Shown here one piece after another: positions 1 through 64,000 of a stretch of 64,000 bases of DNA. The translations under genes were made by a program, and so were the position numbers. The notes beneath the pieces are model-generated. The model worked only from the letters and a program-made list of their open reading frames with translations. It did not search any database and had not been told where the DNA came from. Location: the sequence record LC680885.1. The stretch is one strand, 5' to 3'. The stretch's first letter is position 1. Every line of letters starts with the position of its first letter.

Positions 1-1350
1 TTAACCTTATTTTTAGGATTTAAAGAAGCTATTAATTATATCATATTGGGATTATTAACTTTCTTATTAATCCTTTCTTTTTACTTTTTATTAAGTTATG
101 CATATAATTTAATTATATCATTATTTGGATATAAGAAATTAAAAAGAGATTATGATATTATAGCACCTAAAACTAGATTTTTAATAATGGTAGCTGCTCA
201 TAATGAAGAGACTGTTATTAGAGAAACTATTAAAAATCTTAAAAAGATTAATTATGACAAAAGCATGTTTGATATCTGTATAGTTTCAGATAATTCTACA
301 GATAATACAACAAATATTGCTTTAGAAGAAAATGTTACTGTTGTGGATACGATTAAAGGAAGATTTAAAAGAGAAGGCGTTGGAAAACCAGCAGGATTAC
401 AATATGCATTAAGAGAATTAGGATTTGAAAGTATAAAAAATAAATACGATTTAGTAATGGTATTGGATGCAGATAATTTTGTTAGCCCTAATATATTAAG
501 AGAAGTAAATTCTCAATATATCGCTAAAAATAAACCTGAAGCAATTCAAGTCTATTTAGATAGTAAAAATTATGATAGTATGATGTCTTTAGCATATAGT
601 GCAGTATTTTGGACTAATAATAAATTTATTCAAGCGGCTAAATATAGATTAGGTTTACCGAATTCAATCGGAGGAACAGGTTTCTCAGTTAGATCAGATT
701 ATCTTATTGATAGTGGAGGATTTAACTATGAATCATTAACAGAGGATTTAGAAATGGAAGTTGAAATAGTTAGCAATGGTGGAAGAGTTTTATGGAATGA
801 TTTTGCGTCTATTTATGATGAAAAACCAGAAGGATTGAAAGTTTCTATGGTCCAACGTTTGAGATGGGCTAAGGGTCATTTTTACGTAGGATATAAAAAT
901 TTCTTTCCATTATTAAAATTATTCGCAAAGACATTTAATATTAAATATATAGATAAAATAGTTTTCCTTATGACAATGGGAAGAAGTTTACATTTAGCAT
1001 TAATGTTATTAGTTATATCATTGCAAGGGTTATATTTATATTTAAATAATAAAACAGAAATTATCATAAATAATTTCCATTATCCAACTGTATTACAATT
1101 ATTAAATGATAATTTCTTATTTTTAGGAATTTTTAATGCTATTCTATTAAGTTACAGTTTCTTATTTTTACCATTATATTCTATATATAATAAAATAAAG
1201 AGTAAAAATATAATTAAGAATGCAATATCATTTTTATATTATGTGGTAACTGATTTTATAGTTCAAACTCAAGCAATATTTGTTTGGAAAGAACAAAAGA
1301 ACTGGGTAAGAACTCCTCATGATAAAAATAAAATAAAAACAGACAAATAA
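1..1350 (+). CDS. Processive membrane GT2 glycosyltransferase (CesA/IcaA/YdaM-like), 5'-partial
   Basis: Motifs AAHNEE, DNSTD, GKPAGL, DADN (DxD), TED, QRLRW (QxxRW); N- and C-terminal TM helices. The frame is open from base 1 (LTLFLGFKEAINYII), so the TTG at 46 is probably internal and the true start lies upstream. Confidence 0.9.
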   Translation, partial: LTLFLGFKEAINYIILGLLTFLLILSFYFLLSYAYNLIISLFGYKKLKRDYDIIAPKTRFLIMVAAHNEETVIRETIKNLKKINYDKSMFDICIVSDNSTDNTTNIALEENVTVVDTIKGRFKREGVGKPAGLQYALRELGFESIKNKYDLVMVLDADNFVSPNILREVNSQYIAKNKPEAIQVYLDSKNYDSMMSLAYSAVFWTNNKFIQAAKYRLGLPNSIGGTGFSVRSDYLIDSGGFNYESLTEDLEMEVEIVSNGGRVLWNDFASIYDEKPEGLKVSMVQRLRWAKGHFYVGYKNFFPLLKLFAKTFNIKYIDKIVFLMTMGRSLHLALMLLVISLQGLYLYLNNKTEIIINNFHYPTVLQLLNDNFLFLGIFNAILLSYSFLFLPLYSIYNKIKSKNIIKNAISFLYYVVTDFIVQTQAIFVWKEQKNWVRTPHDKNKIKTDK

Positions 1351-1389
1351 TATTGAATGTGAATAAATAAATTAAAGGAGATATCTATT

Positions 1390-1998
1390 ATGCATATTAA
1401 AAAATTTAATGATTCACAATTACATTTTATATCTAAAATGATTGACAAGGGTTACAATAATAAAACTATTCTTACACTATTCAAAAAAGAGTTCAATGTA
1501 GAAACAATATCTGCATATGTAACACAAGTTCGTAGAGGTCAACAAGGAAAGAATATTAGCCAAAACTATAAATTTGCTATTGATGGCAACTATCCAACTT
1601 ATTATGAATGGGTAGAATATTTAATTGATAATGATATCTATTATGGAACTAAATTTGAAGAATTTGGAAATTATATTAAAACTAAAATTGAAGAAGACGA
1701 TTTATTCTTAATTACTAAAAGTAATACATTTAAATTGATTGCGTATTTACAAGAAACTGATAACGGATTTAAAATAGTAAAATCAATAGATGATAAAGTA
1801 ATTGATGAAAAATTTACACATGATGTTGAAATTAAAGTTAATAATATGTATAAAGTAAATCTAGAAAATAAAAATTCTTATATACTTTTAAATATTGACA
1901 TTTCAGATAAATATATGGTACTAATGTATATACTTTTATATTCAATTAAAGGCATGGATTCTATAATAAATTATCATTTATATAACGACAAAAATTAA
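1390..1998 (+). CDS. Hypothetical protein with N-terminal HTH-like domain (paralogous domain in 24375-25013)
   Basis: ORF with GGAG RBS; N-terminal 80 aa align by eye with the central region of 24375-25013. Confidence 0.7.
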   Translation: MHIKKFNDSQLHFISKMIDKGYNNKTILTLFKKEFNVETISAYVTQVRRGQQGKNISQNYKFAIDGNYPTYYEWVEYLIDNDIYYGTKFEEFGNYIKTKIEEDDLFLITKSNTFKLIAYLQETDNGFKIVKSIDDKVIDEKFTHDVEIKVNNMYKVNLENKNSYILLNIDISDKYMVLMYILLYSIKGMDSIINYHLYNDKN

Positions 1999-2013
1999 TT
2001 AAGGAGAGATTGA

Positions 2014-2331
2014 ATGTTTTCAATAACTATAATATTAATGATAGCACTATTAGTAGTGCTATCATGTTATACTCATAAATTAAATAAAGAGAATAAAGAT
2101 GTAGATTTAACCGAAAATATGCCTAGATATGCTATGGCAAACAGAAATGCTAAATTAATCTATATTAAAGCAGATTCTAAAAGTTATTTAAACTATCAGA
2201 TTAACGAATTCAAAAATAATAAAAGATTCAAAGATTATGGTTACGAAATTGATAAAGTTGATTGGAATGGAAATATTGTTCATGAGAGTAGAGATAGTGA
2301 CCTCAAATTGATTAAAGATCGGAGAAGATGA
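2014..2331 (+). CDS. Hypothetical protein, N-terminal TM anchor
   Basis: AAGGAG RBS; hydrophobic first 20 aa. Confidence 0.7.
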   Translation: MFSITIILMIALLVVLSCYTHKLNKENKDVDLTENMPRYAMANRNAKLIYIKADSKSYLNYQINEFKNNKRFKDYGYEIDKVDWNGNIVHESRDSDLKLIKDRRR

Positions 2332-2876
2332 TTATGGCCTTAATGGTAATCACATTGACGCTCATTATAATTGTGCTTATTGCAATTATTCTTTTTCAAG
2401 CTAGTCAAATAAAAAATATTAATAAAAATAATGATAGATATTTTGACGAAAACGAGTTTTATAATAGTCAAGATATTTTTGGATTTAACAAAAAAGGAAT
2501 TATGGGTTTTTTAAATATGTCTTTTGCATTGGTTTCAGAATATGATAAAGAAGAAAGATTGTATGCGGGTCATTACTTGTTAAAAAATATGAATGCGAAA
2601 TTCTTGATATTTGATTCTAATCATGTAATATATAAAGAAGTAACTTCAAAAGAACTACTGTTAGAAAAAGATAAAAGAGAATATCTTTTTTCAAAACAAA
2701 TAGAAAGACCTAAATTTTATGATCATTGGTCTAATTTAATTCAAACTAATAAAAAACTTAACGCTAAGAACTTGAAAAAATTAACGAATGAATACGACAA
2801 TATTCTAAAACAAAAATTTGACCTAGAACAAATTAATGAATTTAAAGATTATATGGAAGGAAGAATTACTTTATGA
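2328..2876 (+). CDS. Hypothetical protein, N-terminal TM anchor
   Basis: GGAG RBS, ATGA overlap with the previous gene, hydrophobic N-terminus. Confidence 0.7.
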   Translation: MIMALMVITLTLIIIVLIAIILFQASQIKNINKNNDRYFDENEFYNSQDIFGFNKKGIMGFLNMSFALVSEYDKEERLYAGHYLLKNMNAKFLIFDSNHVIYKEVTSKELLLEKDKREYLFSKQIERPKFYDHWSNLIQTNKKLNAKNLKKLTNEYDNILKQKFDLEQINEFKDYMEGRITL

Positions 2877-3013
2877 CAGTATTAATAATATTATCCATAA
2901 TGACTTTTTTAGTTGTAGCATTTGGCATTATTGAGAAAGATGTTGATATCCTTGCAACTGGAGCTTTAATTGCATGTTTGGCATTGTTTTACGTAGCTTT
3001 TGGGATAATCTAA
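2873..3013 (+). CDS. Small 2-TM protein (46 aa, MTVLIILSIM...VAFGII), not in ORF track
   Basis: Read by hand; ATGA overlap with the previous stop; two hydrophobic segments around an acidic loop. Confidence 0.6.
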   Translation: MTVLIILSIMTFLVVAFGIIEKDVDILATGALIACLALFYVAFGII

Positions 3014-3043
3014 AAAGAAAATAAAAAGATCGGAGAAATAATT

Positions 3044-3217
3044 ATGATTATAGCACCTATTTTATTGATAATATCTGTTTTTTTAATAATAGCTTCATTA
3101 ATATCTTTTGTTATAACAGTTATAAATTTTAATGAAGGAATAGTCTCTTTAATAATTGCAGTTGCAGGAGGCATATTTTTCTTATTATCTTGTGCATTTG
3201 GAATAATGGGTTTATAA
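3044..3217 (+). CDS. Small 2-TM protein (57 aa, MIIAPILL...AFGIMGL), not in ORF track
   Basis: Same AAAGATCGGAGAAATAATTATG leader as the 3242 gene. Confidence 0.65.
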   Translation: MIIAPILLIISVFLIIASLISFVITVINFNEGIVSLIIAVAGGIFFLLSCAFGIMGL

Positions 3218-3241
3218 AATTAAAGATCGGAGAAAATAATT

Positions 3242-3433
3242 ATGGGTACATTTTTGGGAATATCACTCTTAGTGGCTTTTGGATTAACTTTAATCTTCTT
3301 TTTATTAACAGCTATATTTGATGATGTTGAAACATTATTAATGATAGATATTATCTTAGGTATAATAACTGTAGTACTATTTATAGCCTTAGGTATATTT
3401 GCTATACTTGACCAAAGTCAATTTTACTATTAA
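3242..3433 (+). CDS. Small 2-TM protein
   Basis: RBS GGAG; TM-acidic loop-TM. Confidence 0.7.
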   Translation: MGTFLGISLLVAFGLTLIFFLLTAIFDDVETLLMIDIILGIITVVLFIALGIFAILDQSQFYY

Positions 3434-3462
3434 GAATAAATATTAAGAGAGGATGATTAGAT

Positions 3463-3732
3463 GTGAATTTATTTAATTTATTTAAAAAAGAAGATAAAAG
3501 ATTAGCATTAATAAGAAATAAATTTGATGAAGAAAAAATTACTGCAGTAATCAGAAAAGAAGGTAATAAAATTGAAGTGGAATATTTATTATTTAATGAT
3601 GAAAATTGCATGATGAGACCTTCTTATTATTCTGAAGAAGATCGTTTAGAAGTAGAAAACAAAATAAAAGCTGTTATGGCATATTATGGTTATTTAGACA
3701 ATGACTTTATTATGTATGCAGATGTAATTTAA
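3463..3732 (+). CDS. Hypothetical protein
   Basis: GAGAGG RBS, GTG start. Confidence 0.65.
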   Translation: MNLFNLFKKEDKRLALIRNKFDEEKITAVIRKEGNKIEVEYLLFNDENCMMRPSYYSEEDRLEVENKIKAVMAYYGYLDNDFIMYADVI

Positions 3733-3757
3733 TTATATTAAAAGAGGTGTTTAAGTA

Positions 3758-3841
3758 ATGATAACGACATACATTATATTTTCAATTTTAGTACTAGGAT
3801 TAGTTAATATTATTTCATACAAAAAATCAAAAGCAAAATAA
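3758..3841 (+). CDS. Small membrane peptide (27 aa, MITTYIIFSILVLGLVNIISYKKSKAK)
   Basis: AGAGGTG RBS, single TM, basic tail, followed by a terminator. Confidence 0.5.
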   Translation: MITTYIIFSILVLGLVNIISYKKSKAK

Positions 3842-3851
3842 ATTAAAAATT

Positions 3852-3884
3852 GGAACTAACCTTTCTATATGAGAGGTTAGTTCC
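3852..3884 (+). terminator. Stem-loop terminator
   Basis: GGAACTAACCTTTC / GAGAGGTTAGTTCC inverted repeat. Confidence 0.7.
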
Positions 3885-3962
3885 TCATATTTGATTTTTT
3901 TTAGAAATAATTGCGTTATTTATTATTTCAATTAATTTATTTAGAAGGAGAGATACATTATA

Positions 3963-4136
3963 TTGATAATTAAAATACTGTTTTTGATATTTTTAGTATT
4001 GGGCAATATTTTATTTTTAAATTCATTATTTACAATTATCTTTAATGAGTTTGATACATATAAGAGAGAATTAATAATGAATCTTATATCACTGCTATCA
4101 ATTTTTACTGCATTATGGTTATACTCATTAATTTAA
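3963..4136 (+). CDS. Small 2-TM protein (57 aa, TTG start)
   Basis: AGAAGGAG RBS; read by hand. Confidence 0.5.
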   Translation: MIIKILFLIFLVLGNILFLNSLFTIIFNEFDTYKRELIMNLISLLSIFTALWLYSLI

Positions 4137-4175
4137 ATCAACTAGAAAAATTTTAATGTTTTTAAGGAAAATTTC

Positions 4176-4204
4176 TAGCTTTTTTATAAAAAATTTGTTA
4201 TAAT
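4176..4204 (+). promoter_or_regulatory. SigmaA-like promoter TAGCTT-N17-TATAAT with extended TG, upstream of uvsX
   Basis: TAGCTT 4176-81, 17-nt spacer ending in TGT, TATAAT 4199-4204; same architecture at 21251-21279. Confidence 0.55.
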
Positions 4205-4249
4205 AAATAACGTTATAGTATTAAATAATTTTTGGAGAGTGAATGTTAA

Positions 4250-5551
4250 ATGTCAAAATTAACTAGCAAAATTAATGATTTGATTAAATCAAACCCATCA
4301 GTGTACGGTAAAGAAGATAATTACACGCCTATGTATGAATCAGGAGTTGACTTATTGGACTATAGAAATGGTTTCTTAAATACTGTTACAGATGATGAAC
4401 GTATTGGATTAATGGGCGGTAAAGTAACTACATTTATTGGTGGATCAGGTTCAGGTAAAACAACACTTGCTATTCAAGCAGCAGCAAAAATTGTTGAAAA
4501 ATATGAGAACTCAAGTGTTATTCATTATGACTTTGAAGATGCAACTACTGATGAACGTATTTATCAAGTAACAGGTTGGTCTAAAGAAATGAAACAAGAA
4601 AAATACACTAAATTAAATAAAAAGATTAGTTTAGATTCAGTAGATCAATTAATTCGTGGTATCCGTGATACTAAATTAGAAAATGAAGAAGAATTCACTA
4701 TCCATACAGACAAAATTGATCCAGAAACTGGAGAAAAAGTTTCATTCATGGCTCCAACAGTAGTTATCATTGACTCTGTTGCTACAATGGCTTCTAAAGA
4801 AATTGATGATAAAGATGGTGAAGGTGGACAAATGAATGCCACTAAACAAGCTAAAGATAATACAACATTCATTAAACGTATTATTGGTTCATCTACATTA
4901 AATTCAGCTAATATTATGCTTATTTTAATTAATCATATTACAACTAAAATTGATATCAATCCATATGCAGCTACACCTAAAGAATTAAACTATCTTAAAC
5001 AAGGTGAAGCATTACCAGGTGGTAAAGCAATCAACTATATGGCGAATAACATGTTTAAGATTAGTCCATCACAGGCTTTAGATCCAGAAGGAAATTCTAA
5101 TCAAGCTAAATATGGAATTAAAGGTTTTATCAATACAGTTGAAGTTATTAAATCACGTTCAAATGCAGCTGGTGCTAAATTTGATTTAATCTTTGAACAA
5201 AAGAATGGCTTTAATAATGCTTTATCAAATCTATTGTTCTTACAAAGTGAAAAAATGCTTAAAGGTAATCCAAGAGCTTATCGTATTGATGGTTATGATG
5301 ATGTTAGCTTTACACTTAAAACATTTATGGATAAATATGAGAGTAATAAAGATTTTAAAGAATACTTTGATAACTATGTTAAAGGTATCTATAAAGAAAA
5401 ATTCTTAGCTAATATTGAACATGAATCTAGTTTAGATAATGAAGAATTAGAATTAGTTGAATTAGTTAATAAAGATGAAGATATTTGGTTAGGTTCAGAC
5501 GGTAATTATTATGATTCTGATAAAAATGCTATAGAAGTATCTAAAGATTAA
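4250..5551 (+). CDS. uvsX: UvsX/RecA-like recombinase
   Basis: Walker A GGSGSGKTT, HYDFE, Walker B VVIIDS, LINH, GG.A..Y motif, IKSR; acidic C-terminal tail. Confidence 0.88.
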   Translation: MSKLTSKINDLIKSNPSVYGKEDNYTPMYESGVDLLDYRNGFLNTVTDDERIGLMGGKVTTFIGGSGSGKTTLAIQAAAKIVEKYENSSVIHYDFEDATTDERIYQVTGWSKEMKQEKYTKLNKKISLDSVDQLIRGIRDTKLENEEEFTIHTDKIDPETGEKVSFMAPTVVIIDSVATMASKEIDDKDGEGGQMNATKQAKDNTTFIKRIIGSSTLNSANIMLILINHITTKIDINPYAATPKELNYLKQGEALPGGKAINYMANNMFKISPSQALDPEGNSNQAKYGIKGFINTVEVIKSRSNAAGAKFDLIFEQKNGFNNALSNLLFLQSEKMLKGNPRAYRIDGYDDVSFTLKTFMDKYESNKDFKEYFDNYVKGIYKEKFLANIEHESSLDNEELELVELVNKDEDIWLGSDGNYYDSDKNAIEVSKD

Positions 5552-5567
5552 TTTTTAAAAGGGATAA

Positions 5568-5597
5568 TTCCAATGAAGATAATATACTTCATTGGAA
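5568..5597 (+). terminator. Stem-loop terminator after uvsX
   Basis: TTCCAATGAAG / CTTCATTGGAA. Confidence 0.7.
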
Positions 5598-5623
5598 CCC
5601 TTTAATTCAAATTTTGGTTCAAA

Positions 5624-5669
5624 TATATATTATAAGATTGTAGAATATTAAGAGCATGATATTCTACAA
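5624..5669 (+). promoter_or_regulatory. Phage early-type promoter TATATATTATAA plus 5' stem-loop
   Basis: Motif 5624-35; hairpin TTGTAGAATAT / ATATTCTACAA 5638-69. Confidence 0.6.
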
Positions 5670-5703
5670 ATATATTCATTATTATAGGAGAGTGTATTAA
5701 GAT

Positions 5704-7845
5704 ATGACAAAAGACAAAACACAAAGAATGGTAGAAATTGAAGATAAGCGAAGTCATGAGTTTTTATCAGAACCTCTATTAATGCCTAACGTTAATAGAA
5801 CTAATGGTAACAGATCACAAATGTTTACATCTCACATTGGTCAATGTATTCAATTAACTGGAGCTGAACCACCTTTAATTCAAACTGGTTTTGAAAATCA
5901 AGTAGGTAAATATTCAACTGGATACAAGAAAGCTAATAGAGATTTTGAAGTTATTTATAAATTTGAAAAGAATAAGTACGTTAATTACTATTTAATTAAG
6001 TACAAAGATAATGATGAATATGATGTAATTATTAGAGAAGAAGCTAATCACTTAGCTGAGAAGTTCGGAAATAAATATAATAATGATGAAATTGATAAAC
6101 TAAAAGTTGGAGATACTGTTAGTAAAGAAACTGTATTATTTAAAGATCAAAACTATGATGAAGATAATAATTTCCAATATGGTGCTAATGCAACTTCTGT
6201 ATTCTTACCATTCAAAGGTATGACGAATGAGGACGGAATTGTAGTATCAGAATCATTAGCAGAGAAAATGTCAAGTTATTTTGTAAATGTAATCAATATC
6301 ACTATCAATACAAACGATATTCCTTTAAATTTATATGGAAATGAAGATGAGTATAAATCATTTCCAGATGTAGGTGAAGAAGTTCAAAATGGAGTATTGT
6401 GTGCAACTCGTAGATTGAATTACGATGAGATTATTCATAAATTTAAAAATGAAATGCTTACTAAAACATTAGAAGATGATAATGCTTATAAAGTTCACGG
6501 TAAAGTTATTGATATTGATGTACTTAATAATGAAGATATTGAAAAATTAGAAAATCAAAAATATTCAGAGCAATTTGTCAAGTATATTAAAGAATTAAGA
6601 CACTTTTATAAAACATTTGTAACTGTTACAGATGATATTGTACGTAAAAAGAAATTTAGTAATGACTTAATTAGAATTCATAATAAATTTAAAGGTTATA
6701 TTGATGATAACGCTAAATTAGTTTATGACAATAATCAATTTGATAAAATTATCTTTAGAGTTAAAGTTTTAGAAAAGAAACCTTTAGTTCATGGATCGAA
6801 AATCACCACACGCTATGGGGGTAAAGGAGTCGTAGCTGAAATTGTACCTGATGATCAAATGCCAATGATCACAGAGTTCGATGGAGAAGACTTCACTAAA
6901 GATTCTACTAAAACACCAATTAGTAAACGAGTAGATTTAATCCATAATAATATGGGTATCATTAACCGTGGAAATCCATCAGCTTTAATTGAGTTAGAAT
7001 TAAATCATGTATCAAATGTAATAAGACATCGTATAAGTAAATTAGATGATGTTAATCAACAGAAAGAATATCTATTAGGATATATTAAAGATGTAGATAA
7101 AATTTCATACGATAATTATGTTAAATTATTTAATCAATTAGATTTATCTGAAACTAAAGAAGCTATTAATGAAATTATTAAAGAAGGTATTGTATTACAT
7201 CAAGCACCATTCTTTGGCAATATTGATTCAGAACAATTAAGATACGTATTTAATAAATATAATATTAAGAAAAATAGATTAAATATAAGTAATAGAACAT
7301 TCATGGTTGGAGATTTATATCACTTAAAACTTAAACATGAACCGTCTGGTAAATTAAGTGCAAAATCTCTTGACTTTAACAATTACAGTGGAATTCCTAC
7401 TAGAACTCCAGATAGTAAAAAGTATCTATCAAGAATTAATAATAATCCACTTAGAATTGGCGAGATGGAAACATCTAATATGATGATCGGTGGATCTATT
7501 AAAGCAATCAATCAATTAACGAATATGTATTCAAATAACCCAGATATGCGTAAACGTTTATTAGTTGAATTGTATACAGGTAATCCATTTAAGATCAATA
7601 CAGAGAGTATACAAAAACGAACTCAAAATAATAATACTAAAGTACTTAATGCTTACTTTAGTCCATTGAATGTTAGTATGACATTTGATGAACCTGAAGA
7701 AGATGAATTACTAGATATCATGGATTTAAATGAAGACCAATTAGAATTCTTAATGGAAAAATACGAAAATTTAGATGATATCAATGATTTAACACCTCAA
7801 GAAATAAATGGTTTAGTTAAAGAAATTATTGAAGAAAGTAAATAA
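5704..7845 (+). CDS. rpoB: Phage multisubunit RNA polymerase beta subunit, C-terminal half (probably non-virion RNAP)
   Basis: NRSQMFTSHIGQCIQL (cf. NRALMGANMQRQAVPL), NEDGIVVSE, GSKITTRYGGKGVV (GDKxxxRHGNKGV), HLKLKH, LRIGEME (QRFGEME). Confidence 0.9.
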   Translation: MTKDKTQRMVEIEDKRSHEFLSEPLLMPNVNRTNGNRSQMFTSHIGQCIQLTGAEPPLIQTGFENQVGKYSTGYKKANRDFEVIYKFEKNKYVNYYLIKYKDNDEYDVIIREEANHLAEKFGNKYNNDEIDKLKVGDTVSKETVLFKDQNYDEDNNFQYGANATSVFLPFKGMTNEDGIVVSESLAEKMSSYFVNVINITINTNDIPLNLYGNEDEYKSFPDVGEEVQNGVLCATRRLNYDEIIHKFKNEMLTKTLEDDNAYKVHGKVIDIDVLNNEDIEKLENQKYSEQFVKYIKELRHFYKTFVTVTDDIVRKKKFSNDLIRIHNKFKGYIDDNAKLVYDNNQFDKIIFRVKVLEKKPLVHGSKITTRYGGKGVVAEIVPDDQMPMITEFDGEDFTKDSTKTPISKRVDLIHNNMGIINRGNPSALIELELNHVSNVIRHRISKLDDVNQQKEYLLGYIKDVDKISYDNYVKLFNQLDLSETKEAINEIIKEGIVLHQAPFFGNIDSEQLRYVFNKYNIKKNRLNISNRTFMVGDLYHLKLKHEPSGKLSAKSLDFNNYSGIPTRTPDSKKYLSRINNNPLRIGEMETSNMMIGGSIKAINQLTNMYSNNPDMRKRLLVELYTGNPFKINTESIQKRTQNNNTKVLNAYFSPLNVSMTFDEPEEDELLDIMDLNEDQLEFLMEKYENLDDINDLTPQEINGLVKEIIEESK

Positions 7846-7852
7846 ATAAATG

Positions 7853-7884
7853 GGAGTAATGATCATTATTTTGATCATTACTCC
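7853..7884 (+). terminator. Stem-loop terminator
   Basis: GGAGTAATGATCA / TGATCATTACTCC perfect 13-bp stem. Confidence 0.75.
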
Positions 7885-7898
7885 TATATTTAAAGGAT

Positions 7899-8453
7899 GT
7901 GTTTAAAATTTATCCTGATTACGATGAATTTTTAAAGAAAGAGTTAGATCGCTTTGGAATTGATACAGATAGCATAGCTTATCATTCTGATCTTAATTAC
8001 AATTATTGTAAAGAGAAATTAGAATCAATTGAAAAGGAAGATAAAGAAATGGAATTTAATTATTTGAATTTAGAAGATATATCTTTAAATAAAGAAGAGA
8101 CAAGTGGAGTTATGACTATAAGAGAATTAGTAAATACTATTGATCACTTGATATATACAGAAAATGAAGTTACACCTCTATACTACTTCTTTATGGATAA
8201 AATCGATTCACTTCCTATGATTAATATGATTACTTATAAAAAGGCAGCTAACACATTCTATGAAGAGTATAAAAGATATAACACTGGAAATCATTCAGCT
8301 TATATAAATATTAAAGGAGAATGGAAACAGTTATCATTTAATCAATTTAAAGAATCTTTAAAAGAAGTTTTATTATCTTCACATAAAGAAAGCAATGTTG
8401 ATAAATTATTTAAAGAGTTAAATAATTTAACTGTAAAAGATAATTTTTCATAA
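7899..8453 (+). CDS. Hypothetical protein with degenerate C-terminal tag (..KELNNLTVKDNFS)
   Basis: ORF; terminal K-13/V-6/F-2 pattern. Confidence 0.7.
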   Translation: MFKIYPDYDEFLKKELDRFGIDTDSIAYHSDLNYNYCKEKLESIEKEDKEMEFNYLNLEDISLNKEETSGVMTIRELVNTIDHLIYTENEVTPLYYFFMDKIDSLPMINMITYKKAANTFYEEYKRYNTGNHSAYINIKGEWKQLSFNQFKESLKEVLLSSHKESNVDKLFKELNNLTVKDNFS

Positions 8454-8481
8454 TTATTCTTAGATCAAAATTAGTAATAAG

Positions 8482-8533
8482 TATATATTATAAATATGAG
8501 ACAATGTTCATTAACTTGATCATTGTCTCATAT
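8482..8533 (+). promoter_or_regulatory. Early-type promoter plus stem-loop
   Basis: TATATATTATAA 8482-93; ATATGAGACAATG / CATTGTCTCATAT. Confidence 0.6.
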
Positions 8534-8562
8534 ATTGTTTTATTTTTTATAAAAATAAGGAG

Positions 8563-10452
8563 ATGAATTGGATAATGGAAAATAATACATTAAATTCGTA
8601 TATAAAGGATAATTTTAAATATTTTAAAGATGATAAATTAGAAATTGATAAAATATTTAAATTTAAAGATGATAAGACTAAAGAAAAATTTGAAATGTTT
8701 TTTAATGGAGTTATATATACATTGAAAAATTTAAGTTATAGTGAAGTATCTAAAATGTATAATGAAACAATTAAAGAGAAAAGTAATGTTCAAGGTAAAG
8801 CTGAAAGTTATATAAATTATTTAAATAATGAATTGAAAAATAGAGGACTAGATGAAGAAACTAAAAAACTTTATAAAGATTTATTAATGACTTTAAAAGC
8901 TGATTTGAAAAGATATAATGCTAATTTAGATGACAGCATTATAAATAAATTATTCAAAAATAAGAATATATCAATATCTTATTATAGTTTAATAGTACCT
9001 TATAATATTGCTAACGAAATTGAATTTAATAAAAACTATTATAGTTTTCTTGGATTAGATGATTTCACTAAATTCATAATCTTTCCATATTATCAACTTC
9101 TATATTTATCTAAAGGTAATCTAAAAAATATTCATATAAAGAATACAGACATAAATCTTCATAGTTACTTTATTGATATAATAAAGAAGTATATTAGAAA
9201 TTTAATAGATAATAAAGATTTAGATACATTAAAAGAATTATTAGACGTATTAACAAATGAGCACGAATATTTAAGATCTCTAAGACATACCGACTATAGA
9301 AAAGGTAATGGAAAAAATTTATTAGAGTTACTAATAGAAATGAATTTTAATGAATTTAAGGAAATATTATATGAAATGATATATATTATAATGAATAATA
9401 ACTTGAAAAAAGAATTAAAATCAGAAATGAATTATGATATATACAAGCATAGTATACTTTTAGTAAGTTTAATGAATAATGAGGTAGAAGAACATAGACA
9501 AACTAAATTTAATAGTAAATTTTTAATAGAGAGTAATAATACAATTAGAGCAACTGCTATTTCAGATTCATACGGTAAAAATGAGTACTACCAAAATAAC
9601 TTATTAGGTCACTATATTAATGATCTATATGTAGATAAAAATAAAATAAATAAATTTAAAAGAGTTAATAAAGTTAGAAGTTTTAAATCTTTTATTTATT
9701 TAACTAACCAAAGATGTATTATCGGTGGTGAGAAATATTATAAATACTTGTATAAATATTTATTTGATCCAAGTAATTTAACTAGAGAAGAGTTTGAAGT
9801 ATCTACATTATTAATTAAATTAATAACTTGTAAATCTAGTAATCAATTAAAGAAAGTTATGGAAAATGCTAAAACTGACTCTGTATTAAATAATATTTTA
9901 TTTGAAAATGAAATTAGTGATATAATTAAAATTGGTATACAGATGAATATTAATACTATATTCAATAAAAAAGGTTTAAGTAAAATTAATACAGTTGATT
10001 TAACTGTAGGAAATATTGTAAATCCTTTGTTATATAATAAAGCAAATGATTATGAAGAACAAACAGAAATCATTGATTCAGTATTTAAAAATTTTACTTA
10101 TGATATAGATATCAATTTTGATAAATATTATTATAAAGATTTAAATGAATATTTTGAAAATAAATTAAATTTAGGTCTTCTAAAAGAATCAAATATAGAT
10201 ATTAGTATTAATATTAATTATAATAAAATTGCAAAAACTATTGTAAATAATATTAAAGATAAGCTTAGAGGAAAATATCATTTTGAAAGGAATGAATTTA
10301 TTATTACTTACGATAAGATGAATATTACTCGTTTAACCACTACAGAATTTTGTAATGGTTTATGTGAATATTTAAGTAAATACTTCCCAGAAGAAGCTAA
10401 AAAGTTAAATAAGAGTTTTAGAGCTGAAATTGTAAATACAATGTTTAGATAA
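8563..10452 (+). CDS. Large hypothetical protein (629 aa) with degenerate C-terminal tag (..KSFRAEIVNTMFR)
   Basis: Long ORF, AAGGAG RBS; no catalytic motif recognised. Confidence 0.8.
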   Translation: MNWIMENNTLNSYIKDNFKYFKDDKLEIDKIFKFKDDKTKEKFEMFFNGVIYTLKNLSYSEVSKMYNETIKEKSNVQGKAESYINYLNNELKNRGLDEETKKLYKDLLMTLKADLKRYNANLDDSIINKLFKNKNISISYYSLIVPYNIANEIEFNKNYYSFLGLDDFTKFIIFPYYQLLYLSKGNLKNIHIKNTDINLHSYFIDIIKKYIRNLIDNKDLDTLKELLDVLTNEHEYLRSLRHTDYRKGNGKNLLELLIEMNFNEFKEILYEMIYIIMNNNLKKELKSEMNYDIYKHSILLVSLMNNEVEEHRQTKFNSKFLIESNNTIRATAISDSYGKNEYYQNNLLGHYINDLYVDKNKINKFKRVNKVRSFKSFIYLTNQRCIIGGEKYYKYLYKYLFDPSNLTREEFEVSTLLIKLITCKSSNQLKKVMENAKTDSVLNNILFENEISDIIKIGIQMNINTIFNKKGLSKINTVDLTVGNIVNPLLYNKANDYEEQTEIIDSVFKNFTYDIDINFDKYYYKDLNEYFENKLNLGLLKESNIDISININYNKIAKTIVNNIKDKLRGKYHFERNEFIITYDKMNITRLTTTEFCNGLCEYLSKYFPEEAKKLNKSFRAEIVNTMFR

Positions 10453-10468
10453 AAAGGAGAAATTAAAG

Positions 10469-11023
10469 ATGGATGTTAAAAAAACGTTTAATGCAGATAT
10501 TATGGAGACAGATAGAAGAATTTTCTATAACATTATTAACGTAGAAATGTCTCTTAGTGATAAAAGAAAAATGTATAATAAAGTCAATGATGAAAATGAG
10601 GTTTTAACATATGTATTTGATAGTTACACAGATTACGTATTGATGGAAAATGAAGGTATAATGACTATGGCAAAAGATTTAAATGATTTCATTAAACATT
10701 CTATTTTCGATTACCATTTTTCCTCTTTAATAAAACAATTTTTACCTTCGACCAACTTCCGGAATTTTGGAGATTTTGTCCTTATGTTAGAAAGAGAATT
10801 ATTTGCACCTAATCAAGAAACTTTAAGTCAATTCTCTTCAAAAGATGATATAATTTATGTGTACTATAATACTACTCTAAATAAAATAATTATTGTTGAT
10901 CACATTATGTACTTAAAAGCACTAATGGAGTACGTTAAAGAAGAAAAAGATTTCTATGAAGATTTATATATAGAATTTGAAAAAGAAGTTAAAAAATATT
11001 TAGTTGAAAATAACTTTAAATAG
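10469..11023 (+). CDS. Hypothetical protein, C-terminal tag family (..EFEKEVKKYLVENNFK)
   Basis: ORF with RBS; terminal motif. Confidence 0.8.
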   Translation: MDVKKTFNADIMETDRRIFYNIINVEMSLSDKRKMYNKVNDENEVLTYVFDSYTDYVLMENEGIMTMAKDLNDFIKHSIFDYHFSSLIKQFLPSTNFRNFGDFVLMLERELFAPNQETLSQFSSKDDIIYVYYNTTLNKIIIVDHIMYLKALMEYVKEEKDFYEDLYIEFEKEVKKYLVENNFK

Positions 11024-11040
11024 AGGAGAGATAATATTTA

Positions 11041-11781
11041 ATGAATGAATATGGTAAAATTAATAAAAAAGTTTTTAATATAGATCGTAGCAACTTTGAA
11101 GTAGTTTTAATGGACTACATGGATACTAAACAGATGAAAAATAATTACAATAGAAATATAACCGATCAAGAAAAAATTGATCGGTTAATACCTTTAATTA
11201 AACAACAAGAAAATGAACAAGATGAGGGTAGAATATTTGAAAATGCTAGAAGATATGAACTTCTTTTAGCTAAAACATTTGAATACTCTCTTAATGGAAA
11301 ATTAGAATTATACAAATTAAAAGAAGTATTAAATTATTACGAAGAAAAAAATCTTTTTAATATAGTATATCCAAATTTTAAATACACTTTTAATGTAGTT
11401 TCACCCAGTAAAGAGTATTCCTTATTGTCTTTAAAAACTAAAATATTTTTAATTATAGAAACTATTATAGACTTTATTAAAAATGATTATGTAGAAGATA
11501 ATCTTTCTATTAAGTTAATTTTAAATTCAGAAGAAATAATGATTGATACACTTGATTTAAACGAAAAATCATTGTATAATATCTTTAATCTATCAAGTAA
11601 ATATACAAATGAATTATTATCTTATAATGGAGATTATTTGTTCTCACATGATCAAATAAAACGTATAGAAAATATAAATAATATTTTATTTAACGATATA
11701 TACAAAGATAAAGATAAAGAAATTTTAGAATTTTTATCTAAGAAAGTAAAAAATAAATACATTTCAAAATATTTTAAATAA
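11041..11781 (+). CDS. Hypothetical protein with degenerate C-terminal tag (..SKKVKNKYISKYFK)
   Basis: ORF with RBS. Confidence 0.75.
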   Translation: MNEYGKINKKVFNIDRSNFEVVLMDYMDTKQMKNNYNRNITDQEKIDRLIPLIKQQENEQDEGRIFENARRYELLLAKTFEYSLNGKLELYKLKEVLNYYEEKNLFNIVYPNFKYTFNVVSPSKEYSLLSLKTKIFLIIETIIDFIKNDYVEDNLSIKLILNSEEIMIDTLDLNEKSLYNIFNLSSKYTNELLSYNGDYLFSHDQIKRIENINNILFNDIYKDKDKEILEFLSKKVKNKYISKYFK

Positions 11782-11798
11782 ACAGGAGTGAATAGGAT

Positions 11799-12968
11799 AT
11801 GTCAAATTTAACTATGCAAGAAAAAGACTTAATTATGATTGAAAATAAGTATAATAGATTTTTAGATAAAAAGGAAAAGATAATGAATAAAGAAACAGAC
11901 TTTATTAAAATTGCATTTGAAGAATTAATGGACTTCATTGTACATTTTGGTCATAATAAATTCTTTAAATCAGACACAATATTTTATAGATATTATGATG
12001 GAATGTTAGAGAATTATAAAATAGAATTAAATAAAATATCTAAAGTGGAAGATGATTTAGTACTAACGTATTTAAATAAAATTATTAATGATACTGATAA
12101 AGTTGAATTCTATAATAACATGAAGAAAATTTCAGAAAGTTATAGTAAAGAAAAATTAATCGTATCTATATCATATATAAAAGCTTTGGACTTCTATATA
12201 CACATGATGCGAAATGAAGAATTAATGAGTGATATGGGATCTCTTACAGTTCATCCTTACGATTTTAATAAACGATTAATAAGTGAATATAAAAAAGATA
12301 ATATATTTTGGAAAAAACTAAGTGATGAAGAAAAGTCAAATGCAATTCAAATGTCTAATATATATTTTGAAGGTATTGAAAATAAAGAAATTGGTAGATT
12401 TACCACTGAACATATAAACAGTGAAAAAGAAGGAACTGCATTTAATTTTAATATAAATACATTTCATAAATTCTTTGATCAATTTGTATCTTTGGATATA
12501 GCTTATACGGATGGTTTAATATTTAATTTAATGATGAATAGTAATATCAATAAATATTATGAGAGATACTATAAAGAAATAGATCATGATATCTTCAATG
12601 CTAGTTATATTTCTGATAAATATGAATATGAAAACTTAGAAAAAGATAAATTTTTAAAAACTTTAAATCGTATAGATATGTTTTATGATATAAATGTACC
12701 TTTATATATTTATAATAGTGAAGAACCATCAAATAAAAAATACTATAATTATCTAACTGCTATGAAGTCTTTTGCTTTAAATGATTTGGTTAATCGTTAT
12801 TATGATTCTTATGAATATATAGAATATTTTAGCGAAGTTAATGTCAATGATTCTTTCACGTTAGATATGTTAAGTGACGATGATGAAAGTGAATCAAATT
12901 ATTTTGAAGAATTGTTTAAAAAAATAAAGAAAGAAAATGAAGAAAGACAATGGTTACAAGCTTTTTAA
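11799..12968 (+). CDS. Hypothetical protein (389 aa)
   Basis: Long ORF with GGAG RBS. Confidence 0.8.
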   Translation: MSNLTMQEKDLIMIENKYNRFLDKKEKIMNKETDFIKIAFEELMDFIVHFGHNKFFKSDTIFYRYYDGMLENYKIELNKISKVEDDLVLTYLNKIINDTDKVEFYNNMKKISESYSKEKLIVSISYIKALDFYIHMMRNEELMSDMGSLTVHPYDFNKRLISEYKKDNIFWKKLSDEEKSNAIQMSNIYFEGIENKEIGRFTTEHINSEKEGTAFNFNINTFHKFFDQFVSLDIAYTDGLIFNLMMNSNINKYYERYYKEIDHDIFNASYISDKYEYENLEKDKFLKTLNRIDMFYDINVPLYIYNSEEPSNKKYYNYLTAMKSFALNDLVNRYYDSYEYIEYFSEVNVNDSFTLDMLSDDDESESNYFEELFKKIKKENEERQWLQAF

Positions 12969-13001
12969 AAATGAATTAAAAAGATAGAGAGGAGAAAATT
13001 T

Positions 13002-13187
13002 ATGACATTTTTAATTGGTATCTTAACTATTATTTTAATTTGTTTAGTGATAATAGGAGTGTTTTTATTTGTATCAGGTCTGATAAGTTTGTTACTTTCA
13101 ACAAGTAATTTTGAAGAAGATATAATAACAACGAGTATATCAGGTTTATTTGCCATCATATTCTTTCTTATACTGTCATCGTTCTAA
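13002..13187 (+). CDS. Small 2-TM protein
   Basis: GAGGAG RBS; TM-acidic loop-TM. Confidence 0.7.
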   Translation: MTFLIGILTIILICLVIIGVFLFVSGLISLLLSTSNFEEDIITTSISGLFAIIFFLILSSF

Positions 13188-13221
13188 CAAAAATATTTTT
13201 TAATAAAAAGGAGAGAAAATT

Positions 13222-13449
13222 ATGTTTGCTTTATTAGGAATATTAGCAATAATATTTTTATTATTAATATTTATAGGTTTACCTTTATTTGTCATGGGAG
13301 TAGCTTGCATATTTATGTCACTTTATGAAATCTTTGTGGAAAAAGAAAAAGATATTGATATGCTACTGACATCAACTTATATAACTCTCGGTTCATCAAT
13401 GGCATTAGGTTTAGCTATCTTTATATCATTTTGTGTTGAAAACATGTAA
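13222..13449 (+). CDS. Small 2-TM protein (paralog-like of 13002)
   Basis: AAGGAG RBS; LLGILAII / LIGILTII similarity. Confidence 0.7.
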   Translation: MFALLGILAIIFLLLIFIGLPLFVMGVACIFMSLYEIFVEKEKDIDMLLTSTYITLGSSMALGLAIFISFCVENM

Positions 13450-13476
13450 TCATTTAAAATAAAAAGGAGAAATATT

Positions 13477-15468
13477 ATGTTAAAATTTAATGAAATTAAT
13501 GAAAGTAATTTAGATGACGTACAAAAATATTTAGAGGAGCAATCTTATGTATATTATAATACATCAGATCAACCAGAATTAACTGATGAAGAATTTGACA
13601 AACTATTAAGAGAATACGAAAAGTTCCGTCCATTTAATGGCGGAGCTTTACCTTCTAAAGGTAAAAAATTAGTAGATGTTTCACATGAATATCCTGAATT
13701 AGTAGGAACAGTTTCTAAGGTTAATTCAGTTGAAGAATTAGCTGAATGGATTGAAGAAAAAGGACTAATTAATAGAGAATTATTAATTACACAGAAATAT
13801 GATGGTAATTCAGTATTAGTTATTTTAACTACTAAAGGAGATTATTTAGTAACTAAATCAGCATTAACTAGAGGTAAAGATGGTAAAGGTGCTGACTTAA
13901 CTGACTTCTTCAGTCATATTAAAATTAAAAAATCAGATGTCGATATTAATGCAGTTGATTTATCTGAAGACGATATTGATATCGCTATTAAGTGTGAAGC
14001 AGTAATGAGTTATAGTAACTTTAATAAGATTGATGAAGAGTATGCTAACCCTAGATCAATCGTTGCAGGATTATTAAACTCAGATGATGGATATAAGAAA
14101 CGTAAGTTAATTAATTTATTACCATTGAGAATTAATATTAGTAATAAAGAATTAACTCGACAAGAAGAATTAAATTTAATTTCAGCAATTACTAGTCATA
14201 GTACTGTATTTGATCAGCTTGATCCACAGTATAATTTTGTTATGGAAGATGAACACGATTATAAAGACTTTAATGAATTATATCATCAGATAGCTGATGA
14301 AAGAGAGTATTATGAATACATGATTGATGGATTAGTTATTGAAGCTCTTGATGAAGATGATAGAAATCGTTTAGGTAGATTAAATGATCGTAATAAGTTT
14401 GATGTAGCATTGAAATTCCCATATATGACTAAAAAGACTAATGTTATTGATATTGAATTTGATGTATCTGAAAATGGTACAGGTAGATATACACCTGTAG
14501 TTAGATTTGAACCTATTTATTTTAATGGTGCTAAATGTGAAAGAGTTTCTATTTCTAACTATAAACGTTTTAAAGAACTTCAATTAGTTAAAGGACAAGA
14601 AGTTATTATTGAATATCGTAATGATGTTTTGAGTTATTTAACTCCATCTCCTACTAACGAAATTACTGGAGAACCTATACCGTTCATTAAAGAGTGTGTA
14701 TACTGTGGTGAAGAACTTGAAGTTAATGAAAATGAAACATTTGTATCATGTATTAATAACGATTGTGAATGTAGAGTATTAGGTATTATTAACAACTATG
14801 TAGATAAAATGAGTATTAAAGGAATTGAATATTCTACTATTAATAAGCTTTATAAAGGTAACAAACTACCTAACGGAATCCAAAGTTTATATGAAATTGA
14901 TAAAAACGATATTATGCAAGTAGATACTTTTAAAGAAAAATCAGCTCAGAATATTATTAATACAATTCATAAAAATAAAGAATATTATGACTATGATGTA
15001 TTAGGTTCATTAGGATTAAATGGAGTTGGAAGAACTACATTTAAATTAGTTACTAAAGTCTATGATCCACAAGAAATAGATTATACAGATTTAAGTATTA
15101 AAGATTTAACTTCTATTAAAGGAATCGCTGATATTACTGCTGAGATTATTATTAATGGTTATAAACAGAATAAAGATTTAATTGAATTCTTATTTAATGA
15201 ATTGGATGTTAAATCACTTAAAAAAGAAATGGAAGCTAATAAAGATGATTCAGTTGAGCCAATGAATATTGTATTTAGTGGATTTAGAGATGCTGAATTT
15301 AAAGAACAGTTAGAACTTAAAGGTCATAAAGTAACTTCATCAGTTTCAGGTAAGACTGATTTATTAGTTACTCCAGATCCAAATTCAGGTTCATCTAAGA
15401 TTAATAAAGCTAAAGAAAAAGGTATCAAGATCATTGATATTGAAAGTTCTAAAGGTGAGTTGTTATAA
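13477..15468 (+). CDS. ligA: NAD-dependent DNA ligase
   Basis: YYN..(P)..TDEEFD NAD-binding domain, KYDG adenylation motif, TRG.DG, NPR, DGLVI, ALKF, C4 Zn finger, HhH repeats, C-terminal BRCT (VSGKTDLLV). Confidence 0.95.
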   Translation: MLKFNEINESNLDDVQKYLEEQSYVYYNTSDQPELTDEEFDKLLREYEKFRPFNGGALPSKGKKLVDVSHEYPELVGTVSKVNSVEELAEWIEEKGLINRELLITQKYDGNSVLVILTTKGDYLVTKSALTRGKDGKGADLTDFFSHIKIKKSDVDINAVDLSEDDIDIAIKCEAVMSYSNFNKIDEEYANPRSIVAGLLNSDDGYKKRKLINLLPLRINISNKELTRQEELNLISAITSHSTVFDQLDPQYNFVMEDEHDYKDFNELYHQIADEREYYEYMIDGLVIEALDEDDRNRLGRLNDRNKFDVALKFPYMTKKTNVIDIEFDVSENGTGRYTPVVRFEPIYFNGAKCERVSISNYKRFKELQLVKGQEVIIEYRNDVLSYLTPSPTNEITGEPIPFIKECVYCGEELEVNENETFVSCINNDCECRVLGIINNYVDKMSIKGIEYSTINKLYKGNKLPNGIQSLYEIDKNDIMQVDTFKEKSAQNIINTIHKNKEYYDYDVLGSLGLNGVGRTTFKLVTKVYDPQEIDYTDLSIKDLTSIKGIADITAEIIINGYKQNKDLIEFLFNELDVKSLKKEMEANKDDSVEPMNIVFSGFRDAEFKEQLELKGHKVTSSVSGKTDLLVTPDPNSGSSKINKAKEKGIKIIDIESSKGELL

Positions 15469-15915
15469 ATGAAATATTATAAGGTTAATTATAATGGTAT
15501 ATTGAAAATATTGAATCTAGATGATTTTGAAGATGATAGAATTATTGAAACACTTAGTAATATTGAGTTATATTTAAAAGAAGATGAAGAAATTAGATTA
15601 TTGGATTTATTTAAAAAGCCAACTATAGCAATGGACACTCGAATTACAAAAGAAAGAGATAACCTTTATATGAATGGTCATCTCTTTTTAGAAGTTGAGA
15701 ATGCATCATGTAAACTATGGAGTTACCATATTAATTTAAATGGTGACGAAACATTAAATGAAATATATGAAAGGATATATAACGGATACGATAAAATTTT
15801 CTCTTTTAATAAAATGAGAGAAGATGGTCTATTATTTTTATATGAATATGAACATTATACAGAAATATCTGAAAAAGAATATAAAGAAAATAAGGTTAAA
15901 GAAAATTTTAAATAA
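15469..15915 (+). CDS. KYY...EKEYK..FK family protein
   Basis: Starts MKYYKV, ends TEISEKEYKENKVKENFK. Confidence 0.8.
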   Translation: MKYYKVNYNGILKILNLDDFEDDRIIETLSNIELYLKEDEEIRLLDLFKKPTIAMDTRITKERDNLYMNGHLFLEVENASCKLWSYHINLNGDETLNEIYERIYNGYDKIFSFNKMREDGLLFLYEYEHYTEISEKEYKENKVKENFK

Positions 15916-15933
15916 AAAAGGAGATTTTAAATT

Positions 15934-16386
15934 ATGAAATATTATATTTTAACACAACAGGGGATTGCTGAAGTTTTAGGTATTGATAGTGAATCGGTTT
16001 ATTGCTATAGAAATTTATTTAGAGATGATGAATTATATTTAAAAGAAGATGAAGAAATTAAATTTTCAGAAATTATTACTAATCAAACACCGGATATAGA
16101 ATACAAAGTTGTTGGAACAAATAAAGATACCGTAACAGTGATAGCTTATATGGAAATAGATTTAGGTGAAGGAGATTATCATCAAATTGGATCTTGCAGA
16201 ATGAAATTAGATAAAGATAGAACTCTAGAAGAAGTATACAATATTGTATATGAGAAAATGTCCAATAGAACTTTTTCATTCAATAAAGCTAAAGAAATGG
16301 GTATATCTTTATATGAAGAGAGTGATTATGAAGAAGTATCTAAAAAAGAATATAAAAAATACAAAGTAGAGAATAATTTTAAATAA
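15934..16386 (+). CDS. KYY...EKEYK..FK family protein
   Basis: Starts MKYYIL, ends EEVSKKEYKKYKVENNFK; full-length paralog of 16903 and 15469. Confidence 0.8.
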   Translation: MKYYILTQQGIAEVLGIDSESVYCYRNLFRDDELYLKEDEEIKFSEIITNQTPDIEYKVVGTNKDTVTVIAYMEIDLGEGDYHQIGSCRMKLDKDRTLEEVYNIVYEKMSNRTFSFNKAKEMGISLYEESDYEEVSKKEYKKYKVENNFK

Positions 16387-16406
16387 TGGAATGAGTTGTT
16401 ATTGTT

Positions 16407-16886
16407 ATGGAAAAATATTATAGATTAACTTTAGAGGGTGTTAGTTTTATTTTAAATGATTGTGAAGAAAACGATATAGTTAAATCAACTTATAATGAAG
16501 ATGAAAATTATGTACATTTAGAATCTTTATTAAATGTAGGAATGCCTTATGAAACTATATATTTTAAAGATAGACATAAAATAGTATTTAAAGAAAATGA
16601 AAATATATTCAAGACATTGATAAATTCAATTAAAAATAAATATTATGACTTTGATGATAAAAATATGGAATTTCAAGTAGGCATTGGTGATGATGAAATA
16701 AAGGTCAAATCACCGATGCCAGTATTTTCTAAAGTGAATATATTTAATTTTAAAGTTAATAAAGAAATGGACATTATTGATTTTATGGACAATTATAAAA
16801 TTAATGTATTAATTAAAGATAAGCATTACATTGAAATTACTGAAAAAGAATATAAAAATATTATAATTAAAAATACATTTAAATAA
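16407..16886 (+). CDS. KYY...EKEYK..FK family protein
   Basis: Starts MEKYYRL, ends IEITEKEYKNIIIKNTFK. Confidence 0.8.
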   Translation: MEKYYRLTLEGVSFILNDCEENDIVKSTYNEDENYVHLESLLNVGMPYETIYFKDRHKIVFKENENIFKTLINSIKNKYYDFDDKNMEFQVGIGDDEIKVKSPMPVFSKVNIFNFKVNKEMDIIDFMDNYKINVLIKDKHYIEITEKEYKNIIIKNTFK

Positions 16887-16902
16887 TAAGGAGATTTTAT
16901 AA

Positions 16903-17361
16903 TTGAAATATTATGAATTTAATAAAAAAGGAATTATTAAAATATTAGGATTAGATACAGCTTATTTAAGAGAAGATGAAGATATTTTTAGAGAAGGAAA
17001 TCTTTATTTAAAAGAAAATGAATCAATAAAAATAAAAGATATTATAACAAATAAAAAAGATATGAAATTTAATTGCAGTCTTTATGAAGGATCTGAAGAT
17101 AGCTCATTAATGAAAGCTAATTTAACTTTCAGACATGGGTCAGGGCAACTTTTATTGAATATTGAATATATTGATTTAAAAGAAATAAAAGATCACACTG
17201 TTGAAGAAGTTTACAAATACGCTAAAGATTTAGTTTTAAATAAAACATTTTCTTTTAATAAAGCTGAAGAGCTTGGTATATGTTTATATGAAGGAAAAGA
17301 ATATGAAGAAATTACTGAGGAAGAATATAAAAAATACAAAGTAGAAAATACTTTTAAATAA
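16903..17361 (+). CDS. KYY...EKEYK..FK family protein
   Basis: Starts MKYYEF (TTG), ends EEITEEEYKKYKVENTFK. Confidence 0.8.
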   Translation: MKYYEFNKKGIIKILGLDTAYLREDEDIFREGNLYLKENESIKIKDIITNKKDMKFNCSLYEGSEDSSLMKANLTFRHGSGQLLLNIEYIDLKEIKDHTVEEVYKYAKDLVLNKTFSFNKAEELGICLYEGKEYEEITEEEYKKYKVENTFK

Positions 17362-17381
17362 TGAAATGAGGTGTTATTGTT

Positions 17382-17831
17382 ATGGACAAATATTATAAAT
17401 TAACAGCGGAAGGTATATTTGATGTTTTCAAATTAGATAAAAAACACATTATATTCCCAGAAGATAAAAATACAATAATAGATTTCAGATCAAAGGAAGA
17501 ACGTATAGAGAAAATTAATGAACTTATATACTTTAAAGATAATCAAGAAATAACAATAAACTCATTATCTAATTTAACAGACAATATCGTAATAGATAAA
17601 TCAGGTTCTAAATATACATTTAACCATTTAATAGAAATATCATTCACTACTTTTAGTCATAAAAAAAGATATAACAAAACAATCAATGTACCGAATGTAT
17701 TTAAAGGAACTGTAAGAGAAAATAGTAGTAGAAGTGCCTTAGATATACCGATAGATATCAACAATATTGATAAAATAGAATTAACATTTAAAGAATATAA
17801 AGATCTAGTAATAAAAGAAACTTTTAAATAA
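17382..17831 (+). CDS. KYY...EKEYK..FK family protein
   Basis: Starts MDKYYKL, ends IELTFKEYKDLVIKETFK. Confidence 0.8.
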   Translation: MDKYYKLTAEGIFDVFKLDKKHIIFPEDKNTIIDFRSKEERIEKINELIYFKDNQEITINSLSNLTDNIVIDKSGSKYTFNHLIEISFTTFSHKKRYNKTINVPNVFKGTVRENSSRSALDIPIDINNIDKIELTFKEYKDLVIKETFK

Positions 17832-17847
17832 TAAGGAGATTTTATAA

Positions 17848-18297
17848 TTGAAATATTATAAATTAAATAAGGATGGTTATATTAAATTTTTAGGGTTAGA
17901 TGTTTTGCCTGGACTTAAAACCTCAATTGTTGAAAAAGAAATAAAAAATAAAAACTTCATTGTCAAATATTGCAATGGAGCAGATTTTTGTTTTACATTA
18001 GATGAAATTAATAAAATGAAAAACAAAGATATTTACCCTAAACTTGGATTTGAAAGTCTAACTGAAAAAGTTAATCATGAAATAGAAAATAATCCAATAG
18101 TATTTGTTAATAGAAAATATGAAGATGCTAAAGCTTTAATTCATGTAGATTTAATTATTAATAATGAAGAAACTACATTAATGACTATGCCAAGATTTAA
18201 TATTAATTTTTTAAATCATAATTTGTATATGGAACACTTTGATGAAATAACAGAGAAACAGTATAAAAATATTATGGTAAAAGATTCATTTAAGTAA
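17848..18297 (+). CDS. KYY...EKEYK..FK family protein
   Basis: Starts MKYYKL (TTG), ends DEITEKQYKNIMVKDSFK. Confidence 0.8.
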   Translation: MKYYKLNKDGYIKFLGLDVLPGLKTSIVEKEIKNKNFIVKYCNGADFCFTLDEINKMKNKDIYPKLGFESLTEKVNHEIENNPIVFVNRKYEDAKALIHVDLIINNEETTLMTMPRFNINFLNHNLYMEHFDEITEKQYKNIMVKDSFK

Positions 18298-18310
18298 AAC
18301 TCAATTTAAA

Positions 18311-18357
18311 TATATATTATAAAATTGTGAAAGATGTATGATACTTATACATCTTTC
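18311..18357 (+). promoter_or_regulatory. Early-type promoter plus stem-loop
   Basis: TATATATTAT; GAAAGATGTAT / ATACATCTTTC. Confidence 0.6.
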
Positions 18358-18379
18358 TAAAATATTTATTTAAAGAGAG

Positions 18380-18808
18380 GTGAAAAAGATAATGAGTTCT
18401 AATTTTGATTATTATATATTGCAATCGAGTATTTCAGAAGCTAGAAAAAGGATTAAGAATAATCTAGATGTAAATGGATATATGGTTATAAGACAAATAT
18501 TTTTCAGTCATTTAGATTATAAAGATTATTATAATATGTATCATAAAGTAAATAATGTAGAAGATTATTACAATGATATTATATTAGAAAGTATTAAGGA
18601 TATTATATTTGATGAAGAAGGTAAACTTAATGAAGAAGTAGCATTTAGTTTAATTAGAGGTTCTAATTCGAATATATGTGCTTTAATTAAAGATAATAAA
18701 GGCAATTACAAAATTTATAAAAAAGATAAATATGTAATTAAAGCTATAGAAGATTTATTATCTGAGAAAGATTATAAAAGAATATTGGTTAAAAATACTT
18801 TTAAATAA
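18380..18808 (+). CDS. C-terminal tag family protein
   Basis: Ends DLLSEKDYKRILVKNTFK. Confidence 0.75.
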   Translation: MKKIMSSNFDYYILQSSISEARKRIKNNLDVNGYMVIRQIFFSHLDYKDYYNMYHKVNNVEDYYNDIILESIKDIIFDEEGKLNEEVAFSLIRGSNSNICALIKDNKGNYKIYKKDKYVIKAIEDLLSEKDYKRILVKNTFK

Positions 18809-18853
18809 TTTGAAAGTGAATGCAACTTACTTTTATTATATTACAAGTGAGAG

Positions 18854-19519
18854 TTGGTGATTTTATTGATAAAAATGCATTTAATAAACTTTCAAAAAAG
18901 GTCTATGAATAGTTATAAGAAGAATTTAAACACAATTGTACTTTTCATAGATTATGATAAAAATATTTTCAACCAAATTAATAATCAATTAGTTATAGAT
19001 GTATTAGGTAATGATACTATAAGATTAAATAATGCTAATTATTCATTAATGTTAGATGAGAAGATTTTTAGTTCTGAAAGGACAACAATTGATTTCTATA
19101 ATAAAATAGTAAATAATGATATATTAAATATTATTAAAGAAAATATATCTAATGTAGATAATTATTCTAAATTAAAAGAAATCAATAATATGACTGATAG
19201 TGAATTTAATGATATTATTAATAAAGATAATTTATTTAAATGTCAAAATAAATACTTCAGTATGAATAAAATACCTTATATAGAAAAAGAAATACCTGAA
19301 AGTTTTTATCTAGATCATTTTAAAGAGATTAATTTAGATTTTATATTTGAGAAGCTTTTTGAAGAGAATAGAGAAGATGAAGAAAAATTAAAGTACGTTT
19401 ATACTTTAGCTGAATTATTTCTAACACTCAAACAAGGTAAGAATATATTTTATAATTATAATAAAGAGGTAGATAAGAAATATTATAGATCTATATTTAT
19501 AAATTCTTTATTTAATTAA
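18854..19519 (+). CDS. C-terminal tag family protein (degenerate); start uncertain
   Basis: Ends KEVDKKYYRSIFINSLFN; TATATTAC at 18837-44 upstream. Confidence 0.7.
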   Translation: MVILLIKMHLINFQKRSMNSYKKNLNTIVLFIDYDKNIFNQINNQLVIDVLGNDTIRLNNANYSLMLDEKIFSSERTTIDFYNKIVNNDILNIIKENISNVDNYSKLKEINNMTDSEFNDIINKDNLFKCQNKYFSMNKIPYIEKEIPESFYLDHFKEINLDFIFEKLFEENREDEEKLKYVYTLAELFLTLKQGKNIFYNYNKEVDKKYYRSIFINSLFN

Positions 19520-19520
19520 T

Positions 19521-19838
19521 ATGATAAGAAAGGAGAGAAATAATATGAAGAAAATATACGGATTTAAAATAAAATATAATAAAAAAGTGGTAGATACTTT
19601 CACTTTTGAAAGTTTTGAAGAAGCTATGAATAAACTAGAATTATCATTATTAGAAATTTATGACTCAGAAGATTTTACAACTATGCAATTAATTTTAAAC
19701 ACATATGACATTGAAGAAATTAATGAAGATAGTTTTAAAGATAAATTAAGACTAAATCATCTTAATCACATTAAGAATTTTAGTATTGAATTGTTTTCTA
19801 AATATATTAACAATAATAAGGAAGAAGGAATTGCGTAA
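19521..19838 (+). CDS. Hypothetical protein (true start probably MKKIYG at 19545)
   Basis: AAGGAG RBS before the second ATG. Confidence 0.65.
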   Translation: MIRKERNNMKKIYGFKIKYNKKVVDTFTFESFEEAMNKLELSLLEIYDSEDFTTMQLILNTYDIEEINEDSFKDKLRLNHLNHIKNFSIELFSKYINNNKEEGIA

Positions 19839-20053
19839 TGTTCGAGGAAAGTAAAGTACCATTTTCATTTATTTATAAAGAAACTAAATACTTCTTACAC
19901 AGAAGAAATATTAAGAATTTCCCTAATGGAGATTCTGAATTCTTATTGTATGGAGATGAAAATGGGAAGTCATTCATAATAGAAGAAAGTAAATTAGAAA
20001 ACTTAATTGAACAACATGAAGTTGAAGTATCTTACGAAGAAGATATTATTTAA
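19838..20053 (+). CDS. Hypothetical protein
   Basis: TAATG overlap, GAAGG RBS. Confidence 0.65.
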   Translation: MFEESKVPFSFIYKETKYFLHRRNIKNFPNGDSEFLLYGDENGKSFIIEESKLENLIEQHEVEVSYEEDII

Positions 20054-20054
20054 A

Positions 20055-20101
20055 TATATATTATTAAATTGAGGTAATGACATACAATTTGTCATTACCT
20101 C
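20055..20101 (+). promoter_or_regulatory. Early-type promoter plus stem-loop
   Basis: TATATATTAT; GAGGTAATGACA / TGTCATTACCTC. Confidence 0.6.
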
Positions 20102-20134
20102 TAATATATTAAACAATCAAAGGAGAAAACGATC

Positions 20135-20518
20135 ATGAAGAAATTTTTAGTATTACCATTATTATTCGTTTTATTATTAACAGGGTGCTCTCAAGCTGAT
20201 AAAGTTAGTCAGAATATGTCTGAAGAGTCAGATAATTTTAATGTAGTTAGAAAAGTAACTGTCATTAATGCAATTAAAAATGACATAATATTCCAAATGT
20301 CTGGACGTATGTCTATTAAAGCAGATAATGAGGATAACCAATTAGAAATAGTTGTAGAAAATGAAGATGGCAAATATCAGAAACATATCATTGGTTTATC
20401 TGATAATGTTTCATATACTGTTGAAGATGTTACAACTAAAAATGTAAGTAAATATCAATATGAAATTAATTATAATCCTAAAATGTGGATCCCTGCAAAA
20501 CCAGATTATAAAGATTAA
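20135..20518 (+). CDS. Phage lipoprotein
   Basis: Signal peptide with lipobox LTGC. Confidence 0.8.
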   Translation: MKKFLVLPLLFVLLLTGCSQADKVSQNMSEESDNFNVVRKVTVINAIKNDIIFQMSGRMSIKADNEDNQLEIVVENEDGKYQKHIIGLSDNVSYTVEDVTTKNVSKYQYEINYNPKMWIPAKPDYKD

Positions 20519-20543
20519 TATAATAGAATGGAGAGTATGATTT

Positions 20544-20840
20544 ATGTCTAAGAAAAAGAAATTAGAAAAAAGACTTAATGTAAGAATTAATCAAGAACAA
20601 AAGAAAGCTATTTTAAAACGTGAAGATATCGATAGAATGGATTTTGAGTTCATTACATTAGATAAAGAGAAACATGATGAAGAAGAAAAATTTGATATCA
20701 AAGTAAAATCTAACGATAAGTTTTCTCTAATTATCATTATTAAATTCTTTTCTAAATTGTTGAATTTTAGTATTAAAAGAGATAAGAAAAAAGAAGATAT
20801 AAAAGACGGTAATGAAGATTCTAATTTAGATAAAGAATAA
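20544..20840 (+). CDS. Hypothetical protein, possible ribbon-helix-helix N-terminus
   Basis: KRLNVRINQEQKKAIL resembles an RHH strand-helix; weak. Confidence 0.55.
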   Translation: MSKKKKLEKRLNVRINQEQKKAILKREDIDRMDFEFITLDKEKHDEEEKFDIKVKSNDKFSLIIIIKFFSKLLNFSIKRDKKKEDIKDGNEDSNLDKE

Positions 20841-20846
20841 TAAAAA

Positions 20847-20879
20847 TGCCATAATACACTTAAATTGTGTATTATGGCA
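20847..20879. terminator. Bidirectional terminator between convergent genes
   Basis: TGCCATAATACAC / GTGTATTATGGCA. Confidence 0.75.
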
Positions 20880-20885
20880 AATTAT

Positions 20886-21188
20886 TTATTTTTCAGGTTT
20901 AAAACGGTCTTTAAGTCTAGGATATAGACGTAGATGCGCTTTACGAGTAGGATCTGTAACAACAATTTGATTTGTTCTAGGATTTCTACGTTTACGCATA
21001 TCTTCAGGTTTAACTTCAAGGACACCAATTTCAGGGATAATAGTTTTAGTTTGATCAGCATCATTTGCAGATTCAACAATTATTTCTATCATCTCATTAT
21101 AAGCATCAACTAGTTCTCTTTGTGTTAATCCAGTACGTCTAGACCATTCTCTAAAGAAGTGTTTTTGATCTTGAATTTGATTTAGCAT
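20886..21188 (-). CDS. HU/IHF-family DNA-binding protein
   Basis: Two helices (FFREWSRRTGLTQRELVDAYNEMIEII), IPEIGVLEV, arm RKRRNPRT, C-terminal LKDRF match the HU fold. Confidence 0.8.
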   Translation of the reverse strand: MLNQIQDQKHFFREWSRRTGLTQRELVDAYNEMIEIIVESANDADQTKTIIPEIGVLEVKPEDMRKRRNPRTNQIVVTDPTRKAHLRLYPRLKDRFKPEK

Positions 21189-21228
21189 TTTATTAGTTCC
21201 TTTCCATATAATATATTTTTAATTTTTT

Positions 21229-21240
21229 TAGAAAATTGTT
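21229..21240 (-). promoter_or_regulatory. Late-type promoter AACA-N6-TA upstream of HU-like gene
   Basis: Minus strand AACA-ATTTTC-TA; matches the AR9 late consensus. Confidence 0.45.
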
Positions 21241-21250
21241 AATATTTTAC

Positions 21251-21279
21251 TAGCTTTTTTCTAAATTTTATGATATAAT
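21251..21279 (+). promoter_or_regulatory. SigmaA-like promoter TAGCTT-N17-TATAAT with extended TG, upstream of RNAP operon
   Basis: TAGCTT 21251-56, TGA, TATAAT 21274-79. Confidence 0.55.
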
Positions 21280-21379
21280 ATTGTTATGGAATTTCATAGT
21301 TGTAAAAAAATAATTTTTTGCAATAACTTAAATTTTTATATGGTTTCGAATTTTTAATTATAAGGAGAGTCAGATATCG

Positions 21380-23002
21380 TTGGGTAATTATTTAAGAAAA
21401 ATTACGAAGAATATACAAGATGAGGTCAGTACAAAAGAGTCATTTAATGAGGATGTAATATACTTTAGGGAGAATGAAAACCTAGAAGATATTATATCTG
21501 ATATTTACAAATCAGTAGAATTTATTAAAGGCGTAAAATTCATTGATTGTAAAGTTGTTCCTCCAAGTGAAGTTTATGAGTACAATCAAATGACAGACAA
21601 ACAATTTAAAGCAAGAGATTTTAGAAAAATCAACGTAGAAGAATCAAAACTATTAGAAGTTCAAATTACTGTAGAATTTGAATCAGCTGAAGGGGAAAAA
21701 GAATTATACACACATAAATTAGATTTCCCTGAACTTATAGAAGGTCAGTATTATTATATTAATGATAATAAGTTCTTCCCTATCTTACAATTAGCTGATA
21801 CTGAATTCTATAAACCTAAAGCAAGTACAGTAGTAATGAAAAACTTATTACAACCATTATCAGTAAATGGTTCTAAAAAAGATGAACTTATTGATGATGA
21901 TAAGAAAATGCCTAAGAAGTTAAGAGGTAGAACATTATACTTAGAAGTATTTAATAAAAATAAACCTGTTCCAGCATTTTTATTCTTTATTGCTAAAATG
22001 GGTCTAGATGAAACATTTGAATTCTTAGATATTAAAGAATATTGTGAATTAGTAGATACCAACGATGAAAAAGATGATGAACACTACTATTTTAGAATTA
22101 ATAATAAAATAACTATTCAAGTTGATAAAGAATGGTTAGATCAAGACGATAGATATAGAACTTCTATGGTCTTATGTATTAAAGATTTATTTAAAGGTAT
22201 GAGAGCAGGATTAGATAAAGTATATGATAAAGAATTCTGGCTTAAGAATTTAGGATCTGTATTTAGTGGTTCTACTAACGTTGACACTAAAATTGAAAAA
22301 TCTAATTCTATGATTTTATCATTTGATAGAATTTTAGATAGTCGTACTAAAAATATTTCTAGATTAGATCCAGAAGATAAAGAATCAACTTATCATGTAG
22401 TTAAATACATGTTTAAAAACTTTGATAATCTTAATTTATTAGATAATACAGATTTAGCTAATAAACGTTTAAGAGTATTAGAATACTTAACTTATCCACT
22501 GAATAGAAAGAACTCTGATACATCTTATCGTATGATTAATTTCACAGATAAGAAACGTACAATTAAAAATCTTAAAGGATTATTCTCAGGTGTACCTCGT
22601 GATTTCTTATTAAAAACTATAGGAACATCTGAAGGAATTAGATATTCCAATGCAGTTAATACAATTGACTTATTTACTAGAATTCTTAAAATGACTAAAG
22701 CAGGTCCACAAACTGCTGTTGATACTAGTAAACCATCTATTAGAACTATTAATATCAATAATACTTATTTCGGTAGAATTGATTTAATAGCAACATCTTC
22801 AAACAATCCAGGTATTACACGTACATTAACACCATTCTGTGAGGTTAAAGATCCTGGTGAGAATGGTTCATTCTATTTTGAAAATAAACCTAACATCAGA
22901 GAAAATATTGACACAGATAATTTAGATAAACTAGAGAAAGAATCTGAAGACAATGAAGTTGTATTAGATATTAAAGAAATTGTAGAAGAGGATGACGAAT
23001 AA
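21380..23002 (+). CDS. rpoB: Phage multisubunit RNA polymerase beta subunit, N-terminal half
   Basis: FPELIEGQYYYINDNKFFPILQL (cf. GTFIINGxERVIVSQL), KMTKAGP, YFGRIDLIATSSNNPG (cf. HYGRICPIETPEGPNIG). Confidence 0.82.
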   Translation: MGNYLRKITKNIQDEVSTKESFNEDVIYFRENENLEDIISDIYKSVEFIKGVKFIDCKVVPPSEVYEYNQMTDKQFKARDFRKINVEESKLLEVQITVEFESAEGEKELYTHKLDFPELIEGQYYYINDNKFFPILQLADTEFYKPKASTVVMKNLLQPLSVNGSKKDELIDDDKKMPKKLRGRTLYLEVFNKNKPVPAFLFFIAKMGLDETFEFLDIKEYCELVDTNDEKDDEHYYFRINNKITIQVDKEWLDQDDRYRTSMVLCIKDLFKGMRAGLDKVYDKEFWLKNLGSVFSGSTNVDTKIEKSNSMILSFDRILDSRTKNISRLDPEDKESTYHVVKYMFKNFDNLNLLDNTDLANKRLRVLEYLTYPLNRKNSDTSYRMINFTDKKRTIKNLKGLFSGVPRDFLLKTIGTSEGIRYSNAVNTIDLFTRILKMTKAGPQTAVDTSKPSIRTININNTYFGRIDLIATSSNNPGITRTLTPFCEVKDPGENGSFYFENKPNIRENIDTDNLDKLEKESEDNEVVLDIKEIVEEDDE

Positions 23003-24312
23003 TGGCTAGATTTTTACTTAAGAATAAAGACTTATCAAAATTACCAGTAGTAACAAATCATGAATCAATTGATAAGAAAGGTGATTTCACTGAAGACGGT
23101 ATCTTCAGTGAGAAAATCTTTGGACCTGATTCAGATGTAGATAATATTACAAATGAAGCTATAGTTTATTTAGGTAATAACTATATTATTACACCTTTAG
23201 GATATGACAGAATTAAAAAATTAATAGGTAGAAAAAGATTTGCTGAAATTATTAGTTCTGAAAAACCTATTGATGAAAATGGTAATGTAATTGAACCAGA
23301 AGATGACCATAATTCATATATTGGTTTAGTTGAATTTAGAAAGAACTTCTTAAAGATTCTTAAAGAAGAAGTTAAACGTGATAAACGTAAAACTAAAGAT
23401 TACAATAGAGTTGTTCAATGGTATTTAAATGGAACATTATTCCAAAATTATGTAACTGTATTTAGTCCTAAATTAAGACCGGCTACAGTTAATAAAGCAA
23501 CTAAGACATTTAGACATTCAGAAATTAATAAAGAATTTAATTTATTAATTGCTCATAGTAATAGTCTTAAAGAATTAGATGAACATTATACAGATGATTC
23601 AGTTGAACTACAAAAGTTAAACCTACTTAATAAAATTCAAGATGACAACATGAATATCTATGATCGTATTATCAATGAAAACATTAAAGGTAAAATGGGT
23701 ACTATTCGTAAATTAATTATGGGTAGTCGTGTAGGATATTCAGCTCGTTCAGTAATTGTTCCAGCTCCTGATTTAAAATTAAATGAAATTAGAATGAATT
23801 ATACAATCTTCTTAGAAATATACAAACCACTATTAGCTAATTTAATGTATGTAACGGAAAATATTCCATTACCTAAAGCAGAAGAAATATTAGGTAGAGC
23901 TTTAGATAACTTTAATCCTAAAGTATATAAATATATGAAAGAATTAGTTAACAAAACTGAAGGTGGAATGAGAGTAATTTTGAACCGAAATCCATCTATC
24001 TCAGAATCATCAGTTCAAATATTAAAAATTAAAGATATCATTAGTGATATTGACTCAGCTGTAGTAGGTATTAGTAATAATATACTTGCAGGTATGGGTG
24101 CTGACTATGATGGAGACACATTGAATATTATAGCTCTCTTCTCAGAAGAGCAATATGATATGTTAAAAGTACAAGATCCAGTCAATCAATTAATATCATA
24201 TAATGATGGTCTATTTAATAGAACTTATTCACTTAATAAAGACTCACAGATTGCAGTTTATTTATTAAATAATCCTAAATCAAAAGATGTAAGTATAAAA
24301 GCTAGTAAATAG
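23002..24312 (+). CDS. rpoC: Phage multisubunit RNA polymerase beta' subunit, N-terminal half with catalytic motif
   Basis: DGIFSEKIFGP, SPKLRP, KGKMGTIRKLIMGSRVGYSARSVIVP, LNRNPSI, GADYDGD (cf. NADFDGD). Confidence 0.92.
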   Translation: MARFLLKNKDLSKLPVVTNHESIDKKGDFTEDGIFSEKIFGPDSDVDNITNEAIVYLGNNYIITPLGYDRIKKLIGRKRFAEIISSEKPIDENGNVIEPEDDHNSYIGLVEFRKNFLKILKEEVKRDKRKTKDYNRVVQWYLNGTLFQNYVTVFSPKLRPATVNKATKTFRHSEINKEFNLLIAHSNSLKELDEHYTDDSVELQKLNLLNKIQDDNMNIYDRIINENIKGKMGTIRKLIMGSRVGYSARSVIVPAPDLKLNEIRMNYTIFLEIYKPLLANLMYVTENIPLPKAEEILGRALDNFNPKVYKYMKELVNKTEGGMRVILNRNPSISESSVQILKIKDIISDIDSAVVGISNNILAGMGADYDGDTLNIIALFSEEQYDMLKVQDPVNQLISYNDGLFNRTYSLNKDSQIAVYLLNNPKSKDVSIKASK

Positions 24313-24319
24313 ATTTTTT

Positions 24320-24349
24320 AGAATAACGGTCTTATCAGATCGTTATTCT
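24320..24349 (+). terminator. Stem-loop after RNAP operon
   Basis: AGAATAACGGTCT / AGATCGTTATTCT. Confidence 0.6.
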
Positions 24350-24374
24350 TATTAAATAAATATGACTGGAGACA

Positions 24375-25013
24375 TTGACCATGAACAAAAGACAAAGAAA
24401 GAAATTAGAGAAGAAAAAATTAGAAGAACAAAGTAACGAAAAAATTATAGATTTGCCAAAATTAAAAGAAGAAAAGGATGAAGTTAAAATGAATAAAGAA
24501 GTTAAAAGAGAAGGATCTTACAAGAAATTAACTAAGGAACAAGTACATTATATTGCAGAATTAATTGACAAAGGACACGGAAACACTTATATTTTAAAAG
24601 AACTTAAAGCTAAGTTTGGTATTGACCGTAAATCACATTCAATCACACATATTAGACGTGGTGAACATCCTACATTTAAAGCACTTACAGATGACAATTA
24701 TCACTTTGCTGAAGTGGGATATCCTACATTTAATGAATACAAAAAGATTTTACGTGGAGAAGTTAAACCTAAAAGTAAAACACGTGTAAAAGCTGAAGAA
24801 AAGGTTAATAAAGTAAAAGAATCACCAGTAGTAGAAAAAGTATCTAATGTTACAGAAGAAAAAGTAGAACAAGTAAAAGAAAAAATGAGTAATATTCAAA
24901 AAGATAAAGAAACTGGTAAAGAATATCGTGATAAAGAAAGTATTCATAAAGCAGGTAAACCTCAAGAAACTATCTTTGATAAGATTATCAAACGTGTTTT
25001 AAATATTTTATAA
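24375..25013 (+). CDS. Basic protein with central HTH-like domain (paralogous to 1390-1998)
   Basis: KLTKEQVHYIAELIDKG...HIRRG...GYPTF. Confidence 0.7.
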   Translation: MTMNKRQRKKLEKKKLEEQSNEKIIDLPKLKEEKDEVKMNKEVKREGSYKKLTKEQVHYIAELIDKGHGNTYILKELKAKFGIDRKSHSITHIRRGEHPTFKALTDDNYHFAEVGYPTFNEYKKILRGEVKPKSKTRVKAEEKVNKVKESPVVEKVSNVTEEKVEQVKEKMSNIQKDKETGKEYRDKESIHKAGKPQETIFDKIIKRVLNIL

Positions 25014-25031
25014 TAGAAAAGATGATAAGAA

Positions 25032-26084
25032 ATGTCCAAATATGATTTAACTTTATATCATCATTTAAAACAAGAAGTAAAACCATGTAGATTAACAACT
25101 TCACAGGATGAGACAATGATACGTTGTCCTTTCTGTGGAGATTCTAAAAAGTCTAAAAGTTCAACACATTTATATATACAAAATAGAACTCCATTTAAAT
25201 ATTTCTGTCAAAGATGTAATGCTTCTGGAGTTATGAGTAATAAAGTTTTAGCTATGTTAAATAGTGGTAATGTAGAAATAAATAGTTATATTAACAATCA
25301 ATATAATGAATATATTTCTAATATGAATAAAAAATATGGCAAATCTTTTATCAATAGAAATACAAAAGAATTAAAATACTACCCAAATAAATATACCGAT
25401 TTAGAAATAAGCAAGATTAATTATATTAATGAAAGATTGGGTATTAACATAGATGAGAAGGATATTGAATTATATAAGATTATTTTAAATATAGAAGATT
25501 TTTATAAGAATAATGAATTTGATATAGATAATCAATATCAAATAAATAATCTTAATAATAATTATTTTAGTTATATGTTGAACGATAAGAACACTATTAA
25601 TTGTAGATTAATGAATAGTGACACATTTGGGGCTAATGGGAAGAAACATTTTAAACAAAAAATATTTAAGAATTTAGCTGATGAAAGTACTAGATTTTAT
25701 TCAATTAAGAATGAATTAAGATTGGATAGAAGAGTATATAATATTCATATAGCTGAAGGATTCTTTGATATATTGGGGATATTTAATCATGTGTATAATA
25801 AAGAAATAAATGACAATGATATATTTATAGCTAATAACGGAAAAGGTTATAAATTTGTATTAAATTATCTAAATAGTTTAGGTATACTTAATATGAATAT
25901 AAATATTTATTCCGATAGAGATGTTAAAATTACTGATTATCGCAGTAAGAGAATGCTCGGTAATTCGCTACCAGTAATTTTAAATGATGCTAATATATAT
26001 TATAATGAATTTGAAGATGAGAAAGATTTTGGGGTAACAAAAGATAAAATAAAATTATCAGAACCAATTAAGTTTAATCAATAA
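25032..26084 (+). CDS. DNA primase (Zn finger plus Toprim)
   Basis: RCPFCGD...YFCQRC Zn ribbon; Toprim IAEGFFD and YSDRD; KDFG. Confidence 0.85.
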   Translation: MSKYDLTLYHHLKQEVKPCRLTTSQDETMIRCPFCGDSKKSKSSTHLYIQNRTPFKYFCQRCNASGVMSNKVLAMLNSGNVEINSYINNQYNEYISNMNKKYGKSFINRNTKELKYYPNKYTDLEISKINYINERLGINIDEKDIELYKIILNIEDFYKNNEFDIDNQYQINNLNNNYFSYMLNDKNTINCRLMNSDTFGANGKKHFKQKIFKNLADESTRFYSIKNELRLDRRVYNIHIAEGFFDILGIFNHVYNKEINDNDIFIANNGKGYKFVLNYLNSLGILNMNINIYSDRDVKITDYRSKRMLGNSLPVILNDANIYYNEFEDEKDFGVTKDKIKLSEPIKFNQ

Positions 26085-26089
26085 ATAAA

Positions 26090-26134
26090 TTTATATTATA
26101 AAAGTGAGGTAATGGATATTATATTCATTACCTC
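26090..26134 (+). promoter_or_regulatory. Early-type promoter variant plus stem-loop
   Basis: TTTATATTATAA; GAGGTAATG / CATTACCTC (same stem as at 20071). Confidence 0.55.
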
Positions 26135-26161
26135 TAATATTATTTACACTAGGAGAGTGAA

Positions 26162-26668
26162 TTGGATATGGCAAAAGAAATTTTTAGTTCAGAAGATATT
26201 TTTAAGGATTTAACAGATTTTCACACAGAAAGTAGATTAGAGGAATTTAGTCACAAGAATATTTTAACATCTTTATTAGAAAATGCAGATAGTAAAAATA
26301 ATTTAGAAAAAATAATATTGATTCTATCTATAAATATTAATTCATCTTTAAAAAATTTAAATTCTATTGAAGATGAAATGATAGATGTTTTTAGTAAAGA
26401 AATAGATATTAAGAAAGATAAAGATAATATTGATTTGCTATTAAAAAATCTTAGAAATGTTAAAGATAATTCAAGTATGGAAGACATTAAAGAATATTTA
26501 GTATTAGAAGTATCTTTAGATGAGGTTATTGATAAAATTAATGAAGATGATTTTTATAATGAAGAAGTAAAAGATTTATATCTTAAATTCTATAATAATC
26601 TTTCTATTTTAATTATATCTTTTAAATTGTTAACATTCTATAATGGTTTTAATAATGTAGTATCTTAA
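26162..26668 (+). CDS. Hypothetical protein
   Basis: AGGAG RBS. Confidence 0.7.
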   Translation: MDMAKEIFSSEDIFKDLTDFHTESRLEEFSHKNILTSLLENADSKNNLEKIILILSININSSLKNLNSIEDEMIDVFSKEIDIKKDKDNIDLLLKNLRNVKDNSSMEDIKEYLVLEVSLDEVIDKINEDDFYNEEVKDLYLKFYNNLSILIISFKLLTFYNGFNNVVS

Positions 26669-26688
26669 TTAAATTTAATATAAGGAGA

Positions 26689-27318
26689 ATGATTAGAATG
26701 AGAGATAAATTTTTATTATTTGAAAATGATGATAATAGCATATATATGCTATTATCAAATTTTAAATTCAATAAAGAAATTAAAATAGATTATACACATG
26801 ATATAAAAAATATCGATGATGTTCCTAAGTATTTTAATAAAGGAATAAAGAGATTTAAAATGAGATATGACTTTCATTCAGGCCATATTATTAGACAAGA
26901 TGAATTTTACAACTACATGGATAATTTAGATGCTGATTTTAAAAATTCAAATGCTAAAGCTTTAGAGAAAATAACTTTCTCTAATCTTATTAGTGATGAT
27001 AAAATCAATATAGTATATACAGGTAAGAAAGATGATAATAATAAAATTGTAAAAACTAATATTTACTTTATTGTCCCTGTTAGTATTGCTTCTGAAGAAA
27101 TAAATTCAAATCTAATATCTTTAGATATTACAGCTATGAATAAAAGATTAAATGATGTTTATAAATCTGAAACAACTAATCAGAAACTATTAGGAATAAA
27201 ACCTAGTGTTACAAATATCAATATTATTGATAGACAAAATAAAATTATTAATGAATACTTTAGAGATATAGGAGTAGATTATAACTTTATTAATGATTTT
27301 AGTAAATCAGAAGAATAA
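26689..27318 (+). CDS. Hypothetical protein
   Basis: AAGGAG RBS. Confidence 0.75.
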   Translation: MIRMRDKFLLFENDDNSIYMLLSNFKFNKEIKIDYTHDIKNIDDVPKYFNKGIKRFKMRYDFHSGHIIRQDEFYNYMDNLDADFKNSNAKALEKITFSNLISDDKINIVYTGKKDDNNKIVKTNIYFIVPVSIASEEINSNLISLDITAMNKRLNDVYKSETTNQKLLGIKPSVTNINIIDRQNKIINEYFRDIGVDYNFINDFSKSEE

Positions 27319-27332
27319 AGGAGGATATATTT

Positions 27333-28064
27333 ATGATTGAAGAAGCTTTTAAATTGAATTTCATAAGTCTAATATTAAATATACCTTACTTTTTAATATC
27401 AATTTACTTATTTTATTATTTTTATACTTACAAGAAAATTAAAAATAATAAAGATGATATATACGATGTAGCACCAGTAGCTTTTACAAGTTATTTGAGT
27501 ATAATAATTATAATTATACTCAAATTATCTACTAATAGTTTATCTCAATATGGTAATTTGATATATCATCCTTTTAAAATATTTACTTTAATTATAGTAG
27601 GTTTGATGATGTATGTTGTACTGGATGCTTCATTATTTATATTTGATAAGATGAAAAGCTCATTAAAGATATTCATTGTATTGAATATCTTTTTAATTGC
27701 ATTATTAATATCTGATTCATTATTGTTTAATATGATTATTATGATAGTTATATCAATTCTATTAATTTTGACTTCATTATACTTTACAGTTGATCATTTA
27801 GATAGTAAAGATAAATATGTAAAAATAACTTTTTGCACATTCTTTACTTTATTCCCTCTATTTTTATCACTGTTAGTTATAAATATGGATGTAATTAAAT
27901 TTAACTTAATAGATGTTAATACTAATAATAAAATTGATAATATGCATTTAGTTATAATTGTGCAAATAATTTTACTAATATGGAACTTAGTAGTAATGAT
28001 ATTCAAAATATTTAATATCAATATATACACCGTTATATCAGAAGTATTTAAAAGAAATAAATGA
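27333..28064 (+). CDS. Polytopic membrane protein (~7 TM)
   Basis: AGGAGG RBS; seven hydrophobic segments. Confidence 0.75.
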   Translation: MIEEAFKLNFISLILNIPYFLISIYLFYYFYTYKKIKNNKDDIYDVAPVAFTSYLSIIIIIILKLSTNSLSQYGNLIYHPFKIFTLIIVGLMMYVVLDASLFIFDKMKSSLKIFIVLNIFLIALLISDSLLFNMIIMIVISILLILTSLYFTVDHLDSKDKYVKITFCTFFTLFPLFLSLLVINMDVIKFNLIDVNTNNKIDNMHLVIIVQIILLIWNLVVMIFKIFNINIYTVISEVFKRNK

Positions 28065-28107
28065 ATATTAGGATAATGATCAAATTAATGGTCATTATCC
28101 TAATATT
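28064..28107 (+). terminator. Stem-loop terminator
   Basis: AATATTAGGATAATGATCA / TGGTCATTATCCTAATATT, followed by a T-tract. Confidence 0.75.
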
Positions 28108-28175
28108 ATTTTCTTTTTTTTGTAACTACTATTATTTTAGATATATATTATAATTATGAAGGGAGGAATATAATA

Positions 28176-28421
28176 ATGATATTTAATATTCTAATAGCAA
28201 TTGCATATGAGATGCTTGTTTCTTTAGGTTTAGGTGTTTCAGCTTTTTATATATCTTTATTTTTATTAAGATATATAAAAAATAATATTATCAAGAAAGA
28301 AATTAAAAATGAAAATAGAAAGTTATTTTATTTTTCATTATTAATAGTTATAATATTTATGTCAATAAAATCATACGTTGATATAAAATTAAGTATTATA
28401 GAACAAATATTGAAAATGTAA
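28176..28421 (+). CDS. Small 2-TM protein
   Basis: GGAGG RBS directly after TATATATTATAA (28142-53). Confidence 0.7.
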   Translation: MIFNILIAIAYEMLVSLGLGVSAFYISLFLLRYIKNNIIKKEIKNENRKLFYFSLLIVIIFMSIKSYVDIKLSIIEQILKM

Positions 28422-28490
28422 AAAGCGTAACATAAGATATTTTAATTATATATTATAATTATGAAGATATAATAATATTAATTATATCTT
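28421..28490 (+). promoter_or_regulatory. Promoter cassette AAAAGCGTAAC-N15-TATATATTATAA plus stem-loop (copy 1)
   Basis: Copies at 29455-29525 and 30155-30225. Confidence 0.6.
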
Positions 28491-28515
28491 TAATAAAAAT
28501 AAAGGAGAAATTAAA

Positions 28516-28794
28516 ATGACAGAATTTGAAAATGAAATTAAAGTATCAAAAGAGGAGAAGAAGATTAAAAGATTTATTGATCAAGGTATTGATAATTTAT
28601 CTGATACTGTGGGAGAGAATATTGAAGGTATTCCATTATCTTTAACTGATTATTTTCCTAAAATAAAGAAATTAATTATTAAATTAATTGATCGAGAAGA
28701 AAGTGATGAAATTAAAATGACAAATGAATTAGGTGAAGTATTTAAATTTAATAGAACTTCACACGATATTTATTTAACATCAACTAAATTTTAA
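28516..28794 (+). CDS. Hypothetical protein
   Basis: AAGGAG RBS. Confidence 0.7.
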   Translation: MTEFENEIKVSKEEKKIKRFIDQGIDNLSDTVGENIEGIPLSLTDYFPKIKKLIIKLIDREESDEIKMTNELGEVFKFNRTSHDIYLTSTKF

Positions 28795-28831
28795 TGAAAA
28801 CTTTCTATGATCCAACAATAAAATTAAAGGT

Positions 28832-29464
28832 GTGGTATGTATGATTAAAGTCAATGAGCTATTAACAGAAGTTAAGGAAATAAAAACAAATGACAGTTAT
28901 ACGAAATTAATAAATGAGTATAGGGATATTATTAATGAAGAATATATATCTTATAAACCGTTAAAAGATTATTACAATTTTATTATATATTATCTAGAGA
29001 AATCTAGAAATCAAGCATTGGAATCTAACAACTTTAATGAATCCAATTTAAATATCAAATTATTAATAGAAGATCTAATGATATTAAAAGATATTGTTAA
29101 ATCTAATATTTTTGATACTAAAGAAGTAATCAGATCTACTGGGTTTAAATTAACAAATGGTAGTACATTTGATAGAGTTATCAAATACATTAAAGATAAA
29201 CTAGATGAATTAATTATAGAAATAAATTCAAATAATTATAAATATCAAAATATCTATTTCTATCTACCTGAACTAAATAATCTATTGCATAATACAATTC
29301 ATATAGAACGTGTTTTAGATAAATATAAGAATAATGTAGATATTATTAATATAAATAAATATAATTTATTTGAAATGATGCCTTGTAATGATATTATGGA
29401 TAAAGATGAATTTTATATAATGGTTAATCATTTATATGATTTAGGTGTTTTAGAAAAAGCGTAA
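28832..29464 (+). CDS. Hypothetical protein
   Basis: ORF; start could be the ATG at 28841. Confidence 0.7.
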   Translation: MVCMIKVNELLTEVKEIKTNDSYTKLINEYRDIINEEYISYKPLKDYYNFIIYYLEKSRNQALESNNFNESNLNIKLLIEDLMILKDIVKSNIFDTKEVIRSTGFKLTNGSTFDRVIKYIKDKLDELIIEINSNNYKYQNIYFYLPELNNLLHNTIHIERVLDKYKNNVDIININKYNLFEMMPCNDIMDKDEFYIMVNHLYDLGVLEKA

Positions 29465-29525
29465 CATGTAATAAAATAAGTATATATTATAATTATGAAG
29501 AAAGATAAAGTATTAATATCTTTCT
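29455..29525 (+). promoter_or_regulatory. Promoter cassette copy 2
   Basis: AAAAGCGTAAC, TATATATTATAA 29481-92, AGAAAGATA / TATCTTTCT. Confidence 0.6.
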
Positions 29526-29551
29526 AAATAAATCAAATGGAGGAATTTAAA

Positions 29552-29722
29552 ATGAAAAAGAATTTATTATTAAAATCAGCAGTGGGATTTGGGTTAGGTA
29601 TTGTATTAGGTGTAGTAAGTAATAAAATTGATGAAATGGTTATGCAAAAGGAAATGGAAAAGCAAATCTTTAAAAGAGCTTCAGAAATAACTTTTGAACA
29701 TCCATTCAATAATCTAAAATAA
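29552..29722 (+). CDS. Small TM protein (MKKNLLLKSAVGFGLG..); paralog of 30250
   Basis: GGAGG RBS places the start at 29552 rather than 29537. Confidence 0.7.
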   Translation: MKKNLLLKSAVGFGLGIVLGVVSNKIDEMVMQKEMEKQIFKRASEITFEHPFNNLK

Positions 29723-29803
29723 AGGAGGAAAGAGGATAATTGTTTTAAAGACCTAATGGACAAGGATCAAGTTCATTAGGTCTATAATTTTCTATGATCC
29801 AAA
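29715..29803 (+). repeat. 89-bp perfect direct repeat, copy 1
   Basis: Identical to 30347-30435; contains a double SD, a hairpin and TTTCTATGATCCA. Confidence 0.9.
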
Positions 29804-29825
29804 AAATAAAAAGGAGCTAAAATCA

Positions 29826-30140
29826 ATGAATAACAAAACTAAATTAGCAGAATTAAGAAAAGAATTAAAAATCGTATATTCGGATATACAATTGAGCAAA
29901 ACAAGTACTATAGAAGAAAGACTTCACAAGAAAAAGGAAAGACTAATTAAAGAAATTAATGAAATATTAGAAAAAGATCAAAATGTTTTCGATAGAGAAA
30001 AACATATAGCAAGAGTTAAAGATCAGAATAACGATAACATTCACAAGGGATCAGATGAATTTTCTAAGGCAGGTAGACTCCATAGAAAATATCAGAAGCA
30101 AGATAAACACAACATTTTCAATAATCCAGTACAAGATTAA
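29826..30140 (+). CDS. Basic coiled-coil protein with KAGRLH motif; paralog of 30649-30954
   Basis: KGSDEFSKAGRLHRKYQ. Confidence 0.75.
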   Translation: MNNKTKLAELRKELKIVYSDIQLSKTSTIEERLHKKKERLIKEINEILEKDQNVFDREKHIARVKDQNNDNIHKGSDEFSKAGRLHRKYQKQDKHNIFNNPVQD

Positions 30141-30154
30141 AAAGTTGAATTTGA

Positions 30155-30225
30155 AAAAGCGTAACGTAAGATATTTTAATTATATATTATAATAATGAAG
30201 AAAGAGATTATCATTAACTCTTTCT
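30155..30225 (+). promoter_or_regulatory. Promoter cassette copy 3
   Basis: AAAAGCGTAAC, TATATATTATAA 30181-92, AGAAAGAG / CTCTTTCT. Confidence 0.6.
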
Positions 30226-30249
30226 AATAAATTAAAAGGAGAAATTATT

Positions 30250-30354
30250 ATGAAAAACTTAGTATTGAAATTAGTAGCAGGATTTGGATTAGGAATTGTG
30301 ATGGCAGTTGTTTTAGACAAGATTGAAGAAATGACGTTCTCTAATTTAAAATAA
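30250..30354 (+). CDS. Small TM peptide (34 aa, MKNLVLKLVAGFGLGIVMAVVLDKIEEMTFSNLK), not in ORF track
   Basis: AAGGAG RBS; internally shortened paralog of 29552. Confidence 0.7.
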   Translation: MKNLVLKLVAGFGLGIVMAVVLDKIEEMTFSNLK

Positions 30355-30435
30355 AGGAGGAAAGAGGATAATTGTTTTAAAGACCTAATGGACAAGGATC
30401 AAGTTCATTAGGTCTATAATTTTCTATGATCCAAA
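30347..30435 (+). repeat. 89-bp perfect direct repeat, copy 2
   Basis: Identical to 29715-29803. Confidence 0.9.
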
Positions 30436-30466
30436 CTAAAACTAAAAATAAAAAGGAGAAATTAAA

Positions 30467-30643
30467 ATGTTAGAATTAAATGGAATTGAATTTGTAAATG
30501 AAAAGGAAATTAAAGAAGAGGAATTATTATTTAATTATTCAGATGAAGCAAGATATCCATCTGAACAGGCTTATAGAGAAGTAGATTTAATCATTGAGAG
30601 CTTCGACAATACAGCTTTCGGATTAAGAAAATGGGGAGTGTAA
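30467..30643 (+). CDS. Small acidic protein (58 aa, MLELNGIEFV...LRKWGV), not in ORF track
   Basis: AAGGAG RBS; read by hand. Confidence 0.65.
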   Translation: MLELNGIEFVNEKEIKEEELLFNYSDEARYPSEQAYREVDLIIESFDNTAFGLRKWGV

Positions 30644-30648
30644 TTAAA

Positions 30649-30954
30649 ATGGTCAGAGAAGAAAAAATCAAACAAATGAAACAAGAATTACAAGCAATTT
30701 TAGACAAAGAAATTAGGTTTAATGGTAAACCAATTTCAAATAAACAATTTGAGAGAAAATTAGAACTAATGAAACAAATAGAAAAGTTAAAATTTGACAT
30801 TAGATCAGAAAGATATCTGAGAAATGTCAAAAAGAATAAAATCACTGAGTTTAAGGGTAAAAGTGATTATGCGAAAGCAGGAAGACTACATCAATCTTTC
30901 CAAAGTAAAGAAGAGCATAAAATATGGAAAGAAGATTTATTAGTAATTCAATAA
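30649..30954 (+). CDS. Basic coiled-coil protein with KAGRLH motif
   Basis: GGGAG RBS favours the ATG at 30649 (track gives 30631); KGKSDYAKAGRLHQSFQ. Confidence 0.75.
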   Translation: MVREEKIKQMKQELQAILDKEIRFNGKPISNKQFERKLELMKQIEKLKFDIRSERYLRNVKKNKITEFKGKSDYAKAGRLHQSFQSKEEHKIWKEDLLVIQ

Positions 30955-30977
30955 TATATTAAATGGAGGAATTTAAA

Positions 30978-31172
30978 ATGAAAAAGATTATTAAATTAAA
31001 AACTGAGTATGCATTAATTTTAGGAATGTTAGTTGGGCTATTATTAGGATTATTAACTATGAATTTCTTTTTAGCGTTAGATATTATGTTCATGACAACT
31101 TTAGCATTTGTAGGTATGAATCATTATATCGGTGAAAAAAGAATGAATAATAGAAAAGGGGAAGTAAATTAA
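30978..31172 (+). CDS. Small 2-TM protein
   Basis: GGAGG RBS before MKKIIKL (track gives 30963). Confidence 0.65.
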   Translation: MKKIIKLKTEYALILGMLVGLLLGLLTMNFFLALDIMFMTTLAFVGMNHYIGEKRMNNRKGEVN

Positions 31173-31173
31173 T

Positions 31174-31368
31174 ATGCAGAATAAAATTAAGATAAAACCA
31201 TGGATAGTATTTTGGACCGTATTTATTATTGGATTTATAGTTGGAGAAATTCTAGGTTATGTAGAAGGTAAATCATTGTTTGTAGGTATCGTATCAGCAT
31301 TTATTTGTTTAGGAATTAATTATATGGTTGGAGAAATTAGAAGAGATATTATTAGAAATAGAAAATAA
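31174..31368 (+). CDS. Small 2-TM protein
   Basis: TM-loop-TM; ends NYMVGEIRR, like NHYIGEKRM of the previous gene. Confidence 0.7.
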   Translation: MQNKIKIKPWIVFWTVFIIGFIVGEILGYVEGKSLFVGIVSAFICLGINYMVGEIRRDIIRNRK

Positions 31369-31401
31369 AAATTAATTAAATTATAAGGAGTTGAATTGGA
31401 T

Positions 31402-31509
31402 ATGTTATTAGAAAACTTCATTACAATTATCGTGTTACTTGGCTTAATGAAATTTACAGGTTGTTTCAAATTTATGAAAGAAATCTGGTCTAACAAAGGT
31501 AACAAATAG
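31402..31509 (+). CDS. Small membrane peptide (35 aa, MLLENFITIIVLLGLMKFTGCFKFMKEIWSNKGNK)
   Basis: AAGGAG RBS; followed by hairpin GAGTGGAT / ATCCACTC. Confidence 0.55.
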   Translation: MLLENFITIIVLLGLMKFTGCFKFMKEIWSNKGNK

Positions 31510-31586
31510 CAATAAAAGAGTGGATTATTTTCTATGATCCACTCTACATATTTAAATTAAAAAAAAAACGAAAAGAGGAAATTAAA

Positions 31587-32093
31587 ATGAAAAAATTATT
31601 AATGACATTAGCATCAATCGCTTTAATCGCAGTTATCGGAGCAGCAGGGATATTTGGTTATAGTAGTTTTAAAAGCTTAACAGTCAATAAAGAAGATAGT
31701 AAGACTGAAGAAGTATCTAAAAAGAAAGAAGACAAAAAAGAAAAGAAAGAACAAGAAGAATCAGATAATGTAGAAGTAAATCAACAACAAGATCAAACTC
31801 AAGAAGTAAATAATAATGAACGACAAAATCAAACTACAGAAGATAATAATACAAATGTACAACAAAATCAACAACAAGAACCAGTAGTTGAAGAGAAAAC
31901 TCAAGTAACAGATAATGAAGGTAATAATATAGATGATATGGATTCAGAAGAATTTATTTCTAAATATACGGAAGGAATGGATGAAGAAGAAGCTCAAACA
32001 GTAAAAGACATGGCTGAAGAAGATTCAGGATATGAAGATTTCTTACGTGGACAAGTAGAAGCTAGACAAAACGGACAAGGCGGAAATTACTAA
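31587..32093 (+). CDS. Membrane-anchored extracellular protein, low complexity (tandem paralog 1)
   Basis: MKKLL..IAVIGAAGIFGYSSFK anchor; Q/N/E-rich linker. Confidence 0.8.
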   Translation: MKKLLMTLASIALIAVIGAAGIFGYSSFKSLTVNKEDSKTEEVSKKKEDKKEKKEQEESDNVEVNQQQDQTQEVNNNERQNQTTEDNNTNVQQNQQQEPVVEEKTQVTDNEGNNIDDMDSEEFISKYTEGMDEEEAQTVKDMAEEDSGYEDFLRGQVEARQNGQGGNY

Positions 32094-32116
32094 TAAGAAG
32101 AAAAGAGTGAAATGAA

Positions 32117-32584
32117 ATGAAAAAAATCTTAAGTATTTTAACAGCGATAGCTTTAATCACAGTTATCGGAGCAGCAGGAGTATTCGGCTATAGTAGTTTT
32201 AAAGAATTAAATAATAGTAAAGATAGTCATAAAGTTGAAACAAGTAAAAAACAAAAAGAATCAGATGATAAAAATAACACTCAACAACAAGAACAAAATA
32301 CATCAAAAGAAAACAACAATATCCAACAACAATCAAATGAAGATAGCCTAACAGAAAATATGGATGAAGAATATAAAAAACAACAGGAAATGTATGAAAG
32401 GCAATCAAAAGATGAAGCTCCAGAACCGGATTCTATAATTGGCAACCCACCAAAAAATTATGAAACTCCAGAAAAAGATAAAATAACTATAAGTGAGTTA
32501 AGAGAAGTTTTAGGCGATGATATTGATGAAAGTAAAATTGATGAAGCAAAAGCGTCTGGCGAATATATTAATGATGAAGAATAA
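32117..32584 (+). CDS. Membrane-anchored extracellular protein (tandem paralog 2)
   Basis: Near-identical anchor at both DNA and protein level. Confidence 0.8.
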   Translation: MKKILSILTAIALITVIGAAGVFGYSSFKELNNSKDSHKVETSKKQKESDDKNNTQQQEQNTSKENNNIQQQSNEDSLTENMDEEYKKQQEMYERQSKDEAPEPDSIIGNPPKNYETPEKDKITISELREVLGDDIDESKIDEAKASGEYINDEE

Positions 32585-32615
32585 AAAATAAATAAAAAGA
32601 ATAGAGGAAAATAAA

Positions 32616-33092
32616 ATGAAAAAATTATTAGTATCATTATCAATCTTAGCAGTAATTGTAGTATTAGTAGCGGCAGGTGTGTTTGGATATTCAAAATATA
32701 AAGAAGTAGAAATGAAACAACAGAATTTAGAAACACAATTAGAAGAAAAAAATTCCAATGAGCAAACTAATGAAAACGATCAACAACAAGAACAAGCAAA
32801 TACAAATGAATCTCAAAATCAAGAAAATAGTTCAACAAAAAACAATAACGACAATAAACAAAAAGTATCTAGAGACAATGTATTTGACTATGCTTTAGCT
32901 GCAGTAAATGAAGTAGGTGACGCTGATTTAATGAAATTCCAAGAACCTTCTTACAGTGATGGTGTATGGACAATTGACACTAATAATAAATCTGGTTCAG
33001 GATCTAATACTATAAAAGTATACGATGATGGCTGGGTACAGATATATGATGGATCTGGTGAAATAGCTCATGAAACAAAAATAGAACTATAA
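32616..33092 (+). CDS. Membrane-anchored extracellular protein (tandem paralog 3)
   Basis: Same anchor; C-terminal beta-rich domain (VSRDNVFDY...). Confidence 0.8.
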   Translation: MKKLLVSLSILAVIVVLVAAGVFGYSKYKEVEMKQQNLETQLEEKNSNEQTNENDQQQEQANTNESQNQENSSTKNNNDNKQKVSRDNVFDYALAAVNEVGDADLMKFQEPSYSDGVWTIDTNNKSGSGSNTIKVYDDGWVQIYDGSGEIAHETKIEL

Positions 33093-33112
33093 TTATTAAG
33101 GAGTGTTGATGA

Positions 33113-33358
33113 ATGATTAAAACAGAAACAAAAAATGAACATTTATTTTTCAAATTTATTTCAGAATTAGGACTAACTAACGTGTATGATAACTTTATTG
33201 TAAGTGTTCCTTCAGGTCCTAAATTCATCAGATTAAATGAATTTGATGAGGTAGAAGTGTATGAAAAATGCAATGAAAACCTAATCAAAGTAGTCAATAT
33301 AGATACTAAATTTGATGATGTATTTTCGTTATTTTTCAAAATAACGAAAGGAATTTAA
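33113..33358 (+). CDS. Hypothetical protein
   Basis: AAGGAG RBS. Confidence 0.65.
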   Translation: MIKTETKNEHLFFKFISELGLTNVYDNFIVSVPSGPKFIRLNEFDEVEVYEKCNENLIKVVNIDTKFDDVFSLFFKITKGI

Positions 33359-33364
33359 AATATT

Positions 33365-33400
33365 ATAGTCATGAATCTATTCAAGTAGATTCATGACTAT
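33365..33400 (+). terminator. Stem-loop terminator
   Basis: ATAGTCATGAATCTA / TAGATTCATGACTAT. Confidence 0.75.
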
Positions 33401-33436
33401 TAATTATATATTTTTTTATAAATATAAGAAAGAGAG

Positions 33437-34138
33437 ATGACATTAATTGTGTATGAAATTTCAGTAGCTCTAATGTTTTTAATCATAATATATTTTTCAT
33501 TCAATACAATATATAAAACATTAGTAAGTGCGTATAACGAAAAATTAAAAGGAAAATTCTTTTCCACAACGTTTTTGATATCTAGTTTATTATTTCCAAT
33601 AATGATTATTGTATTTTACAATATAGATGGAATAGATATTGAAATAGAATATGTTTTATTTTATTTTATACTATTAATAATTAACTTTGTATTAAATAAA
33701 TTTCTTAAAGTTCATGATATTATAGTATATACGTCATTATTCTATTCTTTATTTATAATGAATTATCATTATGAAATAGCTAACGACTTATATTTTGCTA
33801 TATTTATTATAATAATAAATTTAACAATTCCATTAATTAAAATTTATTTTCAATTAATGGAAATTGTAATTCAAACTGATGGAGAATATAAAGATATAGA
33901 TATTAAAAAGAATATATTAAGACAGAATTTAAAAATAGTTAATTTAAATGATAACAATGCAAAATTTTCATTAGATGATTTTCTTGAAAGTAAATTTAAT
34001 AATGATGAAGAATCAATAAGTGAATTCTTAGATAAAATGATTGAAAAAATATATTCTGAAAAAATAAATATAAAGTTGTATTGTTATCATATATTAATGG
34101 CATTATTAACTATATACTTTTTATTATCTCAAATTTAA
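33437..34138 (+). CDS. Polytopic membrane protein
   Basis: About 6 hydrophobic segments. Confidence 0.7.
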   Translation: MTLIVYEISVALMFLIIIYFSFNTIYKTLVSAYNEKLKGKFFSTTFLISSLLFPIMIIVFYNIDGIDIEIEYVLFYFILLIINFVLNKFLKVHDIIVYTSLFYSLFIMNYHYEIANDLYFAIFIIIINLTIPLIKIYFQLMEIVIQTDGEYKDIDIKKNILRQNLKIVNLNDNNAKFSLDDFLESKFNNDEESISEFLDKMIEKIYSEKINIKLYCYHILMALLTIYFLLSQI

Positions 34139-34139
34139 A

Positions 34140-34182
34140 TATATATTATAAAAATGAGATTAATAATTTATTATTAATCTCA
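34140..34182 (+). promoter_or_regulatory. Early-type promoter plus stem-loop
   Basis: TATATATTATAA; TGAGATTAATAA / TTATTAATCTCA. Confidence 0.6.
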
Positions 34183-34196
34183 AATAAAAATTAAAG

Positions 34197-34727
34197 GTGG
34201 AAATAATTATGACACAAGAATTTTATGCAATCGTACAGTTTCAAACTAATAGAAAATTTCAAGGAAAAGAGTATATTTATAAAGTACCTAAAAGACTTAT
34301 TAAAAATGAAGATGAATTAGGATTAGAAAAATTTGCAATTGTATCTAATTTCAATCATAAAGATAGTAATTCAGTTCTAAGTCTTGCAGAAGATATTGCT
34401 AACGCTATTAGACCGGTAAAAATTAATAAAATCATGAATGAAGATGAATTTATTGAATCAGAATATGTTGAAGATGCAGATGATTTAAATTATAGAAAAA
34501 CCGATCAAGATGAAAGAGTTGAGTACAAATACTTATTATCTTTTATCAAAGATGATGTTTATGATTATATTGAAGATATTGAGAAAGAAAAGGAAAAAGA
34601 AAAAATTGAAAAATTAATGAGACTAAGATTACAGAAGTTAGAAAAGAAAAAATCGTTTGACAATATTGTTGCGAGTTATGATGATAAAGAATTAAATGAA
34701 TTATTTAATCGTTTTAAAGAATTATAA
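34197..34727 (+). CDS. Hypothetical phage protein (V.F....K.Y.YK N-terminus, coiled-coil C-terminus)
   Basis: ORF; start probably at MTQEF. Confidence 0.7.
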   Translation: MEIIMTQEFYAIVQFQTNRKFQGKEYIYKVPKRLIKNEDELGLEKFAIVSNFNHKDSNSVLSLAEDIANAIRPVKINKIMNEDEFIESEYVEDADDLNYRKTDQDERVEYKYLLSFIKDDVYDYIEDIEKEKEKEKIEKLMRLRLQKLEKKKSFDNIVASYDDKELNELFNRFKEL

Positions 34728-34734
34728 ATATAAT

Positions 34735-34766
34735 ATCCCAATGAGATGAATTATTCTCATTGGGAT
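34735..34766 (+). terminator. Stem-loop terminator
   Basis: ATCCCAATGAGA / TCTCATTGGGAT. Confidence 0.7.
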
Positions 34767-34799
34767 TATTTAATTACTTAATTAGGAGATGAAAAGGAT

Positions 34800-35630
34800 A
34801 TGTATAACAATAAAAATTTTATGTCAAGTTTAAATTTAAACGAAACAAAGTTGAGTGAATTTATAGATAAAGAAGATATAAATTCTGATGTGTCTAAGAA
34901 AGTGTATTATGAGAAAGTTATTGATTTGTACATGGATCAAATATTTAATGTAGATAATGAATTCTTAAAAAGTCTAATTGACTTTGATGATTTAAAATAT
35001 ACTAAAGATGAATTAGATTATATAATATATGAAGAAATGGGAGTAAATAGAAATAATAAAAAAGACTTATCTTTAATTCTTAATAGAGTATATGAATCTT
35101 ATAAAGAATCTAAATCAGATAAAAATTATTATTTAATGAAATATTTATTACCGTTTACTCTATATAATGATAGAATTTTTAATAAAAACTTTTATTTACA
35201 TTTTGGAGCTAATAGATTTTTTAAAAATGAATTTATAGATGCAATTACTGATACTTTTATGTATATTAGAGATAATAATATAGAATGTGAAGTTATAGAA
35301 TTATTATTTAACGATATACTCACTAAATTATATGTGCACAGTAATGAAGTAGTATCTAGAATTTTAGTTAGAATAGCTAAAAAAGACGCTAGTTTATTAT
35401 TTACCGATGATACTATATTTAATATACTATATTCTTTATATTCACATCAAACTATTAAGAAAATAAAAAGAAATATAAGTATAGAAAGTATCGAAAAAAT
35501 TATTAAAATGAATAGATATACTTATATTGAAAGAATTGAAAAAGCTATAGGAAGACAATTATCTTTTTATGATAATCCAAACGGTAAAGAAATAAAGAAT
35601 ATGATAAAAGAATTTAAAAATAATAAATAG
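34800..35630 (+). CDS. Hypothetical protein
   Basis: ORF with RBS. Confidence 0.75.
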   Translation: MYNNKNFMSSLNLNETKLSEFIDKEDINSDVSKKVYYEKVIDLYMDQIFNVDNEFLKSLIDFDDLKYTKDELDYIIYEEMGVNRNNKKDLSLILNRVYESYKESKSDKNYYLMKYLLPFTLYNDRIFNKNFYLHFGANRFFKNEFIDAITDTFMYIRDNNIECEVIELLFNDILTKLYVHSNEVVSRILVRIAKKDASLLFTDDTIFNILYSLYSHQTIKKIKRNISIESIEKIIKMNRYTYIERIEKAIGRQLSFYDNPNGKEIKNMIKEFKNNK

Positions 35631-35645
35631 GGAGTTGAAACGGAT

Positions 35646-36146
35646 ATGTTAAAAAATAAAAATATTGAAATTAACCAAGATATTATTAATCAAGAATTAA
35701 TGAAAACAAAATATATGGAAGAGGCGATGTTAAAAGTGTTAAATCAAGACCTAGTAATCAATTTAAGATTTTTAAAAGATAATCTACTAACTGGATGGGA
35801 ATTTGAAAATAATACAGCTGAATTTAAAGAAATAGAAAAATTCTATGATCCGTCACTAAAAATAAGATTAATTTTTAAAGTTAATAATGAAAAAGAAATC
35901 AAGTATACAATTAATGAAGATGTTCAAGATATTTTAGAAAACTTTATGATTAAAAAATCAAATGACGAAAGAGCTTGTGAAATTATTAAATCTGTTATTG
36001 AGTATGAATTCTTTAAGAAAGAAAATAAAAAGGGTCATGAACTTGATATGAATACAATAGATTTATTAATGGGTAAAGTTAATGAATTAAAAATTAAGTA
36101 CAATATCAGTAATAAACAAGCTAAGAAATTATATATAGCATTTTAA
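35646..36146 (+). CDS. Hypothetical protein
   Basis: GGGAG RBS. Confidence 0.7.
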   Translation: MLKNKNIEINQDIINQELMKTKYMEEAMLKVLNQDLVINLRFLKDNLLTGWEFENNTAEFKEIEKFYDPSLKIRLIFKVNNEKEIKYTINEDVQDILENFMIKKSNDERACEIIKSVIEYEFFKKENKKGHELDMNTIDLLMGKVNELKIKYNISNKQAKKLYIAF

Positions 36147-36171
36147 AATATAACTAAAGAGAGGTAATTTC

Positions 36172-36798
36172 ATGAGAAAAACAGTAAATCTATTTGATTG
36201 GTATATCTATAAAAATGGAGAATATACATTGATTCCTTACTTCTTCAGATTAGCTTCAGGATTATTAATATTAATTGTATTCTCATCTTTAACTGTAATT
36301 AATATTAAATTATCTTTTATATCATTAATGGTAACAATTCCAACATTTTTGATAATTAATCTATTAATTTATTTATATTTTAATAAAAATTGTCTTAGAG
36401 AATATGGAGAAATAAATAAATCTTTTAAAGTGAAAGATAAATATTATTCTTTTTGGTATATTGAATTAAATGAAGATAATGAGGTTTTTAAAGAAGCTTT
36501 TAATAATTTTAAAAATGAACACGAATGGATTATAGAAGAAGAAAATATAAAAAATCTATCAGAAATACTGTCACAAAAATTTTTTATAAAAGACACTAAA
36601 ATAGTAGAGACTGTAGCGAGAGAAAAAAGAAAACATTGGAAGAACAATATTGACACTAATAGACTGATAACTTATAGAGAGTTTCTTAAATATAGAAAGA
36701 ATAAAAAGAAATTTGAAGAGTCTAAGAAGTTAGAAAAGGAAATAAAAGAGTTTCAAGATTATTACAATTTAAACACTAAAGGAGAAATTAAAAAATGA
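36172..36798 (+). CDS. Hypothetical 2-TM protein
   Basis: GAGG RBS; two TM helices near the N-terminus. Confidence 0.7.
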   Translation: MRKTVNLFDWYIYKNGEYTLIPYFFRLASGLLILIVFSSLTVINIKLSFISLMVTIPTFLIINLLIYLYFNKNCLREYGEINKSFKVKDKYYSFWYIELNEDNEVFKEAFNNFKNEHEWIIEEENIKNLSEILSQKFFIKDTKIVETVAREKRKHWKNNIDTNRLITYREFLKYRKNKKKFEESKKLEKEIKEFQDYYNLNTKGEIKK

Positions 36799-37259
36799 AT
36801 ACTAAAATAATCGCAGCATTTCCGGGTACAGGTAAATCTTACATCAAAAATAATATCTCATTCTTAAAAACATCTGATTCAGATTCAACTAGTTTTTCAT
36901 GGATAATTAAAGATGGAGAAAAAGTTAGAAATCCTAAATTTCCAACGAATTATATTAGTTATATTAAGGATCTCTATTATAAAAATGTAATGGATTATAT
37001 TTTCGTATCAACTCATAAAGAAGTTATCCAAGAGTTGATTGATAATAATTTAGAATTTGTAGTAGCTTATCCAAAACGTTCAGATAAAGAATTATATTTA
37101 AAGAGATACAAAGAAAGAGGTTCAGATAGTAAATTTATTGAGCTTCTTGATAATATGTTTGATAGTTTTATAGATGATATAGAGAATAGAGTTCCTGAAG
37201 AAAACAGAATTGAACTTAATCATAATGAATATTTAGCTAACGTATTAGATAAAATTTAA
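36795..37259 (+). CDS. Small P-loop NTPase (nucleotide-kinase-like)
   Basis: IIAAFPGTGKS Walker A at the N-terminus. Confidence 0.75.
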   Translation: MNTKIIAAFPGTGKSYIKNNISFLKTSDSDSTSFSWIIKDGEKVRNPKFPTNYISYIKDLYYKNVMDYIFVSTHKEVIQELIDNNLEFVVAYPKRSDKELYLKRYKERGSDSKFIELLDNMFDSFIDDIENRVPEENRIELNHNEYLANVLDKI

Positions 37260-37276
37260 ATAAGGAGAAATTAAAA

Positions 37277-37735
37277 ATGAGATACTTTAAAGGTATAGTA
37301 GCAGGAAAAGACTTTTTCTTAAAAGCAGATAATGAAGAAAATGCCATTAAGGAATTAGCATCAAAAGAAATTAATTCTATAGGATCTTTTACAATGTTAA
37401 GTAATGAAAAACAGAAATACCTAATAATTTTCTTTAATGAAGATGAAGATAAATTTGTTGTTGGAAATGGATTAGAATCATATATATCATTAGACAGTCT
37501 TAAATCTGAATTAGAATCTAAAGATTTAGAATGTTATTATTTAGATTTAGGTAATACAGATAATATCGAGATAAACGGTATTATAAAAAATCAAGAATAC
37601 ACATTAACAGAAATAATAATGGAAAGTATTAAATTAACTATGAATGATTTTTATCAACAAGTTATAAATTCTGTATTAACTGAATTAACTGAAAAAGAAT
37701 ACAAAAATTCAATAGTTGTTAAAAATTTTAAATAA
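37277..37735 (+). CDS. C-terminal tag family protein
   Basis: Starts MRYFK, ends TELTEKEYKNSIVVKNFK. Confidence 0.8.
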   Translation: MRYFKGIVAGKDFFLKADNEENAIKELASKEINSIGSFTMLSNEKQKYLIIFFNEDEDKFVVGNGLESYISLDSLKSELESKDLECYYLDLGNTDNIEINGIIKNQEYTLTEIIMESIKLTMNDFYQQVINSVLTELTEKEYKNSIVVKNFK

Positions 37736-37754
37736 CTAGGAAGGAATAAAAATA

Positions 37755-38225
37755 GTGAGAAATAAAAAAAGAAGCATAGATAGTTTGATAAATAATAATC
37801 TAGAATTACCAATTGAGATTACTGAAAATTATATAAATAATTTTATATACAAATCATTAACTGCTATAAATAAGAAAAAAGAAATAAAACCAAATCAAAC
37901 TTATATAATTAATCATAAGAATGAATTATTTAATAAAGCAGATAATTTCATAAATTGTATTTTAGAATTATTAAAAGGTGATGTGGGTACTTTAATAGAT
38001 AAAAAAGATTTAAAGTTAAAAAGAAATGTAAAGAAAGACAATATAAGTAATTGTCTTACAATATATACTATTGTAGAAACTTTAACTTACAATAATTCTA
38101 TAACAATGATGATGGTAAAAAATGTAAATAATACCAATAAGGAAGTAACTGGTGAACTAATATTTGATATTAATATAAGTGATAAATTAGGTAAAGATAA
38201 TTACAATGAAAATATTTATATTTAA
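37755..38225 (+). CDS. Hypothetical protein
   Basis: GGAAGG RBS, GTG start. Confidence 0.6.
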   Translation: MRNKKRSIDSLINNNLELPIEITENYINNFIYKSLTAINKKKEIKPNQTYIINHKNELFNKADNFINCILELLKGDVGTLIDKKDLKLKRNVKKDNISNCLTIYTIVETLTYNNSITMMMVKNVNNTNKEVTGELIFDINISDKLGKDNYNENIYI

Positions 38226-38280
38226 TTACTATTTAAATATATATTATATAAATGAAGTTAATTAAAATACAGGAGATGAA

Positions 38281-38628
38281 TTGGATATGTTAAACGATAC
38301 TAAAAAGATTTTAGACAGAATATACGACAAAATAAATGGTGATTTAATTGTTATTTCAGAGTGTAAAGATCTATTTGATAAGGAATTAAATTACACTTTA
38401 ACTGAAGGTAATGAAGAAACAACAAATCTTGATTATTTGGCAGATTCTTTAATTGTAGTTGCTTCAGATATATTTACTTTAAAAGAAGTACTTAATATTG
38501 ACGAAGAAACTATTAATAATGAACTATTAGCAGAATTTAAACTAAGCTATAGAATGATACAAAATTTTCATATGAAATTAGAATTAAATAGTTATAAATT
38601 AAAAAAGATTAAAACCTCGGTTGAATAA
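38281..38628 (+). CDS. Hypothetical protein
   Basis: TATATATTAT at 38238-47 upstream; AGGAG RBS. Confidence 0.7.
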   Translation: MDMLNDTKKILDRIYDKINGDLIVISECKDLFDKELNYTLTEGNEETTNLDYLADSLIVVASDIFTLKEVLNIDEETINNELLAEFKLSYRMIQNFHMKLELNSYKLKKIKTSVE

Positions 38629-38647
38629 ATATAGGAGATGATTAGGA

Positions 38648-39133
38648 ATGAATTATTTAAAGAATGAAAAAGGGGAGGTCTTTCCAGTCAATGAAGAAGG
38701 AATGGAGAATATTATATTCTTTCTTCTAGACTACTCACAGAAAAATGATTATAACACAATGAATTTGATTAAAGAGATAAATGATCACGTGATGAAAGGC
38801 GAAAATATAAGTAATAAATTTATTAATGAAAAGACAAAAGAAACGATATTAACATTAGGTAAAGTAAAAGGTAATTTAACTAATGAATTAGCTAGAAGTG
38901 GTTATATAGTTAATTTCTCTAGAAATAAAATATCACTATCGATATATGTAAAAAATAATAGTTTTAAATTAGTAAGAATTTCAGATCATAATATTAATAA
39001 AAAAATAAATAAAAAAGGTGTAATCAGTAATAGATTTGACGGACAATTAGTATGTAAAAATAATCTAGTTAAATCTTCTGATTTGAAAAAGCATGGAATT
39101 GATATTAATGAAGGAATATATTATTTAGAATAG
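38648..39133 (+). CDS. Hypothetical protein with S.Y...RISDH motif
   Basis: ORF with RBS. Confidence 0.7.
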   Translation: MNYLKNEKGEVFPVNEEGMENIIFFLLDYSQKNDYNTMNLIKEINDHVMKGENISNKFINEKTKETILTLGKVKGNLTNELARSGYIVNFSRNKISLSIYVKNNSFKLVRISDHNINKKINKKGVISNRFDGQLVCKNNLVKSSDLKKHGIDINEGIYYLE

Positions 39134-39134
39134 G

Positions 39135-39428
39135 ATGAAACTATATATGAAAAAGATAATAATGTTTTTAGGTATTTTGTTACTAACAACGGTATTGGTC
39201 GGTTGTGGAGAAAGTGTTGATTCAAAAGATAAAAAAGATTCAATCAAAACAGTAACTATTTATAGTAAAGACGGTAAAGTATTACATCAATATGAAGGAA
39301 AAGTTAGTGCTGAGAGAGTAACGGATAACAAATTTACTAAAATTGATATAGACGGTAAGAAATTAAGAGTTGTAAATGCAGATGTAGTTATTGAAGAGAA
39401 AGGTATTGAGAAATTTGAAACAAAATAA
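39135..39428 (+). CDS. Phage lipoprotein (DUF5052-like)
   Basis: Lipobox LVGC; TIYSKDGKVLHQYEGK. Confidence 0.7.
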   Translation: MKLYMKKIIMFLGILLLTTVLVGCGESVDSKDKKDSIKTVTIYSKDGKVLHQYEGKVSAERVTDNKFTKIDIDGKKLRVVNADVVIEEKGIEKFETK

Positions 39429-39436
39429 AGATTAAG

Positions 39437-39480
39437 TATATATTATAATTATGAAGAAAGATATTATCATATATCTTTCT
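39437..39480 (+). promoter_or_regulatory. Early-type promoter plus stem-loop
   Basis: TATATATTATAA; AGAAAGATAT / ATATCTTTCT (same family as 29481). Confidence 0.6.
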
Positions 39481-39490
39481 AATAAAATTA

Positions 39491-39802
39491 ATGGAGGAAT
39501 TTGTTATGGCAAAATTAAATGAAGAAGTATTAAGAGACTTTCAAGTAAAAACTGAAATTGATGGAGAATTTGAAGTAATGGAATCTGATGAGCTTGGTGT
39601 TGATGAAGCTTATGAAATTGAATTAATTAAAGAATTGGGATTAGATGTCGATTCAAGTGTATTCTCTTATGCAATATCAGAAAAAGATGATGAAGAAAAT
39701 ACGTATACTTTAGAATATAGTCATGAAGGCGTTCTATTAACTATTCATGATATCGATTTTGAAAATGGTATTCATGATACTATTTATAAAAATGTAATTT
39801 AA
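39491..39802 (+). CDS. Small acidic protein (start probably MAKLNEE at 39506)
   Basis: GGAGG RBS; E/D-rich. Confidence 0.7.
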   Translation: MEEFVMAKLNEEVLRDFQVKTEIDGEFEVMESDELGVDEAYEIELIKELGLDVDSSVFSYAISEKDDEENTYTLEYSHEGVLLTIHDIDFENGIHDTIYKNVI

Positions 39803-39811
39803 TGATTTAAG

Positions 39812-39844
39812 TATAGCTGATATCTTTAACGGATATCAGCTATA
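39812..39844 (+). terminator. Stem-loop terminator
   Basis: TATAGCTGATATC / GATATCAGCTATA plus T-tract. Confidence 0.75.
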
Positions 39845-39885
39845 TTATTTTTATTTTTTTACTTAAAGGAGATGAAAAGGATAAT

Positions 39886-40497
39886 ATGAATTATTTTGAA
39901 TTGGAATATACAGGTTTAATTAATAATAATAAATTAGATAATCTAGTTCTACACAAACAAGAAAATGAAGAAATTGAATCGGGTGTTTTAAATATGGTTT
40001 TATTTAAATTGTATCTAAAAGAATTCTATAATGATAATATGGATGATAATGATTTATGTAAGAAACTAAAAATGGAAATAAGAAGTATTCATAGTTATAA
40101 TAATTCAGAAATTTATATTAATGAAGACTTTGCTGAAATATATGATGGTATTAATCCGAATAATAATATTAAATCAGGAAAAATAAATAAAGATTATGAA
40201 TATTTATTTAAATTTATTAAAGATAATATAAATGAAAAAGATTTAAATAATATACATGTGATTAAATTTACAACATTTGAAATAGAGAAATATAAACCTG
40301 TTGTGATTTTTATAAACTCAGATAAACTTAGAATTAAGACCAATAAATCAATTAGTAGATATACATCAACAAATGAATTTGTATTCTATAATATTTCAAG
40401 CGAAAGTTTATATACATTAATGAAAAATACAAATAGAATAAGAAATATAACGGAAAAAGAATATAAAAAAGAATTAGTTAAAAGGAGTTTTTTATAA
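39886..40497 (+). CDS. C-terminal tag family protein
   Basis: Starts MNYFEL, ends RNITEKEYKKELVKRSFL. Confidence 0.8.
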   Translation: MNYFELEYTGLINNNKLDNLVLHKQENEEIESGVLNMVLFKLYLKEFYNDNMDDNDLCKKLKMEIRSIHSYNNSEIYINEDFAEIYDGINPNNNIKSGKINKDYEYLFKFIKDNINEKDLNNIHVIKFTTFEIEKYKPVVIFINSDKLRIKTNKSISRYTSTNEFVFYNISSESLYTLMKNTNRIRNITEKEYKKELVKRSFL

Positions 40498-41045
40498 TGT
40501 ATGAAGTTAATAAAAAATTTAAATATGCTAAAAGAGATAAAGAATTCACATTATTCCACCATAAATCAAAAGAAAAAATAACTGATTCATTTATAATTAA
40601 TAATTATATTTCATATGTATTATATCAATGCTACGAAAGAACACCAGGAAATGCAGAAGTTTGGTTGGAAATTAATGATATAAATAATATAAAAGGTGAT
40701 TTCTTATTTAAATTTATGTTTGACAACAGACCTTCTTTTGGTTCTAATTATTTTCCTAAGTGTAAATTAAATATACAAGATAACAGTGATAATAATATTG
40801 TAACTATTGAATTTAGTGATAAATATAAAAGACATAATTTTATTCTAGAAGAAATATCTAAATTTAATAATGTTCATATTAATTTTTATGAAGAAGTATT
40901 ATTTACTAATGAAGATGAAGAATTCAAGTTATTAAAGAATGTATTTAAAACTGATAACATTAAATATTACCAAAATAAAGATTTAATTAGTTATATTTCA
41001 GACAAAGAAGCTAGAAAAATTTTAGTAAAAGAAAACTTTAAATAG
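40497..41045 (+). CDS. C-terminal tag family protein
   Basis: Ends SYISDKEARKILVKENFK. Confidence 0.8.
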   Translation: MYEVNKKFKYAKRDKEFTLFHHKSKEKITDSFIINNYISYVLYQCYERTPGNAEVWLEINDINNIKGDFLFKFMFDNRPSFGSNYFPKCKLNIQDNSDNNIVTIEFSDKYKRHNFILEEISKFNNVHINFYEEVLFTNEDEEFKLLKNVFKTDNIKYYQNKDLISYISDKEARKILVKENFK

Positions 41046-41061
41046 AATAGGGGCAAATAAA

Positions 41062-41595
41062 TTGAATAAATATTTTAAATTTAAATTAAATAATAAAAGT
41101 GATTACGATGTATTTAAATTTTCAGGAAATGAAGAAGAAATAAGCGATTCTAAAATTATAGAGTCTTATTTTGATTATATGTTTAATTATTATATAAATG
41201 AAGCAATACCTGACTCCAGTATGATTAATATTGCTGTATTTACTGAAGGTAAAAGAAAAAGATTATTGAGATTTACTATAGATAAACCACCAATTTATAT
41301 AAAAGAGCCAGTTAGTACTTTATTTATGAATGAAAATGATGAAGATAAACAAATTAATTTTAAAGAATTTAACGAAATTAAAAAATTTATACACGAAAAG
41401 ATTATGGAATTGAATAAAGGTGAATTTTATATTTATATTGATTATAATTTTGATTATTCTTATAGAATAGATTACGATGATGTATTTGATAAAATATTAT
41501 TTAATAAAAATAATCTAAATCTTTATTCATCATTTATTAAAGAAACAGATGAAAATGAATATAAAAATTATCTAGTAAGAGAGAATTTTAAATAA
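41062..41595 (+). CDS. C-terminal tag family protein
   Basis: Starts MNKYFKF, ends KETDENEYKNYLVRENFK. Confidence 0.8.
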   Translation: MNKYFKFKLNNKSDYDVFKFSGNEEEISDSKIIESYFDYMFNYYINEAIPDSSMINIAVFTEGKRKRLLRFTIDKPPIYIKEPVSTLFMNENDEDKQINFKEFNEIKKFIHEKIMELNKGEFYIYIDYNFDYSYRIDYDDVFDKILFNKNNLNLYSSFIKETDENEYKNYLVRENFK

Positions 41596-41612
41596 GGAAG
41601 TGAGACAGATAA

Positions 41613-42389
41613 ATGGAATATGTTATGATAAATAAATTATTAACAAAAAATGATTCATCTGAATTAAAAATAAACATGGTTAAACTATATAAAGAGGAAG
41701 AAGACTTTTTCAATTTCTTTTTAAACTTTATTATAGAATATAATTCATATTATATAGGAAATTATAAATACTTTTATAGTATAGATTCATTATCAGATTA
41801 TAATTCAGATTATCAAATAAATGGAAATCCTTATGTGCCATTTGAGGAAGGGATAAAGGTAAATGAAGTCATTCATATTTATAAAAATAAATTATTTAGG
41901 AATATAAGTAAAGATATTGAAAATAGAATAACCGTACTTTATGTAGAAGACAAAGAAGACGATATTTCCTATTATATATTAATATCTAATTACTTTAATA
42001 AAAAATTTAAAAAAGAATATAAAGAAGAACTTCCCGATAAAGAAAAATTGTTAGCTAGACTTATAGTAAGATCCTTTCTAAATGAAAAAATTTTATTAGA
42101 TTCACATTCAGAATTTTTAGTTATTAAAGATAAAGAAAAATTGAATAATTTAATTAATAATTTAATGAAAAATCAAAAATACAAAATTTTAAATTTTGAT
42201 TTCTTAAGTAATAGGGAATTAAAATATAATGGAGTAATATTTAATACAAATTTATATGATAATAAACTAATCCTGAAGTATTTAAAAGGAATAGACTACA
42301 AAGATATTATTAATAAAGATAAAGAAAAAATTACGTTTATAAATGAAAAAGGATATAAAAAACTAGCATTGAAAGAATCATTTAAATAA
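41613..42389 (+). CDS. C-terminal tag family protein
   Basis: Ends TFINEKGYKKLALKESFK. Confidence 0.8.
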   Translation: MEYVMINKLLTKNDSSELKINMVKLYKEEEDFFNFFLNFIIEYNSYYIGNYKYFYSIDSLSDYNSDYQINGNPYVPFEEGIKVNEVIHIYKNKLFRNISKDIENRITVLYVEDKEDDISYYILISNYFNKKFKKEYKEELPDKEKLLARLIVRSFLNEKILLDSHSEFLVIKDKEKLNNLINNLMKNQKYKILNFDFLSNRELKYNGVIFNTNLYDNKLILKYLKGIDYKDIINKDKEKITFINEKGYKKLALKESFK

Positions 42390-42400
42390 ATAATAAATAT

Positions 42401-42460
42401 TCTCATCCATTCATTATATAATAACTTTTAATTATATAATAATTTTTAGAATGGATGAGA
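42401..42460 (+). promoter_or_regulatory. Long-loop hairpin whose 3' arm contains the RBS of 42468; loop carries two ATTATATAATA repeats
   Basis: TCTCATCCATTC / GAATGGATGAGA, 36-nt loop. Confidence 0.55.
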
Positions 42461-42467
42461 TGCTTTT

Positions 42468-43127
42468 ATGAGTAATTATTTATATCGTTTTAACAAAGAG
42501 AATGTAAATATCTTCTATCATAAAAGGACTAATAATGGTCATAAAATGTTATTTAATAATAGTAATGATAAAGATAGATCTATATACTTAATAAATACTG
42601 ATGAAGAAATCAATAATATGGAACTAGTATCTAAATATATTGCTGGAAAAGTATTTGAAATACTAAACCAAGAAAATATGAAAATAGTACATATGGATTT
42701 CTTTAATAGTAAATTAGAATTCTTTATAAGTAGATCATCCAAGAATAAATATATAATGAATATGTATTTTAGTTTAAAAAGTTATAATGATCTAATAGAA
42801 AATGAAAAAGAATTTATAGATAGTGTTAATGAGCTTAATTTAGACTTTTTAAAATCAGTTTCTTTAGATCAAGACAATAATCATGTATTAGATATGACAT
42901 TAATATTTTTAATAGATAAAAATAAAATAGATGAATTTATTAAAAATCTATTTTACATTAATTATGTAAAGATAATAGAATTTATAATAGATACTATATC
43001 AGTATATGCAGATGATTACAAGAAATTTAATGAAGAAATAAATATTCTTTTGGATCATAGAAATTTTGTAGAGGAAATAACATATAAAGAATATAAAAAG
43101 ATAATGACAAAAGAGATGTTTATTTAA
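42468..43127 (+). CDS. C-terminal tag family protein
   Basis: Ends EEITYKEYKKIMTKEMFI. Confidence 0.8.
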   Translation: MSNYLYRFNKENVNIFYHKRTNNGHKMLFNNSNDKDRSIYLINTDEEINNMELVSKYIAGKVFEILNQENMKIVHMDFFNSKLEFFISRSSKNKYIMNMYFSLKSYNDLIENEKEFIDSVNELNLDFLKSVSLDQDNNHVLDMTLIFLIDKNKIDEFIKNLFYINYVKIIEFIIDTISVYADDYKKFNEEINILLDHRNFVEEITYKEYKKIMTKEMFI

Positions 43128-43140
43128 GGAGTAATTAACT

Positions 43141-43851
43141 ATGAAGATTTCAGCCAATAAAGAATTATTAGGAAAGAAAGTTATACCTTTAGGTTTTAAA
43201 CAACTTAATAACTTATATAAAGATCATGATTATGTATATTTAAGAATTCCTGAAATATTTAATGTATTTGATAAGTATCAATTTAAAGATGATAAATTTG
43301 TATATCTTAAAACAGAAATAAAACCCAGTACTATTGTAGATTTAATAGATTCTTTATCAAGTGGTTTTAATTGGTTAATAAATGAATATATTTCTAATGA
43401 TATACTAAATATACATTATATAAAGAAAAATTTATTAGACATTTCCAATAGTGAATATAAAACTCTAGAAGAAACAAGATCTCAGTTAGATTTAGAATTA
43501 GAATTCATAAGTAGTAATGAAAAACAAAGAAAGCAATCTAATATTTTAATAAAGGATATTCATAAAGAAATAAATTATATAAGGAATGAATACACAAAAG
43601 TATTCACTCTTAAGAAAAGTAAAACCAGAAATAATAAACCAATAAAAATAAAAATTAGAAATTTATATGATGAAGATCCAATATCTATATTAAAAATAAT
43701 ATTAGACTTAGGAGAAGAATATTGTATGAATAGTACTATATTTAACGCATTTACTTATTCATTAATGTTAACAAATAATTTAGATTTCATAGACGAAAAA
43801 GAATTTCAGGATATAGTTAAGAAAGAGAAAGTGAAAAATACTTTCATTTAA
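43141..43851 (+). CDS. C-terminal tag family protein (4-aa insertion in tag)
   Basis: Ends DFIDEKEFQDIVKKEKVKNTFI. Confidence 0.75.
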   Translation: MKISANKELLGKKVIPLGFKQLNNLYKDHDYVYLRIPEIFNVFDKYQFKDDKFVYLKTEIKPSTIVDLIDSLSSGFNWLINEYISNDILNIHYIKKNLLDISNSEYKTLEETRSQLDLELEFISSNEKQRKQSNILIKDIHKEINYIRNEYTKVFTLKKSKTRNNKPIKIKIRNLYDEDPISILKIILDLGEEYCMNSTIFNAFTYSLMLTNNLDFIDEKEFQDIVKKEKVKNTFI

Positions 43852-43857
43852 AACATT

Positions 43858-43898
43858 ATTCATATAGTTTGAGGAAATTTTCCTCAAACTATATGAAT
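43858..43898 (+). terminator. Stem-loop terminator
   Basis: ATTCATATAGTTTGAGGAA / TTCCTCAAACTATATGAAT plus T-tract. Confidence 0.8.
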
Positions 43899-44048
43899 TA
43901 TTTTATTTTTTTTTCTAAAAATATAAACTAATTTATATTAATAATTTTTATAATGTATCATTCACTTAGTCGCAAATATTTATTTATTTTAAGAACATAA
44001 ATTTTATATCAAATAATATAGAATTTTTAAAAAGGAGAATTTAATTTT

Positions 44049-44612
44049 ATGGAAAAATATGATAAATTAACTGAAGAATTAGAAGCTTTATATGAGCAAT
44101 CTCAAGAAGAAGCTCTAGAAGAACAGTTCGAAAGCATTATCGAATCAACTGATGAAGATAAAGCAGAAGAAGTTGAAGATAAAGATTCTAAAGAAGATTC
44201 AGACGAAGAAGAAACATCTGTTGAAGAACAATTTAACAGTATCTTAGAATCAGAAGATGAAGAATCTGATGAGGAAGAAGATGACGAAGATTCAGAAGAA
44301 GAACCGGTTGAAGAATCTGATGAGGAAGATTCAGAAGACGATTCAGAAGATGATGAAGATTCTTTAGAAGAAGAATTAAATCGTTTATTTGAAGAAAATG
44401 AAGACCCAGAAATGGATGTCGAAAAGCAAACTACAAAAGCTAATGACATGAACTCAAAAAAATCATCTGACTCTACTGAACATCCTGAAGAAGATGTGAA
44501 AAAAATCACTTCAGAAGATGAAGACGAAGAAGAAGATGCTGAAGATGACGAAGAAGAATCTACTAATGAAGATGAATCATTAGAAGAATCATTAGATCGT
44601 ATCTTTGGTTAA
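44049..44612 (+). CDS. Extremely acidic protein with five helical repeats; candidate prohead core/scaffold or DNA mimic
   Basis: AAGGAG RBS; D/E dominated; AACA-type motif at 43994. Confidence 0.75.
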   Translation: MEKYDKLTEELEALYEQSQEEALEEQFESIIESTDEDKAEEVEDKDSKEDSDEEETSVEEQFNSILESEDEESDEEEDDEDSEEEPVEESDEEDSEDDSEDDEDSLEEELNRLFEENEDPEMDVEKQTTKANDMNSKKSSDSTEHPEEDVKKITSEDEDEEEDAEDDEEESTNEDESLEESLDRIFG

Positions 44613-44634
44613 TTATTAATTAATCTTTAAAATA

Positions 44635-44666
44635 TCCCCTAACCTTATTAATTTAAGGTTAGGGGA
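44635..44666. terminator. Bidirectional terminator
   Basis: TCCCCTAACCTTA / TAAGGTTAGGGGA between convergent genes. Confidence 0.8.
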
Positions 44667-44681
44667 TTAATATTGTATTTT

Positions 44682-45140
44682 TTATCTGAAATAATTAGTA
44701 TTATCAGTCATTTTTCTTCCAAAAGCATCTAGTCCATCTAATGGATTAACTTTATCTCCAGTTGTTTTAAAATCATCTCCACCATAAGTGCCGCTAAAAT
44801 TTGTATCTACGCCTTTAGATAATTCTTCACTCATTTTATTTAAGTGTCTTACTCTTTCAACTTTTCTCTGATAATAGTCTTCTGCTTCTTGTTGAGATTT
44901 TAATCTATTTTCATCAATAGTTTCGTTATCTTTTAATTTAGTTACTGGAGTAAAACCATCCATAACTACATAAAATTTATCAATTTGATCCTGATAAATA
45001 AAAGGTATTTTAGTTTTTAAATGTAAAGTAGTTGGTTCATCTTCATACTGTAATGTCTCATATTCAAGTATATTACCTTCTTTATCGACAGTGACAGATA
45101 TATCCATCATAATTTCTTCTTTTTTCTTTTCTTCTGACAA
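44682..45140 (-). CDS. Hypothetical protein downstream of tail-fibre gene
   Basis: ORF (TTG start) with AGAGAG RBS. Confidence 0.7.
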   Translation of the reverse strand: MSEEKKKEEIMMDISVTVDKEGNILEYETLQYEDEPTTLHLKTKIPFIYQDQIDKFYVVMDGFTPVTKLKDNETIDENRLKSQQEAEDYYQRKVERVRHLNKMSEELSKGVDTNFSGTYGGDDFKTTGDKVNPLDGLDAFGRKMTDNTNYFR

Positions 45141-45164
45141 GTCTTTTCATCTCTCTTTCATATT

Positions 45165-48161
45165 TTAGTTTCTTCCATAAATATAAGAGTTTAGGAACCA
45201 AGCATTTCCTTTTTGACCTGGTTTAACACGAGCTCGTATAGCTACTGAAGCTATAGATTGTTGTGGTATTCCTAAATCAACAATAATCTCTTTAAATTTA
45301 GTTTTAGTAACACTAGTAGAAGTGTCTTTAGGTATTGATACAGTTTTATCAAAAATTACACCATTCTGTTCGTTAAAAGAGTCTACTTTAATATCTATAC
45401 CACATTGTGGAGTAGCATACCATATACCAATGTGTAACCATCTAGTTTCATGTTGACCGTATAATGTCATAGCACGTCTAAAGTAGCTACCTGTAGTCTT
45501 ATCACTAAACATAAATGCATTACCGACATTTTTAAATCTAGGAGTACCATTAGACATTAAATCTTGCACACCAGGTTCTGAACGTACATAAGCTGTAGTG
45601 AATCGTGGCATACCATTGTATACTAAATAACCACCATCAGGGCGTTTGATAGTGATACCGCCTTTAACTTCTCCCATAGCGTCTAACATAGTTTGAACAA
45701 CTATATTTTTAGACATTAAATTAGTAATAGCAGCTTCTTTAATAGTAGCTCTACCATTAGAAATTATTACATCACCATCATTAATATCAACCATCTTAGA
45801 TTTTAATTTAATACTATTAGGATCAATATCAAAAGAAGACAATTTATCATTAGAAGAAGATGACATAGTAATACCATCAGCTAATAAAGATAATGCAGAA
45901 CCCATTTTTTCTATTTTAGTTTTATCAGCATTGTAAGTTTCTTTAGTAACACTTAAAGCGATATTATTTTCTGTTTGACTAATTCTACTTTCCATATTAG
46001 TAATTCTAGCATTACTATCTTTAATAGATGGTTGCCAAGCAGTAGATTTATTACCTTCTTCAACTTTTAATCCTTCAATATCAACAGACATTGGGAAAGT
46101 TCCATTTTTATTAATAATCATATTAATTAATGTGTCAACTGTAAATGAATCATTAGGAATAAATACTACTTCTATTAATGTTAAAGCAGAAGTATCATCA
46201 AACGTAATATTACGTGAATCTTGACCTTTAGCAACACCATTAACAAAAGTATTAGTTATAGTTGAATTAGGTATACTAATATCAACATTAGTTAATGTAC
46301 CAGTTTTCTTTTCTAAGTTAAAGCTTAATATGTGTTCACGTCTATTTCTAACTTTATCTAATTTAAATTTAATACCTTGACCGTTAGCAGTTAAAGCTGC
46401 ATTAAGTTCTCCGTATTCTAAATAATTAGTTTTAGTTAAAGTTACAGAACCAATTGGTGTAATATTAGCAATGCTAATTAAGTTCATACCGCCAACTGTA
46501 ATTTTACCGGCTTCTGTAACAGCATAACCATTAGAAATACTGTCAATAGCTTTTTGAATAGCATCTTTAATATTCGATTGAGCTTCATTATATCTCAAGT
46601 AGTTAGTATTAAATTGAGCTATTTCTTCTTGAGTAGCTACACCGTCACTAATAGTATTAGTGATATCTTGTATTAGTATATTATATTTCTCATTAAATAA
46701 ATCATATTTATTTTTTAAATCTGTTTTTACTGAATTAGCCATCATTTTATTAGGATAAAGTGTATTAAAGATTTTATCTATTTCAGCTTTATCTTTATCA
46801 ATAACATTTTTCTGTTTATCAATAGCAATTCTTTCAGCATTAGATATAATACCATCTTTGAAAGCTTCAGTAACTGTATCACCTAAACCTACAGCATTCT
46901 TTTCGATATTAGTTATTTTACCATTAATGGTTTTATTATAGTTTTCTAACATATTATCATAATCTTCAGGTGCAGATGTCCAGTCAGAAGACACACTACC
47001 TCGTTCAACTTTAACTCTAGCAATATCAAATGTACCACTTAATCCATTAAGATCAGTGTCTACTCCAAGAAGTAATTTAGTATTATTTCTTCCAGTTAGT
47101 GTTTGTTTATATACGAATGAATATCTATGCCATTCTTCATCAATATCTAAATACTTTTCAGCGATTGGTGTAGAATAATTACCAGAAGGATCAATGAAGT
47201 AACAATAATCAAGTCTATTAAATGTATCTGATCTAAAATCAAATGAAATAGTATAAGTCTCATTGTATTCTAGTTTAAAACCATTATAACTTTGAGCACC
47301 TACTTGACCTTCAATACCTTCAGTATTAATTGTAAAATAACTTTTACCGTCACTATCTTGTCCAAAAGTTAAAGCATTTGGGTTTGATGAATTTAAAGCA
47401 TCCGGTTTTAACAACCAATTACCTGAAACAGCTAAAGAATTTTCTAATAAGTTTTTACCACCAATAACAATACCGTCAATTTCAGATTTAGAAACTGTTT
47501 GTTCTATTAAGTCTGCAAATTGAGATATCTGACTTTCAAATTCAGTTACTTTATTATTAACCGTATCTATATCAGCTCTAGTAACTGTATCTTGTAGAAC
47601 TCTAGCTGTTTGTTCTCTAAATGATTCTAATTTAGTAATACTATCATTAATTTCATTAAGAGTATAATCAGTAGCTATACTCTTAATGGACTCTGCAGTT
47701 TGTTCTACTTTAGTACTTAAATATTGTATAGATGATTCATATTTATTAACTTTAGACATTGCTATTGATAGGGACTCTTCATTAGATGAAACTCTTCCAT
47801 TTAAAGAATCTAGATTACCTTTAATATCAGAATCCCATCCACCTTCAGCAACGCTATCAATATAGTCAATACTTAGTTTTTGGTATTTTCTTAATTCAGT
47901 TTTTAATGTATCAAGTGTAACATAGTTAGATAAATCTAAATCAATATCGTGACTACCATCTAAATTTCTTAATTTTTCTATTAAATTATCATTTTCTTTA
48001 TCTAAAGAATCAATACTTGTATTTAAGACATTAATTCTATTTTTATTATCTTCTGACAGATTTTTAATGCTATCTTGTTCTTGTAATAAAGAATTGAATT
48101 TCGATTTAATAGAATTTATTTCTTCATTTATTTGAAGAAGATTTTTTTCTTTATCTTCCAT
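45165..48161 (-). CDS. Tail fibre / minor tail protein with coiled coils and two carbohydrate-binding-like modules
   Basis: GGKNLLENS...KVERG..SDWTSAPED and GGMNLI...KVEEGNKSTAWQPSIKD modules typical of Firmicutes phage host-specificity proteins; AACA-N6-TA at 48200-11. Confidence 0.75.
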   Translation of the reverse strand: MEDKEKNLLQINEEINSIKSKFNSLLQEQDSIKNLSEDNKNRINVLNTSIDSLDKENDNLIEKLRNLDGSHDIDLDLSNYVTLDTLKTELRKYQKLSIDYIDSVAEGGWDSDIKGNLDSLNGRVSSNEESLSIAMSKVNKYESSIQYLSTKVEQTAESIKSIATDYTLNEINDSITKLESFREQTARVLQDTVTRADIDTVNNKVTEFESQISQFADLIEQTVSKSEIDGIVIGGKNLLENSLAVSGNWLLKPDALNSSNPNALTFGQDSDGKSYFTINTEGIEGQVGAQSYNGFKLEYNETYTISFDFRSDTFNRLDYCYFIDPSGNYSTPIAEKYLDIDEEWHRYSFVYKQTLTGRNNTKLLLGVDTDLNGLSGTFDIARVKVERGSVSSDWTSAPEDYDNMLENYNKTINGKITNIEKNAVGLGDTVTEAFKDGIISNAERIAIDKQKNVIDKDKAEIDKIFNTLYPNKMMANSVKTDLKNKYDLFNEKYNILIQDITNTISDGVATQEEIAQFNTNYLRYNEAQSNIKDAIQKAIDSISNGYAVTEAGKITVGGMNLISIANITPIGSVTLTKTNYLEYGELNAALTANGQGIKFKLDKVRNRREHILSFNLEKKTGTLTNVDISIPNSTITNTFVNGVAKGQDSRNITFDDTSALTLIEVVFIPNDSFTVDTLINMIINKNGTFPMSVDIEGLKVEEGNKSTAWQPSIKDSNARITNMESRISQTENNIALSVTKETYNADKTKIEKMGSALSLLADGITMSSSSNDKLSSFDIDPNSIKLKSKMVDINDGDVIISNGRATIKEAAITNLMSKNIVVQTMLDAMGEVKGGITIKRPDGGYLVYNGMPRFTTAYVRSEPGVQDLMSNGTPRFKNVGNAFMFSDKTTGSYFRRAMTLYGQHETRWLHIGIWYATPQCGIDIKVDSFNEQNGVIFDKTVSIPKDTSTSVTKTKFKEIIVDLGIPQQSIASVAIRARVKPGQKGNAWFLNSYIYGRN

Positions 48162-48223
48162 TATTAAATTTCACCAAACTTTCATTTTTATTTAAATAAT
48201 AAGTTGATGTTTTATGATTTTAA

Positions 48224-48730
48224 TTAAACGAATAATGAAAGATTGATTGCATTTGTATAAGGATCTGATAATTTATATACATAAATATTAGTAATCATTA
48301 AATCTTTCATTTCAATTTCATTATTTTTCATCAATTCATCTAACTCTGTATCTTCTTTAATAGAATCAAAAATAGCTGGGCCGATATACTTTAATACTTC
48401 TTTGTCTAATTTGTCAGCTACATCTTCTTCATATTCTCTTAAGTAAGCTTCATACTCATCATTATTTCCCTGAAAACTTTGTTTATTTTTAGCATGCAAA
48501 TCTTCATCATCTAATTTAATAACAAATGTTGGTTTTTTAACATCAATATGTTTTTCTGCCGCTTCAGATCTAAATTTAAAGTTTTCAGATTTATTAATAG
48601 TATCACGAATAATATCAACTGTATTCTCTAAATCGATATAGTTCATAATGTTATTTCTAATTCTCATTATTAACTGCAAATCTCTAATATCTTTTTCTTC
48701 ATTAACTAATACATCTTTATTATTTCTCAT
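48224..48730 (-). CDS. Hypothetical protein
   Basis: ORF coupled to rusA. Confidence 0.7.
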   Translation of the reverse strand: MRNNKDVLVNEEKDIRDLQLIMRIRNNIMNYIDLENTVDIIRDTINKSENFKFRSEAAEKHIDVKKPTFVIKLDDEDLHAKNKQSFQGNNDEYEAYLREYEEDVADKLDKEVLKYIGPAIFDSIKEDTELDELMKNNEIEMKDLMITNIYVYKLSDPYTNAINLSLFV

Positions 48731-48732
48731 TT

Positions 48733-49359
48733 TTATTTATTCTCCATTCTTTTCTCTTTTATTTTTTCTATTAATGTTTTATACTTGTCTAATAATACTT
48801 TATCCATTCTACCTTTAGATTCTTCTAGATCATCTTTTACATATTTAATATGTATGAATGTTTTATCTTTAAAATCACTAGAATACTTCTTAAGAGAAGT
48901 TACTTTAAATATCTGAGCATCATCTTTCCAAAACATTTCATTCATAACATCAAATGTAGTTTTTTGGAAATTATCAACATCAGGAGTATTTGTTCTCTTA
49001 ATTAAACCTAAAAGTTTAAATAATATAAGTTTTATTGAATCAGTATTATTACAAGGATTTCTTTCTGTAATTAATTCAAATTCAATAGGTTTTTCAAAAT
49101 TATTTTTAATGATATCTTTTATAAAATCTTCTTTTAATTCTTCTTTCATTCTTTTCTTTAGTTCTTTTTTATATGTGTGTAAAGGATCATAAGTTCTCAT
49201 TCCGCTTTTTCTATGTCTAAGATATTGATAAACTTCATGATCATCTATAGAAATAATAATTTCATTATCATTTACACTTTTATATTCAATATTACAATTT
49301 TTAACTTCTTCAATTTTATCTAATATCTTTTTAGGTACTTCTTTTTTCTTTTTAGGCAT
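48733..49359 (-). CDS. rusA: RusA-family Holliday junction resolvase
   Basis: TPDVDNFQKTTFDVMNEMFWKDDAQI matches the RusA PD.DN..K...D.......DD.QI signature. Confidence 0.8.
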   Translation of the reverse strand: MPKKKKEVPKKILDKIEEVKNCNIEYKSVNDNEIIISIDDHEVYQYLRHRKSGMRTYDPLHTYKKELKKRMKEELKEDFIKDIIKNNFEKPIEFELITERNPCNNTDSIKLILFKLLGLIKRTNTPDVDNFQKTTFDVMNEMFWKDDAQIFKVTSLKKYSSDFKDKTFIHIKYVKDDLEESKGRMDKVLLDKYKTLIEKIKEKRMENK

Positions 49360-49437
49360 TTTTCATTCAATTCCTTTAGCAAAGTGTATATTTATAATAA
49401 TAACGTTATATGTATATTAAAATTTTTTATAAAATAA

Positions 49438-49469
49438 ACGGTAACATTCAATTTAATGAATGTTACCGT
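49438..49469 (-). terminator. Stem-loop terminator after holin
   Basis: ACGGTAACATTCA / TGAATGTTACCGT. Confidence 0.75.
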
Positions 49470-49477
49470 AAAATATA

Positions 49478-50017
49478 TTAATTTGATTGATCTCCAGCAG
49501 ATCCTCCACCTAAGATTTCAGGATTGTAATTAGCATCAGCTCTAACATCTGATTCTATTAATTCTTCATCATCTTCAGTAGAAACTTGTTGTTCTAAACC
49601 TTCACTCTCAGGGATTTCTGGATCCTTTGACAAGTTTGTAGTTTCTTGGTTGCTCTCTTGCTCCAAAAAAGGTTTCACTGGAGGAAGAACCGTACCGTCA
49701 TAGTCCATTGCTTGAAGAGATTTTTCATTATTTGTAGTAGGTCTACTTTTAGCTAAGTTACGTTCAGAGTCAGCTATTCCTTCAGTAGTACTATCTACAA
49801 AACGACCAACTAAACTAGATATAACCCCTGCTAAAACTTGAACAATACTTAAAACATTAGTTTCAGTGTCACCAGAAACTTCTCCGCCAAAAGCACGAAT
49901 TAAGAAAATAACTACGTTGACTAATTGAACTAATAGGGCTGCTGTCCATGCTTTATTTTTAAATCTAACTAATACGTTAATCTGTTTATCTTTACCAATT
50001 TTTAAATTTTTTCCCAA
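49478..50017 (-). CDS. Holin, phi LC3/phi11 type, with extended acidic C-terminal tail
   Basis: INVLVRFKNKAW...VDSTTEGIADS resembles the staphylococcal phi11 holin (INWKLRFKNKA...TDPTSKGVSDS); 2 TM. Confidence 0.8.
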   Translation of the reverse strand: MGKNLKIGKDKQINVLVRFKNKAWTAALLVQLVNVVIFLIRAFGGEVSGDTETNVLSIVQVLAGVISSLVGRFVDSTTEGIADSERNLAKSRPTTNNEKSLQAMDYDGTVLPPVKPFLEQESNQETTNLSKDPEIPESEGLEQQVSTEDDEELIESDVRADANYNPEILGGGSAGDQSN

Positions 50018-50056
50018 TTTAATATTTCTCCTTTTTATTAAAATAAATATTTAAAA

Positions 50057-50614
50057 CTATCCTCCAAATATTCTTCTAAGTATATCTAAGATTACTGAAG
50101 GAGCTAATATCAAAGACACTATATTGACAAATAAATTTCTTTTAAAAGTTTTATTTTCTTTTTCATCATTAGAACCGTCTTCAATCTTCTTAAACTCAAT
50201 TTCAAAGTCTTCTATATTAAGTTTACTATCTAAACCCAATCTTAAATCTTGTATATCACTAGTTATTTTTCTTTCAACTTGTTCAACATTTTGATTTAAT
50301 TCTTGTTTAACAGATTGTATTTGTGATTCTAATTCATAATGTCTTCTTTTTCTTTCTTCTTCTTCAATTTTTCTATTTTCTCTATCTTCTTTCATTTCTT
50401 TTCTAATTTCTTCAGTATTTTTACCCATGCTTTCAAGTAATACTTCTACACGTACTAAAGTGTTACTTGTTTTTTGACTCTCGGATTTAACTTCATCTAT
50501 TTTCTTATCAAACTTCTCTTCAATTTCTTCTTTAAGTGAATTATTTGACTTTAGTAATTCTAATTCAGTTATAGATTTACTATTTTCATACAATCTTCTT
50601 TTATCTTCTTCCAT
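50057..50614 (-). CDS. Coiled-coil protein with C-terminal TM (DUF2951/XhlA-like)
   Basis: Architecture and LRRIFGG end resemble the pre-holin gene of staphylococcal siphoviruses. Confidence 0.6.
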   Translation of the reverse strand: MEEDKRRLYENSKSITELELLKSNNSLKEEIEEKFDKKIDEVKSESQKTSNTLVRVEVLLESMGKNTEEIRKEMKEDRENRKIEEEERKRRHYELESQIQSVKQELNQNVEQVERKITSDIQDLRLGLDSKLNIEDFEIEFKKIEDGSNDEKENKTFKRNLFVNIVSLILAPSVILDILRRIFGG

Positions 50615-51095
50615 TTATAATAGATTCCATTCTCATTTCAAGAATTGTAAATACTGCAAAGAAGAGATTTAGGAAAGAGATGATGATTTTTAATATTATA
50701 GTAGATTGCATACCAGCACTATCTAAAGATAGAATAGCGTATATTAAAAATAGAGCGAAGTTAATAAATGCACCTATAGTCATTAAAGGTTTTGTCATGA
50801 AATTATCCAAGAATAGGGAAGCGGCTAAAGCCAATCCTCCAATAATTAAAAATACTCCATATGTTTTTAAATCCATAAAATGAGAAATAGCCACATAAAT
50901 ATCTGATGTTCTATAAGCTTCTCTTGTTCTAAAAACAAATTGAAAACCATAAATTAAAGAATAAACAGCTAAGAAAATAGGAGTTATATAATATTTAAAT
51001 TGCTTAAGAAAATAATATAATTTGATGACTAAACTATTTGCTTCTTCAACACTTAGATTATCTTCTCTATCATTATTTTTATTATCGTCCGTCAT
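50601..51095 (-). CDS. Membrane protein (4 TM) in lysis-like cassette
   Basis: Four hydrophobic segments; AACA-AAGGTT-TA at 51139-50. Confidence 0.7.
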   Translation of the reverse strand: MTDDNKNNDREDNLSVEEANSLVIKLYYFLKQFKYYITPIFLAVYSLIYGFQFVFRTREAYRTSDIYVAISHFMDLKTYGVFLIIGGLALAASLFLDNFMTKPLMTIGAFINFALFLIYAILSLDSAGMQSTIILKIIISFLNLFFAVFTILEMRMESIINGRR

Positions 51096-51195
51096 AGTTA
51101 TTTTTCACATCCTATTCTTTTATTATAAATCTTTATTATAAACCTTTGTTCCTTTAATAGTCTTGATGAGTCCTATAAATTTTCGAGCAAAATAA

Positions 51196-51229
51196 AGTCC
51201 CTAACACTCAAATAAGAATGTTAGGGACT
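51196..51229. terminator. Stem-loop
   Basis: AGTCCCTAACA / TGTTAGGGACT. Confidence 0.65.
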
Positions 51230-51323
51230 GTTTGAAGACTTTGCCAAAATTAAAAGAAAAAAGAATAAAGATAGACAAGAACAAAGAAATTGTATGAAAG
51301 ATATTTATGTAAATAACTTTCAT
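51201..51323 (-). CDS. Candidate leaderless 40-aa hydrophobic peptide (MKVIYINIFHTISLFLSIFILFSFNFGKVFKQSLTFLFEC)
   Basis: The ATG falls exactly on the predicted +1 of AACA-TATTTA-TA (51334-51323). Confidence 0.35.
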   Translation of the reverse strand: MKVIYINIFHTISLFLSIFILFSFNFGKVFKQSLTFLFEC

Positions 51324-51368
51324 ATAAATATGTTCTATTTTTCTTTATTCAATTGATGCTGATAAGAA

Positions 51369-51785
51369 TTACTGGTTAGGTAAAGATCCACCTTGAGCTG
51401 TTGAAGGGTTTTCAGGATCTTCTTCTTGAGGATCTACTTCTGTAGCTCGACCAACGCCTTGAACTTCAGAATCTTCAACTGAATCTTCAACCATATGTTC
51501 TTCATCAATAGGATCGATTTCTTCAACTAATTCTTCACTACTATTGTGGGTTCCGCTTGTATACCATGTTTGAGATCCTCTAAAATCATTAGCTGGATCA
51601 TATGATGGATCCGTCACCCAATCACCATTATTAGAATTTTCTTCATTGAAAGCAATTTCATTTAAAATTTCTTCAACTAATGCTTTTAACCCATTGCCTT
51701 CAGAAACTTCTTCTAATTCCAATACTCCTTTAGCAACTAAGGTTGCATGAAAAGTTACAATAAAAGATTTTTTACTAAATTCCAT
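51369..51785 (-). CDS. CD1375/XkdX-like small tail-associated protein with acidic extension
   Basis: FHATLVAKGVLELEEVSE..LKALVEEIL; GGAGG RBS. Confidence 0.55.
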   Translation of the reverse strand: MEFSKKSFIVTFHATLVAKGVLELEEVSEGNGLKALVEEILNEIAFNEENSNNGDWVTDPSYDPANDFRGSQTWYTSGTHNSSEELVEEIDPIDEEHMVEDSVEDSEVQGVGRATEVDPQEEDPENPSTAQGGSLPNQ

Positions 51786-51800
51786 AATATAAAATTCCTC

Positions 51801-52169
51801 CTATTTTCTATTAGCCATTAAAGCAGCTAATCTCTCTTGAAGCTCACGAATTTCTTTTTCTTCAGGAGTTTCTTCTGGTTCTTCTTTCTTATTAAAAGTT
51901 TCACCTGGTTTTTCAGCTAATCTAGGAGTAGCATTTTCATATTCTATTTTTAATTTTTCCATCTGTTCACGAATATTATGGTCTACAATAAATATTACAG
52001 ATTCTTTAGTTGAATCATTCATATTTCCTATAGAATAACCATAGAAATATCCTTCTTCATCTATATCTTGCATATTTATGATTAGCCAGAATCGACCATC
52101 AATTCTTTTTCCTCTTTCATCATACATATTTTTATGTGTTTCTACAAATGCCAATAAGAAAACCTCCAC
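51801..52169 (-). CDS. Hypothetical protein downstream of large tail gene
   Basis: ORF, GTG start; position typical of tail-fibre chaperones. Confidence 0.65.
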   Translation of the reverse strand: MEVFLLAFVETHKNMYDERGKRIDGRFWLIINMQDIDEEGYFYGYSIGNMNDSTKESVIFIVDHNIREQMEKLKIEYENATPRLAEKPGETFNKKEEPEETPEEKEIRELQERLAALMANRK

Positions 52170-52215
52170 TATATTATTTTAATTTATAAATAATAGTTTA
52201 AAATAATATAGTTAG

Positions 52216-55200
52216 TTATCTCACATCACTTTCAAAATTACTTAATGACATACGCACTATAGATATTTGACCTAATTGTGCACTTCCTGTAGAACCTGTT
52301 ATAGAAAGCTGTATCAGTAAATATTTATTAAAATTATCAGGAACTCCTAAATCTATAGTTGCTATTCTTGTTGAAGTATCAACTTTAGAACTTCCTGTTA
52401 CCCCTATTTCTTTATGCATTTTTATATCACTATTTGTTTTCCAACCCATACCATCACTAAATGTAATATAAAGATTATTGCCTTCAGTTACTGTTGCCCT
52501 GTAAACAAATTTTAGATATCTTCTATTATGATGATAACTAAATACATTTAGTGTCGCTTTGTCTTTACCTGATGATTCATCTAATTGTGCATTATCGTAA
52601 CCATATTTATAAATATCTCTATAAATATTATATGTTCCAGCTCTAGTATCGTCTAATACTATAGGTCTAAAGTTTTTTTCATTGGTAGCATGAGCAGATC
52701 CACTAACCCAGTTCCAAGTTCTAACTCCAGGCATAGTAGGCATAAAGTTAGTTTCAGATAAGAACATACCTTCAACCATTTGGTCAACACCGTTTTTTCT
52801 TATATTTAATCCAGTTGAATTTATTTCCACAAAATTATCAGTATCTAGAGCACTTTTTGATATTCTCAATACATCATTTGTAAATGAAAGATTGCCTTTA
52901 TTATTATATATTTTAACTTTATCCGTATTTAGATCTATACTACTAGATATCATTTTAATTGATTCCGAGTTCATAGTTATCTTACTTGATAAAGAACTAG
53001 TGCTATATTTATCTAATGCCGAAGGTGTCCATGGTTTTAATTGATTACCTTTTTCTAATTTTGGAAGAGCGTAATAAAATACAGTTCCATCATTATAAGC
53101 ATCAGTTTTATCATAGTTGTTATAACGTAATAGAAATCTTAGATAATTGGTTCTTCCATTACTAGAGTTTCTAGGTATTTTAGCTGTAAAACTATATCTA
53201 ACCCATTTATCAAATATAAATTCACTAGCAGGTATCTCAACTACACCAAATTTAGGATTGGTAGTTTGTTGTATATTCTCATAAGTTGCCACCTCAAAAT
53301 ATATCTTATAAGTAAGGAATTTTCTAGCTGTTGCAGGAATGTATATATAAACAGAGCCTGTTACTTCATCTCCAATACTAAATTGACCTTCTTGACCTAC
53401 AGGTAAATAGCTTGACATTACTGCAGGCCATGTTGTTCCAAAGTTATTATGTTTATATTTGAAGACATCTTTTACTTTATTAATATCAAAACTAGTATCG
53501 TCATTAGAATCTTTCGACTCAATTACAGTTATATTTTCAAAAGAGGCAGTTATATCAGCATTATCTGTAGTTCCTGCTTTTGCAGCATAAAATAACAACT
53601 GATTAATTTTATCCTCATTAGGAGTAGTAATTTCTATTACGTTTCTTTTAGTTGTGCTAACAGGATAATCTATTCTATTAACTGAACTAATTTCAGGTAA
53701 TGTATCCAAATCAGTTGAATACCCTGAACCTTTATAAGGATATCTATATGGGTACAATGAAATTAAACCTTCACTATTTTTCCCAGATTGTATATTATAA
53801 TCAAATGCTACTTTATATTTAGTATTCTTTTTTAGATATCCATTTAATGGAAGAGTCATTCTTTTATAAGTTCCTCTGGATACATTGTTTACACGATAAA
53901 CTGAACCTAAAGCTAGATTGTTATCGGTATTAAAAGTCATATCATCTTCAGAAGCTATTGAAAATCTAGGATTTTTAGGATAATTTCCTTCATCCAGTCT
54001 TATATTTTTAAAGTAAAACTTACCATCTGAATATGGTGAAACGGAGGCTATTATTAATCTTAATTGAGTCATTCCGCTTAAATCTGAGCTAGTTAGATTG
54101 AACGTAGTTTGGAAAGTACTCCAATCATCATTGATATCATTTTCAGCAGATATTGTATAACTTAAAGGATTGATTGAACTTGATGATTTGTTCACACGTA
54201 AACTTACAGTAATAGACCCTTTAGTAGTTTCTAAAGATTTTCTAACATCAAAACTAAAAGTATAAGTACCTGGCTTAATTTTAGATAATTTTAAACTTCC
54301 ATCTGCATCTTTATAATCAATATTAGATGTTTGCCATTGTTTCCATCCTTCATTAGAATTTGAAATTATAGAAAGATAATCTCTATAATTTGTAGTTGTA
54401 TCTGTTGGATTTGATTCAGTTGATCCACTAAATGTGTATGTCCAGTAAGGTGAGTCAATCTTATCCGCAAAGTTTAAATTGTTTGATGTATCATCATCAT
54501 TAGTTTTCCAACCTTCCCATCCATTTCTAAGATCAGAGTTAATAAGTGCGTTATCTGCATTAAGATAATTATTTATTTTATTAACAGATAACTCAATAGA
54601 ATCTGCCTTTTGATCTATTTTAGAAGAAACAGTCGATATTGAAGTCTCAATATCTTCGGGAGCTGGTGTCCAATCAGTAGATTTATTACCTTTTTCAAGT
54701 TTAATCCATTCTATAGTTGATAGATAATTTCCATCTTTAGGCATATCGTATATTGTTAATAACTTACTTAAATTTCTTGAAGATTGTTTGGCAACCCCAG
54801 TACCTATCCATAAACCCTTTTTAGAATCATATGTTAAATTACATAAGTTTGTATAACCGTCATCAATATAAGCACTGAAATAGTGGTCTTTATTATTTGT
54901 ATTACCTTTTATTGTAACTGTATAAGTCTCATCCACTATCCAATCTAATGACAAATTATATGGTTTCCCATATAATGTATGATTTACATATTTATTATTT
55001 TTACTATCTAAAACTAAATTTCTTCCACCAATTCGAATATCATTAATTTGAGAGTTTACATCTTCGGGAGCTGGAGACCAGTCAGTTGCTTTATTACCCT
55101 TTTCAATTTTAATATTTTCAATAGAGAATTTATCTCCATTGTTATTGTTATAAGCATATATAGCCCATCTAGTGTTAGTTCCAGAAGTCTTAGTTATTTT

Positions 55201-58200
55201 AGAAGTGTATTTATATCTAAATTTTTTATTACCAACATTAGTTATTGTATCGCTACCAATAGACATACCTGGATCTACTACACTATCATATATTCTGAAA
55301 ACATCTCCACGTTCCATTTGTAAGTCAAATGATATAGAAATTTCATCTCCGACTTTTACTTTATTCAATAACTCATCAATATAAATTCTCCATAAATATT
55401 GATAAGATCCATTTGAATTATCTTCAAAGCCTTTATTCCAAGATAAACTGTTTTCTAATAAGTTTCTTGCACCAATCTGTATATTATTAATATTTTCATT
55501 AACTCTATTTTCTACTGCAGTAACTTGTGATGTAATTTGATTTGGTAATTGTTGGATACTAGAAGTATTAGCAGCAATTTTACCATCCATCTCATCTTGT
55601 TTACTAACAATACTAGTAATCTTATCAGTTTCTACTTTTAATTCACTGTATTGATTTGTAGTTTTAGTATCTAATGTCGTAATAGAAGAAGCGTTAAGTG
55701 TAATATCTTTCTCAGTTTGAGTTATACGAGTTTCATTTTTAGCAAATCTACTTCTATAATCTTCTGGCGATACGTCCCAAGAAGAAGCCACATTACCTTC
55801 TTCTAATTGAATATGACCTACATAAGTATCCTTAGTTGTATTATCAGCAGTAAACTGAATTTTAAGGAAATTATTAGTTTTAGAATTGAATCTCAACTCA
55901 TAACGAGTAGGAGTTGTTGTCAATGTCTTAGCAGATTCAGTCATAGTAATAAGATAATCTTTAGGAGAAACTTCAGTAGTTAAACTTGAAGCTTTCGTAA
56001 TAGGTGTTTTAATTACTGGAGACGCAGCTGCTGAATAAGCATCATAGCTTAATACATAATTCGTATTAGGTTTAACTGCAACTATTTGAGATACTTCGGA
56101 TAAATTTGTTCTAGTATTAGCATAAGTTATACTATTATTAACTTTTTTAGTAATACTAGCTAAGAAAGGTAAATCAAATTTTTCAGTTCCAGCAAGCATG
56201 TTCTTAGTACCAATTTTAACTTTTCCCGATATAGCTTCAGTACTAGTCTCAGTTGTTACTCTTTGATCTATTCTACCAATTTCAGCAGTAATATTTGTAT
56301 TTAAATTTGATACAGTTTCATTAACGCTAGTTTTAGTGGCATAATCTTTAGAAATATCTTGTTTAATAGAATCAGCTGTAGTAGTAATGCTAGCCTGTAA
56401 AGTTTGTTTAGTGTCATTAATAGCAGATTGTCTATCTGTAACTTCTTGAGTTATTTTATCATTAGCTACTTTTAATTCACCAGTTAAATCACTGATATTG
56501 CCTTCATTTTTAGTAACTTTATCAGCAGTAATAGTATAGCTATCATTAAGTTGGGTTACTTTAGTTGACAAATCAGAATAATTTTCATCACTTCTATCTA
56601 TTCTAGAAACTAATGATGTGATATTATCAGTGGCTACTTTTAAACTACCTTCTAAATTAGTGACATTTTCTTGAGTGACTTTTTGTTCTTCAGAAATAGC
56701 TTTAATTTCTCCAGCAACTGTTTCTAATCTAGATGATATATCTCTGACAACTTTATCATCTAAATCTTCTATTTTCTTAGATACTTCTTGACGAATCATA
56801 TCTACTGTTTGACTGACTTCAGAGAAACCTTCGACTACCTGTTTACGATAATCATCCATTTCTTTTTTAGTCATCATAGTGGCTACTAATTCATTAGTGT
56901 CAATTACAGTTTTCTTAACAGATTCTAATCCAGTGACATCGTACATTTCTAAATTAGTAACCCAGAATTTAGGTTCATCAGAACCATCTTCAAATTCTGT
57001 TACATCTGAATCTTCAGATTGGTTTACCTTAAAGTATAATGTCATATAGAAAGCACCGTATAAGAAACCATTAGTACCTCTAACATTTTCTTTAGTAATT
57101 AAACCTTGACGGTGATACCAACCATTAAATTCTTCAGGATCGTCATCTTCTTCTGTATTAGGAATATCTTCATCTTTAATTAAAGACCATTCAACATTAC
57201 TATCAGTGAATGTTCCTGAAACTTTAGTTCCGGCAGGGAAACCTCCATCTTCAGAATCGTAATTAATTAAATCAAAAGGTCTATTTAAATAGATACAATT
57301 GTTTTCTCTATCAATAGCTCCAAAATCCCAACCGTTCATGAATACATTTCTAGAATAAGTTGATTCTCCATAATTATAACCATCATTACTCTTGAAATTC
57401 CAAATAACTAATGAATGATTATCATTATAATCTACTAAATTAGGATTAATATTTTTATTAACTATTCCTGCATTTGATACATTATAATTATTAGTCATAT
57501 TCTTAATAGCTTCTTCTTCATCTACCGGAGTTGAATTAGTTTCAACTGGTTCTTCAGATTCAGACATAGGGAGATCAGGTTCTGTAGTTTTATCTTCTTC
57601 AGGAGTATCATCTGCATATATTACACTATCTTCTTCTTCATCAGGTAATGCATTAGGATCATCTATAGAAAGAATATCATCTGCATCACTAGGTAATATA
57701 ACTGATCCATCTCTATCATAATCATAAACAGGAGTATCATCTTCTTCATCTAACGGTGCAGATTGGAATCTGTAAGTATCATCAAGACCATCAAGACTAT
57801 TGAAATAAATAACTTTATCTCCTTGTCTTAATTCTTGAGCTAATTCAATTACAGGTTTTTCACTACCCATTACATGTTGAGATTCTATTAACTGTCCGTC
57901 TTTATCATAACTTAAATGACCTATAGAAGAAGGAAGAGAATTATTATTCTTCATAAACATAGAAAGTTTATATGTCTTCTCTGGATTAATAGGTATTAAT
58001 CTTTCAGAAGAAATAGTAGAGTTAAATCCTTCCATTCTAAATGAAGCTGCTGATTGGAAGGCATCTGAATTATCGTAATACATTCCAGGAAAGTTTGATT
58101 CATCTCCTTGATCTGCATTACCATTAAAAATTAAGTTATCTCCACGAGAATCCATGTAGTAATTAAATTCTTGTTGTGATACTTCTAATTCTTGACCTAA

Positions 58201-60204
58201 ATCTTCTCTAACACTATTAGCTTCAGCCATAGCTTTATCTATATCTTTAGATTTTTGATCTAACTCTTCTTGTTGTTTTTCTAACTCTGTTTTAGTATTC
58301 TCTAAATTAACTTTGGATTCAGCAATTTCATCTTTAGTTTTTTGAATCTGTTCTTGAATAAGGTCAAACATATCTTGTTTATCTATAGTGCCATCTATTA
58401 AACCAGATTCAGAATTAAGCGGTAAACCTAATACACTTGATAGATTTTCTTTTAATTGATTTAAATTTTCTTTTAATCCTCTATCGGAATCATTAAGGTC
58501 ATTTTCAATTCTGTTAACTTTAACTCTCATTAATTCTAAAGAAGTTTTTACTTCATTAATATCTTCAGTTACATTGATATTTCCTGTTAATTTTTGAGTT
58601 TTACTATCATAAGACAATCCTAAAACTCTTCCAATTTCAGAAAATACAGTATCTTTAATACCATGAGAATATTCATTTTGAAGTTTATTCATTTCTAAGT
58701 TAATAGCTTCATTAGATAATTCAATAATACTTTTAGTACTATTAACTACAGAATAGAATCCTACAAACGATTTATTAATATCTTTCATTAATGCTTCATT
58801 TTGATCAGCTCTATTAAGTTTATTGACTTCAGATTTTATTTTATCAAAGTCATTATTAATTTCTTTAATTTTATCTCTAACCTGAATTTTAATTGCATCT
58901 TCTTTAAGATAAGCTGAATCAAATATAGATTTTAATTGGTTAACAACTTGATCTTTTTGAGATTTAATTAAACCAAAATCAGAAATAATAGCATCAAAGT
59001 TAAGTTCTTTATTTGATTGCAATACACTTGATCCATCTGTACTGCTATTGTTACCATTACTAATATCATTAATATAATTTTTAAATGATTCTAATTGTTT
59101 ATTAACTAGAGATTCAACTAATTTAACATCATTACTTTTAGAAGTTGTACTGTCTTTAATAAAGATATTATCATTAGCATATTTAGTATAATTCTCTAAC
59201 ATTTCAGGTTTATAAACTTCATTAGAATCTTTATACTTAGCAAAGAAGTTAAATTTCTCTATATTGTAATCGAATAAACTTCTCTCTAATTTATATATTT
59301 GAAAACCTGCTGTTAACTCAGGTTTAATATTTTTATAATTGATGAATATTTGACTTGATATAAATTTATTATAATGACAGTTAGTCCAGTTTCTTAGCAC
59401 TAAACCAGTCATTTTTAAATCTATAGCATTCAAAGAACTGTCATTAAGGTATTTAGAAGCAATTTCTTCCATTTCATCTCTAGTTTTTCCTTTAACTTCC
59501 ATAGTGTCAAATATATAATTTTCATCTTTAATAAATCTAGCTTGATTTAATGAGTCTTTAACAGTAATAGATTCATTATTGTCATTATACATGATTAAGC
59601 CAGTTTTAATATTTGATTTATCCACATTAAATTCAAAACCAGGAATTCTACCAGAAACTTCTTTAGGATTAGATTTTCTTAAATCTTTACCTTTATTAAT
59701 TATTAAAGTTCTTTCATTTGTATTAATATCATACTTATGTCTAATAGATAAATCTTTTTCAAATAAAATATCTAATAATTTTTCAAATACAGATTTATTA
59801 TTTTTAGATAAAGTAATTTCTTCATCAACAACCAAATCATTATATTCAATATTATATCCTGTATTCAATAATAGAGTACTTAATACTGATTTTAATTGCC
59901 CTTTTAATTCTTCATTAGAATTCATAAAGACATTATTTAAATCTTTTACATAAGCAGGAATTAATGAAGATTTTAAACCATTTTCTTCAATACAAACAAA
60001 TTCAGAATCATTCTTACTTTCATCTTTAATAATTATATGTGTATTTTCTGAAATATAGTTTTTACTTTTGAATTCAATATTAATAATTTCAGTTTTCTTA
60101 CTAAAATCATATACTAATTTCTCACTAGAAATTACATTTTCAAAAGTTTCTGCAACTAATTTACCTTCAATTCTTTTACGTTCTTTATCTAGAATACTAA
60201 TCAA
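52216..60204 (-). CDS. Large tail fibre / host-specificity protein (2662 aa): Tal-like N-terminus, coiled coils, at least 5 carbohydrate-binding-like modules
   Basis: Repeated (G/A)RNL..NS ... (K/Q)LE(K/E)GN...DW.PAPED modules; heptad-rich linkers. Confidence 0.8.
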   Translation of the reverse strand: MISILDKERKRIEGKLVAETFENVISSEKLVYDFSKKTEIINIEFKSKNYISENTHIIIKDESKNDSEFVCIEENGLKSSLIPAYVKDLNNVFMNSNEELKGQLKSVLSTLLLNTGYNIEYNDLVVDEEITLSKNNKSVFEKLLDILFEKDLSIRHKYDINTNERTLIINKGKDLRKSNPKEVSGRIPGFEFNVDKSNIKTGLIMYNDNNESITVKDSLNQARFIKDENYIFDTMEVKGKTRDEMEEIASKYLNDSSLNAIDLKMTGLVLRNWTNCHYNKFISSQIFINYKNIKPELTAGFQIYKLERSLFDYNIEKFNFFAKYKDSNEVYKPEMLENYTKYANDNIFIKDSTTSKSNDVKLVESLVNKQLESFKNYINDISNGNNSSTDGSSVLQSNKELNFDAIISDFGLIKSQKDQVVNQLKSIFDSAYLKEDAIKIQVRDKIKEINNDFDKIKSEVNKLNRADQNEALMKDINKSFVGFYSVVNSTKSIIELSNEAINLEMNKLQNEYSHGIKDTVFSEIGRVLGLSYDSKTQKLTGNINVTEDINEVKTSLELMRVKVNRIENDLNDSDRGLKENLNQLKENLSSVLGLPLNSESGLIDGTIDKQDMFDLIQEQIQKTKDEIAESKVNLENTKTELEKQQEELDQKSKDIDKAMAEANSVREDLGQELEVSQQEFNYYMDSRGDNLIFNGNADQGDESNFPGMYYDNSDAFQSAASFRMEGFNSTISSERLIPINPEKTYKLSMFMKNNNSLPSSIGHLSYDKDGQLIESQHVMGSEKPVIELAQELRQGDKVIYFNSLDGLDDTYRFQSAPLDEEDDTPVYDYDRDGSVILPSDADDILSIDDPNALPDEEEDSVIYADDTPEEDKTTEPDLPMSESEEPVETNSTPVDEEEAIKNMTNNYNVSNAGIVNKNINPNLVDYNDNHSLVIWNFKSNDGYNYGESTYSRNVFMNGWDFGAIDRENNCIYLNRPFDLINYDSEDGGFPAGTKVSGTFTDSNVEWSLIKDEDIPNTEEDDDPEEFNGWYHRQGLITKENVRGTNGFLYGAFYMTLYFKVNQSEDSDVTEFEDGSDEPKFWVTNLEMYDVTGLESVKKTVIDTNELVATMMTKKEMDDYRKQVVEGFSEVSQTVDMIRQEVSKKIEDLDDKVVRDISSRLETVAGEIKAISEEQKVTQENVTNLEGSLKVATDNITSLVSRIDRSDENYSDLSTKVTQLNDSYTITADKVTKNEGNISDLTGELKVANDKITQEVTDRQSAINDTKQTLQASITTTADSIKQDISKDYATKTSVNETVSNLNTNITAEIGRIDQRVTTETSTEAISGKVKIGTKNMLAGTEKFDLPFLASITKKVNNSITYANTRTNLSEVSQIVAVKPNTNYVLSYDAYSAAASPVIKTPITKASSLTTEVSPKDYLITMTESAKTLTTTPTRYELRFNSKTNNFLKIQFTADNTTKDTYVGHIQLEEGNVASSWDVSPEDYRSRFAKNETRITQTEKDITLNASSITTLDTKTTNQYSELKVETDKITSIVSKQDEMDGKIAANTSSIQQLPNQITSQVTAVENRVNENINNIQIGARNLLENSLSWNKGFEDNSNGSYQYLWRIYIDELLNKVKVGDEISISFDLQMERGDVFRIYDSVVDPGMSIGSDTITNVGNKKFRYKYTSKITKTSGTNTRWAIYAYNNNNGDKFSIENIKIEKGNKATDWSPAPEDVNSQINDIRIGGRNLVLDSKNNKYVNHTLYGKPYNLSLDWIVDETYTVTIKGNTNNKDHYFSAYIDDGYTNLCNLTYDSKKGLWIGTGVAKQSSRNLSKLLTIYDMPKDGNYLSTIEWIKLEKGNKSTDWTPAPEDIETSISTVSSKIDQKADSIELSVNKINNYLNADNALINSDLRNGWEGWKTNDDDTSNNLNFADKIDSPYWTYTFSGSTESNPTDTTTNYRDYLSIISNSNEGWKQWQTSNIDYKDADGSLKLSKIKPGTYTFSFDVRKSLETTKGSITVSLRVNKSSSSINPLSYTISAENDINDDWSTFQTTFNLTSSDLSGMTQLRLIIASVSPYSDGKFYFKNIRLDEGNYPKNPRFSIASEDDMTFNTDNNLALGSVYRVNNVSRGTYKRMTLPLNGYLKKNTKYKVAFDYNIQSGKNSEGLISLYPYRYPYKGSGYSTDLDTLPEISSVNRIDYPVSTTKRNVIEITTPNEDKINQLLFYAAKAGTTDNADITASFENITVIESKDSNDDTSFDINKVKDVFKYKHNNFGTTWPAVMSSYLPVGQEGQFSIGDEVTGSVYIYIPATARKFLTYKIYFEVATYENIQQTTNPKFGVVEIPASEFIFDKWVRYSFTAKIPRNSSNGRTNYLRFLLRYNNYDKTDAYNDGTVFYYALPKLEKGNQLKPWTPSALDKYSTSSLSSKITMNSESIKMISSSIDLNTDKVKIYNNKGNLSFTNDVLRISKSALDTDNFVEINSTGLNIRKNGVDQMVEGMFLSETNFMPTMPGVRTWNWVSGSAHATNEKNFRPIVLDDTRAGTYNIYRDIYKYGYDNAQLDESSGKDKATLNVFSYHHNRRYLKFVYRATVTEGNNLYITFSDGMGWKTNSDIKMHKEIGVTGSSKVDTSTRIATIDLGVPDNFNKYLLIQLSITGSTGSAQLGQISIVRMSLSNFESDVR

Positions 60205-60258
60205 ATTTAATTCACCATCCTTTCATTTAATTGATATTAATGTGTTCCATGTCAATAA

Positions 60259-60681
60259 TTAATAGTCTTCTAATTGTTCAGCTAGCGTATCAATAATAGC
60301 AGCTTTTTTCCCTGATAGTTGAGTTTCCATATTATCAATAATATTTAATAAAATAGATTTATCTCTAACAGTAATAACTGCTTTTTCTTCATCAATAGCT
60401 AATATATCTTCTTTAGCATTTGGGAATTCACTTACATTAAGAATAATACTTTCTGGATCTTTAGGGTCTTTAACAATATTACCATTTTCATCTTTTTTAG
60501 AAAATTCGTCAACCATATCTTTTCTATCTTTAGCATATTCTTCATAAGATTCTTTAAGTTGATTAATGAATTTAGTTCTATGTCTAGATTTATTACCATT
60601 AAGTGGAATATTGAATAACACATCATATACAGTTTGTAAATCTTCATTTTTAATTGTAACTTGTTCAATTGTTTCTACCAT
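60259..60681 (-). CDS. DUF1617-like phage protein
   Basis: IKNEDLQTVYDVL...SRHRTKF...YAKDRKDMVDEFSKKDENG resembles DUF1617; GGAG RBS. Confidence 0.65.
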   Translation of the reverse strand: MVETIEQVTIKNEDLQTVYDVLFNIPLNGNKSRHRTKFINQLKESYEEYAKDRKDMVDEFSKKDENGNIVKDPKDPESIILNVSEFPNAKEDILAIDEEKAVITVRDKSILLNIIDNMETQLSGKKAAIIDTLAEQLEDY

Positions 60682-60798
60682 TTTTAGAAAACTCCTTTTA
60701 AATTGATATTTATAATATAAATTAAGTTATTATGGCATTTTAAAAAATTACTCAACATTTTATTTATTATGAAACTAATAGAAAGTGGGTAGAAATAT

Positions 60799-62061
60799 AT
60801 GCCTCATTTAGGAAAAGAAAATGGTTATTCCATGTGTACTGCATCACCTTCATTATCTAGTGTTATATCAGGTGTACAATCATTCATGTGGACATATTTT
60901 AAATCAATGTTCCCTAGTAATTTTTTTGCTTCAACTTATGTAAATACTTCTCTTAATTCAAATTCACTAAAAGATATGAAGGAACGTAAAAAAGGTTTTC
61001 CTCATTTATCAATGAATACACAATTTGAATTGGGTGATGGTTTTATGTCAGGTTTACCTATGTGGCATAAGACTGATAGATTTGTAATGAAAAATCTTAA
61101 AAGAAATTATAGATTAATATTTGAAGATGATACGAGAGGAATTAGAATATATACTGTTCCTCAAAGATATAAGATAGTATTTAATTACGGTATACTATTA
61201 CAAACAGAAATGAGTGCTTGGAACGTTCTTAATCACATTAATCAAACATTTGAAAATGGTGGTTATAATTATGCTAATGAAATAAGAATACCAACAAAAT
61301 TACCAGAAATATTTATTGTTAATATATGTAAAAAATTAGGTCTAGATATTAATAACAATAAAGATAGAATGCAATTAAATGATTATATGATGACAAATGG
61401 TTTAGGTCCAATTACTAATAAAAAAGATTTATCTACAGGTAAAGAAAAGTATACTTATGATTATACTACTAATATATTATTAAATTATCCTGATTTAACT
61501 AATTATGAAAAAGAAGTAACTAATCTAATAAATAAATCAGCTTCAGTTAGATATGCGATATCTGCTGAATTATGGGTACCTGGTAGTTATATATTAGAAA
61601 TTGAAGATGATTTCAATATTCAAAGAGAAATTGATTCACTTTCAGATGATGTTTTACAATTCGACATTGCTATTTTACAAGATATGATTCCTAAGGAAAA
61701 TGAAAGAGGAATGAAATTATTATTAGAAAGAAACTTTAATACTGAAATGAATGTTAAATTTGATTCAACTCAGATTGAAGAAATATTAGATAAAGATGTT
61801 ATAAATTCAATTAAAGAACTTAATAAGATTAATGGGGACATTCAAAAAATCGTAGAATTCAAATTGTTTAAAAATAATAAACCTATGAGTAAAGATGAAT
61901 ATTTCGTTGATTATGATACATTTGAATTAATTGTAAAAGAACCTGAAGATAATAAAGTTCATACGCTTGTAATGTATGCAGATACACGTAAGATTAATAT
62001 GATAAATGAATTAATAAATCAAGGAAGAAAAAAAGATTTATACAAAATGGACATATTTTAG
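60799..62061 (+). CDS. Hypothetical protein (420 aa), possibly virion structural
   Basis: Long ORF; AACA-type motif at 60754. Confidence 0.75.
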   Translation: MPHLGKENGYSMCTASPSLSSVISGVQSFMWTYFKSMFPSNFFASTYVNTSLNSNSLKDMKERKKGFPHLSMNTQFELGDGFMSGLPMWHKTDRFVMKNLKRNYRLIFEDDTRGIRIYTVPQRYKIVFNYGILLQTEMSAWNVLNHINQTFENGGYNYANEIRIPTKLPEIFIVNICKKLGLDINNNKDRMQLNDYMMTNGLGPITNKKDLSTGKEKYTYDYTTNILLNYPDLTNYEKEVTNLINKSASVRYAISAELWVPGSYILEIEDDFNIQREIDSLSDDVLQFDIAILQDMIPKENERGMKLLLERNFNTEMNVKFDSTQIEEILDKDVINSIKELNKINGDIQKIVEFKLFKNNKPMSKDEYFVDYDTFELIVKEPEDNKVHTLVMYADTRKINMINELINQGRKKDLYKMDIF

Positions 62062-62081
62062 AAAAAAAAATCAAAATATTA

Positions 62082-62113
62082 GAGGTAACTATCAAATTAA
62101 TGATAGTTACCTC
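62082..62113. terminator. Bidirectional terminator
   Basis: GAGGTAACTATCA / TGATAGTTACCTC between convergent genes. Confidence 0.8.
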
Positions 62114-62120
62114 AATTTTA

Positions 62121-62927
62121 TTATTTTACATTAGTTCTATATTCAAGAATAGTTTTTACTAAAAGCATATTAGCATTTAATTCTTTAGAAGTTCCTTCAG
62201 CTTCTTCAGCTTTAAGTTTACCTACTTGCTCTAAAGACATCATTTCCATTGGATTAATATTTTTAGGAATTTTACCGGAATTAAGTTTAATAACTTCACT
62301 AGCTTGCATAGCTTTAATAGATTCATTTAAAAATTCATTAATGACTGAATCTGAAAAGCTTTTAATAACTTTGTTATCTTCTTTTTTAGTGATATCATTA
62401 CCTTTAATTAAGTCTGCTCTGTTATAATATACGAATAAATCAATATAAGTTACTAAGATTATATTGTATATTTCTTGGAAGTTTAAATTGGTACCCATAT
62501 TCTCATCAGTATAATTCAACATTAATGCAAATACTCTTTCACTAATATTACTTTGTCCTTCTGGAAGAAATTCATCAAAACCTACACTTCTAGACATTGA
62601 TAAGAAGTCCATAATATTTCTTGCAAAGTTTTCTTCACTGTTTAATTCATTTTCATCAGTAAAGAATTTAACAAAATCAGAATATGATAAACCAGTAATA
62701 TCATCTGATTTTCTTCTAATCATTTTCATACTATAAAAATCTCTAAATGTTTTACTATCTCCAGTTGAACCTAATTTATCTTCTAAGATTTCTAATTCTT
62801 TTCTGTTAGATTCTTCTTTCATTTCTTTCATTAATACATTTGAAACATCCTCGTTAATTCTTTCTAAATCATTGTTAAATAATTCAATTGCTTGGTTTAA
62901 TTCTTCCATTATCCATTTCATCTCCAT
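62121..62927 (-). CDS. Hypothetical protein
   Basis: ORF; early-type TATATATTAT on the minus strand at 62975-84 with hairpin. Confidence 0.75.
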   Translation of the reverse strand: MEMKWIMEELNQAIELFNNDLERINEDVSNVLMKEMKEESNRKELEILEDKLGSTGDSKTFRDFYSMKMIRRKSDDITGLSYSDFVKFFTDENELNSEENFARNIMDFLSMSRSVGFDEFLPEGQSNISERVFALMLNYTDENMGTNLNFQEIYNIILVTYIDLFVYYNRADLIKGNDITKKEDNKVIKSFSDSVINEFLNESIKAMQASEVIKLNSGKIPKNINPMEMMSLEQVGKLKAEEAEGTSKELNANMLLVKTILEYRTNVK

Positions 62928-63008
62928 TTATAAAAATTATTTAAGATTATTTAATTACCATTAATCTCATTTATATAATATATATTTAAATAATGTTTAT
63001 AATTTTAT

Positions 63009-63662
63009 TTATATATCTGAAGCTTCTAATAATTCATTATACTGTTCTATTTGATGATCTAACATGTAATCTTTATAATACGAAACAAATTCATTTACTT
63101 TACCAAATATTGAAGATAATGGAATGATAATTTTACCTGCATGAGCTAATTGATGATTTGTTTTGGATAGTAATACTAAACCTACTTTATTATCGAAATG
63201 TAATTTCATAACTCTTTCTGCTATATCTATTGATGTAAATTGTTCATCTTCCATTATAGCTCTATTAACCACTATTTCTACAATCTCATATAATGTAAAA
63301 GGAAAGTGATGATATTCCATTGTAACCATGTCTTCTGTTAAATTTGACATTGTTATATCATTTTTTAGATTGTATTCTTCTTTTAATATTGATAAATACT
63401 TTTTATATTCATTTGATCTTCTTACTAATCCTTCTACATTCTTAATAAATTTCTTTAAACTATTTTCTGATTCTATTTCAAAGTATAAACTTGATATTTG
63501 AAATTTACTTTTTTTATTTACTAATGTTGTATTATTATTTGAATCTTTCTTGATTAATATATTATTAATTCTATTATTTTTATTTAGTTTAACTTTACTA
63601 CTTGAAAATTTCTTATTATTAAATTTTATATCTACATTTTTATTACTACTCATTTTATTCAA
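63009..63662 (-). CDS. HNH-like protein
   Basis: MEYHHFP ... LLSKTNHQLAH matches beta-beta-alpha-metal spacing. Confidence 0.55.
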   Translation of the reverse strand: MNKMSSNKNVDIKFNNKKFSSSKVKLNKNNRINNILIKKDSNNNTTLVNKKSKFQISSLYFEIESENSLKKFIKNVEGLVRRSNEYKKYLSILKEEYNLKNDITMSNLTEDMVTMEYHHFPFTLYEIVEIVVNRAIMEDEQFTSIDIAERVMKLHFDNKVGLVLLSKTNHQLAHAGKIIIPLSSIFGKVNEFVSYYKDYMLDHQIEQYNELLEASDI

Positions 63663-64000
63663 TTCCTTTTTATTAATTAAAAATTAATTAATTTATTATA
63701 TTTATATTCTTTATTTATTAAAAATTCTTTAATTAAAAATATATTTATTAAAAATTTATTAATAATATTTATATTAATTAAAATTTAATAATTAAAAATA
63801 AATAAACTACCCCCTAAATCCCCCTTCTTGTAAAACAAATTCCAAACTATATATTAAATTATTAGCTCAGAAAATTAAAAATTTTTACTAAATAATATAT
63901 CTGTTACAAAATGTATTAATCTAATACAGATATATTAATATTAAAAAACTAAAAATTTGAATTAATATATTTATATTTAAATATAAATATATTAATTCTT

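What the first reader, a model, noticed from the sequence alone, without database searches (positions are those of the whole stretch)
39886..43851. Second array of six larger, unrelated proteins carrying the same C-terminal tag
Seen: 24 kb from the first array, six tandem ORFs of 177-258 aa end RNITEKEYKKELVKRSFL, SYISDKEARKILVKENFK, KETDENEYKNYLVRENFK, TFINEKGYKKLALKESFK, EEITYKEYKKIMTKEMFI and DFIDEKEFQDIVKKEKVKNTFI. An isolated member at 37277-37735 ends TELTEKEYKNSIVVKNFK. Lengths and bodies differ from the first array. Inference: the tag is modular and has been joined to different domains, rather than being a leftover of one tandem duplication.
Basis: partly seen in the sequence, partly recalled or inferred. 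Interest (0 to 1): 0.75.

Follow-up and report, generated by a model that had tools for sequence, protein, structure and literature searches.

The report
Phage gene family sharing one C-terminal module
Six neighbouring genes of the giant Staphylococcus phage S6 belong to an undescribed family of about 40 fast-evolving phage proteins that look unrelated except for the same ~20-residue strand-plus-helix ending in Phe-Lys, which probably connects them all to one shared partner.

Summary
The window is the last 64 kb of Staphylococcus jumbo phage S6. All six ORFs (39886-43851) and the isolated one (37277-37735) exist and end as quoted. The tail is conserved as protein, not as DNA. It ends 41 of 277 S6 ORFs (0.84 expected by chance) and at least 29 ORFs in the divergent relative SA1. 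It was not found in 50 kb of Bacillus phage AR9, in IMG/VR, or outside this phage clade among 1.84 billion protein representatives.

Array 2 is a terminator-bracketed, syntenic unit in all ten related phages. It holds five body types, not six, because a2_2 and a2_3 are a lineage-specific tandem duplicate already down to 25% identity. With tails masked, no other bodies are related by profile comparison. Confident AlphaFold models of a2_3 and of array-1 a1_2 do not retrieve each other's family by Foldseek. In both models the tail is a structured short strand plus a 12-residue terminal helix, not a loose tag.

No fusion event, tail-less body or cassette exchange was found. Best reading: a clade-specific multigene family held together by a shared C-terminal docking module. 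Its function is unknown.

The parts
39810..39846 (+). Hairpin terminator (16-bp stem, T-run) closing the upstream early unit. It sits 39 nt before a2_1, so array 2 has no room for its own consensus early promoter.
   Evidence: The TATATTAT match at 39841 is the stem end and lacks the extended promoter consensus.
39886..40497 (+). a2_1, 203 aa, tail ..ITEKEYKKELVKRSFL. The codons AAA-AGG-AGT of the tail embed the Shine-Dalgarno sequence for a2_2, whose ATG overlaps the a2_1 stop.
   Evidence: Orthologs in all relatives at 30-37% identity to Machias/SA1, tail kept. dN/dS 0.25-0.62.
40497..41045 (+). a2_2, 182 aa, tail ..ISDKEARKILVKENFK. Recent tandem paralog of a2_3.
   Evidence: Absent in LY01. 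A single a2_2/3 gene in Machias, PB50, AH12 and SA1.
41062..41595 (+). a2_3, 177 aa (TTG start), tail ..TDENEYKNYLVRENFK. Modelled alpha/beta fold with no PDB match.
   Evidence: AlphaFold pLDDT 86.7, pTM 0.83; tail = strand 159-162 plus helix 164-175. Foldseek finds only its own orthogroup; PDB best E 0.037.
41613..42389 (+). a2_4, 258 aa, tail ..INEKGYKKLALKESFK. Fast-evolving body (48% identity even to LY01).
42468..43127 (+). a2_5, 219 aa, tail ..ITYKEYKKIMTKEMFI. The slowest-evolving member (73-76% identity to Machias/SA1, dN/dS 0.08-0.12).
43141..43851 (+). a2_6, 236 aa, tail ..DEKEFQDIVKKEKVKNTFI with a 4-residue insertion in the helix.
43858..43898 (+). Bidirectional hairpin terminator (19-bp stem) closing array 2.
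   Evidence: Also annotated as a terminator in Madawaska at the same place.
37277..37735 (+). Isolated carrier, 152 aa, tail ..LTEKEYKNSIVVKNFK. Its own body family.
15469..18808 (+). Array 1: seven carriers of 142-159 aa directly after the NAD-dependent ligase gene. a1_1 to a1_6 form one body family with an MKYYxL N-terminus.
   Evidence: a1_2 model pLDDT 86.1, tail = strand 132-135 plus helix 137-148.
7899..11023 (+). Three further carriers with variant tails: 7899-8453 (184 aa, ..LTVKDNFS), 8563-10452 (629 aa, ..AEIVNTMFR, first gene after the early promoter at 8484) and 10469-11023 (184 aa, ..KKYLVENNFK).
   Evidence: SA1 orthologs keep the tails.
18854..19519 (+). Carrier with a degenerate tail (221 aa, ..YYRSIFINSLFN), conserved in SA1.
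39439..39446 (+). Core of the nearest upstream consensus early (virion RNAP type) promoter, TATATTAT-N5-TGAAG. It is the likely source of read-through transcription into array 2.
   Evidence: The motif is taken from the MarsHill preprint and matches the annotated AR9 early promoters.

Best explanation
Array 2 is a terminator-bracketed run of six real genes for soluble proteins. It has five body types, with a2_2 and a2_3 a recent tandem duplicate. It belongs to a clade-specific multigene family of about 40 genes (about 15% of S6's ORFs) found only in the Staphylococcus S6/MarsHill/Machias/SA1 jumbo phages. The family is defined by a C-terminal module of about 20 residues: a short beta-strand, then a 12-residue lysine-rich helix, consensus phi-x-E-(I/L)-(T/S)-E-K-E-(Y/I)-K-x-x-phi-V-K-x-x-F-K-COOH. 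Shown: the module is conserved as protein, it is terminal, it is structured in the models, and the arrays grow by tandem duplication followed by very fast body divergence. Inferred: the genes are expressed early, because they lie in + strand units driven by virion-RNAP-type promoters. Also inferred: the module is kept constant because every member uses it for the same job, most likely docking to one shared partner, while the variable bodies supply different specificities (a hub-and-adaptor arrangement typical of host-takeover or counter-defence gene families). The partner and the biochemical function are unknown.
For: Identity and ORFs. Protein-level conservation: tail nucleotide identity 0.67 against 0.39 upstream and 0.36 downstream; codon positions 1+2 more conserved than position 3 (0.70 vs 0.61); V = GTT 5 / GTA 5; T = ACT/ACA/ACG. 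In most ortholog comparisons the tails accumulate synonymous changes with few non-synonymous ones, and whole-gene dN/dS is 0.08-0.62. Genome-wide family: 41 of 277 S6 ORFs against 0.84 expected, all on the + strand; SA1 has at least 29. Clade restriction: 0 of 60 ORFs in 50 kb of AR9; IMG/VR hits are all chance; the exhaustive HMM search finds only S6-like proteins; tblastn of four carriers finds only the Staphylococcus jumbo phages, 7-10 records each. Structured module: strand plus helix with block pLDDT mostly 85-96 in two independent models. Sharp module boundary 18-27 residues from the end. Conserved charged positions (K-13 31/40, K/R-10 35/40, K/R-5 32/40, K/R-1 31/40), invariant F-2, and tail net charge +1.85 against +0.13 for other C-termini, on bodies that cannot otherwise be aligned, argue for a common ligand. 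Duplication and fast divergence: a2_2/a2_3. iso and a2_1 to a2_4 are 28-38% identical between clades where most neighbouring genes are 58-93% identical to Machias. 17 of 41 S6 carriers have no SA1 body homolog. Early timing: five carriers are the first gene after a consensus early promoter, and 31 of 41 lie downstream of one. The motif matches the annotated AR9 early promoters.
Against: No fold-level or profile-level link joins the different bodies, so common descent of all members is assumed from the tandem arrangement and the a2_2/a2_3 precedent, not shown. Body sizes run from 62 to 629 aa, which is hard to derive from one ancestor without domain accretion. No partner was identified. Conserved exposed charges are inferred from helix periodicity, not from inspected coordinates. 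Expression timing rests on a promoter motif and analogy with AR9. Array 2 itself sits behind a terminator with no promoter of its own. The module could be purely structural.
Confidence: 0.55

Rival explanations
1. Portable address tag. The 20-residue module is an independent unit that has been fused repeatedly onto unrelated domains. It acts as a targeting signal, for example for loading into the virion, for delivery to a compartment or machine, or for timed degradation.
For: Bodies are unrelated by profile and by reciprocal Foldseek. The module boundary is sharp. Carriers range from 62 to 629 aa and include small helical-looking and long proteins. The module is strictly terminal.
Against: The tail is modelled as an integrated strand plus helix. 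No fusion, swap or tail-less body homolog was found in ten phages or elsewhere. The only documented growth event is a whole-gene tandem duplication. Carriers lie in early-promoter units, which does not fit virion cargo. The shallow DC4 virion proteome (15 proteins) lists no protein of a carrier's size.
Confidence: 0.25
2. Plain divergent paralog family. All members share one ancestral fold, and the C-terminal strand-helix is simply its most constrained structural element, with no shared partner.
For: Tandem arrays. a2_2/a2_3 already at 25% identity. Both models share a broad layout: N-terminal strand, a beta-meander starting near residue 54, a 13-14 residue helix, then a terminal strand-helix. 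Weak N-terminal resemblances exist: a2_5 ranks 2nd of 275 with the a2_2/3 N-terminal profile, S6 62757 scores 12.8 bits with the array-1 N-terminal profile, and carriers outrank non-carriers at p = 7e-5 and 0.006.
Against: Reciprocal Foldseek negative although good library models exist for both families. The N-terminal halves differ (beta-alpha-alpha vs beta-beta-long alpha). A non-carrier outranks a2_5 in the N-terminal test, and a2_1, a2_4 and a2_6 rank 42nd, 266th and 78th. Conserved lysines and glutamates in the tail are unexpected for a purely structural helix.
Confidence: 0.15
3. The conservation is at nucleotide level: a regulatory or recombination element (promoter, RBS cassette, terminator, PeSL-like mobile cassette) overlapping gene ends that merely translates into a similar peptide.
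For: The tail DNA is 67% identical between paralogs. In a2_1 the tail codons do double as the RBS of a2_2.
Against: Conservation stops at the stop codon (downstream 30 nt are 36% identical). Third codon positions are the least conserved, and synonymous codons alternate. Synonymous changes exceed non-synonymous ones in ortholog tails. The reading frame and terminal position are always kept.
Confidence: 0.02
4. Chance or compositional artefact of a 22% G+C genome rich in K, E, N, F and Y.
For: The proteome is strongly biased.
Against: 41 observed against 0.84 expected using the genome's own internal frequencies. 0 of 60 ORFs in equally AT-rich AR9. 0 matches in shuffles.
Confidence: 0.01

Closest known systems
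Lineage-specific gene expansions in jumbo phages (for example about 35 copies of a zinc ribbon in Bacillus phage G; Iyer et al. 2021, PMC7824862)
   Same: Dozens of paralogous small genes, largely in tandem, confined to one phage lineage and of unknown function.
   Different: Here the conserved part is only a ~20-residue terminal strand-helix, and the rest of each protein cannot be aligned between most members. The S6 family is not mentioned in that survey or in the S6-group genome papers.
Poxvirus ankyrin/PRANC (F-box-like) proteins and other large-virus multigene families with a constant terminal docking motif (own knowledge, not tested)
   Same: Architecture: a variable target-binding body plus a short conserved C-terminal module, in many tandem copies that evolve fast.
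   Different: No sequence or fold relationship. Bacteria have no SCF/ubiquitin system. The partner here is unknown. This is an analogy of design only.
Short terminal targeting peptides: T4 capsid-targeting sequence, encapsulin cargo-loading peptides, C-terminal type IV secretion signals (own knowledge, not tested)
   Same: Position-specific terminal signal shared by otherwise unrelated proteins.
   Different: Those signals are flexible, loosely defined peptides. The S6 tail is modelled as an ordered strand-helix. Carriers sit in early transcription units, and none was reported in the (shallow) DC4 virion proteome.
PeSL-type mobile regulatory cassettes between T4-type phage genes (own knowledge)
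   Same: A repeated conserved sequence at gene boundaries in hyperplastic early regions of large phages.
   Different: PeSLs are non-coding DNA (promoter plus stem-loop). The S6 element is coding, conserved at the amino-acid level and ends at the stop codon.
Theileria Tpr multigene family, defined by a conserved C-terminal domain (PMC10730637, seen)
   Same: A hypervariable family recognisable only by its C-terminal part, with some members orthologous between species.
   Different: Eukaryotic parasite, a much larger membrane-associated domain, unrelated sequence.

Membership tests
Tandem paralog family / lineage-specific expansion | Members lie in tandem arrays on one strand | tested here: met
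   Arrays at window 15469-18808 and 39886-43851 and S6 record 56-81 kb. All 41 carriers are on the + strand.
Tandem paralog family / lineage-specific expansion | Members are demonstrably homologous outside the shared motif | tested here: inconclusive
   Met for a2_2/a2_3 (hhalign 96%, TM 0.77-0.79) and for a1_1 to a1_6. Not met for a2_1, a2_4, a2_5, a2_6 and the isolated member, nor between arrays. Only weak N-terminal hints.
   The a2_3 and a1_2 models (pLDDT about 86) retrieve their own families in BFVD but not each other in the top 50. Only two bodies were modelled.
Portable terminal tag / targeting peptide | Strictly terminal position on many proteins | tested here: met
   Nearly all HMM hits end at residue -0 or -1. 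41 observed against 0.84 expected.
Portable terminal tag / targeting peptide | Flexible, structurally independent of the body | tested here: not met
   Both models give an ordered strand plus 12-residue helix with high pLDDT and pTM 0.75-0.83. This is prediction, not experiment.
Portable terminal tag / targeting peptide | Same body found with and without the tag, or the tag found on domains of known different families | tested here: not met
   No tail-less homologs in the phage collection. No carrier has a Pfam or PHROG domain except a guanylate kinase whose 1.9-bit, non-terminal match is taken as chance. One SA1 paralog of a1_7 lacks the tail.
Portable terminal tag / targeting peptide | A receptor or machine that recognises the tag | not testable with these tools
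   Needs interaction data.
Nucleotide-level regulatory cassette (PeSL-like) | Conservation independent of reading frame and extending into non-coding flanks | tested here: not met
   Flank identity 0.36-0.39 against 0.67 in the tail; third positions least conserved.
Clamp-binding / PIP-box-like C-terminal motifs | Consensus QL[SD]LF or Qxx[ILM]xx[FY][FY] at the C-terminus (own knowledge) | tested here: not met
   The position table shows no Q, a single aromatic at -2 and K at -1.
Excisionase/MerR-type HTH (lead for the array 1 N-terminus only) | Significant match to an HTH family | tested here: not met
   Pfam found nothing at E <= 1. The PDB profile search found no HTH. Only the beta-alpha-turn-alpha layout in the model is suggestive.

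The most novel reading that the evidence does not exclude
The C-terminal strand-helix is a true address label: a phage-specific docking signal that lets about 40 different early proteins plug into one phage or host machine (a hub, protease/chaperone, polymerase or packaging device). On this reading, 15% of the phage's genes form a single adaptor system with interchangeable specificity domains. No such system has been described in phages.
Probability: 0.25. Interest if true: 0.8.

Novelty: new variant of a known kind. Interest (0 to 1): 0.55.

Why it matters
About one gene in seven of a 267-kb therapeutic-candidate Staphylococcus phage belongs to a family that no database or paper describes. 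If the shared tail is a docking element, a single pull-down could assign a context to about 40 hypothetical proteins at once. It could also reveal a central node of host takeover or counter-defence in uracil-DNA jumbo phages. The family is also a clean natural example of how fast phage paralogs lose all detectable similarity while one short module is held fixed. That is relevant to how ORFans arise and to the limits of homology detection.

Tried and rejected
(1) Pfam and PHROGs on all carriers: nothing except a guanylate kinase with a chance-level, non-terminal tail match.
(2) Word-indexed protein searches: only close orthologs.
(3) IMG/VR scan with a back-translated tail: six hits, all with in-frame stops, so chance.
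(4) Exhaustive tail-profile search of 1.84e9 representatives: nine hits. Eight come from S6-like phages (one of them, P0016, is an a2_5+a2_6 read-through gene call) and one is a spurious repeat protein.
(5) Sequence search of the PDB with the array 1 profile and with a2_5: nothing significant.
(6) Foldseek of a2_3 against the PDB: nothing.
(7) N-terminal motif shared by carriers: modest enrichment only, not decisive.
(8) The idea that the TATATTAT at 39841 is array 2's promoter: rejected. It is the terminator stem and lacks the extended consensus.
(9) Virion-cargo idea: the DC4 proteome lists no carrier-sized protein, but with only 15 proteins it is too shallow to exclude it.
Model coordinates are not exposed, so no direct superposition was possible.
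(11) My first HMM-based census (35) both missed real carriers and included weak ones. It was replaced by the terminal-pattern census.
(12) Literature: no mention of the family in the MarsHill, DC4, PALS2 or jumbo-phage survey papers.


Full report
WHAT THE WINDOW IS. A megablast of 36000-46000 is 100% identical to Staphylococcus jumbo phage S6 (LC680885.1, record 239055-249055). The window is therefore the last 64 kb of that 267,055-bp record. Nine relatives range from 99.6% (DC4) through about 91% (Madawaska, MarsHill, PALS_2) and about 80% (Machias, PB50, AH12) to SA1 from S. lentus, which is barely alignable as DNA. G+C is 19-30%. These are AR9/PBS1-like phages with virion and non-virion multisubunit RNA polymerases. 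Pfam finds a glycosyltransferase, a UvsX-like recombinase, RNAP beta and beta' pieces and an NAD-dependent ligase on the + strand around the arrays. HU-like and RusA genes lie on the - strand, and relatives annotate the 998-aa gene at 45165-48161 as a tail fibre.

The six ORFs and the isolated one lie exactly where stated, and their C-termini read as quoted. Each has a Shine-Dalgarno sequence. a2_2's ATG overlaps the a2_1 stop. The odd a2_1 ending (VKRSFL) arises because its codons AAA-AGG-AGT are also the ribosome-binding site of a2_2. All seven genes have orthologs in every relative examined, with dN/dS of 0.08-0.62, so they are real genes. Two strong hairpin terminators (39810-39846 and 43858-43898) bracket array 2.

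PROTEIN, NOT DNA. Between paralogs the 48 nt encoding the tail are 67% identical. The 48 nt upstream are 39% identical and the 30 nt after the stop 36%. Codon positions 1+2 are more conserved than position 3 (0.70 vs 0.61). Wherever the AT-rich code allows it, synonymous codons alternate: V = GTT 5 / GTA 5, T = ACT/ACA/ACG, L = TTA/TTG/CTA. In most comparisons, ortholog tails collect synonymous changes but few non-synonymous ones. A regulatory DNA element is therefore excluded.

THE FAMILY IS MUCH LARGER THAN REPORTED. I fetched the rest of the S6 genome and scanned all 277 non-overlapping ORFs. A 14-seed tail HMM recovers the seeds and about 20 more proteins, almost all ending exactly at the C-terminus. 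The terminal pattern [VILT][KREVN]xxF[KRILNSV] ends 41 ORFs against 0.84 expected, all on the + strand, with sizes from 83 to 629 aa. Besides arrays 1 and 2 there is a third, bigger cluster at S6 56-81 kb. Within the window, further carriers lie at 7899-8453, 8563-10452, 10469-11023 and 18854-19519. Over 40 carriers, F at -2 is invariant and positions -11 and -6 are hydrophobic in 39 and 38. K/R dominates at -13, -10, -5 and -1 (31-35 of 40), and E is the commonest residue at -14 and -12. The tail carries +1.85 net charge against +0.13 for other S6 C-termini. Bodies are mostly acidic, and none has a TM-like segment.

DISTRIBUTION. SA1 has 24 strict carriers (0.74 expected), plus five with slightly deviant tails. 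In 50 kb of early-gene-rich, equally AT-rich Bacillus phage AR9, 0 of 60 ORFs match. A back-translated tail pattern finds only chance matches in IMG/VR. A tail-only profile run against 1.84 billion protein representatives finds only S6-group proteins plus one spurious repeat protein. tblastn of four carriers (a1_6, the 629-aa and 395-aa carriers, a2_5) finds only the Staphylococcus jumbo phages: 7 records for a1_6 and all ten for the others. No Pfam or PHROG family matches any true carrier. None of the genome papers, nor the jumbo-phage survey, mentions the family. The module and its bodies are thus an innovation of this clade.

ARE THE BODIES RELATED? BLAST with tails masked links only array 1 members. 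I built ortholog profiles from eight phages for each array 2 gene, the isolated member and seven neighbouring non-carrier genes, masked the tails and ran hhalign all against all. Only a2_2/a2_3 score (96%, 117 columns). Every other carrier pair is at or below 0.5%, no better than the controls. Unmasked, the top alignment for 18 of 21 family pairs is the last 16-32 residues, ending at both C-termini and never running on into the body. Iterative HMM clustering over S6, SA1 and the array 2 loci merges a1_1 to a1_6, merges a2_2 with a2_3 and merges a few array 3 genes. It leaves about 35-40 body clusters.

AlphaFold gave confident models for a2_3 (pLDDT 86.7, pTM 0.83) and a1_2 (86.1, 0.75). Foldseek of a2_3 against BFVD returns only its own orthogroup from four lineages (TM 0.68-0.97), and nothing in the PDB. 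a1_2 returns only three array 1 relatives (TM 0.75-0.88). Good library models exist for both families and neither appears in the other's top 50, so this is a valid reciprocal negative. The library search also misses evident paralogs such as a1_3/5/6/7, so it cannot speak for the unmodelled bodies. Secondary-structure order differs in the N-terminal halves (beta-alpha-alpha vs beta-beta-long alpha). Both then have a beta-meander, a 13-14-residue helix and the terminal strand-helix. Weak N-terminal resemblances exist but are not decisive.

WHAT THE TAIL LOOKS LIKE. In both models the module is a 4-residue strand followed by a 12-residue helix and the terminal F-K. Block pLDDT is mostly 85-96. 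It is therefore predicted to be an ordered part of the protein, not a floppy tag.

EVOLUTIONARY DYNAMICS. Array 2 is syntenic in all relatives. Machias, PB50, AH12 and SA1 have a single a2_2/3 gene, the S6/Madawaska/PALS_2 group has the duplicate pair, and LY01 lacks a2_2. So there is no cassette shuffling here, only one duplication and one loss. iso and a2_1 to a2_4 are just 28-38% identical between clades, whereas most neighbouring genes are 58-93% identical to Machias. a2_5 is slow (73-76%). Within an orthogroup the tail is only moderately better conserved than the body (57 vs 44%, p = 1e-4) and is not the best-conserved segment. Each body is thus under its own constraint, and the tail is the only constraint common to all. 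Elsewhere turnover is high: 17 of 41 S6 carriers have no SA1 body homolog, a1_6 is missing from three phages, and one SA1 paralog of a1_7 has lost the tail.

TIMING. The MarsHill preprint gives TATATTAT as the core of the early promoter used by the virion RNAP. In the window the intergenic copies share an extended consensus, TATATTAT-N5-TG(A/T)(A/G), which matches the promoters annotated in AR9. Genome-wide there are 25 intergenic + strand sites. Five are directly followed by a carrier, and 31 of 41 carriers lie downstream of one. Array 2 has no promoter of its own. It must be read through the 39810 terminator from the promoter at 39439, or from an unrecognised promoter. Early expression is therefore an inference.

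CONCLUSION. This is an undescribed, clade-specific multigene family whose only common feature is a structured, positively charged C-terminal strand-helix. The function is unknown. The shallow DC4 virion proteome gives no sign of packaging. The decisive work is to model all members and compare them with tails removed, and to search for a tail-dependent common interactor.

Noticed in passing
window 44049-44612 (+): A 187-aa extremely acidic protein lies directly after array 2's terminator. It has four internal repeats (EEQFESIIES, EEQFNSILES, EEELNRLFEE, EESLDRIFG), is conserved in all relatives and has no Pfam match. It could be a DNA mimic or a partner for the basic tails. That is speculation.
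   Followed up: partly
window 40480-40499: The a2_1 tail codons AAA-AGG-AGT double as the Shine-Dalgarno sequence of a2_2, whose ATG overlaps the a2_1 stop (TAATG). This dual coding explains the deviant ending VKRSFL.
   Followed up: yes
window 28409-30435: There are three copies of a ~95-nt early-promoter cassette (GAAAAAGCGTAACA...TATATTATAATTATGAAG). A 97%-identical 99-nt repeat containing a hairpin lies at 29705-29803 and 30337-30435. Small + strand membrane-protein genes follow each copy, and the - strand ORFs 29533-29763 and 30180-30395 are probably spurious.
   Followed up: partly
window 31554-33092: Three tandem paralogous genes (about 155-168 aa) share a signal/anchor-like N-terminus (MKKLL..AVIGAAG.FGY) and have low-complexity Q/E/N-rich middles.
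   Followed up: no
window 5626, 8484, 18313, 20057, 26092, 28144, 28449, 29483, 30183, 34142, 38240, 39439: An extended early-promoter consensus, TATATTAT-N5-TG(A/T)(A/G), is shared by the intergenic sites. It matches the annotated AR9 early promoters. S6 has 25 intergenic + strand copies genome-wide.
   Followed up: yes
protein P0016 (metagenomic relative of window 42468-43851): In one metagenomic fragment the a2_5 stop is replaced by a sense codon, and a2_5 and a2_6 are called as one ORF. This is either a natural fusion variant or a sequencing or gene-calling error.
   Followed up: no
L020 (SA1) about 20542-20997, record 59542-59997: An SA1 paralog of a1_7 has a different C-terminus after AIEDIT (..RECEVLYFKRS). 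It is the only probable tail loss seen.
   Followed up: partly
window 15469-15540 and the other array 1 N-termini: Array 1 proteins start KYYxLTxxGIxxILGLD, modelled as strand-helix-turn-helix. This resembles excisionase/MerR-type HTH motifs, but no sequence search supports it.
   Followed up: partly
window 60799-62061 (+): A lone 420-aa + strand ORF sits inside the - strand structural module, where the GC skew flips locally. It has no Pfam match.
   Followed up: partly
window 20886-21188 (-) and 48733-49359 (-): An HU-like DNA-binding protein and a RusA-type Holliday junction resolvase.
   Followed up: yes
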